Shown: piece after piece, positions 1 to 64,000 of the stretch
How positions within the stretch are numbered: the first letter of the stretch is position 1
How the letters are laid out: every line of letters starts with the position of its first letter
Source: an uncultured delta proteobacterium
GTDB taxonomy: Bacteria > Desulfobacterota > Binatia > UBA9968
NCBI GenBank assembly: GCA_963737905.1
Contig: CAVTUQ010000008.1
Coordinates: forward strand, 160,001 to 224,000
DNA length: 64,000 bases
Reading direction: 5' to 3'
The notes under the pieces: model-generated
What the model was told of the DNA's origin: nothing
The model's database searches: none
What the model saw: the letters and a program-made list of their open reading frames with translations, nothing else
Position numbers and translations under genes: made by a program

Positions 1-1
1 G

Positions 2-523
2 CGGCGCTACGCATCGCGCACACCAAAGATTTCAATCACCGCTGAAGACGACTGGGTCAAGGCCTCGTATGCACAGATGTTCGCCTTCCACGATAAAATG
101 ACGCGGGAGGAACGCAAGATCTGGTCTCTGCGGCAATACGAAAAATATATTCGCCTGATGCATGGGGGAGCCGAGACCCTGGGCATTAAGAGCCTTTTTC
201 TCATTCAACCGATCCCAGGTTGGGGAAAGCCTCTCACGGAGCGCGAAAGGACATTCGCTCGGGGCACTGACCAGGCACTTTACAAAGAGATGACCGACCA
301 CCTGGTGGGTCTGCGCGCGCAGTTTGGGATCCCAGTGTACAGCCTGCTCGACGTGTTTCGAGGCACGAAGGAAGAGATCTACAAAGACCAGGCCCATGTC
401 AATGAATTAGGCAATGAGATCATGGCCAGACGAGTCGCAGATTTGATTGCGGAGGTTTGGGGCTGGCCACGTAAGCGGGTGCAACAGCCTGCCACAGAAG
501 GCTTGAGAAACGGACCACCTTGA
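2..523 (+). CDS. SGNH/GDSL-hydrolase-like protein, C-terminal part (truncated by window start)
   Basis: Frame is open from position 2. It ends with the block-V-like motif IYKDQAHVNELGNEIMARRVAD (DxxH). Confidence 0.6.
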   Translation, partial: RRYASRTPKISITAEDDWVKASYAQMFAFHDKMTREERKIWSLRQYEKYIRLMHGGAETLGIKSLFLIQPIPGWGKPLTERERTFARGTDQALYKEMTDHLVGLRAQFGIPVYSLLDVFRGTKEEIYKDQAHVNELGNEIMARRVADLIAEVWGWPRKRVQQPATEGLRNGPP

Positions 524-879
524 CTCGGGGGGTCAATATCCTGGGTTTGCTACCGTGAAAGCCATCGGAAGAAGGTAGCCTAAGCTAAACTCTTCTCGTG
601 GATCGTCGGAACCCCTAACAGTCAAATCATTTCCATCAATGATCTACCTGCGAGTTGCGCACTACCCGAACTGGGAGCAACGGGGTGTTGGCGTGTGGAC
701 AAGAGATCAGCGAGTCTGCCTGCGGGACGGAGTATCAAGCCTTTGCCTTTGTTGCGGAGTGGGAAGTCTGGTAGGAACACAAGTTGTACTGATCCTGACT
801 TTACGGCGGATAATAGCTGTATGGGGACCAATCGACAAGTAGGTGGATATGAGTGATTGTAAGGGTCGGAGATGACAGG

Positions 880-1160
880 GCTGCCCCGTGGGCCAGCGTT
901 TCAGGGGTTCGGGTCTGGCGGATCAATCAGACTCATCCGCTTTGTGTTGAATCCGGATTTTAGAGAGAGGAAGTTTGTGGTACTGGATGTGGTGGGAGCA
1001 AGGACATAGTAGTGTCGGGCAGGGAGACAGCAGGACTTGCGAGAGGGCCGGCGTTTCAGCTTTTTGACGGAGGTGGAAACTTGCTAGTGACGCAGTTTGT
1101 TCTCAACTCAGATAGGATTCTCGTTCAAACCCAATTCGTGCTCAATCCGGATTTCTAGAG
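880..1160 (+). pseudogene. Degraded remnant of a surface-protein repeat module ('FVLNPDF' repeats)
   Basis: Broken frames encode IRFVLNPDF (~935-962), IVVSGRETAGLARGPAFQLFDGGGNLLVTQFVLNSD (~1006-1113) and LVQTQFVLNPDF* (1120-1158). Confidence 0.55.
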
Positions 1161-1174
1161 TGCGGTCCAGGACA

Positions 1175-3766
1175 ATGATACGACGCTGGGTTTTTATTTT
1201 TGCTACGGTTCATATTCTGGCTGTGAGCTCCACAAACGCGCAGACCGGCAAGGATGGACCCATGGCCAAACTAACCCACAACCTGGTCCTTCTATATGCG
1301 CAGCATGCTGCTCCTCTGGCACAACGTAGCGCGGCGCCATTCAGCTCCAATGACTCTTTGGTCACACTGGTCGATGATCGAGTCCTGGTTGATGCCGTGG
1401 CGTCTGGGGACGTAAACGTTCTCAAATCCGATTTGGTTTCCCTCGGAATGCAACAGGTCGTCTCCTTTGGCCGCATTGTTTCCGGTCAGCTGCCTATATC
1501 TGCCATTCCTGCCGCGGCGGGACTCGCAAGCCTAAGATTCGCGCAGCCTTCGGCGGCAATGACTAATGTGGGGATAGTGGCAAGCCAAGGCGACCAAGCT
1601 ATGCGCGCTAACATAGCCCGAACGATGGTCGGAGTTGATGGGACCGGAATTAACGTCGGGGCGCTTTCAGATAGCTTCAATTGTTTGGGCGGCGCTGCGG
1701 CGGACGTGGCCAGTAACGACCTTTCGCCAGTAACTGTCATCCAGGAGATTTCGAACTGCGCTGACGCCACCGACGAAGCTCGGGCTCTGCTGCAAATCGT
1801 CCATGACATCGCCCCGGGCGCCAATCTTTCTTACGCAACAGCATTCAACGGAATAGCTTCTTTCGCTGCGAACATTCAGGCCCTTGCAGCAGCCGGAGCG
1901 AAGGTGATTGTTGATGACGTATTGTATTTCGCCGAGCCGATGTTCCAGGATGGCATCATCGCCCAGGCGGTTAACAGCGTTGTCGCTGGGGGCGTTGCTT
2001 ATTTCTCTGCGGCAGGAAATCAAGCACGGCAGAGCTATCAAAGCGTCTTTAGGGCGGGTGATTTTTTCGCGGATGGTGCCTTTCCTTCGACTCTCGGCGC
2101 GCCTTCCTTCCTCGGTGGTATTGCACACAATTTCAATTCCAGTGGCGGCAAGAATCATTTCCAAAGCATCACGATTCCCGGGCTGACTACCCTTCGCTTC
2201 AGTCTTCAATGGGACTCGCCGTTTTTCTCGGTCAGTGGCTCCCCAGGAACCGAGAATGATCTGGACATCTACCTGTTGGATGCCTCTGCGACCCAAGTCC
2301 TTGCTGGTAGCGCATTTAATAATGTCGGAGGCGATGCAGTCGAGGTCCTTGGAGTGCGTAACAATGGGACAGCTCCGGTTACTGTCAAGCTCATGATTGT
2401 GAAGCATTCGGGCGCAGACCCGGGCTTGATAAAATATGTCTACTTCGGGCCTGCTACGATAAACGAATTTGATACGCGGAGTGGGACGATCTTTGGCCAC
2501 GCAAACGCTGTGGGTGCCGAAGCGGTGGGGGCTGCTCGATACTCTAACACCCCCGCCTTTAGTGTTTTTCCGCCGATCTTGGAGTCCTTCTCTTCATCCG
2601 GGGCGACTCCCATTCTTTTTGACCTAGCGGGCAACCGGCTTGCGACGCCTGATTCCCGTTCCCCAAAGCCAGAAATTGTAGCTCCGGATGGTGTCGATAC
2701 GACATTCTTCGGCTCCGATACCGATGGGACTGGATTCCCGAATTTCTTTGGGACCTCCGCCGCGGCGCCTCATGCGGCAGGCGTGGCTGCGTTGCTTTTG
2801 GAAGCTAAGCCGACCCTGGCTCCGTTCAAACTTTATGCGGCCCTCGAAAAAACGGCCATCGATGCGGGGCCACCGGGTTTCGACAGCGAGTCGGGATTTG
2901 GTCTCGTTCAAGCGGACGCAGCCCTTGAATCTCTTAGAAATCACCCCGCGGGTGACTTTGATGGTGATGGCAGGAGCGACATAGGAGTTTACCGCGACGG
3001 GGCATGGTTTATATTTCGCTCTTCGGATCGAGGAGCGACAGTAACGGGTTGGGGAGGGCTAGCCCAAGACATACCGGTACCCGGAGACTACGATGGGGAT
3101 GGGAAGGCCGACATTGCGGTATACCGGGACGGCACGTGGTATATACTGCGCTCTTCGGATGGGGTAGCGACCGTGACGACTTGGGGAGGTTTAGCACAGG
3201 ACGTACCGGTGCCAGCGGACTATGACGGGGATGGGAAGACGGACATTGCAGTGTATCGCGGTGGGGGTTGGTTTATTGTTCGATCTTCGGATGGAGCAGT
3301 ATTCGTTGTGGGTTTTGGAGGGCTAGCCCAGGACATACCGGTACCCGGAGACTACGATGGGGATGGGAAGGCCGACATTGCGGTATACCGGGACGGCACG
3401 TGGTATATACTGCGCTCTTCGGATGGGGTAGCGACCGTGACGACTTGGGGAGGTTTAGCACAGGACGTACCGGTGCCAGCGGACTATGACGGGGATGGGA
3501 AGACGGACATTGCAGTGTATCGCGGTGGGGGTTGGTTTATTGTTCGATCTTCGGATGGAGCAGTATTCGTTGTGGGTTTTGGAGGGCTGGCCCAGGACAT
3601 ACCGGTACCAGCGGACTATGATGGAGACGGGAAGACGGATATCGCGGTGTACCGGGATGGGATCTGGTATGCTTTGCGTTCCTCAGACGGTGTGCAGACG
3701 GCGATAGCATGGGGCGGAGCACCACAGGATATACCGTTAAATTGGTATTGGCGTCCAAAGAACTAA
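1175..3766 (+). CDS. Secreted S8 subtilase-like protease with C-terminal six-repeat FG-GAP-like module
   Basis: Signal peptide from ATG 1175 (MIRRWVFIFATVHILAVSSTNA-Q). Motifs SDSF, DEARALLQIVHDIAPGA, SAAGN and FFGTSAAAPHAAGVAALL. Six D(F/Y)DGDGKxDIxVYR repeats. Confidence 0.9.
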   Translation: MIRRWVFIFATVHILAVSSTNAQTGKDGPMAKLTHNLVLLYAQHAAPLAQRSAAPFSSNDSLVTLVDDRVLVDAVASGDVNVLKSDLVSLGMQQVVSFGRIVSGQLPISAIPAAAGLASLRFAQPSAAMTNVGIVASQGDQAMRANIARTMVGVDGTGINVGALSDSFNCLGGAAADVASNDLSPVTVIQEISNCADATDEARALLQIVHDIAPGANLSYATAFNGIASFAANIQALAAAGAKVIVDDVLYFAEPMFQDGIIAQAVNSVVAGGVAYFSAAGNQARQSYQSVFRAGDFFADGAFPSTLGAPSFLGGIAHNFNSSGGKNHFQSITIPGLTTLRFSLQWDSPFFSVSGSPGTENDLDIYLLDASATQVLAGSAFNNVGGDAVEVLGVRNNGTAPVTVKLMIVKHSGADPGLIKYVYFGPATINEFDTRSGTIFGHANAVGAEAVGAARYSNTPAFSVFPPILESFSSSGATPILFDLAGNRLATPDSRSPKPEIVAPDGVDTTFFGSDTDGTGFPNFFGTSAAAPHAAGVAALLLEAKPTLAPFKLYAALEKTAIDAGPPGFDSESGFGLVQADAALESLRNHPAGDFDGDGRSDIGVYRDGAWFIFRSSDRGATVTGWGGLAQDIPVPGDYDGDGKADIAVYRDGTWYILRSSDGVATVTTWGGLAQDVPVPADYDGDGKTDIAVYRGGGWFIVRSSDGAVFVVGFGGLAQDIPVPGDYDGDGKADIAVYRDGTWYILRSSDGVATVTTWGGLAQDVPVPADYDGDGKTDIAVYRGGGWFIVRSSDGAVFVVGFGGLAQDIPVPADYDGDGKTDIAVYRDGIWYALRSSDGVQTAIAWGGAPQDIPLNWYWRPKN
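3053..3609 (+). repeat. Near-perfect 264-nt tandem duplication (two FG-GAP units per copy, ~2.1 copies)
   Basis: ggagggct(a/g)gccca(a/g)gacataccggtacc recurs at 3053, 3317 and 3581, and the intervening sequence is essentially identical. Confidence 0.9.
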
Positions 3767-4051
3767 TGTAACTCGTTCAAACCAGGTTTCTGCTAAATCC
3801 GGATTTCCAGAGCGATTGATTCCCGCGAGTGTGTCGCCTTCCCAGTTTTAGTAAAAAGCTTCCGAAACAAAATGGTCCTTTCAAAGGATCAGTGACCAAC
3901 GGCACGTACCGTATCGAGTCGAGAGAGGGAAAGGTGTAACGCTCGCATAGTTCTAACACACAAAACATAGTTTTTCCTAGACGTATCTGCAGGTGTAAAG
4001 TAAAATATGAATCATTAATCTTTTACAGGTAGACCGGAGGATCAGTCTTTT

Positions 4052-5719
4052 ATGAAAGAGCGACTGGCGGCTTGGACGTGGGTCGTCGCTGTATCGATTA
4101 TAGTCTTCGCAATTTCGCCCGCTCATGCGGGGGGCATTCTGTACTCTATTTCTCGTGATGATGACTTACTTAGGCGAGTCAATCCTTCAACCGGGACCAC
4201 AATATCGAGCGTGGCAATCACGTTGGCGGGAAGAGGGGTCTCATTTGGGAATGGGCTTGCCACTCACCCGATGACCGGAAAGCTCTTCGCCCTGCTCAAA
4301 TTGGATGGTCAAACTGGACGGCAGTTGGTGACGATCAACCCTACTACCGGCGTTGCCACAAGTATTGGTGATACCGGGGATCAGTTTGCTGGACTAGCCT
4401 TCAATTCAAGCGGAACCCTATATGGCGTAATAGGTGACAAGAAAAACGCTGCTGGGGGAGGCTTACCGGCCGAGACTCTGTTCATGCTGAACACTTCGAA
4501 CGCTGCGCCCACACAAGTGTTGGTTTTGGGGCGTGGTAACGACGGAGAAGCAATTGGTTTTAATCCCAATGACGGTCTCATCTATCACGCATCCGGAAAC
4601 GATACAGGAGGGGATGGCTGTCAGCCGTTTAATCCGTCTATCTGTGTAGAGATCTTTGAATCGATAAATCCCAATACTCTTGCAGTAACGAATCTCCCGC
4701 TCTCAGGTGATTACACGCCATTGTCGGAAAATTATGTCGAAATATCAGCGATGACCCATGACTCTGGCAATGTTTTGCTACTCGCAGACATCGATCAAAA
4801 TTTCTATAGAATCACCAGTACGGGTGTCGTGACTTTTGTGGGCAATATGGATCACGTTTCAAAAGGGCTTGCCTTCATTTCCAAGCCCTCTATTGACTTT
4901 GATGCAGACGGCAAAAGCGATATTGGAATCTACCGGAATGGAATCTGGTATATTCTCCGATCCTCGGATGGCGGAGTAACAATAACGGAATGGGGTGGGT
5001 TGGCGCAGGACATACCGGTACCCGGAGACTACGATGGGGATGGAAGGACAGACATTGCCGTGTATCGAGGTGGTGGATGGTTTATTTTACGATCCTCAGA
5101 CGGTGGGATGACAGCGATAGGTTTTGGTGGGTTGACGCAGGATATACCGGTACCTGGGGACTATGACGGGGATGGGAAGGCGGACATTGCCGTGTATCGA
5201 GGCGGTGGATGGTATATTTTACGATCTTCAGACGGTGGGGTGACAGCGATAGGTTTTGGCGGGTTGGCGCAGGATATACCGGTACCTGGAGACTACGATG
5301 GGGATGGAAAAACAGACATAGCGGTGTATCGAGATGGCTTGTGGTTTATTCGGCGTTCTTCAGACGGTGTGCAGACTGTGGTGGGTTGGGGAGGGACGAT
5401 GCAAGACATACCGGTGCCGGCGGACTATGATGGGGATGGAAAAAACGACATAGCGGTGTATCGAGGAGGACTATGGATTATCCTGCGGTCCTCGGATGGA
5501 GGAGTGACCGTGATGGGATGGGGTGGGGTACAGGACATGGTGGTACCGGCAGATTACGATGGGGATGGCAAGACAGACATTGCGGTATACCGAGACGGCT
5601 TGTGGCTTATCTGGCGTTCTTCAGATGGGATGCAGACCGTAGTGGGTTGGGGAGGACTAGCGCAGGACATACCACTAACTAAGTGTAATTATTTCTATCC
5701 AAGCTGCGTCCTGAATTAG
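4052..5719 (+). CDS. Secreted beta-propeller-like protein with C-terminal six-repeat FG-GAP-like module
   Basis: Signal peptide ending AHA-G. Propeller-type blades (GLATHPMTGKLFA, GLAFNSSGTLYG, IGFNPNDGLIYH). Six DxDGDG repeats of ~44 aa. Confidence 0.85.
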   Translation: MKERLAAWTWVVAVSIIVFAISPAHAGGILYSISRDDDLLRRVNPSTGTTISSVAITLAGRGVSFGNGLATHPMTGKLFALLKLDGQTGRQLVTINPTTGVATSIGDTGDQFAGLAFNSSGTLYGVIGDKKNAAGGGLPAETLFMLNTSNAAPTQVLVLGRGNDGEAIGFNPNDGLIYHASGNDTGGDGCQPFNPSICVEIFESINPNTLAVTNLPLSGDYTPLSENYVEISAMTHDSGNVLLLADIDQNFYRITSTGVVTFVGNMDHVSKGLAFISKPSIDFDADGKSDIGIYRNGIWYILRSSDGGVTITEWGGLAQDIPVPGDYDGDGRTDIAVYRGGGWFILRSSDGGMTAIGFGGLTQDIPVPGDYDGDGKADIAVYRGGGWYILRSSDGGVTAIGFGGLAQDIPVPGDYDGDGKTDIAVYRDGLWFIRRSSDGVQTVVGWGGTMQDIPVPADYDGDGKNDIAVYRGGLWIILRSSDGGVTVMGWGGVQDMVVPADYDGDGKTDIAVYRDGLWLIWRSSDGMQTVVGWGGLAQDIPLTKCNYFYPSCVLN

Positions 5720-6473
5720 TCTGTCCGTATGCCCGCGGCAGCGAAGACCGGACATCAATAAGATTCTTTATGGCTCCAAGACTGGCATCATCACCATGAT
5801 GCTTGTCCTCTTAGGACTCGGATTCGGGTTTGTTCATCGCGTCGTTAACACCGCAGAGATCCCAGGGGCTATTGTTAGTCTGTCTGACCCCCAAACGGTG
5901 CGGGACAAGAAAAATGAACTATCCAGACAGGGCGGTCAAAATCAGACCGCTGTGGCAAACCGAATAGCACTCAATTTATTCGAGGATGTTTTTTTCTTGA
6001 GAACATCTTGCCATGAGTGCGACAGTCTGATTAATTTGAAAATCTTTCACGTTTCCCAGCCAGCAGACTAGCTTCAATTTATCATCCATTTAATCCAGTT
6101 AGTAATATCAAACCGGGCAGATCGGGATCAGCCGCAGTTGGCTTCTTTCTCGTTATATCTAGCATTGTCCGGCCGGCACTAGAAATTCACCGGCTCACGG
6201 GTCTCGAGGCAGGGGAAGATTGTTGCCGACTGAGTCGAGCGACTTCTACGGCCCTAAGTCTTGGATTTGGGAAAGCACGATTTCGTCGATCGTTGATCAA
6301 GTTTGTAGGCTAGAGCCTTTTCGAACTGTGTTTGTCTTTGCTGAATCATTATGGATTTATGAGGTTTTGAGGCAGTCACCGCACGGTATAGTATTTGCGT
6401 GACCCTCCCGGGATCACGCGCGTCCTTTACTTCAAGCAGCGAAATAATTCCTCGCGAGATCGAAACACGTTGA

Positions 6474-6566
6474 TCGGCTGACAAAGGCAAACCACCTGAA
6501 AAGGTGGGACGCAAAGCCACTGGCCTAAAGCCTGAGTATCGGGCTACGGTAGCAGGGTTGCCAGGC
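6474..6566 (+). ncRNA. c-di-GMP-I (GEMM) riboswitch
   Basis: GGCAAACC-ACCT-GAAA-AGGT-GGGACGCAAAGCC-ACTGGCCTAAA...ACGGTAGCAGGGTTGCC matches the GEMM-I consensus (GNRA loop, receptor, G20 and C92 equivalents). It ends ~55 nt upstream of CDS 6620. Confidence 0.93.
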
Positions 6567-6619
6567 GAGCACGAGTCTTCTTTAGGCTTCGTGATACGCA
6601 GCAGCCTGAGGAGGACAAA

Positions 6620-8467
6620 GTGAGTTTTAATCGGAAACTTCTCAAATATTTTATCCTGATTTTCCTCTTCCTTCTTACGGCTCTGACCTGGCAGAGCCAA
6701 GCCAGCGCCGGCCAACTCCAACTAGCTTGGACCGATAATTCCAATAATGAAGATGGTTTCAAAATCGAACGAAAGTTGGGCACAACGGGAACGTTTAGTC
6801 AGATTACCACCGTGGGAGTCAACGTCACTTCTTATATTGATGCAAATCTCACCGATGGAGCTACTTACTGTTATCGGCTGGCGGCTTTTAACTCAGCCGG
6901 CACTTCAGCCTACAGCGCTGAGGGATGCGCCACCGTAAAATCGACGCTATCAATAACCAAGATCGGCAGCGGAACGGTAACCAGCAGTCCAGCTGGTATC
7001 AATTGTGGCAGCGACTGCTCGGAGCCTTACCTTAGCAGCACGATAGTCACTTTGAGCGCCACTGGTGCAGCGGGTTTCGTGTTCGCCGGTTGGAGTGGCA
7101 ACTCCGATTGTACCGATGGTTTGGTCACTATGAATTCGAGTAAAACGTGCACCGCGACATTTAACGCTGCATCTCAAACGTTCGCACTTACTGTCAAACT
7201 AGTAAAAGCAATCACCGGCGCTGGGACCGGCAATGGCACTGTGACCAGCAATCCCGCAGGGATTAATTGTGGTAACGACTGCTCCGAGTCTTACACGGCC
7301 GACACCGCAGTCGTTCTGAATGCCGTCCCGGCAGCCGGCTCCACCTTTTCCGGCTGGAGCGGTAGTGGTTGCAGCACTGGTTCGGTGACCATGAACGGCA
7401 ATAGAACGTGTACGGCTACCTTCAACGCTGTAGCTGTGCAGACGTTTGGCCTTTCTGTAAAAAAAGCAGGGACCGGCACTGGGACTGTCGCCAGCAGTCC
7501 CGCCGGTATCAACTGCGGCAGCGACTGCTCGGAGTCTTACACGACCGGCACCGTAGTCGTTCTAAATGCCATCCCTGCGGCCGGCTCGGTCTTTTCTGGC
7601 TGGAGTGGCAGTGGTTGTAGCACCGGGTCGGTTAGTATGAGTGGGAGTAGATCCTGCACGGCGGTGTTCAACAGCCAAGCCATCCAGGTCGCCCGGGTCG
7701 GTATTTTTCGTCCCAGTATTAGTGGATGGTATCTGGATAACGGTAATGGTGCTTGGGACGGATGTGGAGTGGATGCCTGTTTCGCGTTCGGAACGTTAGG
7801 GGATGTGCCGGTGCCACGCGATTACGATGGGGATGGGACGGTAGACGCTGCGGTATATCGCGATGGCATGTGGTATGTTCTTCGATCATCAGATGGTGGG
7901 GTGACAGCGGTGGGGTGGGGCCTGGGCGAAGATAAGCCGGTGCCGGCAGACTATGATGGAGACGGAAAGGCAGATATCGCGGTATATCGCGATGGCATGT
8001 GGTACGTTCTCCGGTCAACCGACGGGGGTGTGACAGTGAGGGGTTGGGGCTTGGCCCAAGACGTACCGGTGCCGGCAGACTATGATGGAGACGGAAAGGC
8101 AGATATCGCGGTATATCGCGATGGCATGTGGTACGTTCTCCGGTCAACCGACGGGGGTGTGACAGTGAGGGGTTGGGGCTTGGCCCAAGACGTACCGGTG
8201 CCGGCAGACTATGATGGAGATGGGAAGGCCGACATTGCGGTGTACCGAGGTGGCTTATGGCTTATTCTTCGGTCATCGGATGGAGAGGCGACAGTGAGGG
8301 GATGGGGTGGAATGACGGAAGATATCCCGGTGCCGGCGGATTACGATGGAGATGGGAAGAAGGATATCGCAGTATATAGAGACGGAGGATGGTTCATATT
8401 GAGGTCCTCCGATGGTGTTCCGGTAGTGATAAATTGGGGAGCAGCAGGGGATGTACCGATCAACTGA
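6620..8467 (+). CDS. Secreted adhesin-like protein: FN3 domain, three divergent InlB-B/Flg_new-like repeats and FG-GAP-like module
   Basis: Signal peptide ending ASA-G. FN3 motif LAWTDNSNNEDGFKIER...YCYRLAAFNSAG. Three GxVxSxPAGINCGxDCSE...FxGWSG repeats. Five canonical plus one degenerate FG-GAP repeat. Confidence 0.88.
   Translation: MSFNRKLLKYFILIFLFLLTALTWQSQASAGQLQLAWTDNSNNEDGFKIERKLGTTGTFSQITTVGVNVTSYIDANLTDGATYCYRLAAFNSAGTSAYSAEGCATVKSTLSITKIGSGTVTSSPAGINCGSDCSEPYLSSTIVTLSATGAAGFVFAGWSGNSDCTDGLVTMNSSKTCTATFNAASQTFALTVKLVKAITGAGTGNGTVTSNPAGINCGNDCSESYTADTAVVLNAVPAAGSTFSGWSGSGCSTGSVTMNGNRTCTATFNAVAVQTFGLSVKKAGTGTGTVASSPAGINCGSDCSESYTTGTVVVLNAIPAAGSVFSGWSGSGCSTGSVSMSGSRSCTAVFNSQAIQVARVGIFRPSISGWYLDNGNGAWDGCGVDACFAFGTLGDVPVPRDYDGDGTVDAAVYRDGMWYVLRSSDGGVTAVGWGLGEDKPVPADYDGDGKADIAVYRDGMWYVLRSTDGGVTVRGWGLAQDVPVPADYDGDGKADIAVYRDGMWYVLRSTDGGVTVRGWGLAQDVPVPADYDGDGKADIAVYRGGLWLILRSSDGEATVRGWGGMTEDIPVPADYDGDGKKDIAVYRDGGWFILRSSDGVPVVINWGAAGDVPIN
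7937..8220 (+). repeat. Perfect 129-nt tandem repeat (~2.2 copies) within the FG-GAP module
   Basis: ccggtgccggcagactatgatggaga starts at 7937, 8066 and 8195. Confidence 0.9.
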
Positions 8468-8688
8468 TCCCTTAAAATATGAGTACCTTGGAGCCCTTGT
8501 TGCTCTAATTGGAACCGCTTGTAGGTGATTCGAATATCAGCATTGCTCTCTTTGCCTTCCGTGTCCCGACGCCGAGGTGACGGACCCGCCTTCGCTAAAC
8601 TAGCTGCGCCGCCGACTTTACTGACGCTGGGACGACCCGAATAAGAAAAGAGCCCTTCGCGCGAACTCGATTACACCGGCTCGCTTGT

Positions 8689-8716
8689 TTGACATCCAGA
8701 TCGCGGGCACGATACT
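8689..8716 (+). promoter_or_regulatory. Putative sigma70 promoter of the 8787 gene
   Basis: TTGACA-N16-GATACT, ~70 nt upstream of the ATG. Confidence 0.5.
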
Positions 8717-8786
8717 TTAAAATCTTCGGCGGTTATAACATAAAGCTAGCAACCTGTTAGCTAGCTGTTATCACCGCCGCTATCCA

Positions 8787-10781
8787 ATGATTCCGACAAG
8801 GCCGCTGCTGTTTCTGTTCTTGAGCCATATTTTGGTCCCAATACCTTCAGCCATTGGGCAGACACTCAACGATCCTAAGCTTCACGTTCGAGAGTTAGTC
8901 TCCGGGCTAGTTGAGCCGACGGCGCTGGCTTTTATCGCTCCAGGGGACATCTTAGTACTGCAGAAAAGCGACGGTCGTGTGCGGCGTGTCATAAACGGAG
9001 TGCTTCAACCTGGTCAGGTCCTCGATGTGGCAGTTGACAGTCTGTCCGAGCGCGGACTTGTAGGAATAGCTCTCCATCCAGAATTTCCGGCAACCCCTTT
9101 TGTCTATCTCTACTATACCCAGAGCAGCACGGCAGGTGATACCTCAGGCTCTCCTTTGGCAAATCGCGTCTATCGTTATACATGGAATGGGAGCGCTTTG
9201 GTTAGTCCTAGTTTGATCTTGGATCTGCCGGCGATGCCTGGTCCAAACCATAATGGTGGCACCATGAATTTTGGTCCTGACGGCAAGCTTTATGTCGTGA
9301 TCGGTGAACTGAACCGTGACGGGCAGTTGCAAAACTTTTCCACCGGTCCGGCGCCGGACGACACGGGTGTGATCTTTCGGGTCAATGATGATGGCAGTAC
9401 TCCTAACGATAACCCTTTCTTCGCTCTCGGAGGAAATTTGGCAAGGTATTACGCCTATGGAATTCGCAACGGCTTTGGCCTCGCTTTCGATCCGCTCACT
9501 GGCGAACTGTGGGACACAGAGAACGGGCCAGACAATTACGATGAGATAAACCTCGTACTCCCCGGCTTCAATAGCGGATGGGAGCAAATCATGGGGCCGG
9601 ACTCACGAGATCCTCAAGGCGTTGGGAATCTGGTTCAATTCTCTGGATCGCACTACGCTGACCCGAAGTTTTCGTGGTTGGACACCGTAGGGCCCACAGC
9701 CTTAGTGTTTTTAGACTCTGCGCGATTGGGCGCTGAATACCAAAATGATCTCTTTGTAGGAGATATCAAAAATGGGAATCTATATCGGTTTAGGGTGAAT
9801 GCCGCGCGGGATGGGTTTGATTTTACAAGCCCGGGACTTTCAGATTTGGTGGCTGACAGCAATGTGGAGTTTCAAGAAGTTCTGCTGGGCACAGGATTCG
9901 GTGGCATCACAGATCTAAAACTTGGGCCTGATGGTTTACTTTATGTCTTGTCGTTCGGGCTAGGCAAAATCTTCGTAATCTCGGGTCAGCCAACCGCCGT
10001 TGACTTTGACGGAGACGGTGAGAGTGACATTGGAGTGTATCGGAACGGAGGCTGGTTCATTCTTCGGTCTTCGGACGGTGGAGCGACAATAAGGGGATGG
10101 GGAGGGTTGGTTCAGGATCTCTCGATGCCAGCGGACTATGACGGGGACGGAAAGGCGGACATCGCGGTGTACCGAGGCGGGTTGTGGTTGATTCTTCGTT
10201 CGTCGGATGGAGGGGTGACGGTGACGGGCTGGGGGGGAGGACAGGACGTGGCTGTGCCGGCGGACTATGACGGGGACGGAAAGGCGGACATCGCGGTGTA
10301 CCGAGGCGGGTTGTGGTTGATTCTTCGTTCGTCGGATGGAGGGGTGACGGTGACGGGCTGGGGGGGAGGACAGGACGTGGCTGTGCCGGCGGACTATGAC
10401 GGGGACGGAAAGGCGGACATCGCGGTGTACCGAGGCGGGTTGTGGTTGATTCTTCGTTCGTCGGATGGAGGGGTGACGGTGACGGGCTGGGGGGGAGGAC
10501 AGGACGTGGTTGTGCCGGCGGACTATGACGGGGACGGAAAGGCGGACATCGCGGTGTACCGAGGCGGGTTGTGGTTGATTCTTCGTTCGTCGGATGGAGG
10601 GGTGACGGTGACGGGCTGGGGGGGAGGACAGGACGTGGTTGTGCCGGCGGACTATGACGGGGACGGAAAGGCGGACATCGCGGTGTACCGAGGCGGGTTG
10701 TGGTTGATTCTTCGTTCGTCGGATGGAGGGGTGACGGTGACGGGCTGGGGAGGATTGCCCGCGGATATTCCCCTTAGCTAG
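8787..10781 (+). CDS. Secreted PQQ-dependent sugar (glucose/sorbosone) dehydrogenase family protein with C-terminal FG-GAP-like module
   Basis: Signal peptide. Motifs ERGLVGIALHPEF, NHNGGTMNFGPDGKLY and YAYGIRNGFGLAFDP...WDTENGPDNYDEIN. Six FG-GAP repeats. Confidence 0.9.
   Translation: MIPTRPLLFLFLSHILVPIPSAIGQTLNDPKLHVRELVSGLVEPTALAFIAPGDILVLQKSDGRVRRVINGVLQPGQVLDVAVDSLSERGLVGIALHPEFPATPFVYLYYTQSSTAGDTSGSPLANRVYRYTWNGSALVSPSLILDLPAMPGPNHNGGTMNFGPDGKLYVVIGELNRDGQLQNFSTGPAPDDTGVIFRVNDDGSTPNDNPFFALGGNLARYYAYGIRNGFGLAFDPLTGELWDTENGPDNYDEINLVLPGFNSGWEQIMGPDSRDPQGVGNLVQFSGSHYADPKFSWLDTVGPTALVFLDSARLGAEYQNDLFVGDIKNGNLYRFRVNAARDGFDFTSPGLSDLVADSNVEFQEVLLGTGFGGITDLKLGPDGLLYVLSFGLGKIFVISGQPTAVDFDGDGESDIGVYRNGGWFILRSSDGGATIRGWGGLVQDLSMPADYDGDGKADIAVYRGGLWLILRSSDGGVTVTGWGGGQDVAVPADYDGDGKADIAVYRGGLWLILRSSDGGVTVTGWGGGQDVAVPADYDGDGKADIAVYRGGLWLILRSSDGGVTVTGWGGGQDVVVPADYDGDGKADIAVYRGGLWLILRSSDGGVTVTGWGGGQDVVVPADYDGDGKADIAVYRGGLWLILRSSDGGVTVTGWGGLPADIPLS
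10131..10753 (+). repeat. ~4.8 copies of a near-identical 129-nt coding repeat; each full copy has a G7 tract
   Basis: gcggactatgacggggacggaaagg at 10131, 10260, 10389, 10518 and 10647. Full copies differ only by gct/gtt (A/V). Confidence 0.95.
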
Positions 10782-10817
10782 ATAGCGAGATCAAGACGTC
10801 TGGAAAACTGGAAAGCG

Positions 10818-13800
10818 GTGAAACAATTATTAAGTGAGATGCTCGTTTTGAATACTGGATGGAAGAAAATTTCCTTCCTGAAGGTTGGAGAAATCTGGCG
10901 TCAGAAAGCCTATCATTCAATTCCTCTCAGTGGTTTAATCCCCGTCTCTCAAACCACAACCAAACTAACACCCGAGGAAAGTATCCGATGGACGCCCGAT
11001 GGTCAAATCGGAGCGAGGTCGAAGAATGCTCTGTACATGCATCCAAGTTGTTCGATTTCTTATCGCCTTTATATCCCAGCGAGAGCGAAGTTCTCATCTG
11101 ATATCGCTCTAACCTCTGATGTTTTGGAAAAGAATCGACACGGTGTTGTTTTTCGAGTGGAGGTATTGGACGGCGACGCTAAAGTTAAAATCAAGCGGAC
11201 GAAGCTGATCCATCCAAAAAGTTTCCATCGACATGGAAAATGGAATAAATTCAAGTTGGGATTACATCGCCTGGCCAACCGAGAGGTTCAGATTGTTCTC
11301 TCTATCTCTATTGTTGATCATAAGAATCCATCTCAAGCGTTGGCAATCTGGGGAGATCCAACGGTTTTGTTTCGTGCGTCCTTCGCCAATCTCATCGACC
11401 TTGCGAGGAACAAGTTAAGGGCCCACGGATTCGTCGGAACTATCAAAAAGATTATTTTTGGCGTTCCAGCCGGAGCTTCTCTCTCCGAGGGAAGCTCCGA
11501 GTTAGGAACAACGTTTTCAGAGACCATTTTTGAGAAGACTCGCCGAGATCGTTATCTGACGGAACTTTTTGCTCGATCCTCTGGGCCGCGCTCCGACTAT
11601 TTCCCGATCAGGAAGGAAGATGTTGAAGTCACGGAACCGCAAGTCAAATTGATCGCATTTTATCTCCCGCAATTTCATCCCATTCCTGAAAATGATGAAT
11701 GGTGGGGAAAGGGGTTCACAGAATGGACCCACGTCGCAAGGGCGGTTCCGCAGTTTCTGGGGCACTACCAGCCGCGGTTACCGGACGAGCTCGGTTTCTA
11801 CGATCTTCGCCTTATAGACGTTCAGAGGCGCCAGGTAGAGCTTGCCAGAAAATACGGTATTTTTGGTTTCTGTTTTCATTACTACTGGTTTGGTGGAAAG
11901 CGTCTTCTTGACCTGCCTCTAAAGCAGTTCCTTGATAATCCCGATATTGATTTTCCGTTTTGCCTCTGCTGGGCAAACGAGAACTGGACCAGGAGATGGG
12001 ATGGATTGGACAACGAGGTGCTCATCGCTCAAGCTCACTCCCCGCAAGATGACCTCGCATTCATTGAGAGTGTGGAGCCCATGCTTGGCGATAAGCGATA
12101 TATCACGGTCAACGGTCGACCGTTGTTGATCGTATACCGACCGTCTTTACTTCCCAATCCACGGCAGACCGTTCAAAGATGGCGTGACTACGCGGCGAAA
12201 AGTAAGTTCGGCGGTCTATATCTCGTTGCAGTACAGGCCTTTGAAACTGTCGATCCGAGACCACTTGGCTTTGATGCGGCGGTAGAGTTTCCGCCGCACA
12301 AGTTAGCAGAGGGCGCGCCTGTGCTGAATAAGCAGATGGAGGTCGTTAACTCCGGGTACCAAGGGGTGATTTCTGACTACTCGTATATGGTTGAGTCAGC
12401 GAAGAAGATTCATCGCTCGGACTTTACCTTGTTCAGAGGGGTTTGTCCTTCATGGGACAACGACGCAAGGAAGCCTGGAAGGGGTATAACCTACCAGAAT
12501 TCAACCCCGGCACTCTACCAGGAATGGCTTGCTGAGGCCTGTAGGTATACCGCTAGGGAACCCGATCCAGATAAACGGATGGTATTCATCAATGCTTGGA
12601 ATGAATGGAGTGAAGGCGCTTACCTGGAGCCGGACAGGAGATACGGATACGCTTATCTTCAGGCGACCGCGAATGCTTTAGAGAGATTCGCCAACTCTCA
12701 AGTTCAAAGAGGCCTACACGTTATCTTTGTGTCTCATGACGCAGCCAATGCAGGAGCCCAGCGCTTGTTGATTACCCTGATCGAGTGGCTCCGTGACAAC
12801 AAAGGTATACAACCCAAGATTATTTTAAGGCAGGGTGGGCCTTTGGTTGCGGAGTTCTACAGACTTGGCCCGGTCTTGGAAATGGATACGATTTCGTTTA
12901 ACACCAAACGAACTAAGGAAAAACTAGTTCGCTTTTGCGGTCAGTCAAACTCTCTAATTTATGTCAATACGCTTGTACCCGGTGATGTAGCCGAGCAGCT
13001 TGCCAGCTTGGACATTCCGATCATCACCCACGTGCATGAATTGGAAAACGCGATAAAGCGGTGGTGCGTCAAAGAACATCTCGAGGCGCTGGTTAGGCTA
13101 ACCGATCACTTTATCGCAGCTTCACCGCCAGTAGCAAGAAATTTAGAGAATGCTCATGATGTAGACCCCGCGAGAATAACGACGATCTATGAGTACATCG
13201 CGTGCCAAATGCAAAGTGCGGCTCGCCTCGACAGGGCTGCCATAAGAAAACAAAAAGGACTGCCCAAATCGGGATTTATCATCTTTGGGTGCGGTACTAC
13301 GGATTGGAGAAAGGCGCCTGACTTATTCATTGAAGTGGCCGATCAGGCCAAAAAGTTAGGCCTAGAAGACGCTTATTTTCTTTGGATCGGAGTCGATACT
13401 GGGGAAGTTCAAGAACTCGAAGGAAGAGTTCGCAGACTGGGTCTCGAAAATCGTGTGCGTTTTCTCGGAGAAGCTTCGGATGCTCGGAGCTATTTTGCGG
13501 CGGGGGACTTGTTTCTCTTGACCTCTCGAGAAGATCCTTTTCCGCTCGTTTGCTTGGAAGCAGCCGATTGCGGATTGCCCATTATCTGTTTCGATAAGGC
13601 TGGAGGTATGCCGGACTTTGTTCAGGACGACGCAGGATACGTTGTCCCATTCGAAGATACAAAGGCGATGGCAGAAAAACTCATGGTCCTCTGTTTTAAT
13701 CGGGAAGAAAGAGTCCGGCGGGGAGCGGTTGCTTGCGAGAGGGTCCGAGCTCGTCATGATATATGGATCGCGGGCGAAGAGATTTTTCGCATTATTGACA

Positions 13801-13835
13801 AATTTGCTGTCAAGCGAGGTCAGGAAAATGTTTAG
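10818..13835 (+). CDS. Multidomain glycan synthesis protein: beta-sandwich-like N-terminus, WbsX/GH99-like domain and GT4 domain
   Basis: IAFYLPQFHPIPENDEWWGKGFTEW, FCLCWANENWTRRWDG and FINAWNEWSEGAYLEPD (WbsX-like). VSHDA..GAQ and LTSREDPFPLVCLEAA (GT4). Start codon uncertain. Confidence 0.9.
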   Translation: MKQLLSEMLVLNTGWKKISFLKVGEIWRQKAYHSIPLSGLIPVSQTTTKLTPEESIRWTPDGQIGARSKNALYMHPSCSISYRLYIPARAKFSSDIALTSDVLEKNRHGVVFRVEVLDGDAKVKIKRTKLIHPKSFHRHGKWNKFKLGLHRLANREVQIVLSISIVDHKNPSQALAIWGDPTVLFRASFANLIDLARNKLRAHGFVGTIKKIIFGVPAGASLSEGSSELGTTFSETIFEKTRRDRYLTELFARSSGPRSDYFPIRKEDVEVTEPQVKLIAFYLPQFHPIPENDEWWGKGFTEWTHVARAVPQFLGHYQPRLPDELGFYDLRLIDVQRRQVELARKYGIFGFCFHYYWFGGKRLLDLPLKQFLDNPDIDFPFCLCWANENWTRRWDGLDNEVLIAQAHSPQDDLAFIESVEPMLGDKRYITVNGRPLLIVYRPSLLPNPRQTVQRWRDYAAKSKFGGLYLVAVQAFETVDPRPLGFDAAVEFPPHKLAEGAPVLNKQMEVVNSGYQGVISDYSYMVESAKKIHRSDFTLFRGVCPSWDNDARKPGRGITYQNSTPALYQEWLAEACRYTAREPDPDKRMVFINAWNEWSEGAYLEPDRRYGYAYLQATANALERFANSQVQRGLHVIFVSHDAANAGAQRLLITLIEWLRDNKGIQPKIILRQGGPLVAEFYRLGPVLEMDTISFNTKRTKEKLVRFCGQSNSLIYVNTLVPGDVAEQLASLDIPIITHVHELENAIKRWCVKEHLEALVRLTDHFIAASPPVARNLENAHDVDPARITTIYEYIACQMQSAARLDRAAIRKQKGLPKSGFIIFGCGTTDWRKAPDLFIEVADQAKKLGLEDAYFLWIGVDTGEVQELEGRVRRLGLENRVRFLGEASDARSYFAAGDLFLLTSREDPFPLVCLEAADCGLPIICFDKAGGMPDFVQDDAGYVVPFEDTKAMAEKLMVLCFNREERVRRGAVACERVRARHDIWIAGEEIFRIIDKFAVKRGQENV

Positions 13836-14706
13836 CCGAGCAGATTTCATGCCACAGCGGCTCGGCATGACACCGAGTCCTAAGGTCTCAGTGGTTGTCC
13901 CGAACTACAATCACGCGCTTTATCTTCAGCAGCGATTGGATTCTATCATCAACCAGGAGTTTCAGGATTTTGAAATGATCGTTTTGGATGATGCTTCAAC
14001 GGACAACAGCAGGGAAATCATCCAATCCTATTCGCGCTATCCGGCGTTTCGATTTTTGTTTAAACGAAACCCGCAGCGGATCCGCGTTCAAGCAATGGCA
14101 GAAGGGTTTGGCAAGTGCCCGGGGAGAATATATATGGTTTGCCGAGTCCGATGACTGCTCTTCTCCCTATTTCTTAAGTCAGTTGTTACCCATACTTGAA
14201 AGCGATAAGTCTCTCGGGCTGGTCTATTGTCAGTCCTATCTAGTTGACCCGAGCAGTAGAGTCTTTGGAGATGCTGTGCAGTGGACGGATGATCTAGATC
14301 GCTTTCGTTGGCGGAGTAATTTTAAAAATAGCGGACGGGCGGAGGTCCTCGATTACTTATCGAAAAAGAACACCATTCCGAATGCTAGCGCGGTTCTGAT
14401 TCGAACCCGCGTGCTAAAATCGATCGATCGAATGGACGATGGTTATAAATTATGCGGCGACTGGCTTATGTGGATCAAGATACTGCTGCAATCCAATATC
14501 GGGTATGTGGCGAAGAAGCTAAATTACTGGAGGCAGTACTCATCGAATGCTCGGACTCAGGCGCCGGTGTTATGGAATCGAACGAGGGACCACGAATCAT
14601 AAACTATTTGGCTACAGAGCTGGGATTATCCGAATCGAAAAGAGATCAGATGCTAGCGGATTTCGTCACGCGCTGTTCTGAATGGATGAGGGAGGCGCAG
14701 TGTTGA
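13828..14706 (+). pseudogene. GT2 glycosyltransferase interrupted by two frameshifts
   Basis: VSVVVPNYNHA...LDDASTDNS in the first frame. After ~14063 it continues as NETRSGSAFKQWQKG...WFAESDD...IPNASAV. An apparent second shift lies at ~14560. Sequencing error is possible. Confidence 0.75.
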
Positions 14707-14725
14707 AATCCTGCGTCCGATTTGC

Positions 14726-15131
14726 CTATTCCTGGTAAAAGCTATCTCCTCGGCTCATTCCCTGTCCCAGCCCCGGGAGATGGAGGGCGCGCTTGAGGCG
14801 GAACCAGTGGCGGCGCAGTTTCCAAAACTTGCTGCTTTCCATGCCAGCGATGCGGCAGCGGGCCAGGTCAAGGTCGGACCGTGCCTGTGAGAGGTCATCC
14901 CGGACCGGCCGAAGGTCTGCCTCGACTTTTTGGAGGTGGTTCACTGTTCCAAGAGCGAAGTCTGACAGTTGGAAGAAAGCTCGGTCAACACGAGGACGGT
15001 CGTTTTGCCAGCGCGATCGAAGATGAGCCCAACCAGCAGCCCAGATCAACAATGGCACCCTGACCCGCATACTCCTTGAACGCAAAAGTGCGGAGGTATT
15101 CCCTTTCCCGATCGGTCAGCATGCTATACAT
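14726..15131 (-). pseudogene. Internally deleted SAM methyltransferase with coiled-coil and ESSKFWKLR tail
   Basis: ATG 15131 gives MYSMLTDREREYLRTFAFKEYAGQGAIVDLGCWLGSSSIALA, homologous to the MT domain of 19861-22437. It is joined out of frame to ...DLDLARCRIAGMESSKFWKLRRHW. Confidence 0.7.
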
Positions 15132-15262
15132 GGATTATTTCTGGTCGTTCAGCAACCGTGGGTACACGGCGTCACTTACGAAAGTCAGACAAGAATATAA
15201 AATATCACCGTAGATCACCGGCCGCTAGCTCAAACGCCGGCGACCATCACGATCCGAGTGGC

Positions 15263-17572
15263 TCATTCAATTGCCGACCTCGAGAGGCCGAGTGCGCGCT
15301 GAAAGCGGAACCATATGCGGCGCAGCTTCCAGAACTTGCTGCTTTCCATGCCGGCGATCCGACAACGAGCCCAGTTCAGCTCGGTCTGCAACCGGAGCAT
15401 CTCGGCAGCCGATGTGGGAGACTGTAGGTGCTGCAAGGCCGCCAGCAGCATATGAAGCTGCCGTCTTGACCACCGCGACGGGGGTATCTGGGCCAGAAAC
15501 TGACGCATCCGGTATTGGCGTTTCAATCGCGATGCGTGGTCCGAGTCGCCAGTCGTTGACGCCGCTCGCCGGCGCTCACCCAGCGGATACGGATAGTAGG
15601 CTATGCGCTCCCCTGTGGCCATCGCGGCCCATATGATCTCATCGCCTTCTGCGTCGGCGTCTACGTCTTCCAGATATGGAAACTCTCGCAAAAACTTGAG
15701 GGAGACCAGCAAAAATCCCCTAGCGCTTCCGCCTTCGCGGATAAGTCCCGGTACGTATGTGCCGACGGGACTCGTGATTGTTTCGCTGGTATCGTGCCGG
15801 AGTTCAGCGGAGCAGACGATAGCGGTTCCAGTATCCGTCGCCATCATCGATAGTTTCTCTAAGGCAAAGGGCGCGAGGATACTATCCGCATCAATAGTCA
15901 GTAGATAGTCGCCGCCGGCGTGTCCAGCCAGTAAATTTCTAGCGGCTCCTGTGGACAAAACGCGCTCTGGCCGAAGACAACGATACTGCTGAAAGGTGGC
16001 TGACCAAGCAACCACACTCTCTTGGCCGTTGCTCACGTCCCGGTTGTCGAGGAGCAATACCTCCATAGGCGAGCAATGTTGAGCTTTAATGCTATTAACG
16101 GTATCCAGGAAGTGGCGGTGCCGCTCGTTCCAAATAATACCGATCGTAATTCGTGGTCTTTTTGCGACAGTGAGCGCGGTGTGGTTGAGGGCGTCCCGGA
16201 TGTAGCCTAGCTTGCGAGCCAGGAGGGCTCGGTTGATCTCGACTACCTCCCGCTGAGTGGGAGCTTTCGGAGGCTTCCCCCGTGTCTCCAGCGCCCGGGC
16301 AATCGCATCCGATAGGGCACGCGGGTTCTTCGGCTCAAACCAATAGAGGCCGTATGATCGTCCGATAAGGTCGAGAGTTTCGCGAAATCCACCGGTATCT
16401 GATACCACCAACTGTAGCGGAAGCTGACCCATTTCCAGCGCGCTGTTCGGGAAGTTCTCCTGCGGGCTGGTCAGGCAGACCACGGGGCTTTCCAGGCTAT
16501 TCACGTAGCGGATCGCATCGACGCTATACAGATCCGATAGGATGATGTACGGCACGACCCCCGATAACTCGCGGTCGAGATAACCTCGGCTATCCAGGTG
16601 CCGCAACGACGCCGAGTAAAGCGGTACGACCTTTCCAACAAAGACCACTTCTATTTCCCGCTGGAGTTGAGGTTCAAGGGTCTTCACGGCCTCGACGAAG
16701 GTGCAAAGGCCTTTACGCTCTTCAAGTCGACCGAAAAATATCAATGGAATCCGGTGCTCGGCCACCTTGGGTAGATCACTACGGACAGGGCCGGATAAGT
16801 CGATCAGGGGGACGAAGTAAGGCATGTGGACTGCATGGCCTGTGTTCCACCCAAAAGCCCCCATTTTATTTTTGAGGAAGTGCGACGGGAAGAAGACCAG
16901 GTCGGCATTTTCGAACGAGGCCCTCTCGTAGAAGCACACCTGCCATAGCGGGCCTGGGTCTTCAGCCGTGTACTTCTCGTTTGCCTCGAAGACCCACTCG
17001 TGACCGCTGTGCATAGTAACCGCTGTGACACAAGTGGGGCCGATAAGACCGGAGCGTTTCCCCTGGATGGTACGATGGCCGGTGCCCATCATTTCCGGGA
17101 ACTCAATGTAAATGGGCGTGTCAGGGAAGCAATCCGTTATCGCCTGGGCGAAGAAAAGTGAGCAGAGTCCCTCATAATCATAGTAGTCGTTGCGACTCTC
17201 GGCGAGGAGGCGCTCGTGGACCGACTGTAACTCCAGCACATCCCGAGCCTCCTTGGTTGAAAAGACATGCTTGACGGCGGCCAGTTCCGAGCGCCCCCCG
17301 AATGTCCGGTCCGTATAGGTTAGTAGCAGAATGACATGCCAGCCATCTTCGGCCAGGTGTTGGCTCAATGTCCGATAATGGGTCCCCACCCCGCCGTTAT
17401 GAAAGATGCCTTCATATTCGCTGGAAACCAGGAGAGCTACGCGGTCCGGTTTGTCGCGGCGAAGTTGGTCCAATAGTCCACGGGTAAAGCTAACCTTAAA
17501 GTAAACGTCGGACTTGATCCAAGACGTCCACGTGGGCGTCGATGACGCGACCGAAGGCATATTATAGATCAC
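15263..17572 (-). CDS. Bifunctional GT4 + GT2-like glycosyltransferase with C-terminal ESSKFWKLR tail
   Basis: HNGGVGT, FFGRLEERKG and ENFPNSALE (GT4). ARNL...DYLLTIDADS (GT2). Confidence 0.85.
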   Translation of the reverse strand: MIYNMPSVASSTPTWTSWIKSDVYFKVSFTRGLLDQLRRDKPDRVALLVSSEYEGIFHNGGVGTHYRTLSQHLAEDGWHVILLLTYTDRTFGGRSELAAVKHVFSTKEARDVLELQSVHERLLAESRNDYYDYEGLCSLFFAQAITDCFPDTPIYIEFPEMMGTGHRTIQGKRSGLIGPTCVTAVTMHSGHEWVFEANEKYTAEDPGPLWQVCFYERASFENADLVFFPSHFLKNKMGAFGWNTGHAVHMPYFVPLIDLSGPVRSDLPKVAEHRIPLIFFGRLEERKGLCTFVEAVKTLEPQLQREIEVVFVGKVVPLYSASLRHLDSRGYLDRELSGVVPYIILSDLYSVDAIRYVNSLESPVVCLTSPQENFPNSALEMGQLPLQLVVSDTGGFRETLDLIGRSYGLYWFEPKNPRALSDAIARALETRGKPPKAPTQREVVEINRALLARKLGYIRDALNHTALTVAKRPRITIGIIWNERHRHFLDTVNSIKAQHCSPMEVLLLDNRDVSNGQESVVAWSATFQQYRCLRPERVLSTGAARNLLAGHAGGDYLLTIDADSILAPFALEKLSMMATDTGTAIVCSAELRHDTSETITSPVGTYVPGLIREGGSARGFLLVSLKFLREFPYLEDVDADAEGDEIIWAAMATGERIAYYPYPLGERRRAASTTGDSDHASRLKRQYRMRQFLAQIPPSRWSRRQLHMLLAALQHLQSPTSAAEMLRLQTELNWARCRIAGMESSKFWKLRRIWFRFQRALGLSRSAIE

Positions 17573-17809
17573 CCGCGATTGTCATTTGAGACAAAATACA
17601 TGTAAAAATGAGTGAGCGTATGGTTGCCAGCAGGGGTAACAATCCTTGCCCTGCTTAATAAGTACGTCGAAGCGAAATTATCTGAGAATAGGTCTCACTT
17701 CAACATGAATCTTGAGTGCCATGATGGTTTTCTAATCCAAGGCGCTGACAGTCATCGATCCGGCTGAAAGCGCTCCATTCAACGAAGACTTCGACATCTG
17801 GAAAGTACG

Positions 17810-18502
17810 ATGTTACGACGATTGCTCTCACCGTTCGTGAAACGGGCCGCGACAGAGGCCGCATCGCTGATGCCCATCGACCAGCAGTTCTTCACGCAAC
17901 TCATCGAAAAAACGGAAAACTTCGGCCGTCTCACGTGGCTGGGCACGCCTATCTGGCAGAACCTTCTCGACTTATGGACAATCCAGGAGACGATCTATGA
18001 GATACGACCAGCCCTTCTCCTCGAATGCGGAACGAATCGTGGAGGATCGTCCTATTTTTTTGCTACTCTCTTCGACCTGATGGACCACGGGCGGGTCATT
18101 ACTATTGATATCGAAAAACTGCACGATCTGTCCCACCCGCGCATCACATACTTACTCGGTGGTTCGGTGGCGCCAGAGATCCTGGAACAGATCGCATCGG
18201 CGGCGAACGCGACCTCGGGTCCTATCATGGTGCTGTTGGACAGTGACCACAACGAATTACATGTTCGACATGAGATGGAAGCCTACCATCGCTTCGTAAC
18301 TCCAGGGAGTTTTCTCCTAGTACAAGATGGCGTCATCGATACGCTGCCGATCTTCGCTGCCGGAAGGCCGGGGCCGCTGCCAGCGATTGAGGGATTTCTG
18401 AAAGCGCACCCGGAGTTCGAGGTGGATACGGAACGCTGCACCCGATTCTTGATCACGCATTCCCCCAAGGGTTGGCTTCGCCGCCGGCATCTGCCGAGTT
18501 GA
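17810..18502 (+). CDS. CmcI (cephalosporin hydroxylase) / rhamnosyl O-methyltransferase family protein
   Basis: TWLGTPIWQNLLDLWTIQE, ECGTNRGGS, VLLDSDH, VTPGSFLLVQDG and THSPKGWLRR. Confidence 0.85.
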   Translation: MLRRLLSPFVKRAATEAASLMPIDQQFFTQLIEKTENFGRLTWLGTPIWQNLLDLWTIQETIYEIRPALLLECGTNRGGSSYFFATLFDLMDHGRVITIDIEKLHDLSHPRITYLLGGSVAPEILEQIASAANATSGPIMVLLDSDHNELHVRHEMEAYHRFVTPGSFLLVQDGVIDTLPIFAAGRPGPLPAIEGFLKAHPEFEVDTERCTRFLITHSPKGWLRRRHLPS

Positions 18503-18701
18503 ACCGCACGCGCCTGGTCATGAGAAAAAATTCAAAAATCATTAAAATTGTGAATTTGGCTCCAACGAAATCAAATACTTGCAACTGTTGTTTTCGCAAA
18601 AAAGGATTTTTTCTCATGACCGCTGTTGCTGTGGTGGGAAGCAGCGCATTTCGAGTTGTGGGCTCACGCGCGAATTACCTTGACGTTTCAAAGAGGACCA
18701 T

Positions 18702-19754
18702 TTAAGTGCTCGCAATTGGTCGCTCCACTCGCAACCGTTGTAGCTCAGTCTGCAATGTAGTGATCTCGTCGCGCTGGGCGACCAACTGCTCCAGACTTTC
18801 GATGGCCGCCAGCACGAGCGCTCAAAAGGCCACGTTGGTTCCGAGCTGCACGAGCTGGCGAGCAAAGGCTGTGTTGGCGAGACGAGTGGCAACATCCGGG
18901 TCGCCAGAGACTCGAGTGGCGACGTGGTGGTACACGATGCAATCAGCGGCGGTTCGATAGTCTAGCAGTTCGAGTACCTCCGCGTTGATTAAATGAGGCC
19001 CTCGCGGCGACAAAACTCTACCGTCAAATTTGCCCGTCACATTGATCGACCGGCGACTGAGGATCGTGGCAAAAAATTCCGACAAGTCAGCCCAAGTCAC
19101 CTCCGACAGCTGATGTACTGCGGCTAATCCCAGCGTATTGATTTTCTCTATGGCGCTCTCTGCAAGGCCCTTGGCGTCCGTGGGTTCCATGAAGCGTTTC
19201 CTGGGAAAACGGGGGTCTCCATCGAGCAATAGTCGGCACAACTGATTGTCGATGACTGGTGCAATGGTCGGTTCGGCCAGGAATGTCTCTAGTGTTCCTT
19301 GGGCGTAGCGATGAACATCGTATGGGTGCCAGACAGTGAGATCCGTAACCCTCCAGTACGCGTAGAGTGAAAGTATGCGGGAGCGTGGTTCGCGAACAAC
19401 CGTGGCTATGGCAGAGGACGGCGCGAGCCTCAGCAGGGTCGGGAGGCAGAAGTGACCACTGACGAGGCCGTAGTTGTGTAGGGATTGCACCTCCGTCTCA
19501 TTTGTAGCGATGAGTGCCCGCGCCTCGGGCCGCAGACGGTCGAAGTCGGTAAAGTCACAGAACGAGGAAACGTCGAAGCGCTTCGGCGCGATGGACCCCT
19601 TGGGCAGCGCCGTTTCAAGCGCTACGTGAATGCTCATTCCCGCGGACTTAGGGACGTGAAGGAAGCAGTGAGGAAAAGTATGATTTGAAAGCGTATCGAC
19701 ACCAAGCGTTGTGCCGGAATCCCCCGTTGATCGAGCCGTTTTTTACGTATACAT
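18702..19754 (-). pseudogene. Sulfotransferase family protein with in-frame stops (core ORF 18822-19637)
   Basis: The PAPS-binding motif FLHVPKSAGMS lies in frame upstream of ATG 19637, with SGHF and VVREPRSRILSLYAY downstream. ATG 19754 is followed by TAA at codon 4. A coiled-coil-like frame continues past TGA 18822 to 18702. Confidence 0.65.
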
Positions 19755-19860
19755 TACACCGCCGCAGGCGAGCTTACAACACGGCGAACGCCAAACCGTC
19801 CGTCGTTGGGGTCGATCGCATTTCTGCGCTCGATGATCACCCAGCCCGCCTATGCAGGGT

Positions 19861-22437
19861 TTACCTCAATACTCGCCGCGCGGCGGCCTCGACTCCGCTG
19901 GCGGCGCGGAGGACGAGATGGTCTTCCGGATTATGCTGTCGCACCTGAGCCAAGATCTCGATTGTCTGGTGTGCTCGTCCGCACTCGAGTAGGAGCGCGG
20001 CCTTGGCGCACTCGAGCATGCCCTTCGCGTATCCCGAGAAACGCCCAATCGCGCGGTCCATGAGTTCGATCTTGTGCTCAACCGGCAGGTCCCATAACTT
20101 TACCCGGAGTATATGCGGGGGAATGGGGCGAGTGTGCAGATACACCGTCGTGTTGTATTCGACAAACGCGACGTACTCAAAGTAATCCGCCAAATATTCC
20201 ATGGTCACCGCGAGCCATGGGCACCACTCGAAGACAAGATCTTGCTGGATGACCACGGATCGTCCGGGAATAAGGCAGGGGAAAAAGTCCGTCAGGAGCA
20301 TGTCATTGATGGACCAGTGCTTGGAAATGTCGATAAACATGATCTCGATGGGCTCGCCGGTCCACCCGATCTGGCAGATATCTCCTTGGTTCACTCGTAG
20401 GAGTGACGCCACGGCGCGCGTATTGGCATCGAAGACGGGCCGAAAGCTCTCACCGTTCGCGCAGTTTATGCCCAGCGGTTTCAGGTAGTGCTCGATCATG
20501 TAGGGATCACTTGCGAACAGGTCGTAAACGTGGATGTGCGCGCGTTCCGTGGCATGGCCACCGTCAATCAAACCTCGTGCGAGCGATAAGGTTGAGCCCC
20601 CTAGGAAACAGCCGCCGTCAACGATCTCGCCGGCTCCGGTGTAGTAGTCGCGCGCCAACCAGTAAAGCAGCGCGCGCTCGGCAGTGGAAAGCATGGTCGT
20701 AACGTTAAGCACTTCCAGCGGAATTGTCGCAGCACGCCAGGGAGCCGCGTGCAGTGAGCGCGTGTTGATATTGGAAACCCCCTTCCACTCTGCAGGCTGG
20801 CCGGTAACTTCTCCCATGAAGCGCGCAAATTTTTCGAACGTCTCCTTAGCCATGCGGGGTGTCCCATCACGCTTGGTGATGGACAGGTTACTCCGGTCGT
20901 CGTCATGCTTGTCGAACCCAGGCATCCCTGCTTCACGCAGAGTATAGAAGAGAATGGCCTCTACTCCATGCCGGCGCAGATAACCAGCATCGACCTGATC
21001 GAAGAACGCGTCCCACAGATCCTCCCAGACGATGCTCGGAAGGTCGTCAGGGAGTTCAGGCTCACTGCGCTCGCGGATGAAACGCGTAAACTCTTTGACT
21101 GGGGTGTTGTGCTTGCCAAGTTTTTTAGTACCGATTCCGAACTCGGTGAGCCAAAGCTTCTTACCGAAAAGACTTTGTCCCTGGACAGGATCGCGCGTAA
21201 GAGCTGCAACCTCCTCCAGGAAGTCAAAGCGCTTGAAGTAGGCCCGTGCGAATTCCCGAGGCGACGCCCGCGTCCAGTCCGACTTGTCAGCAGCCGAAAC
21301 AAAGTTGGCATCCCAGATATCATGAAAGGGCCAATGATAGGGGTGCAGACCGATCCTGTCTACGTAGGCAAACGCGTTAGGGACAGCGCGGGCCATTCGG
21401 ATCAGGTAGTCGAGATTGTTGTGGGTTACGCCACCAGACACGATCAACAAGGGCGCTGCTCCTTGCCGGGCTTCATCGCGGAGCGCGTAGGACATGTGCT
21501 CCTGAAATTCGGCAAAGCACTTGACGTACCAATCGAACTTGCGTCCCCAACGAAAGTCGAGGACGGGCGTGACGGGAGGGTGAAGAAGTTGCCACTCCCC
21601 ATCCTGTTCCTGATAGCCCCACGGCGCAGTCTCGAATTCTGCCGAGGCTACGTCAGTCTCCGGGATCTGGGGGAGATGAAGCTCGGTCACATACTTCCCC
21701 AGGGGATGAGCATCGGGATTGGCGGCTCGCTCAATCCGCATCTCGTCCGGTATCCATTCGTAGTCCGGCTCGTTGCAAATCTCGAAGGCCATGACCGCGG
21801 GATTTGATGCTGGAGTAGTTGCTGGTTGTTGCGTGACGTAGCGGCGCACCATGACGCGCAGCAAGTGAATATGAACCAAGAGATAGCGGTGCCACAGGCT
21901 GGCGAATGTGTACCCTCGCCCCATGGCCTGGAGCGTTGAGGCTGCCGGGGCCTCGATGAGCCAGCGCGGTGGAAACTCGACCATGGTCAACAACAGCCGA
22001 ACATGGTGGTGGGGATCGGACTCGCTTGCGTTGTATTGCTCGACCCCAGTTACGTAATCGTCGATGGCTTCGAAATCCAGGGGAGCTCCGGCGAAGTTGC
22101 GATCCTGTGCCAGGCCTGCCAGCAACCGGTCAAGCAGATTGTCGCACTGATCCAGCCGGGCCGCTCGTTCGGCCGCCGTATGAAGATAGACGGGTTTCTC
22201 GCCCTTTTGCCACAAATGGGAGCCCAGAATCGTCCTGATTTCACTGCCCGGACCTTCGCCAAGAATAGAAGCGGCCCCGAAAAAAACCCGGATCAGGTTG
22301 CCCCCGCGCTGACGAGTAATGGCGGCTTCCTGAAGCGCTACCTGCCGCTGAATCTGACGCCGCAAGAGAGCTTCTGTGACGCCGATGAGCTCCGGCTTAG
22401 GCCAGTCCACCCCGCCTACGCTGAACCCTGCGAACAT
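19861..22437 (-). CDS. Fusion of a clan GH-A-like glycoside hydrolase domain and a class I SAM methyltransferase
   Basis: FEICNEPD (acid/base), IGLHPY and LWLTEFG (nucleophile). C-terminal EIVDGGCFLGGST, HVYDLF and IMFIDISK. Confidence 0.75.
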   Translation of the reverse strand: MFAGFSVGGVDWPKPELIGVTEALLRRQIQRQVALQEAAITRQRGGNLIRVFFGAASILGEGPGSEIRTILGSHLWQKGEKPVYLHTAAERAARLDQCDNLLDRLLAGLAQDRNFAGAPLDFEAIDDYVTGVEQYNASESDPHHHVRLLLTMVEFPPRWLIEAPAASTLQAMGRGYTFASLWHRYLLVHIHLLRVMVRRYVTQQPATTPASNPAVMAFEICNEPDYEWIPDEMRIERAANPDAHPLGKYVTELHLPQIPETDVASAEFETAPWGYQEQDGEWQLLHPPVTPVLDFRWGRKFDWYVKCFAEFQEHMSYALRDEARQGAAPLLIVSGGVTHNNLDYLIRMARAVPNAFAYVDRIGLHPYHWPFHDIWDANFVSAADKSDWTRASPREFARAYFKRFDFLEEVAALTRDPVQGQSLFGKKLWLTEFGIGTKKLGKHNTPVKEFTRFIRERSEPELPDDLPSIVWEDLWDAFFDQVDAGYLRRHGVEAILFYTLREAGMPGFDKHDDDRSNLSITKRDGTPRMAKETFEKFARFMGEVTGQPAEWKGVSNINTRSLHAAPWRAATIPLEVLNVTTMLSTAERALLYWLARDYYTGAGEIVDGGCFLGGSTLSLARGLIDGGHATERAHIHVYDLFASDPYMIEHYLKPLGINCANGESFRPVFDANTRAVASLLRVNQGDICQIGWTGEPIEIMFIDISKHWSINDMLLTDFFPCLIPGRSVVIQQDLVFEWCPWLAVTMEYLADYFEYVAFVEYNTTVYLHTRPIPPHILRVKLWDLPVEHKIELMDRAIGRFSGYAKGMLECAKAALLLECGRAHQTIEILAQVRQHNPEDHLVLRAASGVEAAARRVLR

Positions 22438-22560
22438 TTGTCTCCTTGTCTCTCTTTACTTTTTACGACTGTCGGAAGAACCCATCTCGCCTGCCCGTGG
22501 GTTACCGACACTATTTCCTAAAATAGTGCGGTGTCCTCAACGGTCCCCCAACCAGCGCAG

Positions 22561-23550
22561 TCAAGGATGCTCCTTGCGAAGCCACATCGACGCACCCTGC
22601 AGGGGTCCTAGACCAAGTCCTCCGAGGGCGCTCTCCACGATCTCTGGAAAGGTGGACAGAAAGTGGTGGTTCATAAAAACTACACGGAACGCTTTGTTGT
22701 ACATCAGAAAAGCCAGCAAAAGATATTGTTCATTCCAAAACCAGTTCCGTCCCACAACCCACTCGCGGGGGTACTCGCGTGGAAGGAAGATGTCGTGGAA
22801 GTGAATAAAGACACCTGCGGGCAAGGCCGGCAGCACGTGGAACAGGAGGTGATGAAGATCATTGCCGAGCTTGGAGACGTGGGAGGTGTCTACGAAGAGA
22901 ATATCTCCCGGTTTGAGATCCCGGTAGACGTCCATCGGTACGTCCTGCACGCGCTGCACCAATAGTTGTGAAAGACGACCGCCGATTTCCTGGAGCGTAG
23001 GCGTAGGGTAGGGCTCAATGCAGCGTACCTGGGTCACGCCATTTCGCTCGGCCGCGCGTAGTGCAATGTGCGTCGAAAACCCCGAGCCAACCTCTAATAC
23101 AATTGCTGGATAGTATCGACGAGACAGGCTGTAATAAATAATCGCGTCGAAGTTCGGGAAGAAGTTATTGTTCCAGTAAAACCCGGCGGTACCGGTCCCA
23201 GGGACGTTGGCGAGCTCAGAGGCGAATGGTGCGAGCTCCTTGAAGAGCGTGCGCATTCCTTCCGCGTCGAAAATAAAGGCCGGATTGAGGTAGCGAAGAC
23301 CTTCCCATAAGTTCGGCGCGAGGCTAGCTACCGTGGGTTGCGGCGAGTAGAAGTGGTCTTGCGTGACATGAAACCCGTGCGCTTCGAAGGCGTCAAACAC
23401 GTTTTTCTTCATCCACCAGTATTCTGTCCCGGTCCGCCGTAGCAGCTCGGCCAGCTGAGGAATAAGTTCGATCAACTCCGCCTCGGATAATTCGGCGAGA
23501 ATGGCTTTGAGGCTCTGGGCTTGGGTGTGGTGATCGACGCTCGACGGCAT
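22561..23550 (-). CDS. Class I SAM-dependent methyltransferase (Methyltransf_24-like)
   Basis: HFYSP, LEVGSGFST, CIEPYP, LFVDTSH, HFHDIFLPREYP and WNEQY. Confidence 0.85.
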   Translation of the reverse strand: MPSSVDHHTQAQSLKAILAELSEAELIELIPQLAELLRRTGTEYWWMKKNVFDAFEAHGFHVTQDHFYSPQPTVASLAPNLWEGLRYLNPAFIFDAEGMRTLFKELAPFASELANVPGTGTAGFYWNNNFFPNFDAIIYYSLSRRYYPAIVLEVGSGFSTHIALRAAERNGVTQVRCIEPYPTPTLQEIGGRLSQLLVQRVQDVPMDVYRDLKPGDILFVDTSHVSKLGNDLHHLLFHVLPALPAGVFIHFHDIFLPREYPREWVVGRNWFWNEQYLLLAFLMYNKAFRVVFMNHHFLSTFPEIVESALGGLGLGPLQGASMWLRKEHP

Positions 23551-23555
23551 CCTGG

Positions 23556-24455
23556 TTATCTCTCAGCGATCTGGTGAGCCCGGTAGGATCCTACTCGCCG
23601 GGGCACCTTCTGTAGCACGACAGCGGACTGATAGCTATGGCAAAGAGGTCGTATGTCAAGCAGGGTAAACACTCTGCCCCATACTCGATGCAGATAAGCA
23701 TTGGGGTGAAAGGTGTTACAGTTATAGGTTGATTCCGACGAGTAGTCGAAGACCAGCCGATCCTTGAGATCCCCTCCAACCTGATAGGTGGCACGGAACT
23801 CCTCCGACTGCATGAGGACGTTGCTGTATACCCACGTGGAAGGGAGAATATGCCATGTATCGTCATTATGAACCGTGGCGTAGAGAACACCGTTTGGCTT
23901 GAGGATACGCCGTAGCTCGTATAACCAGCCGAGCTCATACTCACTCATGTGGGTGAACACAGAGAATGCGGTCACGATATCGAAATAATCATCCGGGATT
24001 GGAAGCGACGGCATGGCGCTATTCTTGAATGCTGAGAATCCCGAGGGCAGATACTCGATGACCCAATCAACATTGTTGATGTTGACATCGCAGAGCATGA
24101 TCTCGGCCAGATCGTCGTCTTGAGCGTAAAAGTGCCGCGCAACTCGACCCGTGGCACCTCCAAAATCAAGTAACGTTCCTCCGCGCCATTCCACTGAAGA
24201 ACACGTTTCTTTGATTTTGAGGTAGTCACCAAGACCGGAGAGCCAATACTCGAAGTGATGCTCCCCATAGTAACCTTCGCGGTCCCGGCTGGAAGGAATT
24301 GGCATCGTGTCCCGATCGAGTATGGCTTCGATGGTGGCGGACGCAGCGAGTTTGGCCAGGTCTGGATCTTCAATCATGCTCTTCATGAAATCCCGGGGAA
24401 CTCCAACGGGAAGATCAAGTGGCCGACGTGTGCTAAAGATGTCTCTTAGGGCCAT
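23556..24455 (-). CDS. Class I SAM-dependent methyltransferase
   Basis: LLDFGGATGRVARH, AFSVFTHM and ELRRILKPNG. Confidence 0.85.
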   Translation of the reverse strand: MALRDIFSTRRPLDLPVGVPRDFMKSMIEDPDLAKLAASATIEAILDRDTMPIPSSRDREGYYGEHHFEYWLSGLGDYLKIKETCSSVEWRGGTLLDFGGATGRVARHFYAQDDDLAEIMLCDVNINNVDWVIEYLPSGFSAFKNSAMPSLPIPDDYFDIVTAFSVFTHMSEYELGWLYELRRILKPNGVLYATVHNDDTWHILPSTWVYSNVLMQSEEFRATYQVGGDLKDRLVFDYSSESTYNCNTFHPNAYLHRVWGRVFTLLDIRPLCHSYQSAVVLQKVPRRVGSYRAHQIAER

Positions 24456-24487
24456 GGTTTCTGTTCTGTTTTCCCGGTCCGGTACTC

Positions 24488-27400
24488 TTACCGTGCGATC
24501 AGATTGGCAGCCGGGCTTCCCGGTCGCCCCGCTAGCATCGGGCCACTGATCGCGGCAACAATACGCGCTAGCTCGGCTGAGGGTGCTACCTGAAGTTGTT
24601 CAAACAGGCTCTGATAGTTCCGGAAATCGTTCGCTTGCCGATGGCGGCTCACGGCACTTTGTCGGTAATAGAACAACGCCTCCGGTAACGTCTCGAGCTT
24701 GTAGCCCTTAAAGCACAGATTCAACAGAAACTCGTGGTCTTCCCAGGACGCGCGCTGGGTCGGGAAGCCTCCAAGCTTGTCGAAAACGGAGCGCTTGATG
24801 ACCATGGTAGCATCGCCGAAGGTATTTTCAAAAAACCCAGCTTCGGTGCAGCCGCCGATCGGTCGATAGGTGGACAGCACGTCTCGCTCGAATACCAGGA
24901 TTCTATCCGCGTTTACCACGTCGTAAGGACAGGTAACACAATCCGCATTAGAGCATTGTAAGGCGCGGACGAGAGCCGCGATAAAATCCTTTCCTTTCGG
25001 CTGGTTGTCGGCATCAAAGAAAAGTAAGAGCTCTTTGGACGCTTGCTCGGCGGCGAAGTTGCGCGCGGCCCCCGGCCCGCCATTTTCCGTGACGAGAAAG
25101 CGGAAGCGACGGTCACGATTGCGAGTTGCTATACGCTCAAACTGCTGCGACGCCTCCGCGGAACTTCCGTCGTTTACCAGGATAACTTCGAAGACGGGAT
25201 AGCTCTGGCACGCCAGGCCGGTTACCAGGGTTTCCAGATATCTGTGATGGTTGAAAAATGGGACGCACACCGAGACGCTCATAGCTCGGGCCGTTTCCCG
25301 CGCTGATGCAACCGTTCTCGCTTGGGACGCTGCCTCAATGTCGGCGTGCAGATCACACCAGACGCTCGCCGCGAGGCTTGCTGAATACTTATGCTCAAGG
25401 TTGCTGTGGTCAATCGCGTGGCGATGCCGGAGCCGTTCTGCCAGAGACACGGTCTGTGGCTCGAAGGACACCCGAGTATCGATCATCTCGGGTATGCCAC
25501 CAGCAGCGGCCGCGATAAACGGAATTCCGCTCTGTATGCACTCTAGGACCGTCAACGGATAGTTATCCACGATCGACGGGATGACAACTAACCCTCGCGT
25601 CTGGCGGATATAGTCGAGCGCCCGCGAATAGTCAAAATCATTGATAATGTTCATGGTCACAGTCGGCAGATCGCGCCGCAGCTCCTCCAGGTATTCGGCG
25701 GAGTCCCGGCCGAGCACTGACGCATGCTTACCAAGGAAAGAGACCGCCCGGGGCAAGCCGACGCCATCCTGCGCTAACTGGCGAAGCGCCTGGCCTAAGA
25801 TATGCAATCCCTTCCGTGTTTCCAGACGCCCGAAGAAAATCAGATGATCGTTATCGACTGCCACGCTGGCCCGAGGTGCTGTGATAACCTTGCCCGCCCA
25901 AGTATACGGGGTGATCCGGGCCGGTTGGGTAGAATGAACCAGATTCTCTCGCACCCACTGGAGCATGTAGTGGCTGGGACTGAGAAAAAGATCACAATGA
26001 CTCACGCAATAAGTTTCCGCCCAGATCAGTTTGGCCGTCTCGAAAGGATTAGCGCTGAACTGTTGCATACCTTCGTCAATCCACTTGGTGCACGAATGCG
26101 TCATGACCGTCAGTGTGGTACGACCGAACGCTATGCCGGTTTGCTTTGCTTTGATCGACCAGAAACCGTTGGCCTGCCAATCCTGGAAGTGGACCACGGA
26201 GAATTTAGCGTTGCGGAGATAGTCAAAGACTCGCCAGGAACGTTCGAGAAACCACGTCGAGCCAAAAACGAATCGTGTCACTGGAGGAGCGTCTGAGAGG
26301 GCGATGAAATTAATCCGCATCTTCGCATATGCATTTCGCCAATGTGCCTTCTGGCCATCGGTCACATCGCCGGTAAAGAATACACTCACAGGACGTCCAG
26401 CCTCCGCGAGGACACGTGCAAAATGATAACATGCGGTACCTATCCCCCCATTCTTTACAGGACCAACGATATCAGGCGTGACAATACAAATGCCGGTTTC
26501 GGGGGGGCGCGGGATAGGGGAGAAGGGGTCGAACTCTGACGTCGGTCCTTCTGTGAGAAAGTGAACGAGCGGATTGATCCCAAGACCCTTCAAGTGGGGC
26601 TTTTGCTCGAGATAAAAGCAGGTATCGAAGAGCGAATGAGGGTTGCGGCCTTCAGCGCCGCCGTTGGAGAGATAGTGGACCAAGGGATTGACGCCAGCCT
26701 CTGCTACGTCCGGGTTTGATTCGAGATAAAAAGAGGTATCGAAGAGCGGATGAGGGTTGCGGCCTTCAGCGGCGCCGTTGGTGAGATAGTGGACCAAGGG
26801 ATTGACGCCGGCCTGGGCTACATCCGGGTTTGATTCGAGATAAAAAGAGGTATCGAAGAGCGGATGAGGGTTGCGGCCTTCAGCGGCGCCGTTGGTGAGA
26901 TAATGGACTAGAGGATCAACTCCGGCCTGGGCCACATCGGGATTTCGCTGACAGTAGAAGGTGGCATCAAATAATCCGCTACTAGTGATCAGGGCGGCCT
27001 TATGGCCCAGATCGTATTGCCGAGTGAACAGTCTGCGGGCGGCTCTAAGAGCGCGTCGGGACAACCGTGGAACAACAACGCTGGTGGCGCTAATGACCGG
27101 CAGGCGGCTGGGTGTCTTCGGCGCGAGCGACTCCATCTCTCTACGAACGGAGCTGGAGAGGCGGCCAGGTGCGTGTCTCACGAATCTGACGCCGTGTTGT
27201 ATGGCGCGTAAGGGCCGGGTGATCTTCCATGAAACTGAACCTTGAAAAGCGCCGAGAGTTAGTTGTAGTTTCTGAAGCTCCGTGGAGCGGCGGTCAAGCT
27301 CGCGGCTGCATCGGACCTTGTCGTTCTCTAAGTGGTGAATCTCCTCCTTCCGAGACACCAGTTCAGCCTCCTGTGCAGTCAACAGGCCGCGCAGGTAAGC

Positions 27401-28582
27401 CAGTTCAGACTGCTGCCGCTGAACTTGATCCTCCACGTGGGCCAGCTTATCGCGGCTAGCCGCCAACTCATCCTCTTGAGCCCCCGCTCGATTCGCAAGG
27501 ACGGACAACCTATCACGCTCCGCTTTTAGCTCCGCCTGCACGTAGTTTAACTGGGCATCTCTCGCACCGAGTTCAAATCGCGTCTGCTCAGCTTGAGTGA
27601 CCGCAGATGTTAGGCTTGCTTCAAGCTCCGCGACTTTTTTATCCCGTGAGGCGATTTCTTGATCACGAAGAGCGATGCCCTGAGACAGACGACGCGTTTC
27701 TTCCTCGAGCGAAGAACCGCTTACCGGATACTTGGCTAGATGGAGCGGTAGCGACCAGGCGATCGTTGGATCAGGCTTGTGGCTTACTGGTTTTACATCT
27801 CCCCGCCACGCTACTCCCATAATCTGCATGGTCTGATATACCAATACCTGCCATCCTTGAGACCAAAGAAAATGTAATCCGGCTTCCACGTCAGGTGATG
27901 CGAGATCGTGAAAAACCATCATCGCGTTATTGTCTGCATGCTCCAGGCACTCGCGAGCGTCTCGCTCAGGAGCCGGCATCTCATGATCTCCGTCGATAAA
28001 AAAGAAATTCCACTTGGTGCCGGTGACTCTCGCAATCTCCCGGATTCCGTCTGGGCTTGCGATCGCGTACAAACGCACATTGCTTAAAACCCCGGCTGCG
28101 GCCAGTGATTCCCGGACACTCTTTACCTGCTCCGGGTTCTCCATAACCGGATCCATGACGTCAAGCGCGAGACCGGCCAAAGCTAAATGGCAGGTGGACC
28201 AGCCCATCCAGCTGCCTATCTCAAGGGCCGGCTTTCCGCGAAAGGGCAGGGCAAGATTGTAAAGGAGGATGGCCTCGTCTCGGTTCAAGAAACCAACCTC
28301 GGGGGCGCGACGGTCACAGTACCAGTTATGTCCGACTTCACGACGCAAGTAGGGCCACGGATGGTTGGCTTTATCACCGACTATCATGTTGGGAAAGCAC
28401 GAGTCGGGCATAACGACTGATAGCCCGTCAGACACATAGTCCCCAGCAGGGATGTCCATGCGGCTCGTGGGCAGTCGTCCTACCGCCATTTGGTTATCCT
28501 CTCCCATACACCCATATTCGCTGAATCTCGCCCGTCGCCGTAATCCGCAGGTGTGCACGAGGCAGAGGCGCTTACGAGACAT
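24488..28582 (-). CDS. Giant glycan protein: methyltransferase, coiled coil, 38-aa repeats, GT4 and GT2 domains
   Basis: LEIGSWMGWST and FIDGDH (MT). ~150-aa heptad region ending SVSWKITRPLR. FDxxFYLxxNPDV repeats. KNGGIGT and FFGRLETRKG (GT4). VILVNDGS and FFDADN (GT2). The true start may be a later Met. Confidence 0.88.
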   Translation of the reverse strand: MSRKRLCLVHTCGLRRRARFSEYGCMGEDNQMAVGRLPTSRMDIPAGDYVSDGLSVVMPDSCFPNMIVGDKANHPWPYLRREVGHNWYCDRRAPEVGFLNRDEAILLYNLALPFRGKPALEIGSWMGWSTCHLALAGLALDVMDPVMENPEQVKSVRESLAAAGVLSNVRLYAIASPDGIREIARVTGTKWNFFFIDGDHEMPAPERDARECLEHADNNAMMVFHDLASPDVEAGLHFLWSQGWQVLVYQTMQIMGVAWRGDVKPVSHKPDPTIAWSLPLHLAKYPVSGSSLEEETRRLSQGIALRDQEIASRDKKVAELEASLTSAVTQAEQTRFELGARDAQLNYVQAELKAERDRLSVLANRAGAQEDELAASRDKLAHVEDQVQRQQSELAYLRGLLTAQEAELVSRKEEIHHLENDKVRCSRELDRRSTELQKLQLTLGAFQGSVSWKITRPLRAIQHGVRFVRHAPGRLSSSVRREMESLAPKTPSRLPVISATSVVVPRLSRRALRAARRLFTRQYDLGHKAALITSSGLFDATFYCQRNPDVAQAGVDPLVHYLTNGAAEGRNPHPLFDTSFYLESNPDVAQAGVNPLVHYLTNGAAEGRNPHPLFDTSFYLESNPDVAEAGVNPLVHYLSNGGAEGRNPHSLFDTCFYLEQKPHLKGLGINPLVHFLTEGPTSEFDPFSPIPRPPETGICIVTPDIVGPVKNGGIGTACYHFARVLAEAGRPVSVFFTGDVTDGQKAHWRNAYAKMRINFIALSDAPPVTRFVFGSTWFLERSWRVFDYLRNAKFSVVHFQDWQANGFWSIKAKQTGIAFGRTTLTVMTHSCTKWIDEGMQQFSANPFETAKLIWAETYCVSHCDLFLSPSHYMLQWVRENLVHSTQPARITPYTWAGKVITAPRASVAVDNDHLIFFGRLETRKGLHILGQALRQLAQDGVGLPRAVSFLGKHASVLGRDSAEYLEELRRDLPTVTMNIINDFDYSRALDYIRQTRGLVVIPSIVDNYPLTVLECIQSGIPFIAAAAGGIPEMIDTRVSFEPQTVSLAERLRHRHAIDHSNLEHKYSASLAASVWCDLHADIEAASQARTVASARETARAMSVSVCVPFFNHHRYLETLVTGLACQSYPVFEVILVNDGSSAEASQQFERIATRNRDRRFRFLVTENGGPGAARNFAAEQASKELLLFFDADNQPKGKDFIAALVRALQCSNADCVTCPYDVVNADRILVFERDVLSTYRPIGGCTEAGFFENTFGDATMVIKRSVFDKLGGFPTQRASWEDHEFLLNLCFKGYKLETLPEALFYYRQSAVSRHRQANDFRNYQSLFEQLQVAPSAELARIVAAISGPMLAGRPGSPAANLIAR
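26540..26975 (-). repeat. ~4 copies of a 114-nt (38-aa) coding repeat FDTSFYLESNPDVAQAGVNPLVHYLTNGAAEGRNPHPL
   Basis: atgagggttgcggccttcagc at 26636, 26750 and 26864 (+ strand). Confidence 0.9.
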
Positions 28583-29090
28583 TCACTAATGAATGCCATA
28601 GGCGTTGTTCAAATCTTTAGCCGTCTTATTTTGCGTTTTCACGAGAGTGCGTCCTAACTACTAATCCAAAGCTCCTGGGTGCTCGGTTTAACGCACTCTT
28701 GTAAAGAAATTAGGATACAAACAGAGTCCATCTCCGTGGTGCAAAGCTATCTGACTGCGGCTCTTACGTCAACATGTGGGGAGTGGTGAGGTGTTCGGAC
28801 ACAAGACTATTGCAAGTTTGTGGTATTTGGATCTAAAGCTAGACCGCACTTCACTTGAAGAGGGAACATCCGCCGAAGATCGCCGGAGACGCGCTCGCCC
28901 TACACATTCCGGCGAGCCACGGATTATCTTCTTGACGCCCCATTCCCACTAGTGCTATTGCCTGTTTCACAACTTGGGTAGCCCCCTTTTTCTTGGATAG
29001 ATTTTTCTACTGAGTCTGATTTTTACACTTTAGTGGGGCTTAAACTGGGTCATCGTCAAGTCTTTATAATTGTTGAGGGAGGGTTTTAAT

Positions 29091-30683
29091 ATGTATAGCC
29101 ATTCTACCGTCACGACTTCGTTTTTCTCCGTCCTTATTGCTGCGCTCATTTTCTCGCTGTCTCTGGCGGGGATTGCCGCGGCGCAGGGCAACACCAGTCT
29201 TGGGGCAGGCGCGCTTCAGAACAACACTACGGGCAACTTTAACACCGCCATCGGACTCAACGCGCTCTTTACCAACAACACGGGCACCCAGAACACCGCC
29301 ACTGGAGTCAACGCGCTCCTTAGCAACACCAATGGCGATTTCAACACCGCCGACGGAGTCAACGCGCTTATTAGCAACACCACGGGCGACCAGAACACCG
29401 CCAACGGACACAGTGCGCTCTTTAGCAACACCACGGGCAGCTTCAACACGGCCAGTGGGCTCAATGCGCTCACTCTCAATACCACTGGTAGCCAGAACAG
29501 CGCCAGCGGAGTCAACGCGCTCTTTAGCAACACCACGGGCGGTCAGAACACCGCCAACGGAGTCAATGCGCTCACTTTCAATACCACGGGCAGCCAGAAC
29601 ACTGCCAGCGGAGTCACCGCGCTCTTTAGCAACACCACGGGAAACAACAACTCCGCCAGCGGATTCCAGGCGCTCATTAGCAACACCACGGGCGGTAACA
29701 ACACGGCCGGCGGAGTCAACGCGCTTTTTGGCAACACCACGGGAAACAACAACAGCGCCGGCGGATTCCAGGCGCTTTTTAGCAATACCACTGGGGACCA
29801 GAACACCGCCAGCGGATTCAACGCGCTTTTTAGCAACACCACGGGCGACCGCAACGCCGCCAGCGGAGACCAGGCGCTCATTAGCAACACCACAGGCAAC
29901 TTCAACACCGCCGTAGGGACCGTGGCGCTCCGTGACAACACCACGGGCACCTCCAACACCGCCTGCGGACCCGGTGCGCTCGCTTTTAACACCACGGGCA
30001 ACTCCAACACCGCCGGCGGACTTAATGCGCTCCTTTCAAACACCACGGGCAGCAACAACACCGCCATCGGGACCTCATCCGATGTATCTACTGGGAATCT
30101 GACCAACGCTACGGCTATCGGGACAGGTGCCATCGTCAATGCCAGCAACAAGATCCGCCTGGGAAACGGTGCGGTCACGGTGATCGAAGGGCAGGTGGCG
30201 TTTACTTTCCCTTCGGACAAGACCAAGAAGGAAAACCTCCAGCCGGTGGATGGAGAAGAAGTGCTGGGAAAGATTCGCGGCTTTGAGCTTTCGAGCTGGA
30301 ACTTCATTGGCCATGATCCTAAAGAGTTTCGCCACTATGGTCCCATGGCGCAAGATTTTTTTGGGGCTTTCGGCCACGATGGAGTCGGACAGATCGGCAC
30401 GGACACGACGATCAATTCAGGCGACCTGGCGGGGATTCTTATGATCGCTGTGCAGGCGCTAGAGAAGCGCACGGCGGAGCTAAAGCAGAAGGAAGCAAGG
30501 ATCGCCGTGCTGGAATCGAAACAGGAGGCATTCGTCAAAATGGTGGAGGAGCTAAAAGCGCAGCAAGCCTACTTTGAGACCGTAGCGGCGCGGCTGGAGG
30601 CGTTGGAGTTGCGAAACAATCACTCTATCCAGATAACAGCCGAGAAAAGCCTCGGCGACAATATGGTAGACGTGACGCCGTAA
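29091..30683 (+). CDS. Secreted fibre/adhesin-like protein with 17 x 17-aa repeats and a Peptidase_S74 chaperone domain (copy A)
   Basis: RBS plus ATG 29091. Signal peptide ending AAA-Q. xNTTGxxNTAxGxxALx repeats. SDKTKKEN...YGPMAQD and a C-terminal coiled coil. Confidence 0.85.
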   Translation: MYSHSTVTTSFFSVLIAALIFSLSLAGIAAAQGNTSLGAGALQNNTTGNFNTAIGLNALFTNNTGTQNTATGVNALLSNTNGDFNTADGVNALISNTTGDQNTANGHSALFSNTTGSFNTASGLNALTLNTTGSQNSASGVNALFSNTTGGQNTANGVNALTFNTTGSQNTASGVTALFSNTTGNNNSASGFQALISNTTGGNNTAGGVNALFGNTTGNNNSAGGFQALFSNTTGDQNTASGFNALFSNTTGDRNAASGDQALISNTTGNFNTAVGTVALRDNTTGTSNTACGPGALAFNTTGNSNTAGGLNALLSNTTGSNNTAIGTSSDVSTGNLTNATAIGTGAIVNASNKIRLGNGAVTVIEGQVAFTFPSDKTKKENLQPVDGEEVLGKIRGFELSSWNFIGHDPKEFRHYGPMAQDFFGAFGHDGVGQIGTDTTINSGDLAGILMIAVQALEKRTAELKQKEARIAVLESKQEAFVKMVEELKAQQAYFETVAARLEALELRNNHSIQITAEKSLGDNMVDVTP

Positions 30684-30885
30684 ATAATTGGTGATAGTCA
30701 AAAACAGCCTGATTTTGTTCTCTAGGCACTCCAGCTTTTGGAGCGTTTTTAAAGTGCCTGCCACATGGCCTATTTGATGTCTCTTTGCTTACCTTCTCTG
30801 GTTGCGGATTCGGACATCCCGAGGTCTTCTAAAGACGGTCATGTTATCACAGAAGGCGTAGCGCCCCCTCTTTCATCTCCTGGAC

Positions 30886-30998
30886 TTGTGCGGTGGATTT
30901 GTCGAACCGCGATTGGAAGTCGGCTCCCCTAAAGAGCGTTCTCAAGATGGCGCCTGGATCTATGAAATCAAACTGGGCGGCTATCGCTATCTCGCTGG
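30886..30998 (+). pseudogene. N-terminal remnant of an ATP-dependent DNA ligase (LigD/LigC-like)
   Basis: GFVEPRL...GAWIYEIKLGGYRYLA resembles FIEPML...WxYExKxDGYRxLA (motif I, D>G). Similarity stops immediately afterwards. Confidence 0.6.
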
Positions 30999-31649
30999 TA
31001 GACTCGGGTCCCAGAGATATACGGCGGTCGCTACGCTTGGCGCCAGTCTATTAGGTAATGCGTTGTCAGGCAGCAGAAGAAGTAAAGCCTTGAGCTCTGT
31101 GGCTAGCTCTAAGAAATTCCAGCTCTTCTCCGGCGGATCTCCGAATTGTCGGTCTGTGGTGAGATGGGCAATCTCCTTGTTGGCCCGCCTTCGGGCTTTT
31201 TTCAAGCTGTCGCTGATGGGACCTCTAAGATCCTCCCAAACATTCGCAGAGACACAGAAGTCTGCAGCAACCACGTCGGTAGGTCCGGTGGGTGGTAAGA
31301 AGATGAAGTCGATAATATTTCGCAGGTGTACGACAGCACCTTCGATAAGGAGGTTTCTGAGCCGTCCTAGGTCTTCGCGCGCTCCGGCAAATGTTAGAGA
31401 TGGCCCACTGGAAACTACAAGATTCGGCCCGTCAAACCGCGGTGCCAGCCAAAAGAAATGCTCAATCTCGTAAGACACATGATCATTTGAGTAACGCCAA
31501 AGATACGAGTCATTAAATGGGCGCCTGACTCGCGCTAGAGCTAGAGGGGCTGGATTCTGTTTTTGCACTCCAGGGTGGCGCATTCGAGGATCGCGAGGGC
31601 TAGAGCCGTACATTTTCAACCCGCGTGGCTGATTCCCCAGTTTTGCCAC
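30987..31649 (-). CDS. Hypothetical helical protein with HEPN-like R-x-H motif
   Basis: HVSYEIEHF, NLLIEGAVVHLRNIIDF and RRRANKEIAHLT. The start is uncertain and the N-terminal ~45 aa may be non-coding. Confidence 0.55.
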   Translation of the reverse strand: MAKLGNQPRGLKMYGSSPRDPRMRHPGVQKQNPAPLALARVRRPFNDSYLWRYSNDHVSYEIEHFFWLAPRFDGPNLVVSSGPSLTFAGAREDLGRLRNLLIEGAVVHLRNIIDFIFLPPTGPTDVVAADFCVSANVWEDLRGPISDSLKKARRRANKEIAHLTTDRQFGDPPEKSWNFLELATELKALLLLLPDNALPNRLAPSVATAVYLWDPSLPAR

Positions 31650-32080
31650 AGTGCGCTAGGAGCGGCAAGTGACGTACCGCCAAATTGAATAAAGTCAGGT
31701 GAAGGATCAGAAACCGTAGCCCCGCAAGAGGGAGAGAGGAATGTCCGCAACTGTGATGTCTCGCTGCTTTTCGGCCATACGTTGAGTTTAACAAATGGCC
31801 TATGTTACCTCTAGACCGACTTCCAGGACGGTCATGACCCCAGGAAACATAACGGACTGCGACGCTGCAACAGTACTTTGTTTAAATCCGCAGTGCGAAA
31901 AGGATCCAGATTCCATTCTTGTATTAGGACAGCCCGGAAAGAGAAGACCCGCAGTTAGAAAACCGTCAACTTTGTGTTTAATTATTTTGGACTAAATTCA
32001 CCAGGGCGAGGCCGGCGCTGGGCGCTTCACCCACCCACGAATGCCCAACTGAACCGCGCTGTTGCGTCCTATCCTGCCGG

Positions 32081-32110
32081 TTGACTTTTTAATGCGTCAA
32101 TAATTAAAGT
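32081..32110 (+). promoter_or_regulatory. Putative promoter with overlapping palindrome TTGAC-N10-GTCAA
   Basis: TTGACT at 32081, TAAAGT at 32105 and inverted repeat 32081-32100, upstream of RBS AGGAGG and ATG 32156. Confidence 0.35.
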
Positions 32111-32155
32111 TCCCTTCGGCTCGTCGCGTGCCTTAAATACAATAGGAGGTTTCCT

Positions 32156-33625
32156 ATGCTTAGCCATTCTACCAACAGTGCTTCGTTTTTCTCCGTCCTT
32201 GTGTTTGTGCTCATTTTCTCGATGTCTCTGGCGGGGGTTGCTGCGGCGCAGGGCAACACCAGTCTTGGGGCCGGCGCGCTTCAGAACAACACTACGGGCA
32301 ACTTTAACACCGCCATCGGACTCAACGCGCTCTTTACCAACAACACGGGCACCCAGAACACCGCCACTGGAGTCAACGCGCTCCTTAGCAACACCAATGG
32401 CGATTTCAACACCGCCGACGGAGTCAACGCACTCATTAGCAACACTACGGGCGACCAGAACACCGCCACTGGACACAGTGCGCTCTTTAGCAACACCACG
32501 GGCAGCTTCAACACGGCCAGCGGACTCAATGCGCTCACTCACAACACCACAGGCAGCCAGAACAGCGCCAGCGGAGTCAATGCGCTTCTTAGCAACACCA
32601 CAGGCGGCCAGAACACCGCCACTGGAGTCAACGCACTCTTTAGCAACACCACAGGCAGCCAGAACACCGCCACCGGAGTCCATACGCTCTTTAGCAACAC
32701 CACGGGTGGCAACAACACCGCCAGCGGATTCCAGGCGCTCATTAGCAACACCACGGGCAGCCAGAACACCGCCAGCGGAGTCAATGCGCTCTTTAGCAAT
32801 ACCGGGGGTGCCGCAAATACCGCTATCGGATTCCGTGCGCTGTCTGCTAACACTGCAGGCTCGCTCAACATTGCCGTCGGAGGCGATGCGCTCCTTAGCA
32901 ACACCATTGGCAACCAAAACACCGCCATCGGGATCGAGGCAATGTCTGACAATACGATGGGTGGCGCAAATACGGCTATCGGAGAAAGTTCGCTGCCAAA
33001 CAACACTACGGGCACGACCAACACCGCCATCGGTTTCGGTACGCTCTTTAGCAATACCACGGGCTTCGACAACACCGCCATAGGGGCCTTCGCCGGTGTG
33101 TCTACCGCGAATCTGCAAAACGCTACGGCTATCGGCTTCGGAGCGATCGTCGATGCTAACAATAAGATCCGCCTGGGAAATACTGCTGTCACGGTGATCC
33201 AAGGGCAGGTGGCGTTTACTGCCAGTTCGGACAAGACCCAGAAGGAAAACTTCCAGCCGGTGGATGGAGAAGAAGTGCTGGAAAAGATTCGCGGCTTTGA
33301 GCTTTCGAGCTGGAACTTCATTGGCCACGATCCTAAACAGTTTCGTCACTATGGTCCCATGGCGCAAGACTTCTTTGGGGCTTTCGGCCACGATGGAGTC
33401 GGACAGATCGGCACGGACACGACGATCAATTCAGGCGACCTGGCGGGAATTCTTATGATCGCCGTGCAGGCGCTGGAGAAGCGCACGGCAGAGCTAAAAC
33501 AGAAGGAGGCACAGATTGAAGCGCTGGAATCGCGGTTGGAGGCGCTGGAGTTGCGACAGAATCCCTCTATCCAGATAAGCGCCGAGAAAAGCCTCGGCGA
33601 CAATCTGGTCAAGGCGATGCCATAG
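32156..33625 (+). CDS. Secreted fibre/adhesin-like protein with 16 x 17-aa repeats and a Peptidase_S74 domain (copy B)
   Basis: Paralog of 29091-30683 with AGGAGG RBS, signal peptide and SDKTQKEN motif. Confidence 0.87.
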   Translation: MLSHSTNSASFFSVLVFVLIFSMSLAGVAAAQGNTSLGAGALQNNTTGNFNTAIGLNALFTNNTGTQNTATGVNALLSNTNGDFNTADGVNALISNTTGDQNTATGHSALFSNTTGSFNTASGLNALTHNTTGSQNSASGVNALLSNTTGGQNTATGVNALFSNTTGSQNTATGVHTLFSNTTGGNNTASGFQALISNTTGSQNTASGVNALFSNTGGAANTAIGFRALSANTAGSLNIAVGGDALLSNTIGNQNTAIGIEAMSDNTMGGANTAIGESSLPNNTTGTTNTAIGFGTLFSNTTGFDNTAIGAFAGVSTANLQNATAIGFGAIVDANNKIRLGNTAVTVIQGQVAFTASSDKTQKENFQPVDGEEVLEKIRGFELSSWNFIGHDPKQFRHYGPMAQDFFGAFGHDGVGQIGTDTTINSGDLAGILMIAVQALEKRTAELKQKEAQIEALESRLEALELRQNPSIQISAEKSLGDNLVKAMP

Positions 33626-33626
33626 G

Positions 33627-33894
33627 AAAGGCGCTTCTCGGTCCGTCGTGGTTAAAGGGAAACCGGTGGGAGATATTGTCCTTGAGGAGCGACGGTGATT
33701 CTTTACTTGGATACGACTGCTCTCGTGAAAATCTACGTTGAGGAAACCAGAAGTGCTGATGTCAGGGAAATGCGAGAAAAGCTGAAGGTCTCGCGACATC
33801 GAGAATTGCCTACGCGGTGAAGTAGTAAGAGGGATAGGCCGAGACGGGTGCCATCTTGGCATAGGATGAGTTCTGGAGATCACCACAAAGTCAG
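33627..33894 (+). repeat. Duplicated segment A (copy of 38556-38779) containing the antitoxin 3' end, a vapC-like 5' remnant and the GT2 start
   Basis: Near-identical flanks (aaaggcgcttctcggtccg...; ...ggagatcaccacaaagtcag). GTG 33695 encodes VILYLDTTALVKIYVEE, followed by frameshifted ATSRIAYA (PIN domain). Confidence 0.85.
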
Positions 33895-34346
33895 GGGAAT
33901 CCCGATAGCGGCCAGCCATCGCTTTTAGGCAACTTTACGGTTTATAGGTACCCGGCCGGCAAAGACCCCATGCTGAGCATCTTGTGGGGCTGGCGTGGGC
34001 CGGACCGTCGCCAAAACAGTCGCAAAGCTTGGAAACTTATAGTAAATAAGGGCATCTCTTTGGTACCCGTACGGGTAGATTTGCAATTCAACTAACATGC
34101 GGGTCGCCCTTATTCACGACTGGCTTATTACGACACGCGGGGGAGAGAAGTGCCTGGAGGCTTTTTGTGAGCTATACCCCCAAGCCGATGTTTATACGCT
34201 CGTTTATTTGCCAGATCGAGTTTCGAGTTTGATCAAATCGATGAACATTACGCTTCAAGACTGAACAATGTCCCACACATCGAACGCGTCTATCGCTACT
34301 GTCTCCCTCTATTTCCACGGGTCATTGAATCGATCTCATCGTCTCG
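33891..34346 (+). repeat. Duplicated segment B (copy of 40399-40874) containing a truncated, frameshifted GT4 start
   Basis: Near-identical to the upstream region and first ~270 nt of the 40605 gene. ATG 34097 gives MRVALIHDWL. There is a 1-nt deletion near 34250. Confidence 0.9.
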
Positions 34347-34742
34347 CCGAGGCTACTATCTGAGGCACGTGCTACTCGTCGGAAAAACATTTCGAATTTC
34401 GGAAGTTAGACAGAGCACAGTTAATGCGTTATTTTCTTGTTTGTTGGAGGTTTTCAACGAACCAATGAATTTACCGCGATTGTCGAACATGATGGCGAGT
34501 GTTTCATTGCCTAGGTTTGAAATCCCAAGTGGAAACGGGCAAGGTCGGACTAAGTAAAAGAGGCACGATTGCTATCTTAAACGAGACGGTAGCGCTAACC
34601 CGTGGTGGGCGAACCCAATCACCGCCGCGGTTGAAGCCGTACCTCGACGCGCTGAGATCCCGAACCAGTTTGCAAGAAAAATGCGTCGGACAGGAAAAAT
34701 CTGTTCGAATATTGAAGAGCGACGACTATAGCGACTGCTCCA

Positions 34743-35627
34743 ATGGCTCGTAGAGGTATCCTACTTGCGGGTGGCTCCGGGACGCGGCTGTATCCGATCA
34801 CCCAAGCCGTGAGCAAACAACTCCTGCCGGTATACGACAAACCAATGATCTATTATCCGCTGACAACCTTGTTGTTGGCGGGCATACGCGAAATCTTATT
34901 GATCTCCACACCGCAAGATCTACCAAGATTTCGACAATTGCTGGACGACGGGTCGCAGTGGGGTTTGCGCATCGAGTACGCTGCTCAACCGCGTCCCGAT
35001 GGAATTGCTCAGGCGTTTATCATTGCACGGGATTTTATCGGTCATGACCCCTGCATATTGATTTTGGGAGACAATATTTTCTTCGGACACGACATGACTC
35101 TAATGCTGCGGGAGAGAGCCCTGCAGACACAGGGCGCCACCGTGTTCGCGTACCGGGTTAACAATCCTGAGGCTTACGGGGTCGTCGAGTTCGATTCGAA
35201 TGAACGCGCGATCAGCATTGAAGAGAAACCTGTCAAACCAAAATCCAATTATGCCGTTACCGGTCTGTATTTCTACGATAACCAGGTGCTGAGCATTGCG
35301 CGAGATCTCCAACCCTCTGCACGGGGCGAGCTAGAGATTACGGACGTCAATTCCGCCTATCTCAAGTCCAACATGCTTGATGTCGCCATTCTCGGTCGAG
35401 GTGTCGCATGGTTAGATACAGGAACTCACGAGACGCTATTAGAAGCTTCGCAGTTTTTCGAAACCCTTGAAAAGCGGCAGGGGTTAAGAATTGCCTGCCC
35501 GGAAGAAGTCGCGTACCGCATGGGTTATATCGATGCTGCTCAGGTCGAACGTCTAGCAGAGCCGTATAAAAAAACTGGTTACGGGCGATACTTGTTGAGT
35601 ATCCTCCAAGAACGACTGCTCTCATGA
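34743..35627 (+). CDS. rmlA: Glucose-1-phosphate thymidylyltransferase
   Basis: [43 protein letters not shown] and WLDTGT. Confidence 0.97.
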
Positions 35628-36175
35628 AATTCGTTTCCACCGATCTGCCTGGCGTGATCATTGCTGAACCGCAGGTATTCCGAGATGAGCGCGGTTTCCT
35701 GATGGAAACCTGGCACGCAAACAAGTTCGCCGATGCTGGCATTCACGAGACATTCGTCCAGGACAATCACACCCGGTCGGCGCGCGGTGTTTTGCGTGGC
35801 ATGCATGTCCAGCTGAGACAGAGTCAGGGCAAATTGGTGCGTGTAGCCCGCGGAGCAATCTTTGATGTCGCCGTGGATCTGCGCGCCCATTCAACCTATT
35901 TCGGTAAATGGACCGGGCATATTCTCTCAGAAGAGAACCAGCGTCTACTGTGGATTCCTCAAGGTTTCGCGCATGGTTTTTACGTCCTTTCTGAAATCGC
36001 CGACGTTCTTTATAAGTGCACGGACTTTTATTCCCCTGAAAATGAGCGCACCCTACGTTGGGATGATCCCGACGTCGGCATCCGCTGGCCTTTATCGGGC
36101 GGGCAGCTTCCGGCGTTGTCCGCGAGGGACGCCAAAGGACTGATGCTCCGTGAGTTACGACAGTTCCTGCTATGA
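35624..36175 (+). CDS. rmlC: dTDP-4-dehydrorhamnose 3,5-epimerase
   Basis: DERGF, FVQDNH, VLRGMH, QGKLVRV and GFAHGF. Confidence 0.96.
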
Positions 36176-37041
36176 AAGTTTTGATTACAGGTGCGGGGGG
36201 CCAACTTGGCCGCGCGCTTTGTGCTGCGGCGCCATCGGGCTTTGCCGTCACCGCGCTAGACAGACAGAAGTTGGATATCGCCGCACCGGAAGCAATCCGC
36301 GCGGCGATATCCCGATATAATCCTGAACTCATTCTCAACGCGGCGGCTTACACTCAAGTAGACCGAGCTGAAACCCAGCGGGAAGAAGCCTATGCAGTTA
36401 ATGCCGACGGCCCACAGTATCTGGTCGAAGTGGCGAATACGATCGGCGCTCGCCTGATTCACATCTCGACAGACTACGTGTTCAATGGTCATTCATCACG
36501 GCCATACCAGCCGGAGGATCCGACTGAGCCGCTGAATGTCTACGGGGCGAGCAAACTAGAGGGTGAAAAGCGGGTGCGGTCGCTTTGTCCCGAAAGGACA
36601 CTCATCTTGCGGAGCGGGTGGTTATACGATGCCCATGGGAAGAATTTCGTGATGACGATGCTTAAACTTATGCGTGAGCGGGAAGAGCTTGGCGTCGTTA
36701 CAGACGAATTCGGTACGCCAACGTGGTCGAGAACGCTTGCAGGTGCAGTCTGGCTCGCGGCGGGGCGCGAAGCATTACACGGTATCTACCATTGGAGCGA
36801 TGGGGGAGTCGCCAGCCGATATGAATTCGCCATCGCGATTCAGGAGGAGGCGCTTGCGTTGAGACTGCTCGCCCGTCCTATCAGAATTCGGCCGATCCGT
36901 GTGGCAGAGTACCCGCTCGCCGCGCGGCGACCTGCCTACACTGTGCTGGATAAGGCGGCGACCATCGCAGATTTCGGCCTCACGCCGATCCACTGGCGTA
37001 TGGCGCTGCGCCAGATGCTTGCCGGGTTAACCCATGCATAG
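36172..37041 (+). CDS. rmlD: dTDP-4-dehydrorhamnose reductase
   Basis: ITGAGGQLG, NAAAYTQVDRAE, ISTDYVFNG and YGASKLEGE. Confidence 0.95.
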   Translation: MKVLITGAGGQLGRALCAAAPSGFAVTALDRQKLDIAAPEAIRAAISRYNPELILNAAAYTQVDRAETQREEAYAVNADGPQYLVEVANTIGARLIHISTDYVFNGHSSRPYQPEDPTEPLNVYGASKLEGEKRVRSLCPERTLILRSGWLYDAHGKNFVMTMLKLMREREELGVVTDEFGTPTWSRTLAGAVWLAAGREALHGIYHWSDGGVASRYEFAIAIQEEALALRLLARPIRIRPIRVAEYPLAARRPAYTVLDKAATIADFGLTPIHWRMALRQMLAGLTHA

Positions 37042-38140
37042 ATTGCTCATCACGGGCGGCGCAGGTTTCATCGGCACGAACTTCGTCCGTTACTGGATCC
37101 GACAACATCGTGGCGATTTCGTTGTAGTGCTCGATGCCCTGACCTATGCTGCTAATCGCGAAAATTTAGAGCCGTTCGCGGGGCAGCCGAATTTCAAGTT
37201 TGTGCATGGAAACATTCTCGACCGGGAGCTGGTTACGAATTTAGTGACTGAGCACAGTCTCGATACCATCGTTCACTTCGCCGCCGAATCTCATGTGGAC
37301 CGCTCGATTGTAGCCCCTGATGCCTTCATCGAAACAAACGTCGTCGGTACCCATAACTTGCTCAAGACCGCATACGATGTTTGGTTCAAACGCGTCAACG
37401 GCTTCGCTGGCTGTCGCTTTCATCACGTTTCGACGGACGAAGTCTACGGTTCGCTCGGTCCGACGGATCCCGGCTTTACCGAAAGCGATCCCTACGCACC
37501 AAACTCACCCTATGCAGCCAGTAAGGCGGCAGCAGATCACCTGGTCCGTGCCTATCACAATACCTACCGCTTACCGGTTACAATTAGTAACTGTTCGAAT
37601 AACTACGGCCCCTATCAGTTTCCGGAGAAACTCATCCCGCTTGTGCTCATTAACGCTCTCAACGGAAAGAAATTACCGCTTTATGGCGACGGCAAGAATG
37701 TCCGTGACTGGTTGCATGTAGAAGACCATTGCCGCGGCCTCGAACTCGTGCTCGAGCGCGGGCGCGTCGGCGAAACCTACAACATTGGCGGTGGCAATGA
37801 GCGTAGTAACATCGCGATCGTCACACAGATTTGCCGTCTGGTGGACGAGTTCTTTGTGGAGGATGAACAATTGCGGGGACGTTTCCCGAATTGTCCGGCC
37901 GCGCTTGGAGAGAAAAACGAAACCTTGATCAGTTTTGTTACCGATCGGCCCGGCCATGACCGTCGGTACTCGATCAATACGGACCGAGCCCGTCACGAGC
38001 TTGGTTATATGCCGGCAGAGACGCTGGATTCGGGCCTGGTCAAAACAATCACCTGGTATCTTGAGAACGAGCCATGGTGGCGTGGTTTGATGCGGGATGA
38101 TTATCGCGATTGGATTAGCCGCCAGTATGGGATGGAATGA
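37034..38140 (+). CDS. rmlB: dTDP-glucose 4,6-dehydratase
   Basis: TGGAGFIG, HFAAESHVDRSI, STDEVYG, PNSPYAASKA and DRPGHDRRY. Confidence 0.97.
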   Translation: MHRLLITGGAGFIGTNFVRYWIRQHRGDFVVVLDALTYAANRENLEPFAGQPNFKFVHGNILDRELVTNLVTEHSLDTIVHFAAESHVDRSIVAPDAFIETNVVGTHNLLKTAYDVWFKRVNGFAGCRFHHVSTDEVYGSLGPTDPGFTESDPYAPNSPYAASKAAADHLVRAYHNTYRLPVTISNCSNNYGPYQFPEKLIPLVLINALNGKKLPLYGDGKNVRDWLHVEDHCRGLELVLERGRVGETYNIGGGNERSNIAIVTQICRLVDEFFVEDEQLRGRFPNCPAALGEKNETLISFVTDRPGHDRRYSINTDRARHELGYMPAETLDSGLVKTITWYLENEPWWRGLMRDDYRDWISRQYGME

Positions 38141-38301
38141 ATATTTGCTGGACATCGAGCACGGAGCAGCGACCTCGCCCTACCACGAGCTATTCTACAT
38201 TCTCGCCTGGCGTGATGTGGCCGTGTGTTAACTATGGCGGGCAGCTCGGGCTTTGGTTCAATCTTTGGTAGCCTGCCTGCTTATGGCATTCGGCAGCATG
38301 A

Positions 38302-38410
38302 GCGTTGTTAACTGGAACGGTGAAAGATTTCTTAAAGATTGCCTCAGCGCCCTTCGGACCAAAGCTATGTTAATCACGCGAAATCATTCTTGTCGATAAC
38401 GGCTTCTCTG
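38302..38410 (+). pseudogene. Diverged fragment of the adjacent GT2 5' end
   Basis: gttaactggaacggtgaaagatttcttaaagattgcctc...aaatcattcttgtcgataacggc aligns with 38790-38885, with indels. Confidence 0.7.
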
Positions 38411-38673
38411 GAGAGGTCAAGAAAGGCCGTTCCATCATGATCACGGAAAGAGGGAAAATCGTTGCGACGATCGTTCCTGTCCAACAGCATCCTGATGCTG
38501 AGAGCTCAAAGAACTGGCCAGAAGCGGTGTAGGAACCTGGCGGGGGAGAAAGCCCAAAGGCGCTTCTCGGTCCGTCGTGGTTAAAGGGAAACCGGTAGGA
38601 GATATTGTCCTTGAGGAGCGACGGTGATTCTTTACTTGGATATGACTGCTCTCGTGAAAATCTACGTTGAGGA
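38411..38673 (+). pseudogene. Remnant of a type II toxin-antitoxin pair (Phd/YefM antitoxin and VapC/PIN toxin)
   Basis: EVKKGRSIMITERGKIVATIVP, a frameshift, then ...GKPVGDIVLEERR*. This overlaps (GTGA, 38624) VILYLDMTALVKIYVE, which is truncated. Confidence 0.75.
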
Positions 38674-38750
38674 CTGCGGCGGGAAAAGAAGATCTGCGGG
38701 TGGTGAAGTAGCAAGAGGGATAGGCCGAGCGAGTGCCATCTTGGCATAGG

Positions 38751-39752
38751 ATGAGTTCTGGAGATCACCACAAAGTCAGTATTATCGTCGTTAACTGGAA
38801 TGGCGAGAGATTTCTCAAAGATTGCCTCGGCGCTCTTTCCAACCAAAGCTATGCTGATTGCGAAATCATCCTGGTTGATAACGGCTCTTCTGACAATTCC
38901 GTCCGTTTTGCCAGGGAGTATTTTCCCGAGGTAAAAATCGTTGTGCTTAGTCAGAACACAGGTTTCACGGGAGGTAATGCAGCCGGGTTGGAGATCTCTC
39001 AAGGAGCCTACATAGCGCTGGTCAATAACGATGCCCGCCCGGATGAGACCTGGCTTGAAAAGCTGATCCAGCCGATGTTGCGGGACCGCGCCGTTGGAAT
39101 TTCTGCTTCGAAGCTCATTTTCGAAAATACCCAGAGGGTGAATAGTGCCGGCGACGGGATGACGACTGCAGCGGTCGGATTCAATCGCGGGCTGGGGAGC
39201 GATGCTGTCAACTTCAACGTGCCAGAACCCGTGTTTGGCGCCTGCGGGGCGGCCGTCTTATATCGGCGGCGCATGCTCGATGAGATCGGATTTTTGGACG
39301 AAGACTTCTTTCTTTATGATGAAGACACGGATCTCAATTTCCGTGCGCAACTTGCCGGTTGGAAATGTATTTATGTGCCCACAGCGGTTGCCAACCACGT
39401 GGCCAATGCAACGAGCAAGCGTCTGAGTGACCTGCACGTCTACTATCACACGCGGAATCTCGAGTTCGTTTGGATCAAAAATATGCCTTTCGGACTGATG
39501 CTTCGCTTCGCGCATCACAAAGTTATCCAAGAACTCGGCTCTTTTTTTTACCTTTGCTTCCGGCATGGGAAATGGCGTCCATTTTTTCGGGCAAAGCGAG
39601 ATGCGCTCAAGATGTTGCCTGTCATGTTAAAAAAGCGCGAAAAGATCCAAGCCAAAAAGAGAGTCTCGAACCGTTGTGTGCGCGCAGTGCTTACGTCGAT
39701 GCTCACTTTCAGTTTCTTTAGGCAGAAAATGAAGCAACTCATAGAGGGATAG
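38751..39752 (+). CDS. GT2 glycosyltransferase (WbbL/rhamnosyltransferase-like)
   Basis: SIIVVNWNG, VDNGSSD, NTGFTGGN, LVNNDA and FLDEDFFLYDEDTD. Confidence 0.9.
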   Translation: MSSGDHHKVSIIVVNWNGERFLKDCLGALSNQSYADCEIILVDNGSSDNSVRFAREYFPEVKIVVLSQNTGFTGGNAAGLEISQGAYIALVNNDARPDETWLEKLIQPMLRDRAVGISASKLIFENTQRVNSAGDGMTTAAVGFNRGLGSDAVNFNVPEPVFGACGAAVLYRRRMLDEIGFLDEDFFLYDEDTDLNFRAQLAGWKCIYVPTAVANHVANATSKRLSDLHVYYHTRNLEFVWIKNMPFGLMLRFAHHKVIQELGSFFYLCFRHGKWRPFFRAKRDALKMLPVMLKKREKIQAKKRVSNRCVRAVLTSMLTFSFFRQKMKQLIEG

Positions 39753-39840
39753 CCTCAACCGAGTTTCAAACATTCCTGCAGCCATCGACTAGTCGAGAGA
39801 CTATTGGCATACCTATTCGAGGGAGAAGATAGCGCAGAAT

Positions 39841-40326
39841 ATGAAACGCTTCTCATTGCTTCGAACCGCGCTCCTGTGGTTAGTTTTGCTGGCGTTTTTC
39901 GGGTGCGGTGGCGACAGCCCCTCGAAGCTTCCCTTGGGAGGGTTCAAGGTCGAGTTTGTAAAACATGAAATTCCAACCGAAATGATGGTGGGACAAACCG
40001 TCTCGGCTGAGGTCAGCATCAAAAACGTGAGTTCCGCGACTTGGCCAAGCAAACCGGACCCAAAGGGAAACTACGCCGTGTATCTTTCGTACCATTGGCT
40101 AGATCGTAGGCGGCAAATCGTGGTTTTTGAAGGATTAAGAAGTCCGTTACTGCGGGATCTCAATCCTGGAGAATCAACTAGCTTAAAAGCAACGATTCGC
40201 GCGCCTGAAAAGCCCGGAGAGTTTTTGCTTCACCTGAGTTTGCTTCAGGAAGGGGTCGGGTGGTTTTCAGAAAAGGATGGCGGCCAAATTTTAATACCGA
40301 TCTCAGTGGGGCAAAAGCGAAAGTAA
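39841..40326 (+). CDS. Lipoprotein with Ig-like (NBR1-type) domain
   Basis: Lipobox-like LAFFG-C. VSIKNVSSATW, LSYHW, R..L..DLNPGES, APEKPGEF and EGVGWF. Confidence 0.7.
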   Translation: MKRFSLLRTALLWLVLLAFFGCGGDSPSKLPLGGFKVEFVKHEIPTEMMVGQTVSAEVSIKNVSSATWPSKPDPKGNYAVYLSYHWLDRRRQIVVFEGLRSPLLRDLNPGESTSLKATIRAPEKPGEFLLHLSLLQEGVGWFSEKDGGQILIPISVGQKRK

Positions 40327-40604
40327 TTGTTCAGAGCAGGATAGCCTTTCTTTGCTCTGATCGTACTTTCTTAAACTAAGGAATTTAGAAGGGATAAATC
40401 AGGGGAATCCCGATAGCGGCCAGCCATCGCTTTCAGGCAACTTTACGGTTTATAGATACCTAGCCGGCAAAGACCCATGCTGAGCATCTTGTGGGGCCGG
40501 CGTGGGCCGGACCGTCACCAAAACAGTCGCAAAGCTTGGAAACTTATAGTAAATAAGGGCATCTCTTTGGTACCCGTACGGTGTAGATTTGCAATTCAAC
40601 TAAC

Positions 40605-41750
40605 ATGCGGGTCGCCCTTATTCACGACTGGCTTATTACGACACGCGGGGGAGAGAAGTGCCTGGAGGCTTTTTGTGAGCTATACCCCCAAGCCGATGTT
40701 TATACGCTCGTTTATTTGCCAGATCGAGTTTCGAGTTTGATCAAATCGATGAACATTCACGCTTCAAGACTGAACAATGTCCCACACATCGAACGAGTCT
40801 ATCGCTACTGTCTCCCTCTATTTCCACGGGTCATCGAATCGTTTGATTTGAGAAACTACGATCTCATCGTCTCGAGCAGCCATTGCGTAGCCAAAGGAGT
40901 CTTTCCGCACCGTGCGCTCCACATTTCGTACGTCCATGCCCCCATGCGCTATGTCTGGGATATGTATGACGCTTATTTTGGCCAGGCTGCATCGCTTCTG
41001 GCTCGGGCCGGCATGTCCGTCTGGCGCCGCTATCTCCAGCGATGGGACGTTGCGGCTTCGGAGCGGGTAGACTATTTTCTAGCAAACTCCTGGAATGTCG
41101 CTGCGAAGATCCAGAAGCTCTATGGGCGCCAAGCTACGGTTGTCCACCCTCCAGTTGATCTAGAAAAGTTTCGCATTAGCGATGGGCAAGAAGGGCAAGA
41201 ACCCTACTATCTTATCGTCTCGGCTCTGGTTCCTTACAAGAGAATCGACATCGCCATTCGCGCGTTTAACGAAATGCGGCTTCCGCTGAAGATTGTCGGA
41301 GAAGGGCCTTTGCGCAGCTCGCTCGAGCGGAGCGCAGGGTCTACCATAGAGTTCCTTGGCTGGGTTGACGACTCGGTCTTGGCTGCGCTATACGGCTCGT
41401 GTCGAGCACTTATTTTCCCGGGTGAAGAAGATCTTGGGATTGTTCCGCTGGAGGCTCAGTCCTGTGGCAGGCCGGTCATCGCATACGAGAAAGGCGGAGT
41501 GCTAGAGACGGTGATTCCAGTGACGGCAAATACTCCAAGCGTGTCGCCCACCGGGATTTTTTTTTCAGAGCAGACACCAGAGGACTTAATGAGAGCGGTG
41601 GAGCACTATCGGAAGATGCAAAGCCGATTTGACCCAAAAAAGATACGGGATCACGCGGCGCAATTTTCGACGGCGCGTTTCAGAAATCAAGTTCACGAAT
41701 ACATCCAGGCCCGGTTGGCCGAGCGGTGGGGAGTGGACCATCCGTGCTGA
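40605..41750 (+). CDS. GT4 glycosyltransferase (WbaZ-like)
   Basis: ALIHDWL...GGEK, SSSHCVAKG, PYKRID and EEDLGIVPLEAQSCG. Confidence 0.9.
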   Translation: MRVALIHDWLITTRGGEKCLEAFCELYPQADVYTLVYLPDRVSSLIKSMNIHASRLNNVPHIERVYRYCLPLFPRVIESFDLRNYDLIVSSSHCVAKGVFPHRALHISYVHAPMRYVWDMYDAYFGQAASLLARAGMSVWRRYLQRWDVAASERVDYFLANSWNVAAKIQKLYGRQATVVHPPVDLEKFRISDGQEGQEPYYLIVSALVPYKRIDIAIRAFNEMRLPLKIVGEGPLRSSLERSAGSTIEFLGWVDDSVLAALYGSCRALIFPGEEDLGIVPLEAQSCGRPVIAYEKGGVLETVIPVTANTPSVSPTGIFFSEQTPEDLMRAVEHYRKMQSRFDPKKIRDHAAQFSTARFRNQVHEYIQARLAERWGVDHPC

Positions 41751-43156
41751 AGCAACGGAGCGAGTTCTTCCAGAGTTTGATGCTGCTACACGACCTCCTT
41801 TTTCTGAGCGTCGCATGGTGGCTCGCCTATCTGATCCGTTTCGAAACAGATTTTTTCCCGGAGCCCGAACCGCATCTTTTTCGACACTATACCATCGCCT
41901 GGCTTCTTATCCTGCTCGTGTGGACAGCAGTTTTTCACCGGCTGGATTTTTATCGTCCCCGGCGACTGTCGGGTCAAAACCGCGAAATCGTTGAGGTGCT
42001 CAAGGGGTGCAGTCTCGCGATGCTTATTTTCTTGGGACTCGTGTTCTTGCTTCGCGATCTCGTTCTTTCTCGAATCGTTGTGATCCTATTTGGGATATCT
42101 AGCTTTATTTTGCTTAATATCAGTCACGTCGTTTTTCGAGAAGGGTTAAGGTTTTTGCGACGACGAGGCTATAATCTGCGGCACGTGCTGCTTATCGGAA
42201 CTCCCCGGCAGGTTGACCAGCTCGCGCAAAAGTTACAAGCATACCGCCAATTCGGTCTTAGCATCGCTGGGGTATACCTTACCCAGCAACCACCGGCGGA
42301 GATGACGCCAGTCTCAGCAGGATGCCTCAAGGACACCGGGGAACTCAATCGATTGGTCAAGTCTGGAACCATCGATCAAATCTTTGTCACGTTACCCTTA
42401 GAGCAAGCAGGCAAATTGGTCGAAATCCAGCAGTGGCTGGAAGATGAGCCCATTACGCTCCATTTTATTCCGGACGTGGGAGATCTTGCCAAGCTTCGCG
42501 GACGCATGGAAGAATTTGACGGATTACCCATCATCAGTCTACAAAGCTCGCCGTTACACGGATGGAACTCTTGCCTCAAACGGATCATGGATCTGTCGGT
42601 CGGCGGACTGGCGCTGGTGTTTTTTTCGCCTTTAATGCTGCTGATCGCCATTATGATCAAGCTGACTTCCTCCGGACCTATTCTATATCGACAAGAACGC
42701 ATGGGTTTGGACGGAAAACAATTCAGGATTCTCAAGTTCAGGACTATGGTCAAAAATGCAGAGCAGTCCACCGGACCCGTTTGGGCCGTGGCCGATGATC
42801 CCCGGGTGACCCCGCTTGGGCGAATATTGCGGGCGACCAGTCTGGACGAATTACCCCAGTTGATTAATGTGCTCAGGGGTGAAATGAGTTTGGTGGGTCC
42901 TCGACCGGAAAGACCGGTATTGATCAAGTACTTTCGGAAATCAATTCCGGGATATATGCTGCGGCATAAAGTGAAAGCCGGCATGACCGGCTGGGCGCAG
43001 GTTAACGGATGGCGTGGAAATACTTCATTGGAGTCCCGGATCGAGCACGATTTGGATTATATCGGGAATTGGTCAATCTGGCGTGATATAAAGATCCTTG
43101 CTCTTACCGTCTTTGGCGGTTTTCGAAACCGAGGGACGGGAAGCCTGCGCAATTGA
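41744..43156 (+). CDS. wcaJ: Undecaprenyl-phosphate sugar phosphotransferase (WcaJ/WbaP family, priming)
   Basis: Four N-terminal TM segments. KRIMD, KFRTM, SLDELPQLINVLRGEMSLVGPRPER and GMTGWAQVNG. Confidence 0.9.
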   Translation: MLKQRSEFFQSLMLLHDLLFLSVAWWLAYLIRFETDFFPEPEPHLFRHYTIAWLLILLVWTAVFHRLDFYRPRRLSGQNREIVEVLKGCSLAMLIFLGLVFLLRDLVLSRIVVILFGISSFILLNISHVVFREGLRFLRRRGYNLRHVLLIGTPRQVDQLAQKLQAYRQFGLSIAGVYLTQQPPAEMTPVSAGCLKDTGELNRLVKSGTIDQIFVTLPLEQAGKLVEIQQWLEDEPITLHFIPDVGDLAKLRGRMEEFDGLPIISLQSSPLHGWNSCLKRIMDLSVGGLALVFFSPLMLLIAIMIKLTSSGPILYRQERMGLDGKQFRILKFRTMVKNAEQSTGPVWAVADDPRVTPLGRILRATSLDELPQLINVLRGEMSLVGPRPERPVLIKYFRKSIPGYMLRHKVKAGMTGWAQVNGWRGNTSLESRIEHDLDYIGNWSIWRDIKILALTVFGGFRNRGTGSLRN

Positions 43157-43230
43157 TTTTGTTCGTTTCGCGGTGTCCTTAATCATATCCTATTGCGCTC
43201 CATGGAGTGCCCCTCCATATTCGACAACGC

Positions 43231-44457
43231 ATGGATAAAGTTATCGCATGGTGGGGCAAGGGGATTTTTGTTTCGCTCTGCCTCACGATTGTCCTGTTGG
43301 GCACTGGACCGTTGGATTCGTCTTCGCCCGGCTTGAGCGTCAGTGCGTGGAGCGTTTCCCGGACGACCTTTTTCATCTGGCTGATCTGGAAACTGTTGAT
43401 TTGGGTCCGGCACGGCAGTTCCCAACTCGGTTTTCGCAAGCTCGTTATACCGATTCCTCTCCTTCTTTTCTTCACTCTTGTCACGATATCCTTACTACCG
43501 GACTATCATCAGGCCGGTGACTATCGCTATTTTTTCTTGGGATCCATGCATTATCTGATGATTTTGGATCTCTGCTCAGATCAAAAAAGATGGCGTCTCA
43601 TATTTCATTTGCTGGCTTTGTTGCCCGGTCTGCTTGCGGTGCGGGGCATTTTATACGATCCGTTGGTGCTTGAACTGGATCAGATGCGGCGGTTTGGTTA
43701 CCCCTTGCCCCATCCCAATATTGCCGGTTACCTTTTCGCCATGACTCTTCCACTTTGCTTGGCGATAGCAGTCGGTGGAGCAAGGAAGGTGCGTGCGCTC
43801 TCGCTGCTTTCCGGTGGCGCCCAGTTGTTGGCGCTGATCCTTACTTATTCGAGGGGTGCCTGGTTGGGATGGTCGGTCTCGATCTTTTCCTTTGGCGTCA
43901 TGCTAAAGCGGTGGAGAGAAGTTTGGATCATTTTGACAATGGTTGGGCTGCTCCTATCTCTAGCGACACCTCTACACGAGCGCTTATTTACGCTGGTCAA
44001 CCCGCAGACTGACTTTTCGATCAACGAAAGGATGCAGGCGATAGAGGCTGGCCTGAAAGTGGGCTTAGATCATCCGGTTTTAGGCGTGGGCTACGGGCGT
44101 GGGCGGCTCAGGGAAGGTCTTCGAGAACAAGAGAAAAAAACCGGGGCTAAGATTGGCCACATAGCGCATACCCACAACATGTACGTTGAACTCTTCGCGC
44201 AAACCGGATTGCTGGGACTCAGCGCCTTCCTGTGGTTGCTCTGTCAGGCTTTCTGCCAGGCTATAAACAACGCAGGTCGTTTCAAGGGTTCGGAGCGAGC
44301 ATTCGCGCTCGGAATCGCCGCAGCTTGGATCGCATTTGGCGTAACCGGCTTCGGCGATGTCCCCTTTTATCATCACGAAATTCGCATCTTGTTTTTTAGT
44401 CTCTTAGCGCTGACGCATTTCTATAGTCAGCCTTCGGCCCCATCCGTTTGCAATTAG
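43231..44457 (+). CDS. O-antigen ligase / O-oligosaccharyltransferase-like (Wzy_C) membrane protein
   Basis: Multiple TM segments. HPN, TYSRGAW, HPVLGVGYG and HTHNMYVELFAQTGLLG. Confidence 0.85.
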   Translation: MDKVIAWWGKGIFVSLCLTIVLLGTGPLDSSSPGLSVSAWSVSRTTFFIWLIWKLLIWVRHGSSQLGFRKLVIPIPLLLFFTLVTISLLPDYHQAGDYRYFFLGSMHYLMILDLCSDQKRWRLIFHLLALLPGLLAVRGILYDPLVLELDQMRRFGYPLPHPNIAGYLFAMTLPLCLAIAVGGARKVRALSLLSGGAQLLALILTYSRGAWLGWSVSIFSFGVMLKRWREVWIILTMVGLLLSLATPLHERLFTLVNPQTDFSINERMQAIEAGLKVGLDHPVLGVGYGRGRLREGLREQEKKTGAKIGHIAHTHNMYVELFAQTGLLGLSAFLWLLCQAFCQAINNAGRFKGSERAFALGIAAAWIAFGVTGFGDVPFYHHEIRILFFSLLALTHFYSQPSAPSVCN

Positions 44458-44501
44458 TTTCCACCTTTTGGAAAATTTGGTATGATGAGGCCGGTTTCAA
44501 A

Positions 44502-44885
44502 ATGGCACATCAGGCATATCAGGGGAAGATTGTCGAAAAGCCATGGGGTTATGAGCTCCTATGGGCTCATACACCGCGCTATGTGGGAAAGATTCTCCAC
44601 ATCAATAAAGGAGAATCCCTGAGCTATCAATACCACAGAGTCAAGGACGAAACGGTCCGCCTTCTAAGCGGAAGCCTGGAGATGGAGGTAGAGCTGGGGG
44701 GCGAGAGAACAAAACTCAAGTTCAAGCCAGGTGACTGCCTTCACATAGTTCCCGGGATGAAGCACAGGATGACGGGCCTCGAAGAATGCGATGTCTTGGA
44801 AGTATCGACCCCCGAGCTCGATGACGTGGTGCGGTTGGAAGATCGCTATGGCAGAACGGATACAAAAGATAAAGATCCGGTGTAA
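44502..44885 (+). CDS. Cupin (mannose-6-phosphate isomerase C-terminal-like)
   Basis: VEKPWG, LSYQYH..KDET, PGMKHR and EVSTPELDDVVRLEDRYGR. Confidence 0.8.
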   Translation: MAHQAYQGKIVEKPWGYELLWAHTPRYVGKILHINKGESLSYQYHRVKDETVRLLSGSLEMEVELGGERTKLKFKPGDCLHIVPGMKHRMTGLEECDVLEVSTPELDDVVRLEDRYGRTDTKDKDPV

Positions 44886-44897
44886 GTAGTCACCTCT

Positions 44898-46598
44898 ATG
44901 GATGTCCATTTGAGTCTCGCTGAGCAGTTGATCGAGCGCCGCCTTCTCTCTAGCGAAGAGATGGAGCGGGTAGCCAAACTTCAGCAGGAACAGCAGGCTC
45001 CGCTCACCCGACTGATTGTCGAGCTGGGATTTCTTTCCGAGGATGATCTGCTGCCTGTGCTGCGGGATCATTTCGAGATTCCAATGATCACGCTGAAGGA
45101 TTTGCCCGCCGCTCCGCTCGCCGTGGAGTTTTCTCCCACGATCGGGGATTTTTTCAAGCAGGCCCGCATGGTACCGATAAAAATCGAAGGCCGGGATCTA
45201 GTCGTTGCGATTAACGACCCGATGGATATCTCTCGTCTCCATGCGCTGGAGCTCGCTGCCGGATTGCACGTTAAACCCGTACTGGCCAAGGAAAAAGACA
45301 TCACAGCGAGAATCGAGGCCCTGTTCGGCAATTCCTATTCAACCGAAGCCAACACGGGTTCGGCTGCCCGTGAGATCGAAGGTGCGGTGGACGAGGAAGA
45401 TGTCGCTCATCTGCGCGATATGGCGTCCGAAGTACCCGTCATCCGTCTGGTGAATCAAATGCTAGTGCGGGCGCTGGAGAGCCGCGCCTCGGATGTTCAT
45501 ATCGAGCCTTTTGAGAATCAGCTGAAGATCCGGTATCGTATCGACGGCATTCTTCACGAAGTGGAGCCACCGCCTCGTCAGTTGAAAGCCGCCGTGATCT
45601 CGCGTCTAAAAATTCTGGCCCAACTCAATATTGCAGAGCGCCGGCTGCCGCAGGATGGACGAATCAAGATCCGGCTGGCGGGTAAGGATGTCGATCTCCG
45701 CATTGCCACCGTTCCAACGCTGTACGGAGAAAGCGTGGTCATTCGTCTGTTGGAGCGCGCGCAAATCTTTACGCAGATGGATGCTCTGGGTTTTCCTGCT
45801 GCCATCCTCCAACATTTCAATGAAATGATCTCCAAGCCTCATGGGATGATTCTCGTTACCGGGCCCACGGGAAGTGGTAAGACCACAACCCTTTACGGAG
45901 CTTTGCAAAAAATCAACGACCCGGGGAAAAAGATCATTACCATCGAAGATCCGGTGGAATATCAACTTAGCGGCGTGAATCAGATCCAGGTTAAGCCGCA
46001 AATCGGCCTTTCTTTCGCCAACGGCCTGCGGTCGATCGTGCGCCAGGATCCCGATGTGATCATGGTCGGCGAAATTCGCGACGCGGAAACTGCGGAGATC
46101 GCGGTTCAAGCCGCGCTGACGGGTCACTTGGTTTTCTCCACATTGCACACGAACGATGCTGCGGGCGCGATTTCACGCCTGTTGGAGATGGGAGTTCAGG
46201 ATTATCTCCTTTCGTCTTCGCTGTTGGGTGTCCTAGCGCAGAGACTGGTGCGCCGGCTGTGTGTCAATTGCCGGAAAGAGGTTTCCTTCGCAGGCTTTGA
46301 CGGAAACGAGCCCGAATTGACGCTTCCAAGCACGGAGAGACTGGAAACTGTATGGGACGCCGTGGGTTGCGATCGGTGTAGCGGCACCGGATATCTCGGT
46401 CGCGTGGGAATCTATGAGCTATTACCCGTGACTTCTGAGGTCTGCAAAGTCATCGTTCAACGCGCGGATGCGGGAATGATCCGTAGCCTGGCGGTCCAGC
46501 AGGGCATGCGTCTGTTGAGGGACGATGGCTGGCACAAAGTCCGATACGGCGTCACAACCGTCGCCGAAGTGCTGCGTGTTACCAGAGAGGAAGCTTAA
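44898..46598 (+). CDS. gspE: Type II secretion ATPase
   Basis: ASDVHIEP, IAERRLPQDGR, GPTGSGKTTT, RQDPDVIMVGEIRD and LHTND, plus a CxxC...CxxC motif. Confidence 0.93.
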   Translation: MDVHLSLAEQLIERRLLSSEEMERVAKLQQEQQAPLTRLIVELGFLSEDDLLPVLRDHFEIPMITLKDLPAAPLAVEFSPTIGDFFKQARMVPIKIEGRDLVVAINDPMDISRLHALELAAGLHVKPVLAKEKDITARIEALFGNSYSTEANTGSAAREIEGAVDEEDVAHLRDMASEVPVIRLVNQMLVRALESRASDVHIEPFENQLKIRYRIDGILHEVEPPPRQLKAAVISRLKILAQLNIAERRLPQDGRIKIRLAGKDVDLRIATVPTLYGESVVIRLLERAQIFTQMDALGFPAAILQHFNEMISKPHGMILVTGPTGSGKTTTLYGALQKINDPGKKIITIEDPVEYQLSGVNQIQVKPQIGLSFANGLRSIVRQDPDVIMVGEIRDAETAEIAVQAALTGHLVFSTLHTNDAAGAISRLLEMGVQDYLLSSSLLGVLAQRLVRRLCVNCRKEVSFAGFDGNEPELTLPSTERLETVWDAVGCDRCSGTGYLGRVGIYELLPVTSEVCKVIVQRADAGMIRSLAVQQGMRLLRDDGWHKVRYGVTTVAEVLRVTREEA

Positions 46599-46679
46599 GT
46601 CGGGCTTGAAACGAGTAAGGCCGCTATCCTCCGGAGTCTAATCGTCTCTAGCGCTCGACTGGCCTGCTTTACTATTCCC

Positions 46680-47903
46680 ATGGCCTTTTTCCAATATCGC
46701 GCCGCCGATCAAGCTGGCAAAATCGTCGAAGGTGTAATGGAAGCCGATGCGGAACCGGGTGTCGTGGCTCGCCTCCATGAGATGGGCTGCATTCCGCTAC
46801 GCATCGCGATGCCGGGGGACCGATTGGCCGCGGGTTCTCAGGCGCGACGACCGCTGATTCCGAAGCGCAAGGTCAACCAACAGCAGCTACTCCAATTCAC
46901 CCAGGAGCTCAGTACGCTTCTGGGGGCCGGGCTGCCGCTGGACCGTAGCCTTTCACTTCTCGCCAATTTGATCGAAGGGGAGGATTTTACCAAGGTCATG
47001 CGGACTCTCCTGGAGGCGGTGCGCGCCGGTAAATCGCTGGCCGCTGCCATGGGGGAGCATCCCGAGGTGTTTCCCAAGATCTACGTGAACATGATTCGAG
47101 CGGGAGAGGCCGGAGGGATTTTGGAAGGCGTTCTTCGCCATCTCGCCGAATATTTGGAGCGCTCGGTGGCTCTTAAAGAGGATATAAAATCGGCTTTGGT
47201 CTACCCGACGATCTTGGCGGCGGCCGCAGGACTTTCCTTGACTGTACTTTTCATCTATGTGATTCCGCGCTTTGCCTTAATCTTTAAAGACGTCGGCCAA
47301 GCCTTACCGTGGATTACCAAGGTCGTTCTCGATTTAAGCCAACTATTGACACAGTACGGTTGGCTTATCTTGCTTTTGCTGGTCATGGGAGCCGTGGGCG
47401 GAGTATATTATTTTCGCAGCCCGGAAGGGCGGGCGGAATGGGACCGCCAGTCTCTTCGTGTTTGGCTTTTGGGGGACCTGCTCAGAAAGTTCGAAACGGC
47501 TCGCTTTGCCAGAACGCTGGCGGCCTTATTGAAGGGAGGGGTGCCTCTGCTCGAAGCCCTCGGTACAGTTCAGGCCATTGTCGGGAACCGTTTGCTATCC
47601 CGGGCCATTGGGCAGGTCCAAGTTCGCGTGCGTGAGGGAAAGGGGATGGCACAACCACTCGGGGAAAGCGGAATGTTTCCACCGCTCGCATTGAATATGA
47701 TTGCTGTCGGTGAGGAGACCGGAAAGTTGGAAGGCATGCTCAGTGAGGTCGCCGAGCATTACGATCAAGAAGTCAAACGGACGACCAAGAGATTAACTGC
47801 GCTATTAGAGCCGGCGCTCATTCTAGGCATGGGACTCATCATCGGGGTGGTTGTGGTCTCGATGCTGCTGGCTATCTTTAGCATCAATGATTTGCCATTC
47901 TAA
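46680..47903 (+). CDS. gspF: Type II secretion inner-membrane platform protein
   Basis: AGLPL, MIRAGEAGG, ALVYP, VGEETGKL and LLEP. Confidence 0.92.
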   Translation: MAFFQYRAADQAGKIVEGVMEADAEPGVVARLHEMGCIPLRIAMPGDRLAAGSQARRPLIPKRKVNQQQLLQFTQELSTLLGAGLPLDRSLSLLANLIEGEDFTKVMRTLLEAVRAGKSLAAAMGEHPEVFPKIYVNMIRAGEAGGILEGVLRHLAEYLERSVALKEDIKSALVYPTILAAAAGLSLTVLFIYVIPRFALIFKDVGQALPWITKVVLDLSQLLTQYGWLILLLLVMGAVGGVYYFRSPEGRAEWDRQSLRVWLLGDLLRKFETARFARTLAALLKGGVPLLEALGTVQAIVGNRLLSRAIGQVQVRVREGKGMAQPLGESGMFPPLALNMIAVGEETGKLEGMLSEVAEHYDQEVKRTTKRLTALLEPALILGMGLIIGVVVVSMLLAIFSINDLPF

Positions 47904-47907
47904 GAAA

Positions 47908-48321
47908 ATGCGAAACCGCGACGGTTTCACACTTATCGAGTTGCTCGTGGTGATGGTCATCATCGGGCTGCTCGCGGCGCTGGTGGGGCCGCGCTTCATC
48001 CGACAAGAAGAAAAGGCGAAGATCAAAGCAGCGAAGGCGCAGATCGAGCTCCTGGGCACCGCTCTGGATACTTTTCGACTCGACGTCGGGCGCTATCCGA
48101 GCACCCAGGAGGGGCTCGAGGCCTTGAGGACCAAACCGGGCGGTCTCGAACGATGGGACGGGCCCTACCTCAAGAAGGATCTGCCTCTGGATCCCTGGGG
48201 CAAGGCCTATGCTTACAAGAGTCCGGGCGAACATGGTGCCTTTGATATTGTTTCCTACGGTCCCGACGGAGCGCCCGGCGGCGAAGAGGATAACCGTGAT
48301 ATTACGAGCTGGGAGCGATAA
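47908..48321 (+). CDS. gspG: Major pseudopilin
   Basis: G-FTLIELLVV prepilin site, LDVGRYPSTQEGLEAL, WDGPYL and DPWG. Confidence 0.95.
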   Translation: MRNRDGFTLIELLVVMVIIGLLAALVGPRFIRQEEKAKIKAAKAQIELLGTALDTFRLDVGRYPSTQEGLEALRTKPGGLERWDGPYLKKDLPLDPWGKAYAYKSPGEHGAFDIVSYGPDGAPGGEEDNRDITSWER

Positions 48322-48763
48322 CCGAGGATTTTCACTTTTAGAGCTGCTCCTGGTTTTGCTCCTCTTAGGTGTGAGTAGCTTAATCGTACTCCCGGCCATC
48401 GATAGTGGACTGCGCGAGCGGGAAGTCAGACGCTCTGCCCTAGGTCTCGCTGCGGTCGCGCGCGAGCTCCGTAGCCGCGCTTTATACGAAGGAATCCCGC
48501 AACGCCTTGTCTTGAACGTTGTTGACAATAGTTATCTCGTGGCTCGCGATCGTGAAGTGCATTTGCCGTCGAATGTGAACTTCTCTCAGGTCGAGGGCGG
48601 AGAGACCCTCGACAGGAGCGTACGGCAGTTTGTTTTTTTTCCGAACGGGAGCAACCTAGGAGGGAAGATTGGTTTGATGGGCGGCCAGAACGCAACTTCG
48701 TATTCGGTTCGCCTCGAACCGCTGAGCGGCAAAATTGATGTGATCAAGGGTCAAAAATCGTGA
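48296..48763 (+). CDS. gspH: Minor pseudopilin
   Basis: G-FSLLELLLV and FFPNGSNLGG. GTG start with GAGGA RBS. Confidence 0.8.
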   Translation: MILRAGSDNRGFSLLELLLVLLLLGVSSLIVLPAIDSGLREREVRRSALGLAAVARELRSRALYEGIPQRLVLNVVDNSYLVARDREVHLPSNVNFSQVEGGETLDRSVRQFVFFPNGSNLGGKIGLMGGQNATSYSVRLEPLSGKIDVIKGQKS

Positions 48764-49176
48764 CTATCAGGCGCAACTTTCCTTCGCTCTCAGCTGGATT
48801 CACGCTGTTGGAAGTTGTCGTAGCGATGACCATCGTGGGCATCGGCGTGGTGACGCTTTTAGAAATTTTTTCCACGGGACTTCATTTGGGCTCCAGGAGT
48901 TCCGACGCGACGGAAGCCATGACCTACGGTCGTCAAGCGATGGACGAGATTTTGTTGCGGCGCAAGATCGAGGAGGGCGCGCAGCAAGGCTCGCTCAATG
49001 AAAAGACCCGCTGGAAAGTCGGGATTGAGCCTGTAAAGGAGCCCTCCGATACACTGTCCTTGTCGTCCGCCTGGGAGTTGAAGGAAATTACCTTGGACAT
49101 GCGTGTGACGGAAGCGGGAAGGGATCGAACCGTGGAGTTGCGGACCTATCGTCTCGTGCGAAGGAAGAACCAGTGA
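48760..49176 (+). CDS. gspI: Minor pseudopilin
   Basis: G-FTLLEVVVA; operon position. Confidence 0.8.
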   Translation: MTIRRNFPSLSAGFTLLEVVVAMTIVGIGVVTLLEIFSTGLHLGSRSSDATEAMTYGRQAMDEILLRRKIEEGAQQGSLNEKTRWKVGIEPVKEPSDTLSLSSAWELKEITLDMRVTEAGRDRTVELRTYRLVRRKNQ

Positions 49177-49847
49177 CTGGACGATCTGCCTTCGACCCTA
49201 CTCAGGCCAATCGGTCGCAATCGGGGTTCACTTTGATCGAGGTGATGCTTGCGATGACGATCTTTGCTCTCATGAGCACTGTACTCTATGGAGCGTTTTC
49301 TCTGGGTCACAGCGCCGTGGAGAAGTCCCAGAGGAGTTTTGAAAGGAATCAGAAGCTGCGCGCGGTGGATGAGCTGTTGGGGAGTTATATCCGATCTGCC
49401 TATCCCTATCGCTCTTCGCCTCAGGGGTCGACGATTCTCTTTGCGGGCGAGCAAGCCGATCTTACCTTCGTTTCGTCTTTTTCGCTCGCCATGGGCGGGC
49501 GCGGTATGGCAAAGGTGCATCTTTTTTGGGAAGGGGATGAAAATCGTGCCGGCGTGCTACGCTTGGAAGAAGAAACACCGGTGCGTGTTCTGAGCGAAGA
49601 AGACGAAAAAGACAATCAAGGGCATCAAGGCCTCAGCAACAGCCTGGTTCTTCGCGAAGGTGTCAAGGAGGTTCGCATCACCTATTTGGACTCGCAGAGC
49701 GATGAGGAGAAATGGGAGGAACGTTGGGATGCCAGGGAAAGAAACGTGCTGCCGCGGGCGGTGCGGCTCAATTATCTCACGGCGGAAGGCCGGAAGGTTC
49801 AGTGGGTTTTCCCAGTGATGATGAACTTACTGGGCCAGCGACCGTGA
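49173..49847 (+). CDS. gspJ: Minor pseudopilin
   Basis: G-FTLIEVMLA and W..RW.....LPRAV. Confidence 0.82.
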   Translation: MTGRSAFDPTQANRSQSGFTLIEVMLAMTIFALMSTVLYGAFSLGHSAVEKSQRSFERNQKLRAVDELLGSYIRSAYPYRSSPQGSTILFAGEQADLTFVSSFSLAMGGRGMAKVHLFWEGDENRAGVLRLEEETPVRVLSEEDEKDNQGHQGLSNSLVLREGVKEVRITYLDSQSDEEKWEERWDARERNVLPRAVRLNYLTAEGRKVQWVFPVMMNLLGQRP

Positions 49848-50860
49848 GTGTGGGCGGCAAAGAAAAAACCTCAGGTTGTCTAAACCAGCGGGGTGTCGCC
49901 CTGTTGGTTGTCCTATGGATTTTTATTTTTCTCTTCGTGGTGGCCTTTGATTTCAGCACCTCCGTACGTGAAGAGGCGACGGCTGCGCATCGCTTTAGTG
50001 ACGAGACCCAGGGGTATTACATTGCGCTAGCTGGCTTCGAGCGGGGAGTCTATGAATTTCTCCAACAGTCGACGGGCCGCGATACGCTGGGAACGCAAAA
50101 AAAGGCGGATATTTTCGATGGCGATTGGCATGAAGAAGCGCTTGGCGGCGGGACTTTCCGAGTGCGCTGGGTAGATGAGGGAGGCAAGATCAATATCAAT
50201 CGCGCAGACGAAGAGACCCTCCGGCGCGTTTTTACGAACTTGGACGTTGCGGAACCCAGTAGGGCGATCCTGGTCGATTCGATTATGGATTGGCGCGACC
50301 CTGATGATCTCCATCGATTGAGCGGCGCCGAGAATGAGTATTATCGATCCCTGACCCCGTCTTATACAGCCAAGAACGGCCCTTTCGATACGGTGGAAGA
50401 TCTTCTTTGGGTAAGAGGCATGACCTCGGAGCTTTTTTACGGTTACGGCGATGCCAAAGGGGATCAAGAGGAGAACAAACAAAGGGTAGCTCTGCGCGAG
50501 ATTTTTACCGTCGATAGCCCCATCGATCGCGTCAATCTTCGAACCGCGTCCGCGGATGTTATTCACGCGCTTACGGGAATACCCTTGGAGAAAAGTCGCC
50601 GTTTTGTGGAGGAAAGAAAAAAGCTTTCCGATAAGACGCTAGCCGATTTGCTGCCGCTATTGGGAATTGGCGCAGGCGATGCCGCCTTGCAGCAGTTTGT
50701 GTTTGCCAATCCGGCTGTGGTCACCGTGGAAGCCGAAGGACATCCCGGAGAATCGCTCGTGTCGCGGCGGGTCAAAGGTGTCGTGCGCGCAGCCGGAGGA
50801 GGTCGCGAGTTTGAACTGGTGCGTTGGATCGACCGCGAAGTCGCGCTGGCAGCGCGCTAA
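49844..50860 (+). CDS. gspK: Minor pseudopilin
   Basis: QRG-VALLVVLW (no E5), DEGGKININ and SIMDWRDPD...GAENEYY. Confidence 0.9.
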   Translation: MSVGGKEKTSGCLNQRGVALLVVLWIFIFLFVVAFDFSTSVREEATAAHRFSDETQGYYIALAGFERGVYEFLQQSTGRDTLGTQKKADIFDGDWHEEALGGGTFRVRWVDEGGKININRADEETLRRVFTNLDVAEPSRAILVDSIMDWRDPDDLHRLSGAENEYYRSLTPSYTAKNGPFDTVEDLLWVRGMTSELFYGYGDAKGDQEENKQRVALREIFTVDSPIDRVNLRTASADVIHALTGIPLEKSRRFVEERKKLSDKTLADLLPLLGIGAGDAALQQFVFANPAVVTVEAEGHPGESLVSRRVKGVVRAAGGGREFELVRWIDREVALAAR

Positions 50861-50938
50861 TGGGATGGCGTAAGCCGGATGCGTAAAATCAGGTGCTACT
50901 GGGAACAGGTTTGGTGATAAAATGAGGATCATAAAACT

Positions 50939-52459
50939 ATGAATTTCCCTCCATGGTCGCAGAATCTCTATCGCGCGGATTTTCTTCGCAGTGTCGGTCT
51001 CTATATCATGCGCGACCACCTTGTGCTGGTTCGCCTGCGCAAGAACTTCTTACGCCTGTCCTTGGCCGAACAAGAGGCTAGAGAGTTGCCGTCGGGAGAA
51101 AACCAACAGGCCATATCCGAATTGACCGGCTGGATCGCGGAAGACATTAGAGAAATCGCGTTACGAGCCGAAACCGATTCCCGTGAACGGGCGCTCAGGC
51201 AAGCCATTGTGAGCCTTTTGCCGCATTTTAGTGCGGGCAAAGACTCTTTGTACATCTGTGTTCCTCAGGAGCAGGCGGTAGTCCAGAAGCTTTTCTTGCC
51301 GCAAGCGGCAGAGAATAATCTGCGGCAAGTGCTGGAATACGAGATCGAACGCCAACTCCCGTTTCGTCGCGACGATATCTATTTCGATTTTTTGCCGATT
51401 GGAAAGCAGGGGGACAAGATCGGCGTATATCTCTTCGCGATTCCGAAAAAAAGCTTGGTCCATGTTCTCGAAGTGCTGGGTTCATTCGGCATAAAACCCA
51501 ACGGAATTGAAACCACGGTCACGGCGATGGCCAACTATCTCTTGTTCTGTCGGGGGGATTTAAATGATCCGGCGGTCGTCGTCGGCAGACAAAATGAGGC
51601 TTGGGAAATGTTCGGAATTCGTAGTGGTGTCAACGGATGGAAGCGCCAAGCGGAGTTACTTTTTTCCCACTCTTTACCACAAGCGGACTGGGCTCAGGGT
51701 CCGGGCAAGGAAATTCTCCAGGAGTGTTTTGCCAAATCGCCAATGCTCTTTGGTTGGGGCGAGGTGGAGGGCTTTTTTCGCACCGTGTCCCACGACGCAA
51801 CCTCATTAAAATACGAAGACCTGGTAGCCGCCGGCAATCAGCGGCTTGCGGGTAGCGGGAATATTGCTCATCCGCAGGTTCTTCCTGCTTTTGGAGCTGC
51901 GCTCCGAGGACTTCGTGAAGCTTCCTTTACGGTAAACTTCCTACGACAGGAGGGCGCTGTCGATGGGGGCGGAAAAGCGTTCTCAGGTATTAATGCAGTT
52001 CTCTTGGGCTTGTTGCTGATTAGCTCCGTCGCGTGGGGAGTTAGTTATCCCATCAAAGACGAAATTCGCCTGCGTCAGCTGCAAAAGGAAAATCAAAAGC
52101 TCGCGCCTTCTGTCGAAGCGCTCCGTCGCGAGGAGACGGAGTTCCAGAGGGCGCGCAAGGAAATGAGCTTTTTCGCGGATTTCGACCAAAAAAAGGGCGA
52201 GGTTCTTCGCGTCTTGGACGAACTCTCCAAAACGGTTCCGACCAATGCCTATCTTTCCAACCTGCGTTATCGTGCTGGGAACTTGGAGATGCAGGGCAGT
52301 GCCGAAAACGCCTCCGCATTGATTCCTATCCTCGAGCGCTCTCCGCTCTTCGAAAACGTAGGTTTTAATGCACCATCTAACCGGGGGCGAGACAACCGCG
52401 AGACGTTCTCACTGAAAGCCGATGTCGAGAAGCCAAAGGAAAGGGCGACCAAACCATGA
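50939..52459 (+). CDS. gspL: GspL-like protein (actin-like cytoplasmic domain, TM segment, PilN-like domain)
   Basis: LEYEIERQLPF, a TM helix, a coiled coil and LERSPLFENV; position after gspK. Confidence 0.75.
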   Translation: MNFPPWSQNLYRADFLRSVGLYIMRDHLVLVRLRKNFLRLSLAEQEARELPSGENQQAISELTGWIAEDIREIALRAETDSRERALRQAIVSLLPHFSAGKDSLYICVPQEQAVVQKLFLPQAAENNLRQVLEYEIERQLPFRRDDIYFDFLPIGKQGDKIGVYLFAIPKKSLVHVLEVLGSFGIKPNGIETTVTAMANYLLFCRGDLNDPAVVVGRQNEAWEMFGIRSGVNGWKRQAELLFSHSLPQADWAQGPGKEILQECFAKSPMLFGWGEVEGFFRTVSHDATSLKYEDLVAAGNQRLAGSGNIAHPQVLPAFGAALRGLREASFTVNFLRQEGAVDGGGKAFSGINAVLLGLLLISSVAWGVSYPIKDEIRLRQLQKENQKLAPSVEALRREETEFQRARKEMSFFADFDQKKGEVLRVLDELSKTVPTNAYLSNLRYRAGNLEMQGSAENASALIPILERSPLFENVGFNAPSNRGRDNRETFSLKADVEKPKERATKP

Positions 52460-53130
52460 ATCAATTTTGGCAGCGACTTTCCAAAAGAGAACGGAGCCTC
52501 GTTCTCTGCAGCTTGTTGATTATTTTTGTCGCGCTAGCGCGCTATATGCTGATTGGTCCGTTTGTTGAGCGATGGGAGTGGGTCAGAAGTCAGCTGGAGA
52601 TCCAGCCGCAACTTCTGGAAAAAAACCTCCGCTTCCTCGCTCAAAAGGAAGACATGGTCGCGATGCTCGAATCCACGCGAAATGAGCTGAAAGCTAGGGA
52701 GCCGCGGCTCCTCACCGGAGACACGCCATCGGTTAGCGCGTCGGACTTGCAAGATGTCATCCAAGGCCTGGCGACAAAGGAAGGCACGCAGGTGATAACA
52801 ACTCGGGTCTTGAACCCTGAGGCTGCCGGAAGCTTTGCCAAGATTTCAATTCAGATGGAAATTGGAGGTCAAATCGACCAACTCGCGAGCTTAATTCGCG
52901 GCATCGAAAATTCCCCAAAGCTCTTGATGGTTGACGAAATCAATGTGCGCTCCCTTTTCCGCCCAGTGGGGTTTCCTCAACCCCAAGGCGTTCCTCAGTT
53001 GGCCGCGCAAAACCTACGCGTAAGCCTAACGGTTTCCGGACTTGCACGCTCCCTGACGCCGACGGCTACTAAGTCGGAGTCTTTGCCGAGTCAATCAAAG
53101 AGTAACTCGGGCAAGACGAGCCAGCCCTGA
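52456..53130 (+). CDS. gspM: GspM-like protein
   Basis: LSKRER followed by a TM segment, and ASDLQ; position after gspL. Confidence 0.75.
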   Translation: MNQFWQRLSKRERSLVLCSLLIIFVALARYMLIGPFVERWEWVRSQLEIQPQLLEKNLRFLAQKEDMVAMLESTRNELKAREPRLLTGDTPSVSASDLQDVIQGLATKEGTQVITTRVLNPEAAGSFAKISIQMEIGGQIDQLASLIRGIENSPKLLMVDEINVRSLFRPVGFPQPQGVPQLAAQNLRVSLTVSGLARSLTPTATKSESLPSQSKSNSGKTSQP

Positions 53131-53267
53131 GAGTAATGGTCTTTTTGTGGTCGCCGGGCAATAGATGTGCAGACACAAAAATATGAAAATGGCCGGGGGT
53201 TTGATTCGGTATTAGCAGGAAACCCGTTTCGAATCTCAGAACATATCTTTGACAAACGAGGATCGAT

Positions 53268-53296
53268 TTGACGCGCAAGTTAGGTAAAAGTAAAAT
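53268..53296 (+). promoter_or_regulatory. Sigma70 promoter for the gspC-like/gspD pair
   Basis: TTGACG-N17-TAAAAT, ~40 nt before TTG 53338. Confidence 0.65.
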
Positions 53297-53337
53297 AGGG
53301 GTCTTTTTAGACCGGAATGGGTAGGACTTAAGTTATT

Positions 53338-54015
53338 TTGACGCGATCTTCACTGCTTAGCGTTTTCCTAATTATCGCCACAGGATTGGTGCTCACGAAA
53401 ACCTATTGGCTGTGGACGACCGGCCCTTGGGATCTGCCGAATTCGGGAAAGGCCAAATCGCCGATCCTCGTCGACAACTCCAAAGCAGTTACGAATCCGC
53501 TAGCGATCACCGGAACCGAAACCATTGTCAGCAAGAATATTTTTGACCCGGAACGCGGGGCGGGCTTCACCCGGGCAGCGGAGTCGAATTCGCAGGCTTT
53601 TCAACGCATACAAAGCATGGTCCTCTTGGGTACTGCCATCCTTGGTAATAACCGATTTGCCATCTTGCAGGACGGAGCGGCTTCTTCTGGAGCACCTGGA
53701 ATCCCTGGCCAGGTGGCTGCGCCAATGCGGATCAAACTCGGGGATATGGTCGAAGGGTTCAAGTTGTCAGAAGTGTCCGAAAAAAGAGTTGTTTTCGCCA
53801 GGGGTACCTCGACGGTAGAGGTTCCACTGGATTATTTTCGAAAAACCGACATCGCTCAGCCGCGAAGGCCGGCGACGGCACAACCCGGTGCCGCAGGGCA
53901 GGCACCGGCGCCGCGAATTCTTGCACCAGGACAGACAAACGTGCCAGGGCAGAGAGTGCCCAGAGCGATTCCCGCCTTGCCGCGGCGAGATCGCGCGCCC
54001 GCCGGAGGAGAATAA
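53338..54015 (+). CDS. GspC/PilP-like T2SS accessory protein
   Basis: N-terminal TM segment, IVSKNIFDPER, LLGT...AIL and IKLGDMVEGFKLSEV, then a Pro-rich tail. It precedes the secretin. Confidence 0.65.
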   Translation: MTRSSLLSVFLIIATGLVLTKTYWLWTTGPWDLPNSGKAKSPILVDNSKAVTNPLAITGTETIVSKNIFDPERGAGFTRAAESNSQAFQRIQSMVLLGTAILGNNRFAILQDGAASSGAPGIPGQVAAPMRIKLGDMVEGFKLSEVSEKRVVFARGTSTVEVPLDYFRKTDIAQPRRPATAQPGAAGQAPAPRILAPGQTNVPGQRVPRAIPALPRRDRAPAGGE

Positions 54016-54044
54016 GCGGGCCGTAGTTGAACGCGGGAGGAATA

Positions 54045-57035
54045 ATGCTAGGAAAATGCTTTACGTGGTTCGTTGTCTTCTCATACGTCTCGAGCATTGC
54101 CTTGCCTTTGAATGTGCAAGTCTTTCGGGAGGCTCAGGCCGCAGAGCCAATAACCCCGCCGCAAACCCAGCCGGCGCCAGGGGTGGTGCCGCCGGTTCAG
54201 CCTCCGGTCGCTCCGGGGCCCCAAGGGGCAGTACCAGCGCAGCCCGGTGGTCCTCCCAGCCGACCCGAGCGCACACTACTACCGCCTCCCTCCGTTACTT
54301 CCGGTGGAATGGTTTCGCTTAATTTTAATCGTGCGGATTTAGTCGAAATCATCCACATCCTCGCTCAGCACTTGAAGCTTACTTACACAATCGATCCTGA
54401 GGTAAAAGGAACGGTTACCATCAACAGCGCTGAGCCCCTAAGAACGGAGGATCTACTGCCGATTTTTCACCAAGTACTGCGCATGAACGGCGCGGTAGCG
54501 GTCCGGGCAGGCAATATTTATCGGATCATGCCTATCAAAGACGGGAAGGGTCTGGCGCGGCCGGTGGGCTCCAATCGAGAAGATAGTTTTGCCTTACAGA
54601 TCGTGCCGGTACGGTTCTTCGCCGTCGCCGAAATGAAAAAAGTGTTGAGCCCTTTTGTCATGCCGGGCGGTGAGATCATCGAAAATCCGAGGGGAAATTT
54701 CCTTGTCATTATGGATTTGCCCTCGAACATCCAGCGGCTGGTGGAGATCGCCGATCTCATTGATGTCCAGGTTTTTGCCGGCACACGCATGGAAATCTAT
54801 CAGCCCAAGGTGGCGAGCGCGGAAGAACTTGCCACCGAGATGACCAAAGTCATGCAGGCGTATGCCGCATCGGTACCCCAGACGGAGAATTTTACCGCGC
54901 AGTTTCTCGCTCTGCCACGAATCAACCAACTCCTGGTGATCAGTCACAGCGAGGCGGCTTGGACTTATGCCAAAAGGTGGCTGGACCGGATCGACGTGAT
55001 CGCGGAAGGTCCAGGGCGAAGAATTTTCGTCTATCCCGTAGAAAATGGCAAAGCGGAAGATCTGGCGAATGTTTTGAGCGCGGCTCTCGGTTTACCTGCC
55101 CCAGCCGGTGGTGGGCAAAGGAGGACTTTGGAGGACCTTCATCGCTCGACCACGGGGGCTGGAAGTCAATCAGGCGTGGGCGGGGGTCGCTCGACGACCG
55201 GGACACCTGGAACTTCGAGCAGCGGCTTTGGGAGTAGCGGTTTTGGCTCGCAACAACCTTTGGGTGCGTACGCGGCTGCGCAAGTTCCCGCCCCGGCTGG
55301 CCAACCCACTGCACCCGTGCCACAGACGGTTCCCGGAGTTCCCGGGCTTGTTCCTCTGCCTGGTGGTGCTCCTAGAGCGCCCACACCTGGTGCTCCCGGC
55401 GCTCCCACGGCCAAACCGGAAGAGCAATTGCGGATCGTCGCCGATCCGGCCACCAATTCGCTGATCGTCTACGGAACCGCGCAGGAGTTTCAAAATATCA
55501 AGAATATTTTGAAAGAGTTGGACGCGGTGCCCAGGCAGGTGCTGCTGGATGTACTCGTGCTTGAGGTATCTCTAGATGACAAGGAACAGTTGGGTCTCGA
55601 CTATGAAATTAGGCCCGGTAATACGCAATTTTTTGATCGCACGTTGCCGTCGCGGGGCGGTGTCTTGACCGGCCTCTTGAATAGCTTGTCAGGCGCAGCT
55701 GCTGCTGGAGGCCTTACTCCATTTCCGTTGGGCGTGAGCGGCGTTTTCGGGCCCGGAAATGTGCGGATTTTAGTGAACGCCCTGGCGTCAGATTCCCGAA
55801 CCAAGATTTTGTCCACGCCCAGCGTGTTAGCGACTGACAATCGGCCTGCGCGGATTCAAGTCGGCAGTGAAGAGCCGATAGCGACAGGCGCAGTGAGCAC
55901 TCCAATCGCAACCGGAACAACAGCAGGAACTGGATTCGCATCGAGTACGACGGTCCAGTACCGAAACACCGGCAGAATCGTAACCATTATTCCACAAGTC
56001 AATTCTAAAGGGCTAGTCAACCTGCAAGCACTGGTAGAGGTGAGCCAGCGTGGATTGAATGTTACGGTAGGGCAAGATAGCTTTCCCTCATTTGATATAC
56101 GCCAAGCTGAAACCACTGCCGTCGTCCAGGACGGCGATACCCTCGCGATAGGTGGGATGATTGGCGAAAACAGGAACAACGATAAGAACGGCGTCCCCTA
56201 TCTTATGGATATCCCGGTGTTGGGCCGTTTCTTCCGCACCACATCAGATAGAATCCAACGGACCGAGCTCATCATGCTGATTACCCCCCATGTCATTCGA
56301 AGTAGGACCGAAGGCACTGTGGTTACTGAAGAACTCAAAAGCAAACTATCGACCCTACGCAGCGAGCTTGAAAGGATGCGGTTGGACCGGGAGCGCGATT
56401 TGGAAAAAATGAAGCGTCAGTGGCAAGAGCAGCAAAAACCTGCAGCTCCGGCGCCCGCAAACGAACCGCCAAGCGAACCGCCAAGCCCGTCGCCAAGTAG
56501 CAGCCCGGCAAGCCCGGTCCCACCGGCGGTGCCGTTGCGAAACATAAATATCGGTCCTGCTGAATTGCCTTCGACGGCTCCAAGCCAAGATTTACGGGGC
56601 TCGGCTGATGGAAGCCCCGTGTCGTCCCTGTTGGTGAGCCGTGTCTTACCTTCGCCAACGTCGACCCTAGTGCAAGATAAAACAGGTGAAGCAGTGCAGC
56701 GACAAAAAATTCCCGCAGAGCTTTCGTCGGTCTCGCCCAAGGAGCCGCCTCGGGCGACCCGTACGGCGACGAACTCACCGCGCGAGCCCTCTCGACGGGG
56801 TCCAGTCTGGACAGTCCAGGTTGCCTCGCTGAACCAGACTCGCGATGCCGACGGCATTGCCGATAAGCTAAAGGTCAAGGGTTACGATGCTTATGTGGTT
56901 CCGGCTGAGGTGAGGTCTAGGCTTTGGCATCGCGTCCGCGTGGGCCAGGGCATCGATCTGAGTGAAGCCTTCGAGCTTCGAACCAGACTCAAAGGCAAGG
57001 AAAATTTTGACCAAGCATTTATCGCGCTCCGATAA
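54045..57035 (+). CDS. gspD: Type II secretion secretin with C-terminal SPOR domain
   Basis: LNFNRADL, ADPATNSLIV, ELDAVPRQVLLDV, ARIQVGSEEP and GVPYLMDIPVLGRFF...TELIMLITPHV. C-terminal WTVQVASL...GYDAYV...WHRVRVG. Confidence 0.92.
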   Translation: MLGKCFTWFVVFSYVSSIALPLNVQVFREAQAAEPITPPQTQPAPGVVPPVQPPVAPGPQGAVPAQPGGPPSRPERTLLPPPSVTSGGMVSLNFNRADLVEIIHILAQHLKLTYTIDPEVKGTVTINSAEPLRTEDLLPIFHQVLRMNGAVAVRAGNIYRIMPIKDGKGLARPVGSNREDSFALQIVPVRFFAVAEMKKVLSPFVMPGGEIIENPRGNFLVIMDLPSNIQRLVEIADLIDVQVFAGTRMEIYQPKVASAEELATEMTKVMQAYAASVPQTENFTAQFLALPRINQLLVISHSEAAWTYAKRWLDRIDVIAEGPGRRIFVYPVENGKAEDLANVLSAALGLPAPAGGGQRRTLEDLHRSTTGAGSQSGVGGGRSTTGTPGTSSSGFGSSGFGSQQPLGAYAAAQVPAPAGQPTAPVPQTVPGVPGLVPLPGGAPRAPTPGAPGAPTAKPEEQLRIVADPATNSLIVYGTAQEFQNIKNILKELDAVPRQVLLDVLVLEVSLDDKEQLGLDYEIRPGNTQFFDRTLPSRGGVLTGLLNSLSGAAAAGGLTPFPLGVSGVFGPGNVRILVNALASDSRTKILSTPSVLATDNRPARIQVGSEEPIATGAVSTPIATGTTAGTGFASSTTVQYRNTGRIVTIIPQVNSKGLVNLQALVEVSQRGLNVTVGQDSFPSFDIRQAETTAVVQDGDTLAIGGMIGENRNNDKNGVPYLMDIPVLGRFFRTTSDRIQRTELIMLITPHVIRSRTEGTVVTEELKSKLSTLRSELERMRLDRERDLEKMKRQWQEQQKPAAPAPANEPPSEPPSPSPSSSPASPVPPAVPLRNINIGPAELPSTAPSQDLRGSADGSPVSSLLVSRVLPSPTSTLVQDKTGEAVQRQKIPAELSSVSPKEPPRATRTATNSPREPSRRGPVWTVQVASLNQTRDADGIADKLKVKGYDAYVVPAEVRSRLWHRVRVGQGIDLSEAFELRTRLKGKENFDQAFIALR

Positions 57036-57477
57036 CTGAAACGCTCCTCAGTTCAGTTAGCGGAGCGCCGTCTTTCCCGCGTTCTTTTCTTCGCAGGCGC
57101 ATTTCGAGCGGTCTGTCATCGTTGGCCGCAATTGTTCCCGGCCGTTCATCCACTGTCAATTGAGAGACCGGCAGCCGTCGTGAAAGGCCTCCGGGCGCGC
57201 GGTTGCTTGCGTGTTTCGCGAGGGATTTTCATAAGAGGCGTTGCTTTGTTATGATGGAAAGGATAGCGCTGAAGTTGTACGGTCTCCATCTCTCACTGGT
57301 GGAGGGGAGAGCGGCATGAGAACTGGCCACATTGATCCCCGGGTCAAAAGAGGTTATGGTGGCTCGATTTTGACAAAGCTAGGGTGGTTGAAGGCGACGC
57401 GGGCGGCACTAGTCCGCAGCACGCCGGTCGCATTACGGTGTCTGGCATTTGATTTCTAATTGATAGGTGAGGCGATT

Positions 57478-58398
57478 GTGAATCCAAAAGATCTGACTAT
57501 TGAGCGGGTACAGGATATTCTCCGGGCTGAGCGTTACATTTGCGATCGCTCATTAGCCACCGTTGTTTATCTTTCGTTGGTCATGGGCAAACCCTTGCTT
57601 CTGGAGGGCGAGGCGGGGGTCGGTAAGACCGAAATCGCAAAGGTTCTTTCCAAGGTTCTGGACGCCAAACTGATTCGCTTGCAGTGTTACGAAGGATTAG
57701 ATGCGAACACGGCGCTATACGAGTGGAACTATCCCAAACAGATGTTGCGCATCAAACTGGAAGAGGTGGAGCATGGCGATAGGGAGGCCGTCGAGACCGA
57801 AATCTTCACGCAAGACTATTTGATCAAGCGGCCGTTGCTGGAGGCGATCCAAACCGATGGCGCCGGCCCGCCGGTGCTGCTCATAGACGAGATCGATCGC
57901 GCCGACATGGAATTCGAAGCGTTCCTGCTGGAGGTGCTTTCGGACTTCCAGATTACCATACCCGAGATCGGCACCATCGCGGCCAGGCATCGGCCCTATG
58001 TCTTTTTGACCTCGAATCGAACTCGCGAGATTCATGACGCACTCAAGCGCCGCTGCCTTTATCACTGGATTGAATACCCGAGCTTCGAAAAGGAACACGA
58101 GATCATTACCACCAAGTTCCCTGAGGTGGAGGAAACCATGGCGAGACAGATCTGTGCCTTCATGCAGAAGGTTCGCCAGATGAATTTCTACAAGCGGCCC
58201 GGCGTGGCGGAAACGTTGGATTGGGCTTCGGCTTTGATTGCTCTTAACCGTAGGGAATTGGACGACAAGACCGTGGTGGAGACCATGGGCTGCGTTTTCA
58301 AATATCGCGAAGACCTGAACCATCTAAGAGAACAGGTCGAAGGCAAGCAGCTTAATCTGGAGGCCTTGCTCAGGATGTCGCCTGAGTTGGTAAGTTAG
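57478..58398 (+). CDS. coxD: MoxR-family AAA+ ATPase (CoxD-like)
   Basis: LLLEGEAGVGKTE, RLQCYEGLD, LLIDEIDRAD, TSNRTRE and PGVAETLDW. Confidence 0.85.
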   Translation: MNPKDLTIERVQDILRAERYICDRSLATVVYLSLVMGKPLLLEGEAGVGKTEIAKVLSKVLDAKLIRLQCYEGLDANTALYEWNYPKQMLRIKLEEVEHGDREAVETEIFTQDYLIKRPLLEAIQTDGAGPPVLLIDEIDRADMEFEAFLLEVLSDFQITIPEIGTIAARHRPYVFLTSNRTREIHDALKRRCLYHWIEYPSFEKEHEIITTKFPEVEETMARQICAFMQKVRQMNFYKRPGVAETLDWASALIALNRRELDDKTVVETMGCVFKYREDLNHLREQVEGKQLNLEALLRMSPELVS

Positions 58399-58404
58399 CG
58401 AAAG

Positions 58405-59616
58405 ATGGAAATTACACCGGAAGCAGTCGCCACCGCCGTCAGCAACTTTTCCTTGGCGCGTGGCCAGGGAACCCTGCCCAACCTCCTGGCCTTCGGGCGG
58501 GCTTTGAAGCAGCTCGGCGTCAAGGTCAGCTTGAGCCAGATGATCGATGTTTCGCGTGCGGTCGAGTTCGTCGATATCGCGGACAAAGGGGACTTTCGGG
58601 CCCTGTTGCGCTCGAATTTGGTTTTGCAAAAGGAAGACTTTCCGGTCTTCGATATGTTATTTGATTGTTTTTGGCGGGAACAGAGTTACGAACGGGTGCC
58701 CATGGAGACACTGGAAATTCAGGGAACGCCCACCGAATCCGGAGCGCAAGAGGGAGGCGATGAAGAAGGATTAGAAGAGGCGGCCGCGGAAAGCGTCGCC
58801 ACGGAAAACGTTCCGCTGGAAAACCTCGACGAGTTTTCCGTTCCCACCTACAGTCCGCAAGAGCTGCTTAATCGTAAAGACTTCAGCGAAATGGGCGTGG
58901 AGGAAAGCCGCGCCATCGCGCGAGCCATCTTGCTTATTGCCACCAAGATTGCGACGCAGATCAGCCGGCGCAAGAAGGTCGGGCGAAAGGGCAACGTCGT
59001 GGATCCGCGCTGGACCATGCGCAAGAACATGAAGTATGGTGGCGAGATCATCGACCTGGTGAATCGCAAGCGACGCATCAAGAAGACCCGGGTGGTGCTG
59101 CTTTGCGACGTGAGTGGCTCGATGGATTGCTACAGCCGGTTCTTGATTCAATTCATGTATGGGCTGCAGAACGAGCTCTGGGGAGTCGAGACCTTTGTTT
59201 TCAGTACTTCTCTCAGCCGCATTACCCATCTGATTCGCACCAAGGACATCGCTAATGCGCTGGAAAAAATTTCCGGCAGCATTCTCGGTTGGTCGGGTGG
59301 AACCAACATCGGCCGCTCCCTGCATACGTTCAACCGCAACTTTGCGCCCAGCATGGTCACCCATCGCACGGTGGTCGTCATTATCAGTGACGGCTGGGAC
59401 CGTGGCGACGTGAGTTTGCTCGAGCGGGAGATGCAGGACCTGAAGCGAAGATGCAAGAAGATCATCTGGCTCAATCCATTGCTGGCGAGTGACAATTATG
59501 AGCCCCTTTGTAAGGGGATGCAGGCGGCGCTTCCCTATCTGGACCTATTCTTGTCGGTGCATAACGTCAATAGCCTCATTGCACTGGGACGCACGCTGCA
59601 GAAGATGGTGGCATAA
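58405..59616 (+). CDS. coxE: VWA-domain protein (CoxE-like)
   Basis: LCDVSGSM, WSGGTNIG, IISDGWDRG and WLNPL. Confidence 0.85.
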   Translation: MEITPEAVATAVSNFSLARGQGTLPNLLAFGRALKQLGVKVSLSQMIDVSRAVEFVDIADKGDFRALLRSNLVLQKEDFPVFDMLFDCFWREQSYERVPMETLEIQGTPTESGAQEGGDEEGLEEAAAESVATENVPLENLDEFSVPTYSPQELLNRKDFSEMGVEESRAIARAILLIATKIATQISRRKKVGRKGNVVDPRWTMRKNMKYGGEIIDLVNRKRRIKKTRVVLLCDVSGSMDCYSRFLIQFMYGLQNELWGVETFVFSTSLSRITHLIRTKDIANALEKISGSILGWSGGTNIGRSLHTFNRNFAPSMVTHRTVVVIISDGWDRGDVSLLEREMQDLKRRCKKIIWLNPLLASDNYEPLCKGMQAALPYLDLFLSVHNVNSLIALGRTLQKMVA

Positions 59617-59649
59617 AGAAGCAAACATACTTGTAGTTGGAGGTGAACC

Positions 59650-60045
59650 ATGCCAGGTCAAGGAACTTGTTTTGAAGACCCTAACGGGGAAGCTAGAAAA
59701 AAGGATTCCGTTTATCACCAGGTGAAAGAGTTTCTCGACAAAGGAGAAACGATGGCGGTGGCGACCATTGTATCGACCAAAGGCTCGACCCCGCGAGAGG
59801 TCGGCGCCAAGATGGTGGTGACCGCATGGGGAGAAATCCTCGGCACGATTGGAGGTGGTTGTGGTGAAGCGGATGTCAAGCGCGAAGCCATTGAAGTGAT
59901 CCGTACGCGCAAACCGAGAATGGTTCGGATCGATCTCTTGGACGACATTTCATCGGATAGCCCGGCCGTGTGCGGAGGGATTATGAACGTATTCATCGAT
60001 CCGTGGTGGAAAGAGCGCGACCAGGAGGCATCCGCGGGCAAATGA
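59650..60045 (+). CDS. XdhC/CoxI N-terminal domain protein
   Basis: GSTPREVGAKM, GTIGGGCGE and VCGGIMNVFID. Confidence 0.85.
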   Translation: MPGQGTCFEDPNGEARKKDSVYHQVKEFLDKGETMAVATIVSTKGSTPREVGAKMVVTAWGEILGTIGGGCGEADVKREAIEVIRTRKPRMVRIDLLDDISSDSPAVCGGIMNVFIDPWWKERDQEASAGK

Positions 60046-60821
60046 GTTCCCTGTCTGAAGAGCTCGTCCGGGCCGTCGAGGAGGGCGCCGCAGCGGTGTT
60101 GGCCACAGTGATCGAAGTCGAAGGCAATGATCGGGTGGCTGCCGGCGCCAAATGCTTGATTCGCGACGGCCATATCCGAGCCGAAACGATCCGCGATCCG
60201 GGGATCGTAGAGGCCATTCTCCGGGAAAGCGCCGTCCATCTGCAAGAAGAAAAGTCAAAGCTCGTTTCACTGAATCTGCCCCAGGGCGGAGGCAAGCTGG
60301 AAGTCTTCTTCGAGGTCATGCCGGCTCCGCCGAAACTGGTGGTGGTCGGCGCCGGTCATATTGCCGTGCCTCTGGTGAAGATGGCGAAGGTTTTGGACTT
60401 CCATGTGATCGTCACCGATGATCGGCTGGCCTATGCCAATCGCGAGCGCTTTCCGGACGCCGATGAGGTCCTGGTCGGAGATATGGCGCAGATGCTCAAG
60501 GAGATGTCGATCACGCCTTCGACCTATATCGTCCTGATCACCCGGGGGCACAAATACGACGAGCCTTGCTTGCGCGAGATCATTCACAGCCAGGCGAAAT
60601 ATATCGGCATGATCGGCAGCCGGCGACGGATTAAGGCCTGTTTCCAACGGTTTCGTGACGAAGAGAAAATCGCCGAGGAGGTCATCGATCGGGTTTACGC
60701 GCCCATCGGTCTCGATATCGCGACCGAAACACCGGCTGAAATCGCGCTTTCCATTCTCGGCGAGATCATCAAAGTGAGAAGGGGCGGCAAGGCCGCGTCG
60801 CTTTCCGGCCATCAAAACTAA
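60042..60821 (+). CDS. XdhC/CoxF family protein (Rossmann-domain half)
   Basis: GAGHIA, TRGHKYD, YIGMIGSRRR and APIGLDI..ETPAEIALSI. Confidence 0.88.
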   Translation: MSSLSEELVRAVEEGAAAVLATVIEVEGNDRVAAGAKCLIRDGHIRAETIRDPGIVEAILRESAVHLQEEKSKLVSLNLPQGGGKLEVFFEVMPAPPKLVVVGAGHIAVPLVKMAKVLDFHVIVTDDRLAYANRERFPDADEVLVGDMAQMLKEMSITPSTYIVLITRGHKYDEPCLREIIHSQAKYIGMIGSRRRIKACFQRFRDEEKIAEEVIDRVYAPIGLDIATETPAEIALSILGEIIKVRRGGKAASLSGHQN

Positions 60822-60857
60822 ATTGCTTGCCTTCAACTGGCGGCGTGAGACCGAAAC

Positions 60858-61277
60858 GTGAAAGCTGCGCAAAGACTTAATGGGGTCATCTTTTCGGATC
60901 TGGGTCAAGCAGCCTCTTTTATGGGGTTGGATTGGGTCCAAGAAGCGCTAAAGAAAAGCCTGGGGTTTTCACCCTTCCCGGCGACACTCAATCTGCGACC
61001 CTGGGCGTGGGAGGATGCGCAGGTTTGGGAAGCTGTTCAAAATGCATCTAGGGGTGTTGCGCTCCCGCCGGTGAATGGCGGATTTTGTAGCGCGCGGCTT
61101 TATCAAGTTCGCATCCATCGGCCGGCGAACTCCAATGACAAAATGGATGGCGCGGTATTGCTGCCTGACGTCAGGGATTATCCAAAGGACAAAATCGAAA
61201 TTATTGCGCCGATGCGGTTGAAAGAGGCGTTGGGCGTAGAAGACGGAGACCAACTTACATTGGAGTTTGTCAATTGA
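60858..61277 (+). CDS. Archaeal-type CTP-dependent riboflavin kinase (DUF120)
   Basis: G.IFSDLGQAASF, LGFSPFPATLNL and IEIIAPMRLKEALGVEDGD. Confidence 0.75.
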   Translation: MKAAQRLNGVIFSDLGQAASFMGLDWVQEALKKSLGFSPFPATLNLRPWAWEDAQVWEAVQNASRGVALPPVNGGFCSARLYQVRIHRPANSNDKMDGAVLLPDVRDYPKDKIEIIAPMRLKEALGVEDGDQLTLEFVN

Positions 61278-61927
61278 GTAACAAAAGAAGACTGATCGTT
61301 GGTATTTCCGGGGCCACGGGAGCGGTTTATGGAGTTCGAATCCTCGAGATCCTCTCGAGGATCGAGGATATGGAAACTCATTTGGTCCTGACCAAAGCGG
61401 GCAAAATGACCATTCAGGTTGAGACTACGTACTCTGTGAAAGACGTCGAGGCTATGGCTGGCGTGGTTCATGATATTAACAACATCGGCGCGAGTATCTC
61501 CAGCGGTTCATTTCGGACCGAGGGCATGGTCATCGCCCCCTGTTCGATGAAGTCAATGGGTAGTATTGCGCACTCCATTGGCGGCGACTTGTTGGTGCGT
61601 GCGGCAGACGTCGTGTTGAAGGAGCGCAAGAAACTCGTTCTCGTCGTCCGGGAAACACCGCTTCACTTGGGACATCTTGAAGCCATGGTGACACTAACGC
61701 GCATGGGCGCGGTCGTGTTTCCGCCGGTGCCTGCTTTCTATCATCGACCTAAAACCCTGGATGAAGTGATCAACCAGACGGTTACGCGCATTTTGGATCA
61801 GTTCGACATCGATGTGAAACTATTCCACCGTTGGGACGACGAGGGGATGAGCCGCCATCCGGATGCGGGAAAGACCACGCCACTCGCCGCCGCCAAAGAG
61901 CGCCAGCAAATTAAGAAGCAACGTTGA
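61274..61927 (+). CDS. ubiX: Flavin prenyltransferase
   Basis: VGISGATG, ISSGSF, IAPCSMKS, RAADVVLKER..L...RETP and PPVPAFY. Confidence 0.93.
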   Translation: MSNKRRLIVGISGATGAVYGVRILEILSRIEDMETHLVLTKAGKMTIQVETTYSVKDVEAMAGVVHDINNIGASISSGSFRTEGMVIAPCSMKSMGSIAHSIGGDLLVRAADVVLKERKKLVLVVRETPLHLGHLEAMVTLTRMGAVVFPPVPAFYHRPKTLDEVINQTVTRILDQFDIDVKLFHRWDDEGMSRHPDAGKTTPLAAAKERQQIKKQR

Positions 61928-61948
61928 AAGCCGTCCTTCTGCCAGCTC

Positions 61949-62998
61949 ATGCCACGCCGCAGGGTCCAAAAAGCGCTTACCAAGACCCAGCAACGCAAAA
62001 AAGAACATCTCGAACTTTGCCTTGACACCACAAGCGTTACTGGCCGTTTCGGCACCGGGCTGGATCGTTATAGCTTCGTCCACAATGCCCTACCGGATCT
62101 CGACATCGACGAGATCGATGTCAGCACGAACTTCCTGGGGAAAAGACTTCAAGCGCCGATCCTTATCTCCTCAATGACCGGTGGGTTTGACCTCGCTCGG
62201 CAGGTAAATCGTAACCTGGCCGCGGCAGCCCAGCGACTGGGTCTGGCCATGGGCGTCGGCTCCCAGCGGGTTGCCATCGAAGAGCCATCGGTTGCGGATT
62301 CTTTCAAGGTTCGCGATGTAGCCCCGGACATTCTGCTGCTCTCTAACCTTGGCGCCGTGCAGCTCAACTACGGCTATACCGTCGATCATTGCCGAAGGGC
62401 CGTCGAGATGATCGGCGCCGATGGGCTGATTCTCCATCTCAACGTGTTGCAGGAAGCGGTTCAGCCAGAAGGCAATCGTAACTTTAAGGGTGTGGGCGCA
62501 AAGATCGCAGAGGTGTGCCGGGAATTGGAAGTCCCGGTTATGGTCAAGGAAGTCGGCAGCGGTATCTCCGCCGATGTGGCGGTGCGGCTAAAGCAGGCCG
62601 GCGTCAAAGCCATTGATGTGGCCGGCAGAGGTGGCACCTCGTGGTATGCGGTGGAAGCTCAACGGGCGGCAAAACAGGGGCAAGCGGCTGAGAGGACATT
62701 CGCGGACTGGGGGATCCCGACCGAAGAGGCCCTGGTCGCGGTGCGGCAAGCGGTCCCCGATCTTCAAATCGTTGCCTCAGGCGGTGTCCGCACGGGGTTA
62801 GACATTGCCAAATGTATGGCCATGGGTGCGGATATGAGCGCTTTTGGTCAGCCGTTATTGGCCGCAGCTTTGGAGTCGTCGGAGAAGGTGGTAGAATTTA
62901 TCGGCGGGATCATCCATGAGATCAAAGTCACCATGCTTTGCGTCGGCGCAAGGGACCTGGATGCCCTCAAAAAGATGCCTATTGTGCGGCGACCCTGA
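61949..62998 (+). CDS. fni: Type 2 isopentenyl-diphosphate delta-isomerase
   Basis: [37 protein letters not shown] and GRGGTSW. Confidence 0.95.
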
Positions 62999-63060
62999 CG
63001 GCTCTCCCGAGTTTCGAATTTCGAGGTGAAACCCAGGGACTCGAATCGAGCGACGCACGC

Positions 63061-63534
63061 ATGTCTGACTCCCTGAAACAGAAGGTCCTCGGTTACTTGG
63101 AAGGGCATAATACGATGACCCTGGGAACTTGTTCGGGCGATGTTCCCTGGACGGCGACGGTCTTTTATGCCAGCGAAGGCTTGCGCCTGTATTTTTTTTC
63201 GGTGCCGGATTCCCGCCATTGTCAAAACTTGACCGCCAATCCACGGGTTGCCGTGACCGTTCAAGAAGATTACCACGACTGGCAGAAGATCAAAGGTATT
63301 CAGCTGGAGGGCACCGCAGTCTTGGTGGACTCCATCGTTGAAAAGGCCAAGGCCATGACGGTTTATGCGCGGAAGTATCCGGACGTCATTAAACTTTTCA
63401 CGAATCCGGCCAGCGGCCTGTTTTATAAGGCTTTTCTCAAGGTCAAATTCTATTGCGTGATCCCACAGAAGCTTTTTTTCATCGACAATGAACAGGGGTT
63501 TGGCAAGCGGCAGGAGCTTGCTATTGATGCGTAG
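63061..63534 (+). CDS. Pyridoxamine 5'-phosphate oxidase-like (split-barrel) protein
   Basis: HNTMTLGT, PW...VFY, SRH..NL..NPRVAVTV and IKGIQLEG. Confidence 0.8.
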   Translation: MSDSLKQKVLGYLEGHNTMTLGTCSGDVPWTATVFYASEGLRLYFFSVPDSRHCQNLTANPRVAVTVQEDYHDWQKIKGIQLEGTAVLVDSIVEKAKAMTVYARKYPDVIKLFTNPASGLFYKAFLKVKFYCVIPQKLFFIDNEQGFGKRQELAIDA

Positions 63535-63576
63535 ATCGAATAAGCAGGCGAAGCGTCTAAGGATGTAGGATTTACG

Positions 63577-64000
63577 ATGTCACGACTGCTCGGAAAAGAA
63601 CTGACGGAATCACTTTTTAAGCGACTCAATGGATACGAGGTCGAGGCCTATGAGGGCAAGATCATTCCCATTTTTACGCTAGATGAAGCGGGCTGGCCGC
63701 ATCCTGCATTATTGTCCTACTACGAAGTCATAGCCAAGAACTCGACGACCCTTGACATCGCCCTATGGAAAAATAGTTCCACCGCAAAAAATCTCCGGCA
63801 GACGAATAAGATCACATTTCTGATCTGCGATAAAGGCGTTAATTATTACCTGAAAGGCAGCGTTGAAGAGTTGCAGACAGAGATACCAGGTATCCCGTTA
63901 CAGTCCCGGTTTCGCGTTACCGCGGAGCAGCTGCTGGAAGACCAGGAGCCCAACGCTGAGATCACGAGCGGCATGACCTATAGGCGTCAGAGAGCGCGGG
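63577..64000 (+). CDS. Split-barrel flavin-binding protein (truncated by window end; absent from the ORF track)
   Basis: ATG 63577 with AGGA RBS. The frame is open to the end: ...FTLDEAGWPHPALLSYYEV...IALWKNSSTAKNLRQ...LLEDQEPNAEITSGMTY. Confidence 0.75.
   Translation, partial: MSRLLGKELTESLFKRLNGYEVEAYEGKIIPIFTLDEAGWPHPALLSYYEVIAKNSTTLDIALWKNSSTAKNLRQTNKITFLICDKGVNYYLKGSVEELQTEIPGIPLQSRFRVTAEQLLEDQEPNAEITSGMTYRRQRAR

Follow-up and report, generated by a model that had tools for sequence, protein, structure and literature searches.

In beta-propellers of the VCBS supercluster, metal is bound in loop AB and the GW sugar pocket lies in loop DA' (PMC8023676). UmbA4 ends in a six-bladed propeller of its own, which, according to the available text of its description, has pockets for a glycopolymer of the cell surface, some on its blades and some between them, with conserved Ca-loop sequences and divergent pocket residues (PMC13274773). 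In the repetitive VCBS-like propellers, as the accessible parts of two studies describe them, internal blades have recently been amplified locally to 100% identity among blades that are more than 60% alike (PMC9218822, PMC8023676). Here, we describe four consecutive genes whose products carry unrelated N-terminal parts, or passengers, and end in one shared module. Judged by its sequence, this module is a propeller of the VCBS/FG-GAP_3 superfamily. What this adds is a sharper annotation of a superfamily already known, and no new mechanism.

Four exported proteins with a shared C-terminal module

Genes A to D follow one another on the forward strand in the list of open reading frames of the 64-kb stretch of DNA that was analysed (hereafter, the window). 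Gene A (1175–3766, 863 aa) starts with the ATG at 1175, whereas an alternative TTG at 1097 would make it 26 aa longer, and encodes an S8 subtilase passenger (Pfam Peptidase_S8, 49.9 bits). The passenger of gene B (4052–5719, 555 aa) resembles DUF4394 and DUF6923, with sub-threshold Pfam scores for both (19.8 and 20.3 bits) and an Atlas feature score of 0.92 to clusters of these two families; its fold is probably of the beta-propeller type. Gene C (6620–8467, 615 aa) combines an fn3-like domain (19.1 bits, below the Pfam cut-off) with three divergent InlB B-repeats (Flg_new_2, 79.5 bits over three stretches). Finally, gene D (8787–10781, 664 aa) encodes a PQQ-type glucose/sorbosone dehydrogenase (Pfam GSDH, 186.9 bits). 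In each of the four N-termini, a hydrophobic stretch is accompanied by a basic residue and a small-x-small site, and all pass a signal-peptide heuristic that is crude and is not SignalP. Scans of positions 500–11200 for promoters and terminators revealed no excess of sites over shuffled sequence (10 versus 8.6 and 10 versus 9.7, respectively).

The 5' leader of gene C contains a c-di-GMP-I riboswitch aptamer (6476–6565, forward strand), which matches Rfam family RF01051 over model positions 1–87 of 87 (83.6 bits against a gathering threshold of 35, E = 5e-15). A GAGGAGG sequence at 6609–6615 precedes the GTG start at 6620. Such a riboswitch in the leader fits a surface or matrix role. Its link to the module is not general, since an Rfam search of eight multi-carrier Acidobacteriota loci (140,451 nt), drawn from the 77 other loci described below, found none.

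The modules are built of 43–44-aa blades, which we counted by motif together with a blade HMM, and all four occupy the C-termini of their proteins. The module of gene A (2945–3766) has six 44-aa blades (2945–3733), a closing DIPLN and a tail of 8 residues, and that of gene B (4886–5719) has six blades with a period of 44/43 (4886–5671), a closing DIPLT and a tail of about 12–13 residues. In gene C (7694–8467), a degenerate blade (about 7694–7807), with neither strand A nor a Ca loop in the alignment, is followed by five canonical blades of 43/44 aa (7808–8455), DVPIN and the stop codon. The module of gene D (9990–10781) comprises six blades, again with a period of 44/43 (9990–10769), and ends in DIPLS and the stop. 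All four therefore finish with D(I/V)P(L/I)x, directly at the stop in C and D and with extra residues behind it in A and B. A six-frame scan of the whole 64 kb with the blade HMM found 23 blades, all of them in the four modules. Every one of the 23 carries DxDxDGxxD, the best conserved part of each blade, as well as [WF]G after strand D, a GW-type motif in loop DA'.

In Pfam, genes A to D score well above the cut-offs of FG-GAP_3 (PF13517; 67.7, 75.2, 67.3 and 66.9 bits, cut-off 26.9) and FG-GAP (PF01839; 65.5, 66.4, 49.5 and 67.5 bits, cut-off 22.1). The profile of the module reaches E-values down to 1e-267 in a representative library, which argues against a chance resemblance. The four window modules are 66–77% identical in all (67–75% to that of gene A); by BLASTP, their six pairs are 66–75% identical, compared with a mean of 48.7% for 5,106 between-locus pairs. 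Even closer similarity was found among blades of the same gene: over a 108-nt core, blades D2–D5 are 100% identical, as are C2 and C3, and the pairs A2/A4 and A3/A5 are 99–100% identical. Correspondingly, TRF reported a 264-nt double unit in the module of gene A (95% identical) and 129 nt in 4.9 copies in that of gene D (99% matches). With blades this alike in A, C and D, the assembly could have altered the blade number.

The original prediction for this locus had described much of the above. Its four consecutive genes with signal-peptide-like N-termini were borne out by the list of open reading frames and the heuristic, the architecture, in which diverse Sec-type passengers share a single constant module, was confirmed, and the closing D(I/V)P(L/I)x is present in all four modules. 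Its suggestion that the repeats may bind Ca2+ is consistent with the loop motif in 23/23 blades. The proposed six repeats are exact for A, B and D and approximate for C (five canonical plus one degenerate). As for the passengers, Pfam recovered the protease, the InlB repeats and the dehydrogenase, and the propeller of B and the fn3 domain of C stayed below threshold.

Predicted fold and proposed role of the module

We modelled residues 262–555 of gene B with AlphaFold2 using 55 sequences, after the four window modules alone, given as the alignment, had yielded an unusable model (pLDDT 45.6). The resulting model has a pLDDT of 92.1, a pTM of 0.89 and six repeats of the strand pattern. According to this confident model, the module is a closed six-bladed beta-propeller of four-stranded blades. 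In a Foldseek search, the closest PDB match was 9oee_A, UmbA4 with teichuronic acid (E = 9.7e-11, query TM 0.67, 24% identity), followed by the GlcNAc lectins PVL, PAL and AAL2 (E = 3e-7 to 2e-6, TM about 0.6, 18–20% identity). All top matches were propellers, and non-lectin ones (BamB, Kelch and a KICSTOR subunit) also appeared at E<1e-4; TM values of 0.6–0.67 are at the level of a shared propeller fold, and the lectin relationship is distant (18–24% identity). A deeper profile of the module finds 9oee_A from sequence alone (hmmsearch, E = 7.3e-7); a profile built from the four modules alone had no match among solved structures at E<=0.001. Since the nearest solved structures are lectins, glycan binding by the module is plausible.

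On balance, we consider it probable that the module is a self-contained, Ca2+-stabilised, non-catalytic six-bladed propeller that acts as a lectin- or CBM-like glycan binder. Each 43–44-aa blade would contribute a DxDxDGxxD calcium loop to one face of the propeller. The conserved [WF]G loops between blades, one per blade, would correspond to the sugar pockets of the lectin relatives, and the terminal D(I/V)P(L/I) would close the ring by supplying the first half of strand A of blade 1. Carried by Sec-exported enzymes and adhesins, the propeller would keep them on polysaccharide and concentrate the passenger where it is active. The polymer could be a substrate, a surface polymer of another cell, or one of the producer itself, from its capsule, O-antigen or matrix. 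The module would move among genes by recombination as a 3'-terminal cassette, and its blades would be repeatedly re-amplified within genes. As the nearest solved relatives bind sugars, polysaccharide tethering is the most likely role, and a new secretion tag is less so.

Distribution, gene neighbourhood and alternative roles

The module profile matched 34,022 clusters of the representative library at E<=1e-3 and 10,107 at E<=1e-30. Blade counts peaked at 6 and 12: among the top 150 carriers, 58 had 6 blades, 52 had 12 and 22 had 11, and 99/111 locus carriers had 6; double, triple and quadruple modules in tandem also occur (12, 18 and 24 blades). In three sets of carriers, the module was C-terminal in 131/150, 104/107 and 109/111 proteins, rather than at arbitrary positions; lectin function alone does not explain this bias. 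By the crude heuristic, signal-peptide-like N-termini were commoner in carriers (72/96) than in background ORFs (145/553). Passengers elsewhere are highly diverse and of the kinds usual in exo-enzymes and adhesins (GH5, GH30, S8, M4, M12, M10, GSDH, BACON, He_PIG, NHL, Calx-beta, Kelch and beta-helix), and two carriers, P0004 and P0081, have Mep72-like metzincin passengers that score below the curated cut-off.

A profile search of genome contigs, from which the best 80 matches were listed, provided 77 other loci. The closest of these matches are 46–56% identical and come mostly from Acidobacteriota MAGs, and carriers stand in tandem arrays at 21/77 loci among the matches listed. A literature search for secreted FG-GAP proteins of Acidobacteria found no papers. 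At three loci (L052, L067 and L061), unrelated passengers carry modules that are 81–90% identical, and at three others (L023, L060 and L021) modules lying side by side are merely 33–47% identical. By sequence comparison, the carriers show cassette-like evolution of the module.

Three secreted propellers stand alone (L033, 327 aa; L048, 316 aa; and L025_1867, 311 aa). Having no passenger to stabilise, they argue against the very unlikely case that the propeller binds no ligand and only stabilises or solubilises its passenger, or makes extracytoplasmic folding Ca2+-dependent. The closest solved relatives are moreover functional lectins, and the [WF]G inter-blade motif, the site of the sugar pocket in relatives, is conserved (PMC8023676). 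A purely structural domain would nevertheless fit the Ca loops being the most conserved part of the blades. It would also fit the existence of gene D orthologues with 3, 4, 5 or 6 blades, a range that is surprising for a precise binding geometry unless it reflects collapse in assembly.

The window also holds two large gene clusters. A surface-glycan cluster (10818–44457) has Pfam matches to WbsX, GT1, GT2 and GT4 transferases, methyltransferases, RmlABCD, Bac_transf and Wzy_C. Its first ORF after gene D (10818–13835, WbsX plus GT4) is a glycosyltransferase gene on the same strand, separated from the gene D stop by 37 nt. Type II secretion (T2SS) genes occupy 44898–57035 on the forward strand and encode components E, F, G, minor pseudopilins, J, K, L, M and a secretin with a SPOR domain. 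Both clusters are as the original prediction had described them, the T2SS at 44.9–57 kb and the glycan cluster (10.8–44.5 kb) next to the module genes. Co-occurrence of the module with such genes found no support at other loci. T2SS/T4P-like genes lay within 10 kb at 4/77 listed loci (phmmer) and among 0/123 neighbouring ORFs (Pfam), and glycan genes at 8/77 listed loci (phmmer) and 3/11 fully covered loci (Pfam); single-query phmmer and a 10-kb radius make these counts weak tests.

These counts bear directly on the main idea of the original prediction, that the propeller recognises the polysaccharide of the adjacent cluster and thereby displays exoproteins non-covalently. SLH domains bind a pyruvylated cell-wall polymer and choline-binding repeats bind teichoic acid, and the strict C-terminal placement of the module is like that of other display modules. 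Furthermore, the four modules are highly alike, as expected if they shared one common ligand, gene D stops just before the first glycosyltransferase gene, a c-di-GMP riboswitch lies upstream of gene C, and the closest solved relative binds a bacterial surface glycopolymer. We still regard docking to the cell's own glycan as possible but unlikely. Glycan genes do not generally accompany the carriers, and the side-by-side modules of low identity in other genomes look like diversified specificities and speak against a single ligand for all modules of a cell. The GH5, GH30 and sugar dehydrogenase passengers suit substrate targeting equally well.

A further reading, which we hold to be rather unlikely, is that the propeller is the tag of an unrecognised form of non-covalent surface display in diderm soil bacteria (this lineage and the Acidobacteriota), held by polysaccharide, tuned by c-di-GMP and spread as a 3' cassette. 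Such display would place many exoproteins per genome on a specific envelope or matrix polysaccharide, in parallel to SLH–SCWP and choline-binding proteins.

The module could also be a signal that targets its passenger to the T2SS at 44.9–57 kb or to another outer-membrane route. It is constant and C-terminal, the same window holds a complete T2SS, and a folded domain is conceivable as the signal, T2SS substrates having no known linear one. The carriers in other genomes, however, make this highly improbable. In addition to the scarcity of T2SS/T4P-like genes near them, Streptomyces aureoversilis encodes a stand-alone module (L033, 51% identical), and Streptomyces is not known to possess an outer membrane or a T2SS. 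In P0072, two modules precede a true T9SS type A sorting domain (TIGR04183, 29 bits versus a cut-off of 23), so that the module is cargo there. The module of P0095 lies inside an RHS protein, and tandem modules of 12, 18 and 24 blades are unlike the behaviour of a sorting tag. The lack of a T2SS or glycan link elsewhere, the Streptomyces carrier and the T9SS domain behind a module thus point to a tether rather than a sorting signal. The original prediction had offered the module as a candidate sorting system, and searches of Pfam and NCBIfam found no known sorting tag or processing enzyme. Overall, that prediction finds support in the architecture, the C-terminal position, the Ca2+ motif and the plausibility of glycan binding, and none for sorting or for co-occurrence with T2SS and glycan genes.

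Finally, the propeller might dock onto a protein receptor or scaffold, either on the cell surface or on another cell in self-recognition, in the manner of integrin alpha propellers or of dockerin–cohesin pairs. Dockerins, which the carriers resemble by analogy, follow the logic of equipping diverse secreted enzymes with one Ca2+-binding module at the C-terminus. Protein contacts are also made by propellers of the VCBS/integrin type, for which the available text of one study suggests a part in self-recognition among bacteria (PMC9218822). Protein docking nonetheless appears quite improbable: by Pfam, no partner gene is conserved beside the carriers, whose 123 neighbouring ORFs are heterogeneous, the window holds no dockerin, cohesin or integrin-beta-like matches, and the best structural and sequence matches of the module are lectins.

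For the secreted enzymes of uncultured soil bacteria, annotation usually stops at the catalytic domain. An add-on domain that is found in more than 10,000 clusters, nearly always at the C-terminus, probably sets the place of such enzymes. Should the module prove to be a glycan tether, its ligands would reveal how Acidobacteriota and related soil bacteria arrange proteases, glycosidases and adhesins on cells or in matrix, and its short, near-identical blades would offer a convenient scaffold for lectin engineering.

Comparison with known systems

The closest described counterpart is UmbA4, the umbrella toxin protein of Streptomyces coelicolor (9oee). According to the available text, it is likewise secreted and carries six C-terminal blades behind a protease-like domain (PMC13274773). 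Its Ca-type blade loops are conserved, and it is the sole convincing sequence match to the module among solved structures. Unlike the near-identical 43–44-aa blades described here, those of UmbA4 are longer and degenerate, and the two propellers share 24% identity. UmbA proteins moreover belong to a toxin particle, in which they are the spokes and have UmbB and UmbC as partners, and Pfam found no genes of the UmbB or UmbC type in the 64-kb window.

The PVL-type fungal lectins (PVL of Psathyrella velutina, 2bwm; PAL, 5mb4; and AAL2 of Agrocybe, 4tqm) belong to the VCBS supercluster. They share DxDxDG Ca2+ loops with the module, and their inter-blade GW pockets bind GlcNAc (PMC8023676). They are stand-alone proteins of seven blades, whereas the module has six and is C-terminal. 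The highly repetitive VCBS-like propellers and the prokaryotic VCBS core group resemble the carriers in having signal peptides, Ig-like, peptidase or beta-helix partners and, in the repetitive forms, a median of six blades, as given in the accessible parts of the two studies (PMC9218822, PMC8023676). The blade amplification in genes A, C and D is exactly their pattern. In the text available from these studies, there is no account of a module that is almost always C-terminal, comes in units of 6/12/18/24 blades, occurs in tandem arrays of genes and is swapped between unrelated genes; a C-terminal preference may already appear in the domain architectures in the figures or Supplementary Fig. S1 of PMC8023676.

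Integrin alpha propellers share the FG-GAP match above the cut-off and the Dx[DN]xDGxxD Ca2+ hairpins between strands A and B. They are, in contrast, N-terminal propellers of seven blades of ~60 aa, and the membrane receptor to which they belong also has a beta subunit and binds protein ligands, whereas the window modules are C-terminal, have six blades of 43–44 aa and belong to soluble proteins. An integrin alpha-type propeller was also rejected on blade number, with seven expected and six per unit found (family modes 6 and 12). Mep72 of Pseudomonas aeruginosa offers an analogy only: it is a protease exported by Sec and the T2SS, and its C-terminal CBMs modulate its behaviour near matrix polysaccharide. 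In the available text, these domains are called CBMs, and an FG-GAP-type propeller is mentioned just for PA5033 (PMC4334185).

Several known elements were considered and rejected for genes A to D. There was no NCBIfam or Pfam match to PEP-CTERM, and the tails DIPLNWYWRPKN, DIPLTKCNYFYPSCVLN, DVPIN and DIPLS have no hydrophobic helix; they also contain no sortase-type motif. None of the four matched Por_Secre_tail type A or B, a model that does detect the T9SS CTD of P0072, and SLH, choline-binding and dockerin domains were absent from their Pfam matches at E<=0.01. In architecture, the carriers do resemble PEP-CTERM, T9SS CTD, SLH, choline-binding and dockerin proteins, in which a constant C-terminal element accompanies many unrelated exported passengers. 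The window module differs from these tags in being a complete globular domain of 260 aa, and in being able to precede a true T9SS CTD (P0072). SLH domains, choline-binding repeats and dockerins are non-covalent binding modules, like the role proposed here for the propeller.

Four secreted proteins with a common C-terminal propeller

Near the start of the window, four consecutive plus-strand genes, A to D, encode proteins whose N-terminal parts (the passengers) are unrelated to one another in Pfam searches. Gene A (1175-3766, +; 863 aa counted from ATG) carries a Peptidase_S8 passenger (49.9 bits), and gene D (8787-10781, +; 664 aa) a glucose/sorbosone dehydrogenase (GSDH, 186.9 bits). The passenger of gene B (4052-5719, +; 555 aa) matches DUF4394/DUF6923 below the Pfam threshold, an assignment with which its ESM Atlas features agree (score 0.92). 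Gene C (6620-8467, +; 615 aa, GTG start) encodes three divergent InlB B-repeats (Flg_new_2, 79.5 bits), preceded by a sub-threshold fn3. Each of the four N-termini combines a basic residue with a hydrophobic stretch and a small-x-small site, and 4/4 pass a crude signal-peptide heuristic.

The original prediction was that all four genes end in one six-repeat module. The common module was confirmed, with 67-75% identity to that of A in the four-module alignment. The repeat count stood for A, B and D (six blades of 44/43 aa each, anchored on D[YF]D[GA]DG) and required revision for C, which has five canonical blades plus a degenerate sixth at the front that keeps strands B-D but has neither strand A nor the calcium loop. 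A six-frame blade-HMM scan of the 64 kb returned 23 blades in total, all within A-D and none outside them. D(I/V)P(L/I)x closes all four proteins, followed by no further residues in C and D, 8 in A and 13 in B.

In Pfam, the module matches FG-GAP_3 at 66.9-75.2 bits (cut-off 26.9), and FG-GAP as well. It is a member of the VCBS/FG-GAP_3 propeller superfamily, a membership already recognised by Pfam and given in public annotations. Our analysis characterises one very large sub-type of these propellers more precisely: its short 43-44-aa blades come in sixes, its ring is modelled to be closed by the extreme C-terminus, it sits almost without exception at the C-terminal end of Sec-type exoproteins, it is exchanged between genes in the manner of a cassette, and its genes form tandem arrays.

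A full-length c-di-GMP-I riboswitch (Rfam RF01051; 83.6 bits against a gathering threshold of 35, E 5e-15) occupies 6476-6565 (+); 54 nt separate it from the downstream GTG at which gene C starts, and a GAGGAGG stands at 6609-6615. Judging from this arrangement, the adhesin-like carrier gene C is very probably under c-di-GMP control. Since c-di-GMP governs matrix, adhesion and motility, the riboswitch fits a surface or matrix role. Rfam searches of eight multi-carrier Acidobacteriota loci found no riboswitch, and the link is therefore specific to gene C or its lineage.

Predicted fold and candidate ligand

The blade consensus is PVPaDYDGDGKxDIAVYRxGxWxIlRSSDGgvTvxgWGGlxQDx, with DxDxDGxxD in 23/23 window blades and [WF]G after strand D likewise in 23/23; the variable positions are x residues near the BC turn, in strand D and in the loop following WGG. 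The DxDxDG and GW motifs are hallmarks of the VCBS supercluster, which takes in integrin propellers, fungal PVL lectins, TcB propellers and tachylectin-2. In VCBS blades, DxDxDG in loop AB binds metal, and in PVL and tachylectin-2 the GW of loop DA' contributes to the sugar pocket (Pereira & Lupas, PMC8023676).

Using a 55-sequence alignment, AlphaFold modelled the gene B module (aa 262-555) with a pLDDT of 92.1 and a pTM of 0.89, compared with a pLDDT of only 45.6 from the four-sequence alignment alone. In the model, a pattern of three long strands and one short, split strand A occurs six times. The terminal DIPL forms a high-confidence short strand and blade 1 is without the first half of its strand A; we infer that the C-terminal residues would complete blade 1 and thereby close the ring. 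In most of 104 carriers (proteins with the module) from other genomes, the C-terminus reads D.P[VI]P.[AS][FY][ILV][PRQ]-stop, a strand A without calcium loop, showing that the relatives follow the same ring-closing logic.

Searching the PDB with Foldseek placed 9oee_A first (E 9.7e-11, TM 0.67 on the query, 24% identity). This is UmbA4, a spoke protein of the Streptomyces coelicolor umbrella toxin, in complex with S. griseus teichuronic acid. PMC13274773 places the teichuronic acid on blade 4 and between blades 5 and 6, and describes conserved Ca-type loops, divergent pocket positions and, for the UmbA proteins of Streptomyces, four six-bladed propeller families. Searched by sequence against solved structures, the 55-row module profile had 9oee_A as its sole convincing match (E 7.3e-7), and the four-row profile had no match. 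The likeliest function, favoured with moderate confidence, is that the module would bind polysaccharide, be stabilised by Ca2+ and tether its passenger.

The next Foldseek matches were the GlcNAc lectins PVL, PAL and AAL2 (E 3e-7 to 2e-6, TM ~0.6) and the TcB propeller. Matches at E<1e-4 also include propellers that are not lectins, among them BamB, Kelch and a KICSTOR subunit, and fold similarity by itself is therefore not specific. A module that docks on protein is an unlikely reading, and one that serves as a ligand-free structural domain is a shade less likely again.

Spread of the architecture and its genomic neighbours

The module profile matched 34,022 of the 50%-identity representative clusters at E<=1e-3, 22,393 at E<=1e-10 and 10,107 at E<=1e-30. 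Among the best 150 of these 10,107, the blade HMM counted 6 blades in 58, 12 in 52 and 11 in 22 (these with one blade degenerate), with 18 and 24 blades as single cases; the last blade lay <=30 residues from the C-terminus in 131/150. A word-based search with the module of D returned 111 further proteins, with 6 blades in 96, 12 in 14 and 7 in one, and the module was C-terminal in 109 of the 111. We also scanned 185,579 species-representative genomes, where the best 80 matches corresponded to 77 loci. Nearly all of these lie in Acidobacteriota MAGs (Pyrinomonadaceae, Blastocatellia; 46-56% identical), and the set also takes in Streptomyces aureoversilis (L033), three Heliomicrobium-labelled MAGs and one Terriglobia MAG. 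Within these best-match loci, 99 of the 111 carrier ORFs have six blades, and the module is C-terminal in 104 of the 107 carriers with a complete 3' end. Two to four carriers lie within 10 kb in 21 of the 77 loci, and tandem arrays like that of A-D are therefore common.

Across 48 of the top 50 representatives and the word-search proteins, the passengers include enzymes (GH30, GH5, S8, M4, M12, M10, GSDH) as well as BACON, He_PIG, BNR/sortilin, NHL, SBBP, CHRD, Calx-beta, Kelch, beta-helix, DUF5122 and Ig-like domains. Source annotations of the word-search carriers read "FG-GAP-like repeat", "Subtilase family/FG-GAP-like repeat", "aldose sugar dehydrogenase" and "hypothetical protein". By a crude heuristic, a signal-peptide-like N-terminus is present in 72 of the 96 carriers with a complete 5' end, versus 145 of the 553 remaining long ORFs in these loci.

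The module had been proposed to be a sorting or surface-anchoring tag for the adjacent glycan cluster or type II secretion system (T2SS). Pfam recovered both as described: the large glycan cluster, which begins 37 nt past gene D, includes WbsX, GT1/2/4, methyltransferases, RmlABCD, Bac_transf and Wzy_C, and the T2SS at 44.9-57 kb comprises E, F, G, pseudopilins, J, K, L, M and the secretin. The expected co-occurrence with the module was not borne out by local tests. When used as phmmer queries, the window's T2SS proteins matched ORFs in 4/77 loci and its glycan proteins in 8/77 (best 80 matches). A Pfam census of 123 neighbouring ORFs contained no T2SS components; it covered 11 loci fully and a twelfth with a single ORF, out of 14 drawn at random among 35 full-length loci. 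Glycan-related genes occurred in three census loci (L001, an epimerase; L010, GT87 and a phosphoglucomutase; L027, GT2 and a methyltransferase), and the remaining neighbours were unrelated housekeeping genes. That the module docks on self-glycan produced by the neighbouring cluster, which restates the tether idea in a more restricted form, is unlikely. That the module is a secretion targeting signal is highly improbable: T2SS neighbours are few, the Streptomyces locus L033 encodes a secreted 327-aa propeller standing alone, in the metagenomic carrier P0072 a T9SS type A sorting domain (TIGR04183, 29 bits versus 23) comes after two six-blade modules, and P0095, an RHS/YD-repeat protein, contains a single module ahead of its RHS core. 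Of the known sorting or anchoring tags, none of five types (PEP-CTERM, T9SS CTD, SLH, choline-binding, dockerin) was detected in A-D.

Within the glycan cluster, a family 2 glycosyltransferase appears to be split over two overlapping ORFs in different frames, 13618-14154 (+) with the N-terminal motifs and 13988-14602 (+) with the Pfam GT2 match, possibly through a frameshift or sequencing error. Peptidase_S74, an endosialidase intramolecular chaperone typical of tail-spike-like or fibre proteins and unusual in this setting, was found by Pfam near the C-termini of 29070-30683 (+) and 32156-33625 (+). ORFs 18822-19637 (-; 271 aa) and 19861-22437 (-; 858 aa) had no Pfam family at E<=1e-4. The T2SS secretin (54027-57035, +) combines N0, Secretin_N and Secretin with a C-terminal SPOR peptidoglycan-binding domain (Pfam).

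Cassette exchange and blade amplification

Modules of co-located carriers with unrelated passengers are 33-90% identical (mean 59.3; n=30 pairs, including the window's six at 66-75%), and module pairs of different loci average 48.7% (n=5,106). Near-identical modules on unrelated passengers in L052 (89.6%), L067 (86.1%) and L061 (80.9%) indicate cassette exchange. In L044, the passengers are 60% identical and the modules only 48%, and in L023, L060 and L021 very different module types stand side by side (33-47%). With 81-90% identity in some loci and 33-47% in others, module swapping and diversification both occur within single genomes.

Members of the 90%-identity clusters around gene D (9990-10769) share its N- and C-termini, yet have 3, 4, 5 or 6 blades (P0154, P0267, P0186, P0271-P0276). 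This variation reflects either real copy-number change or assembly collapse of 100%-identical 129-nt repeats from short reads.

Compared over 108 nt of core DNA, blades show 55-81% identity from one window gene to another. In these between-gene comparisons, the first blades of A, B and D (DFDxDGxSDIG) pair most closely among themselves, and therefore the whole module, rather than the blade alone, was inherited as a unit. Blade copies within a gene reach 100% in D2-D5 (second to fifth blades of D), A2 and A4, and C2 and C3, and 99% in A3 and A5; TRF describes the gene D array as 129 nt x 4.9 at 99%. Pereira & Lupas 2022 (PMC9218822) describe repetitive VCBS propellers in which the median blade number is six and internal blades have been amplified anew, up to 100% identity; the blade arrays of the window follow this pattern.
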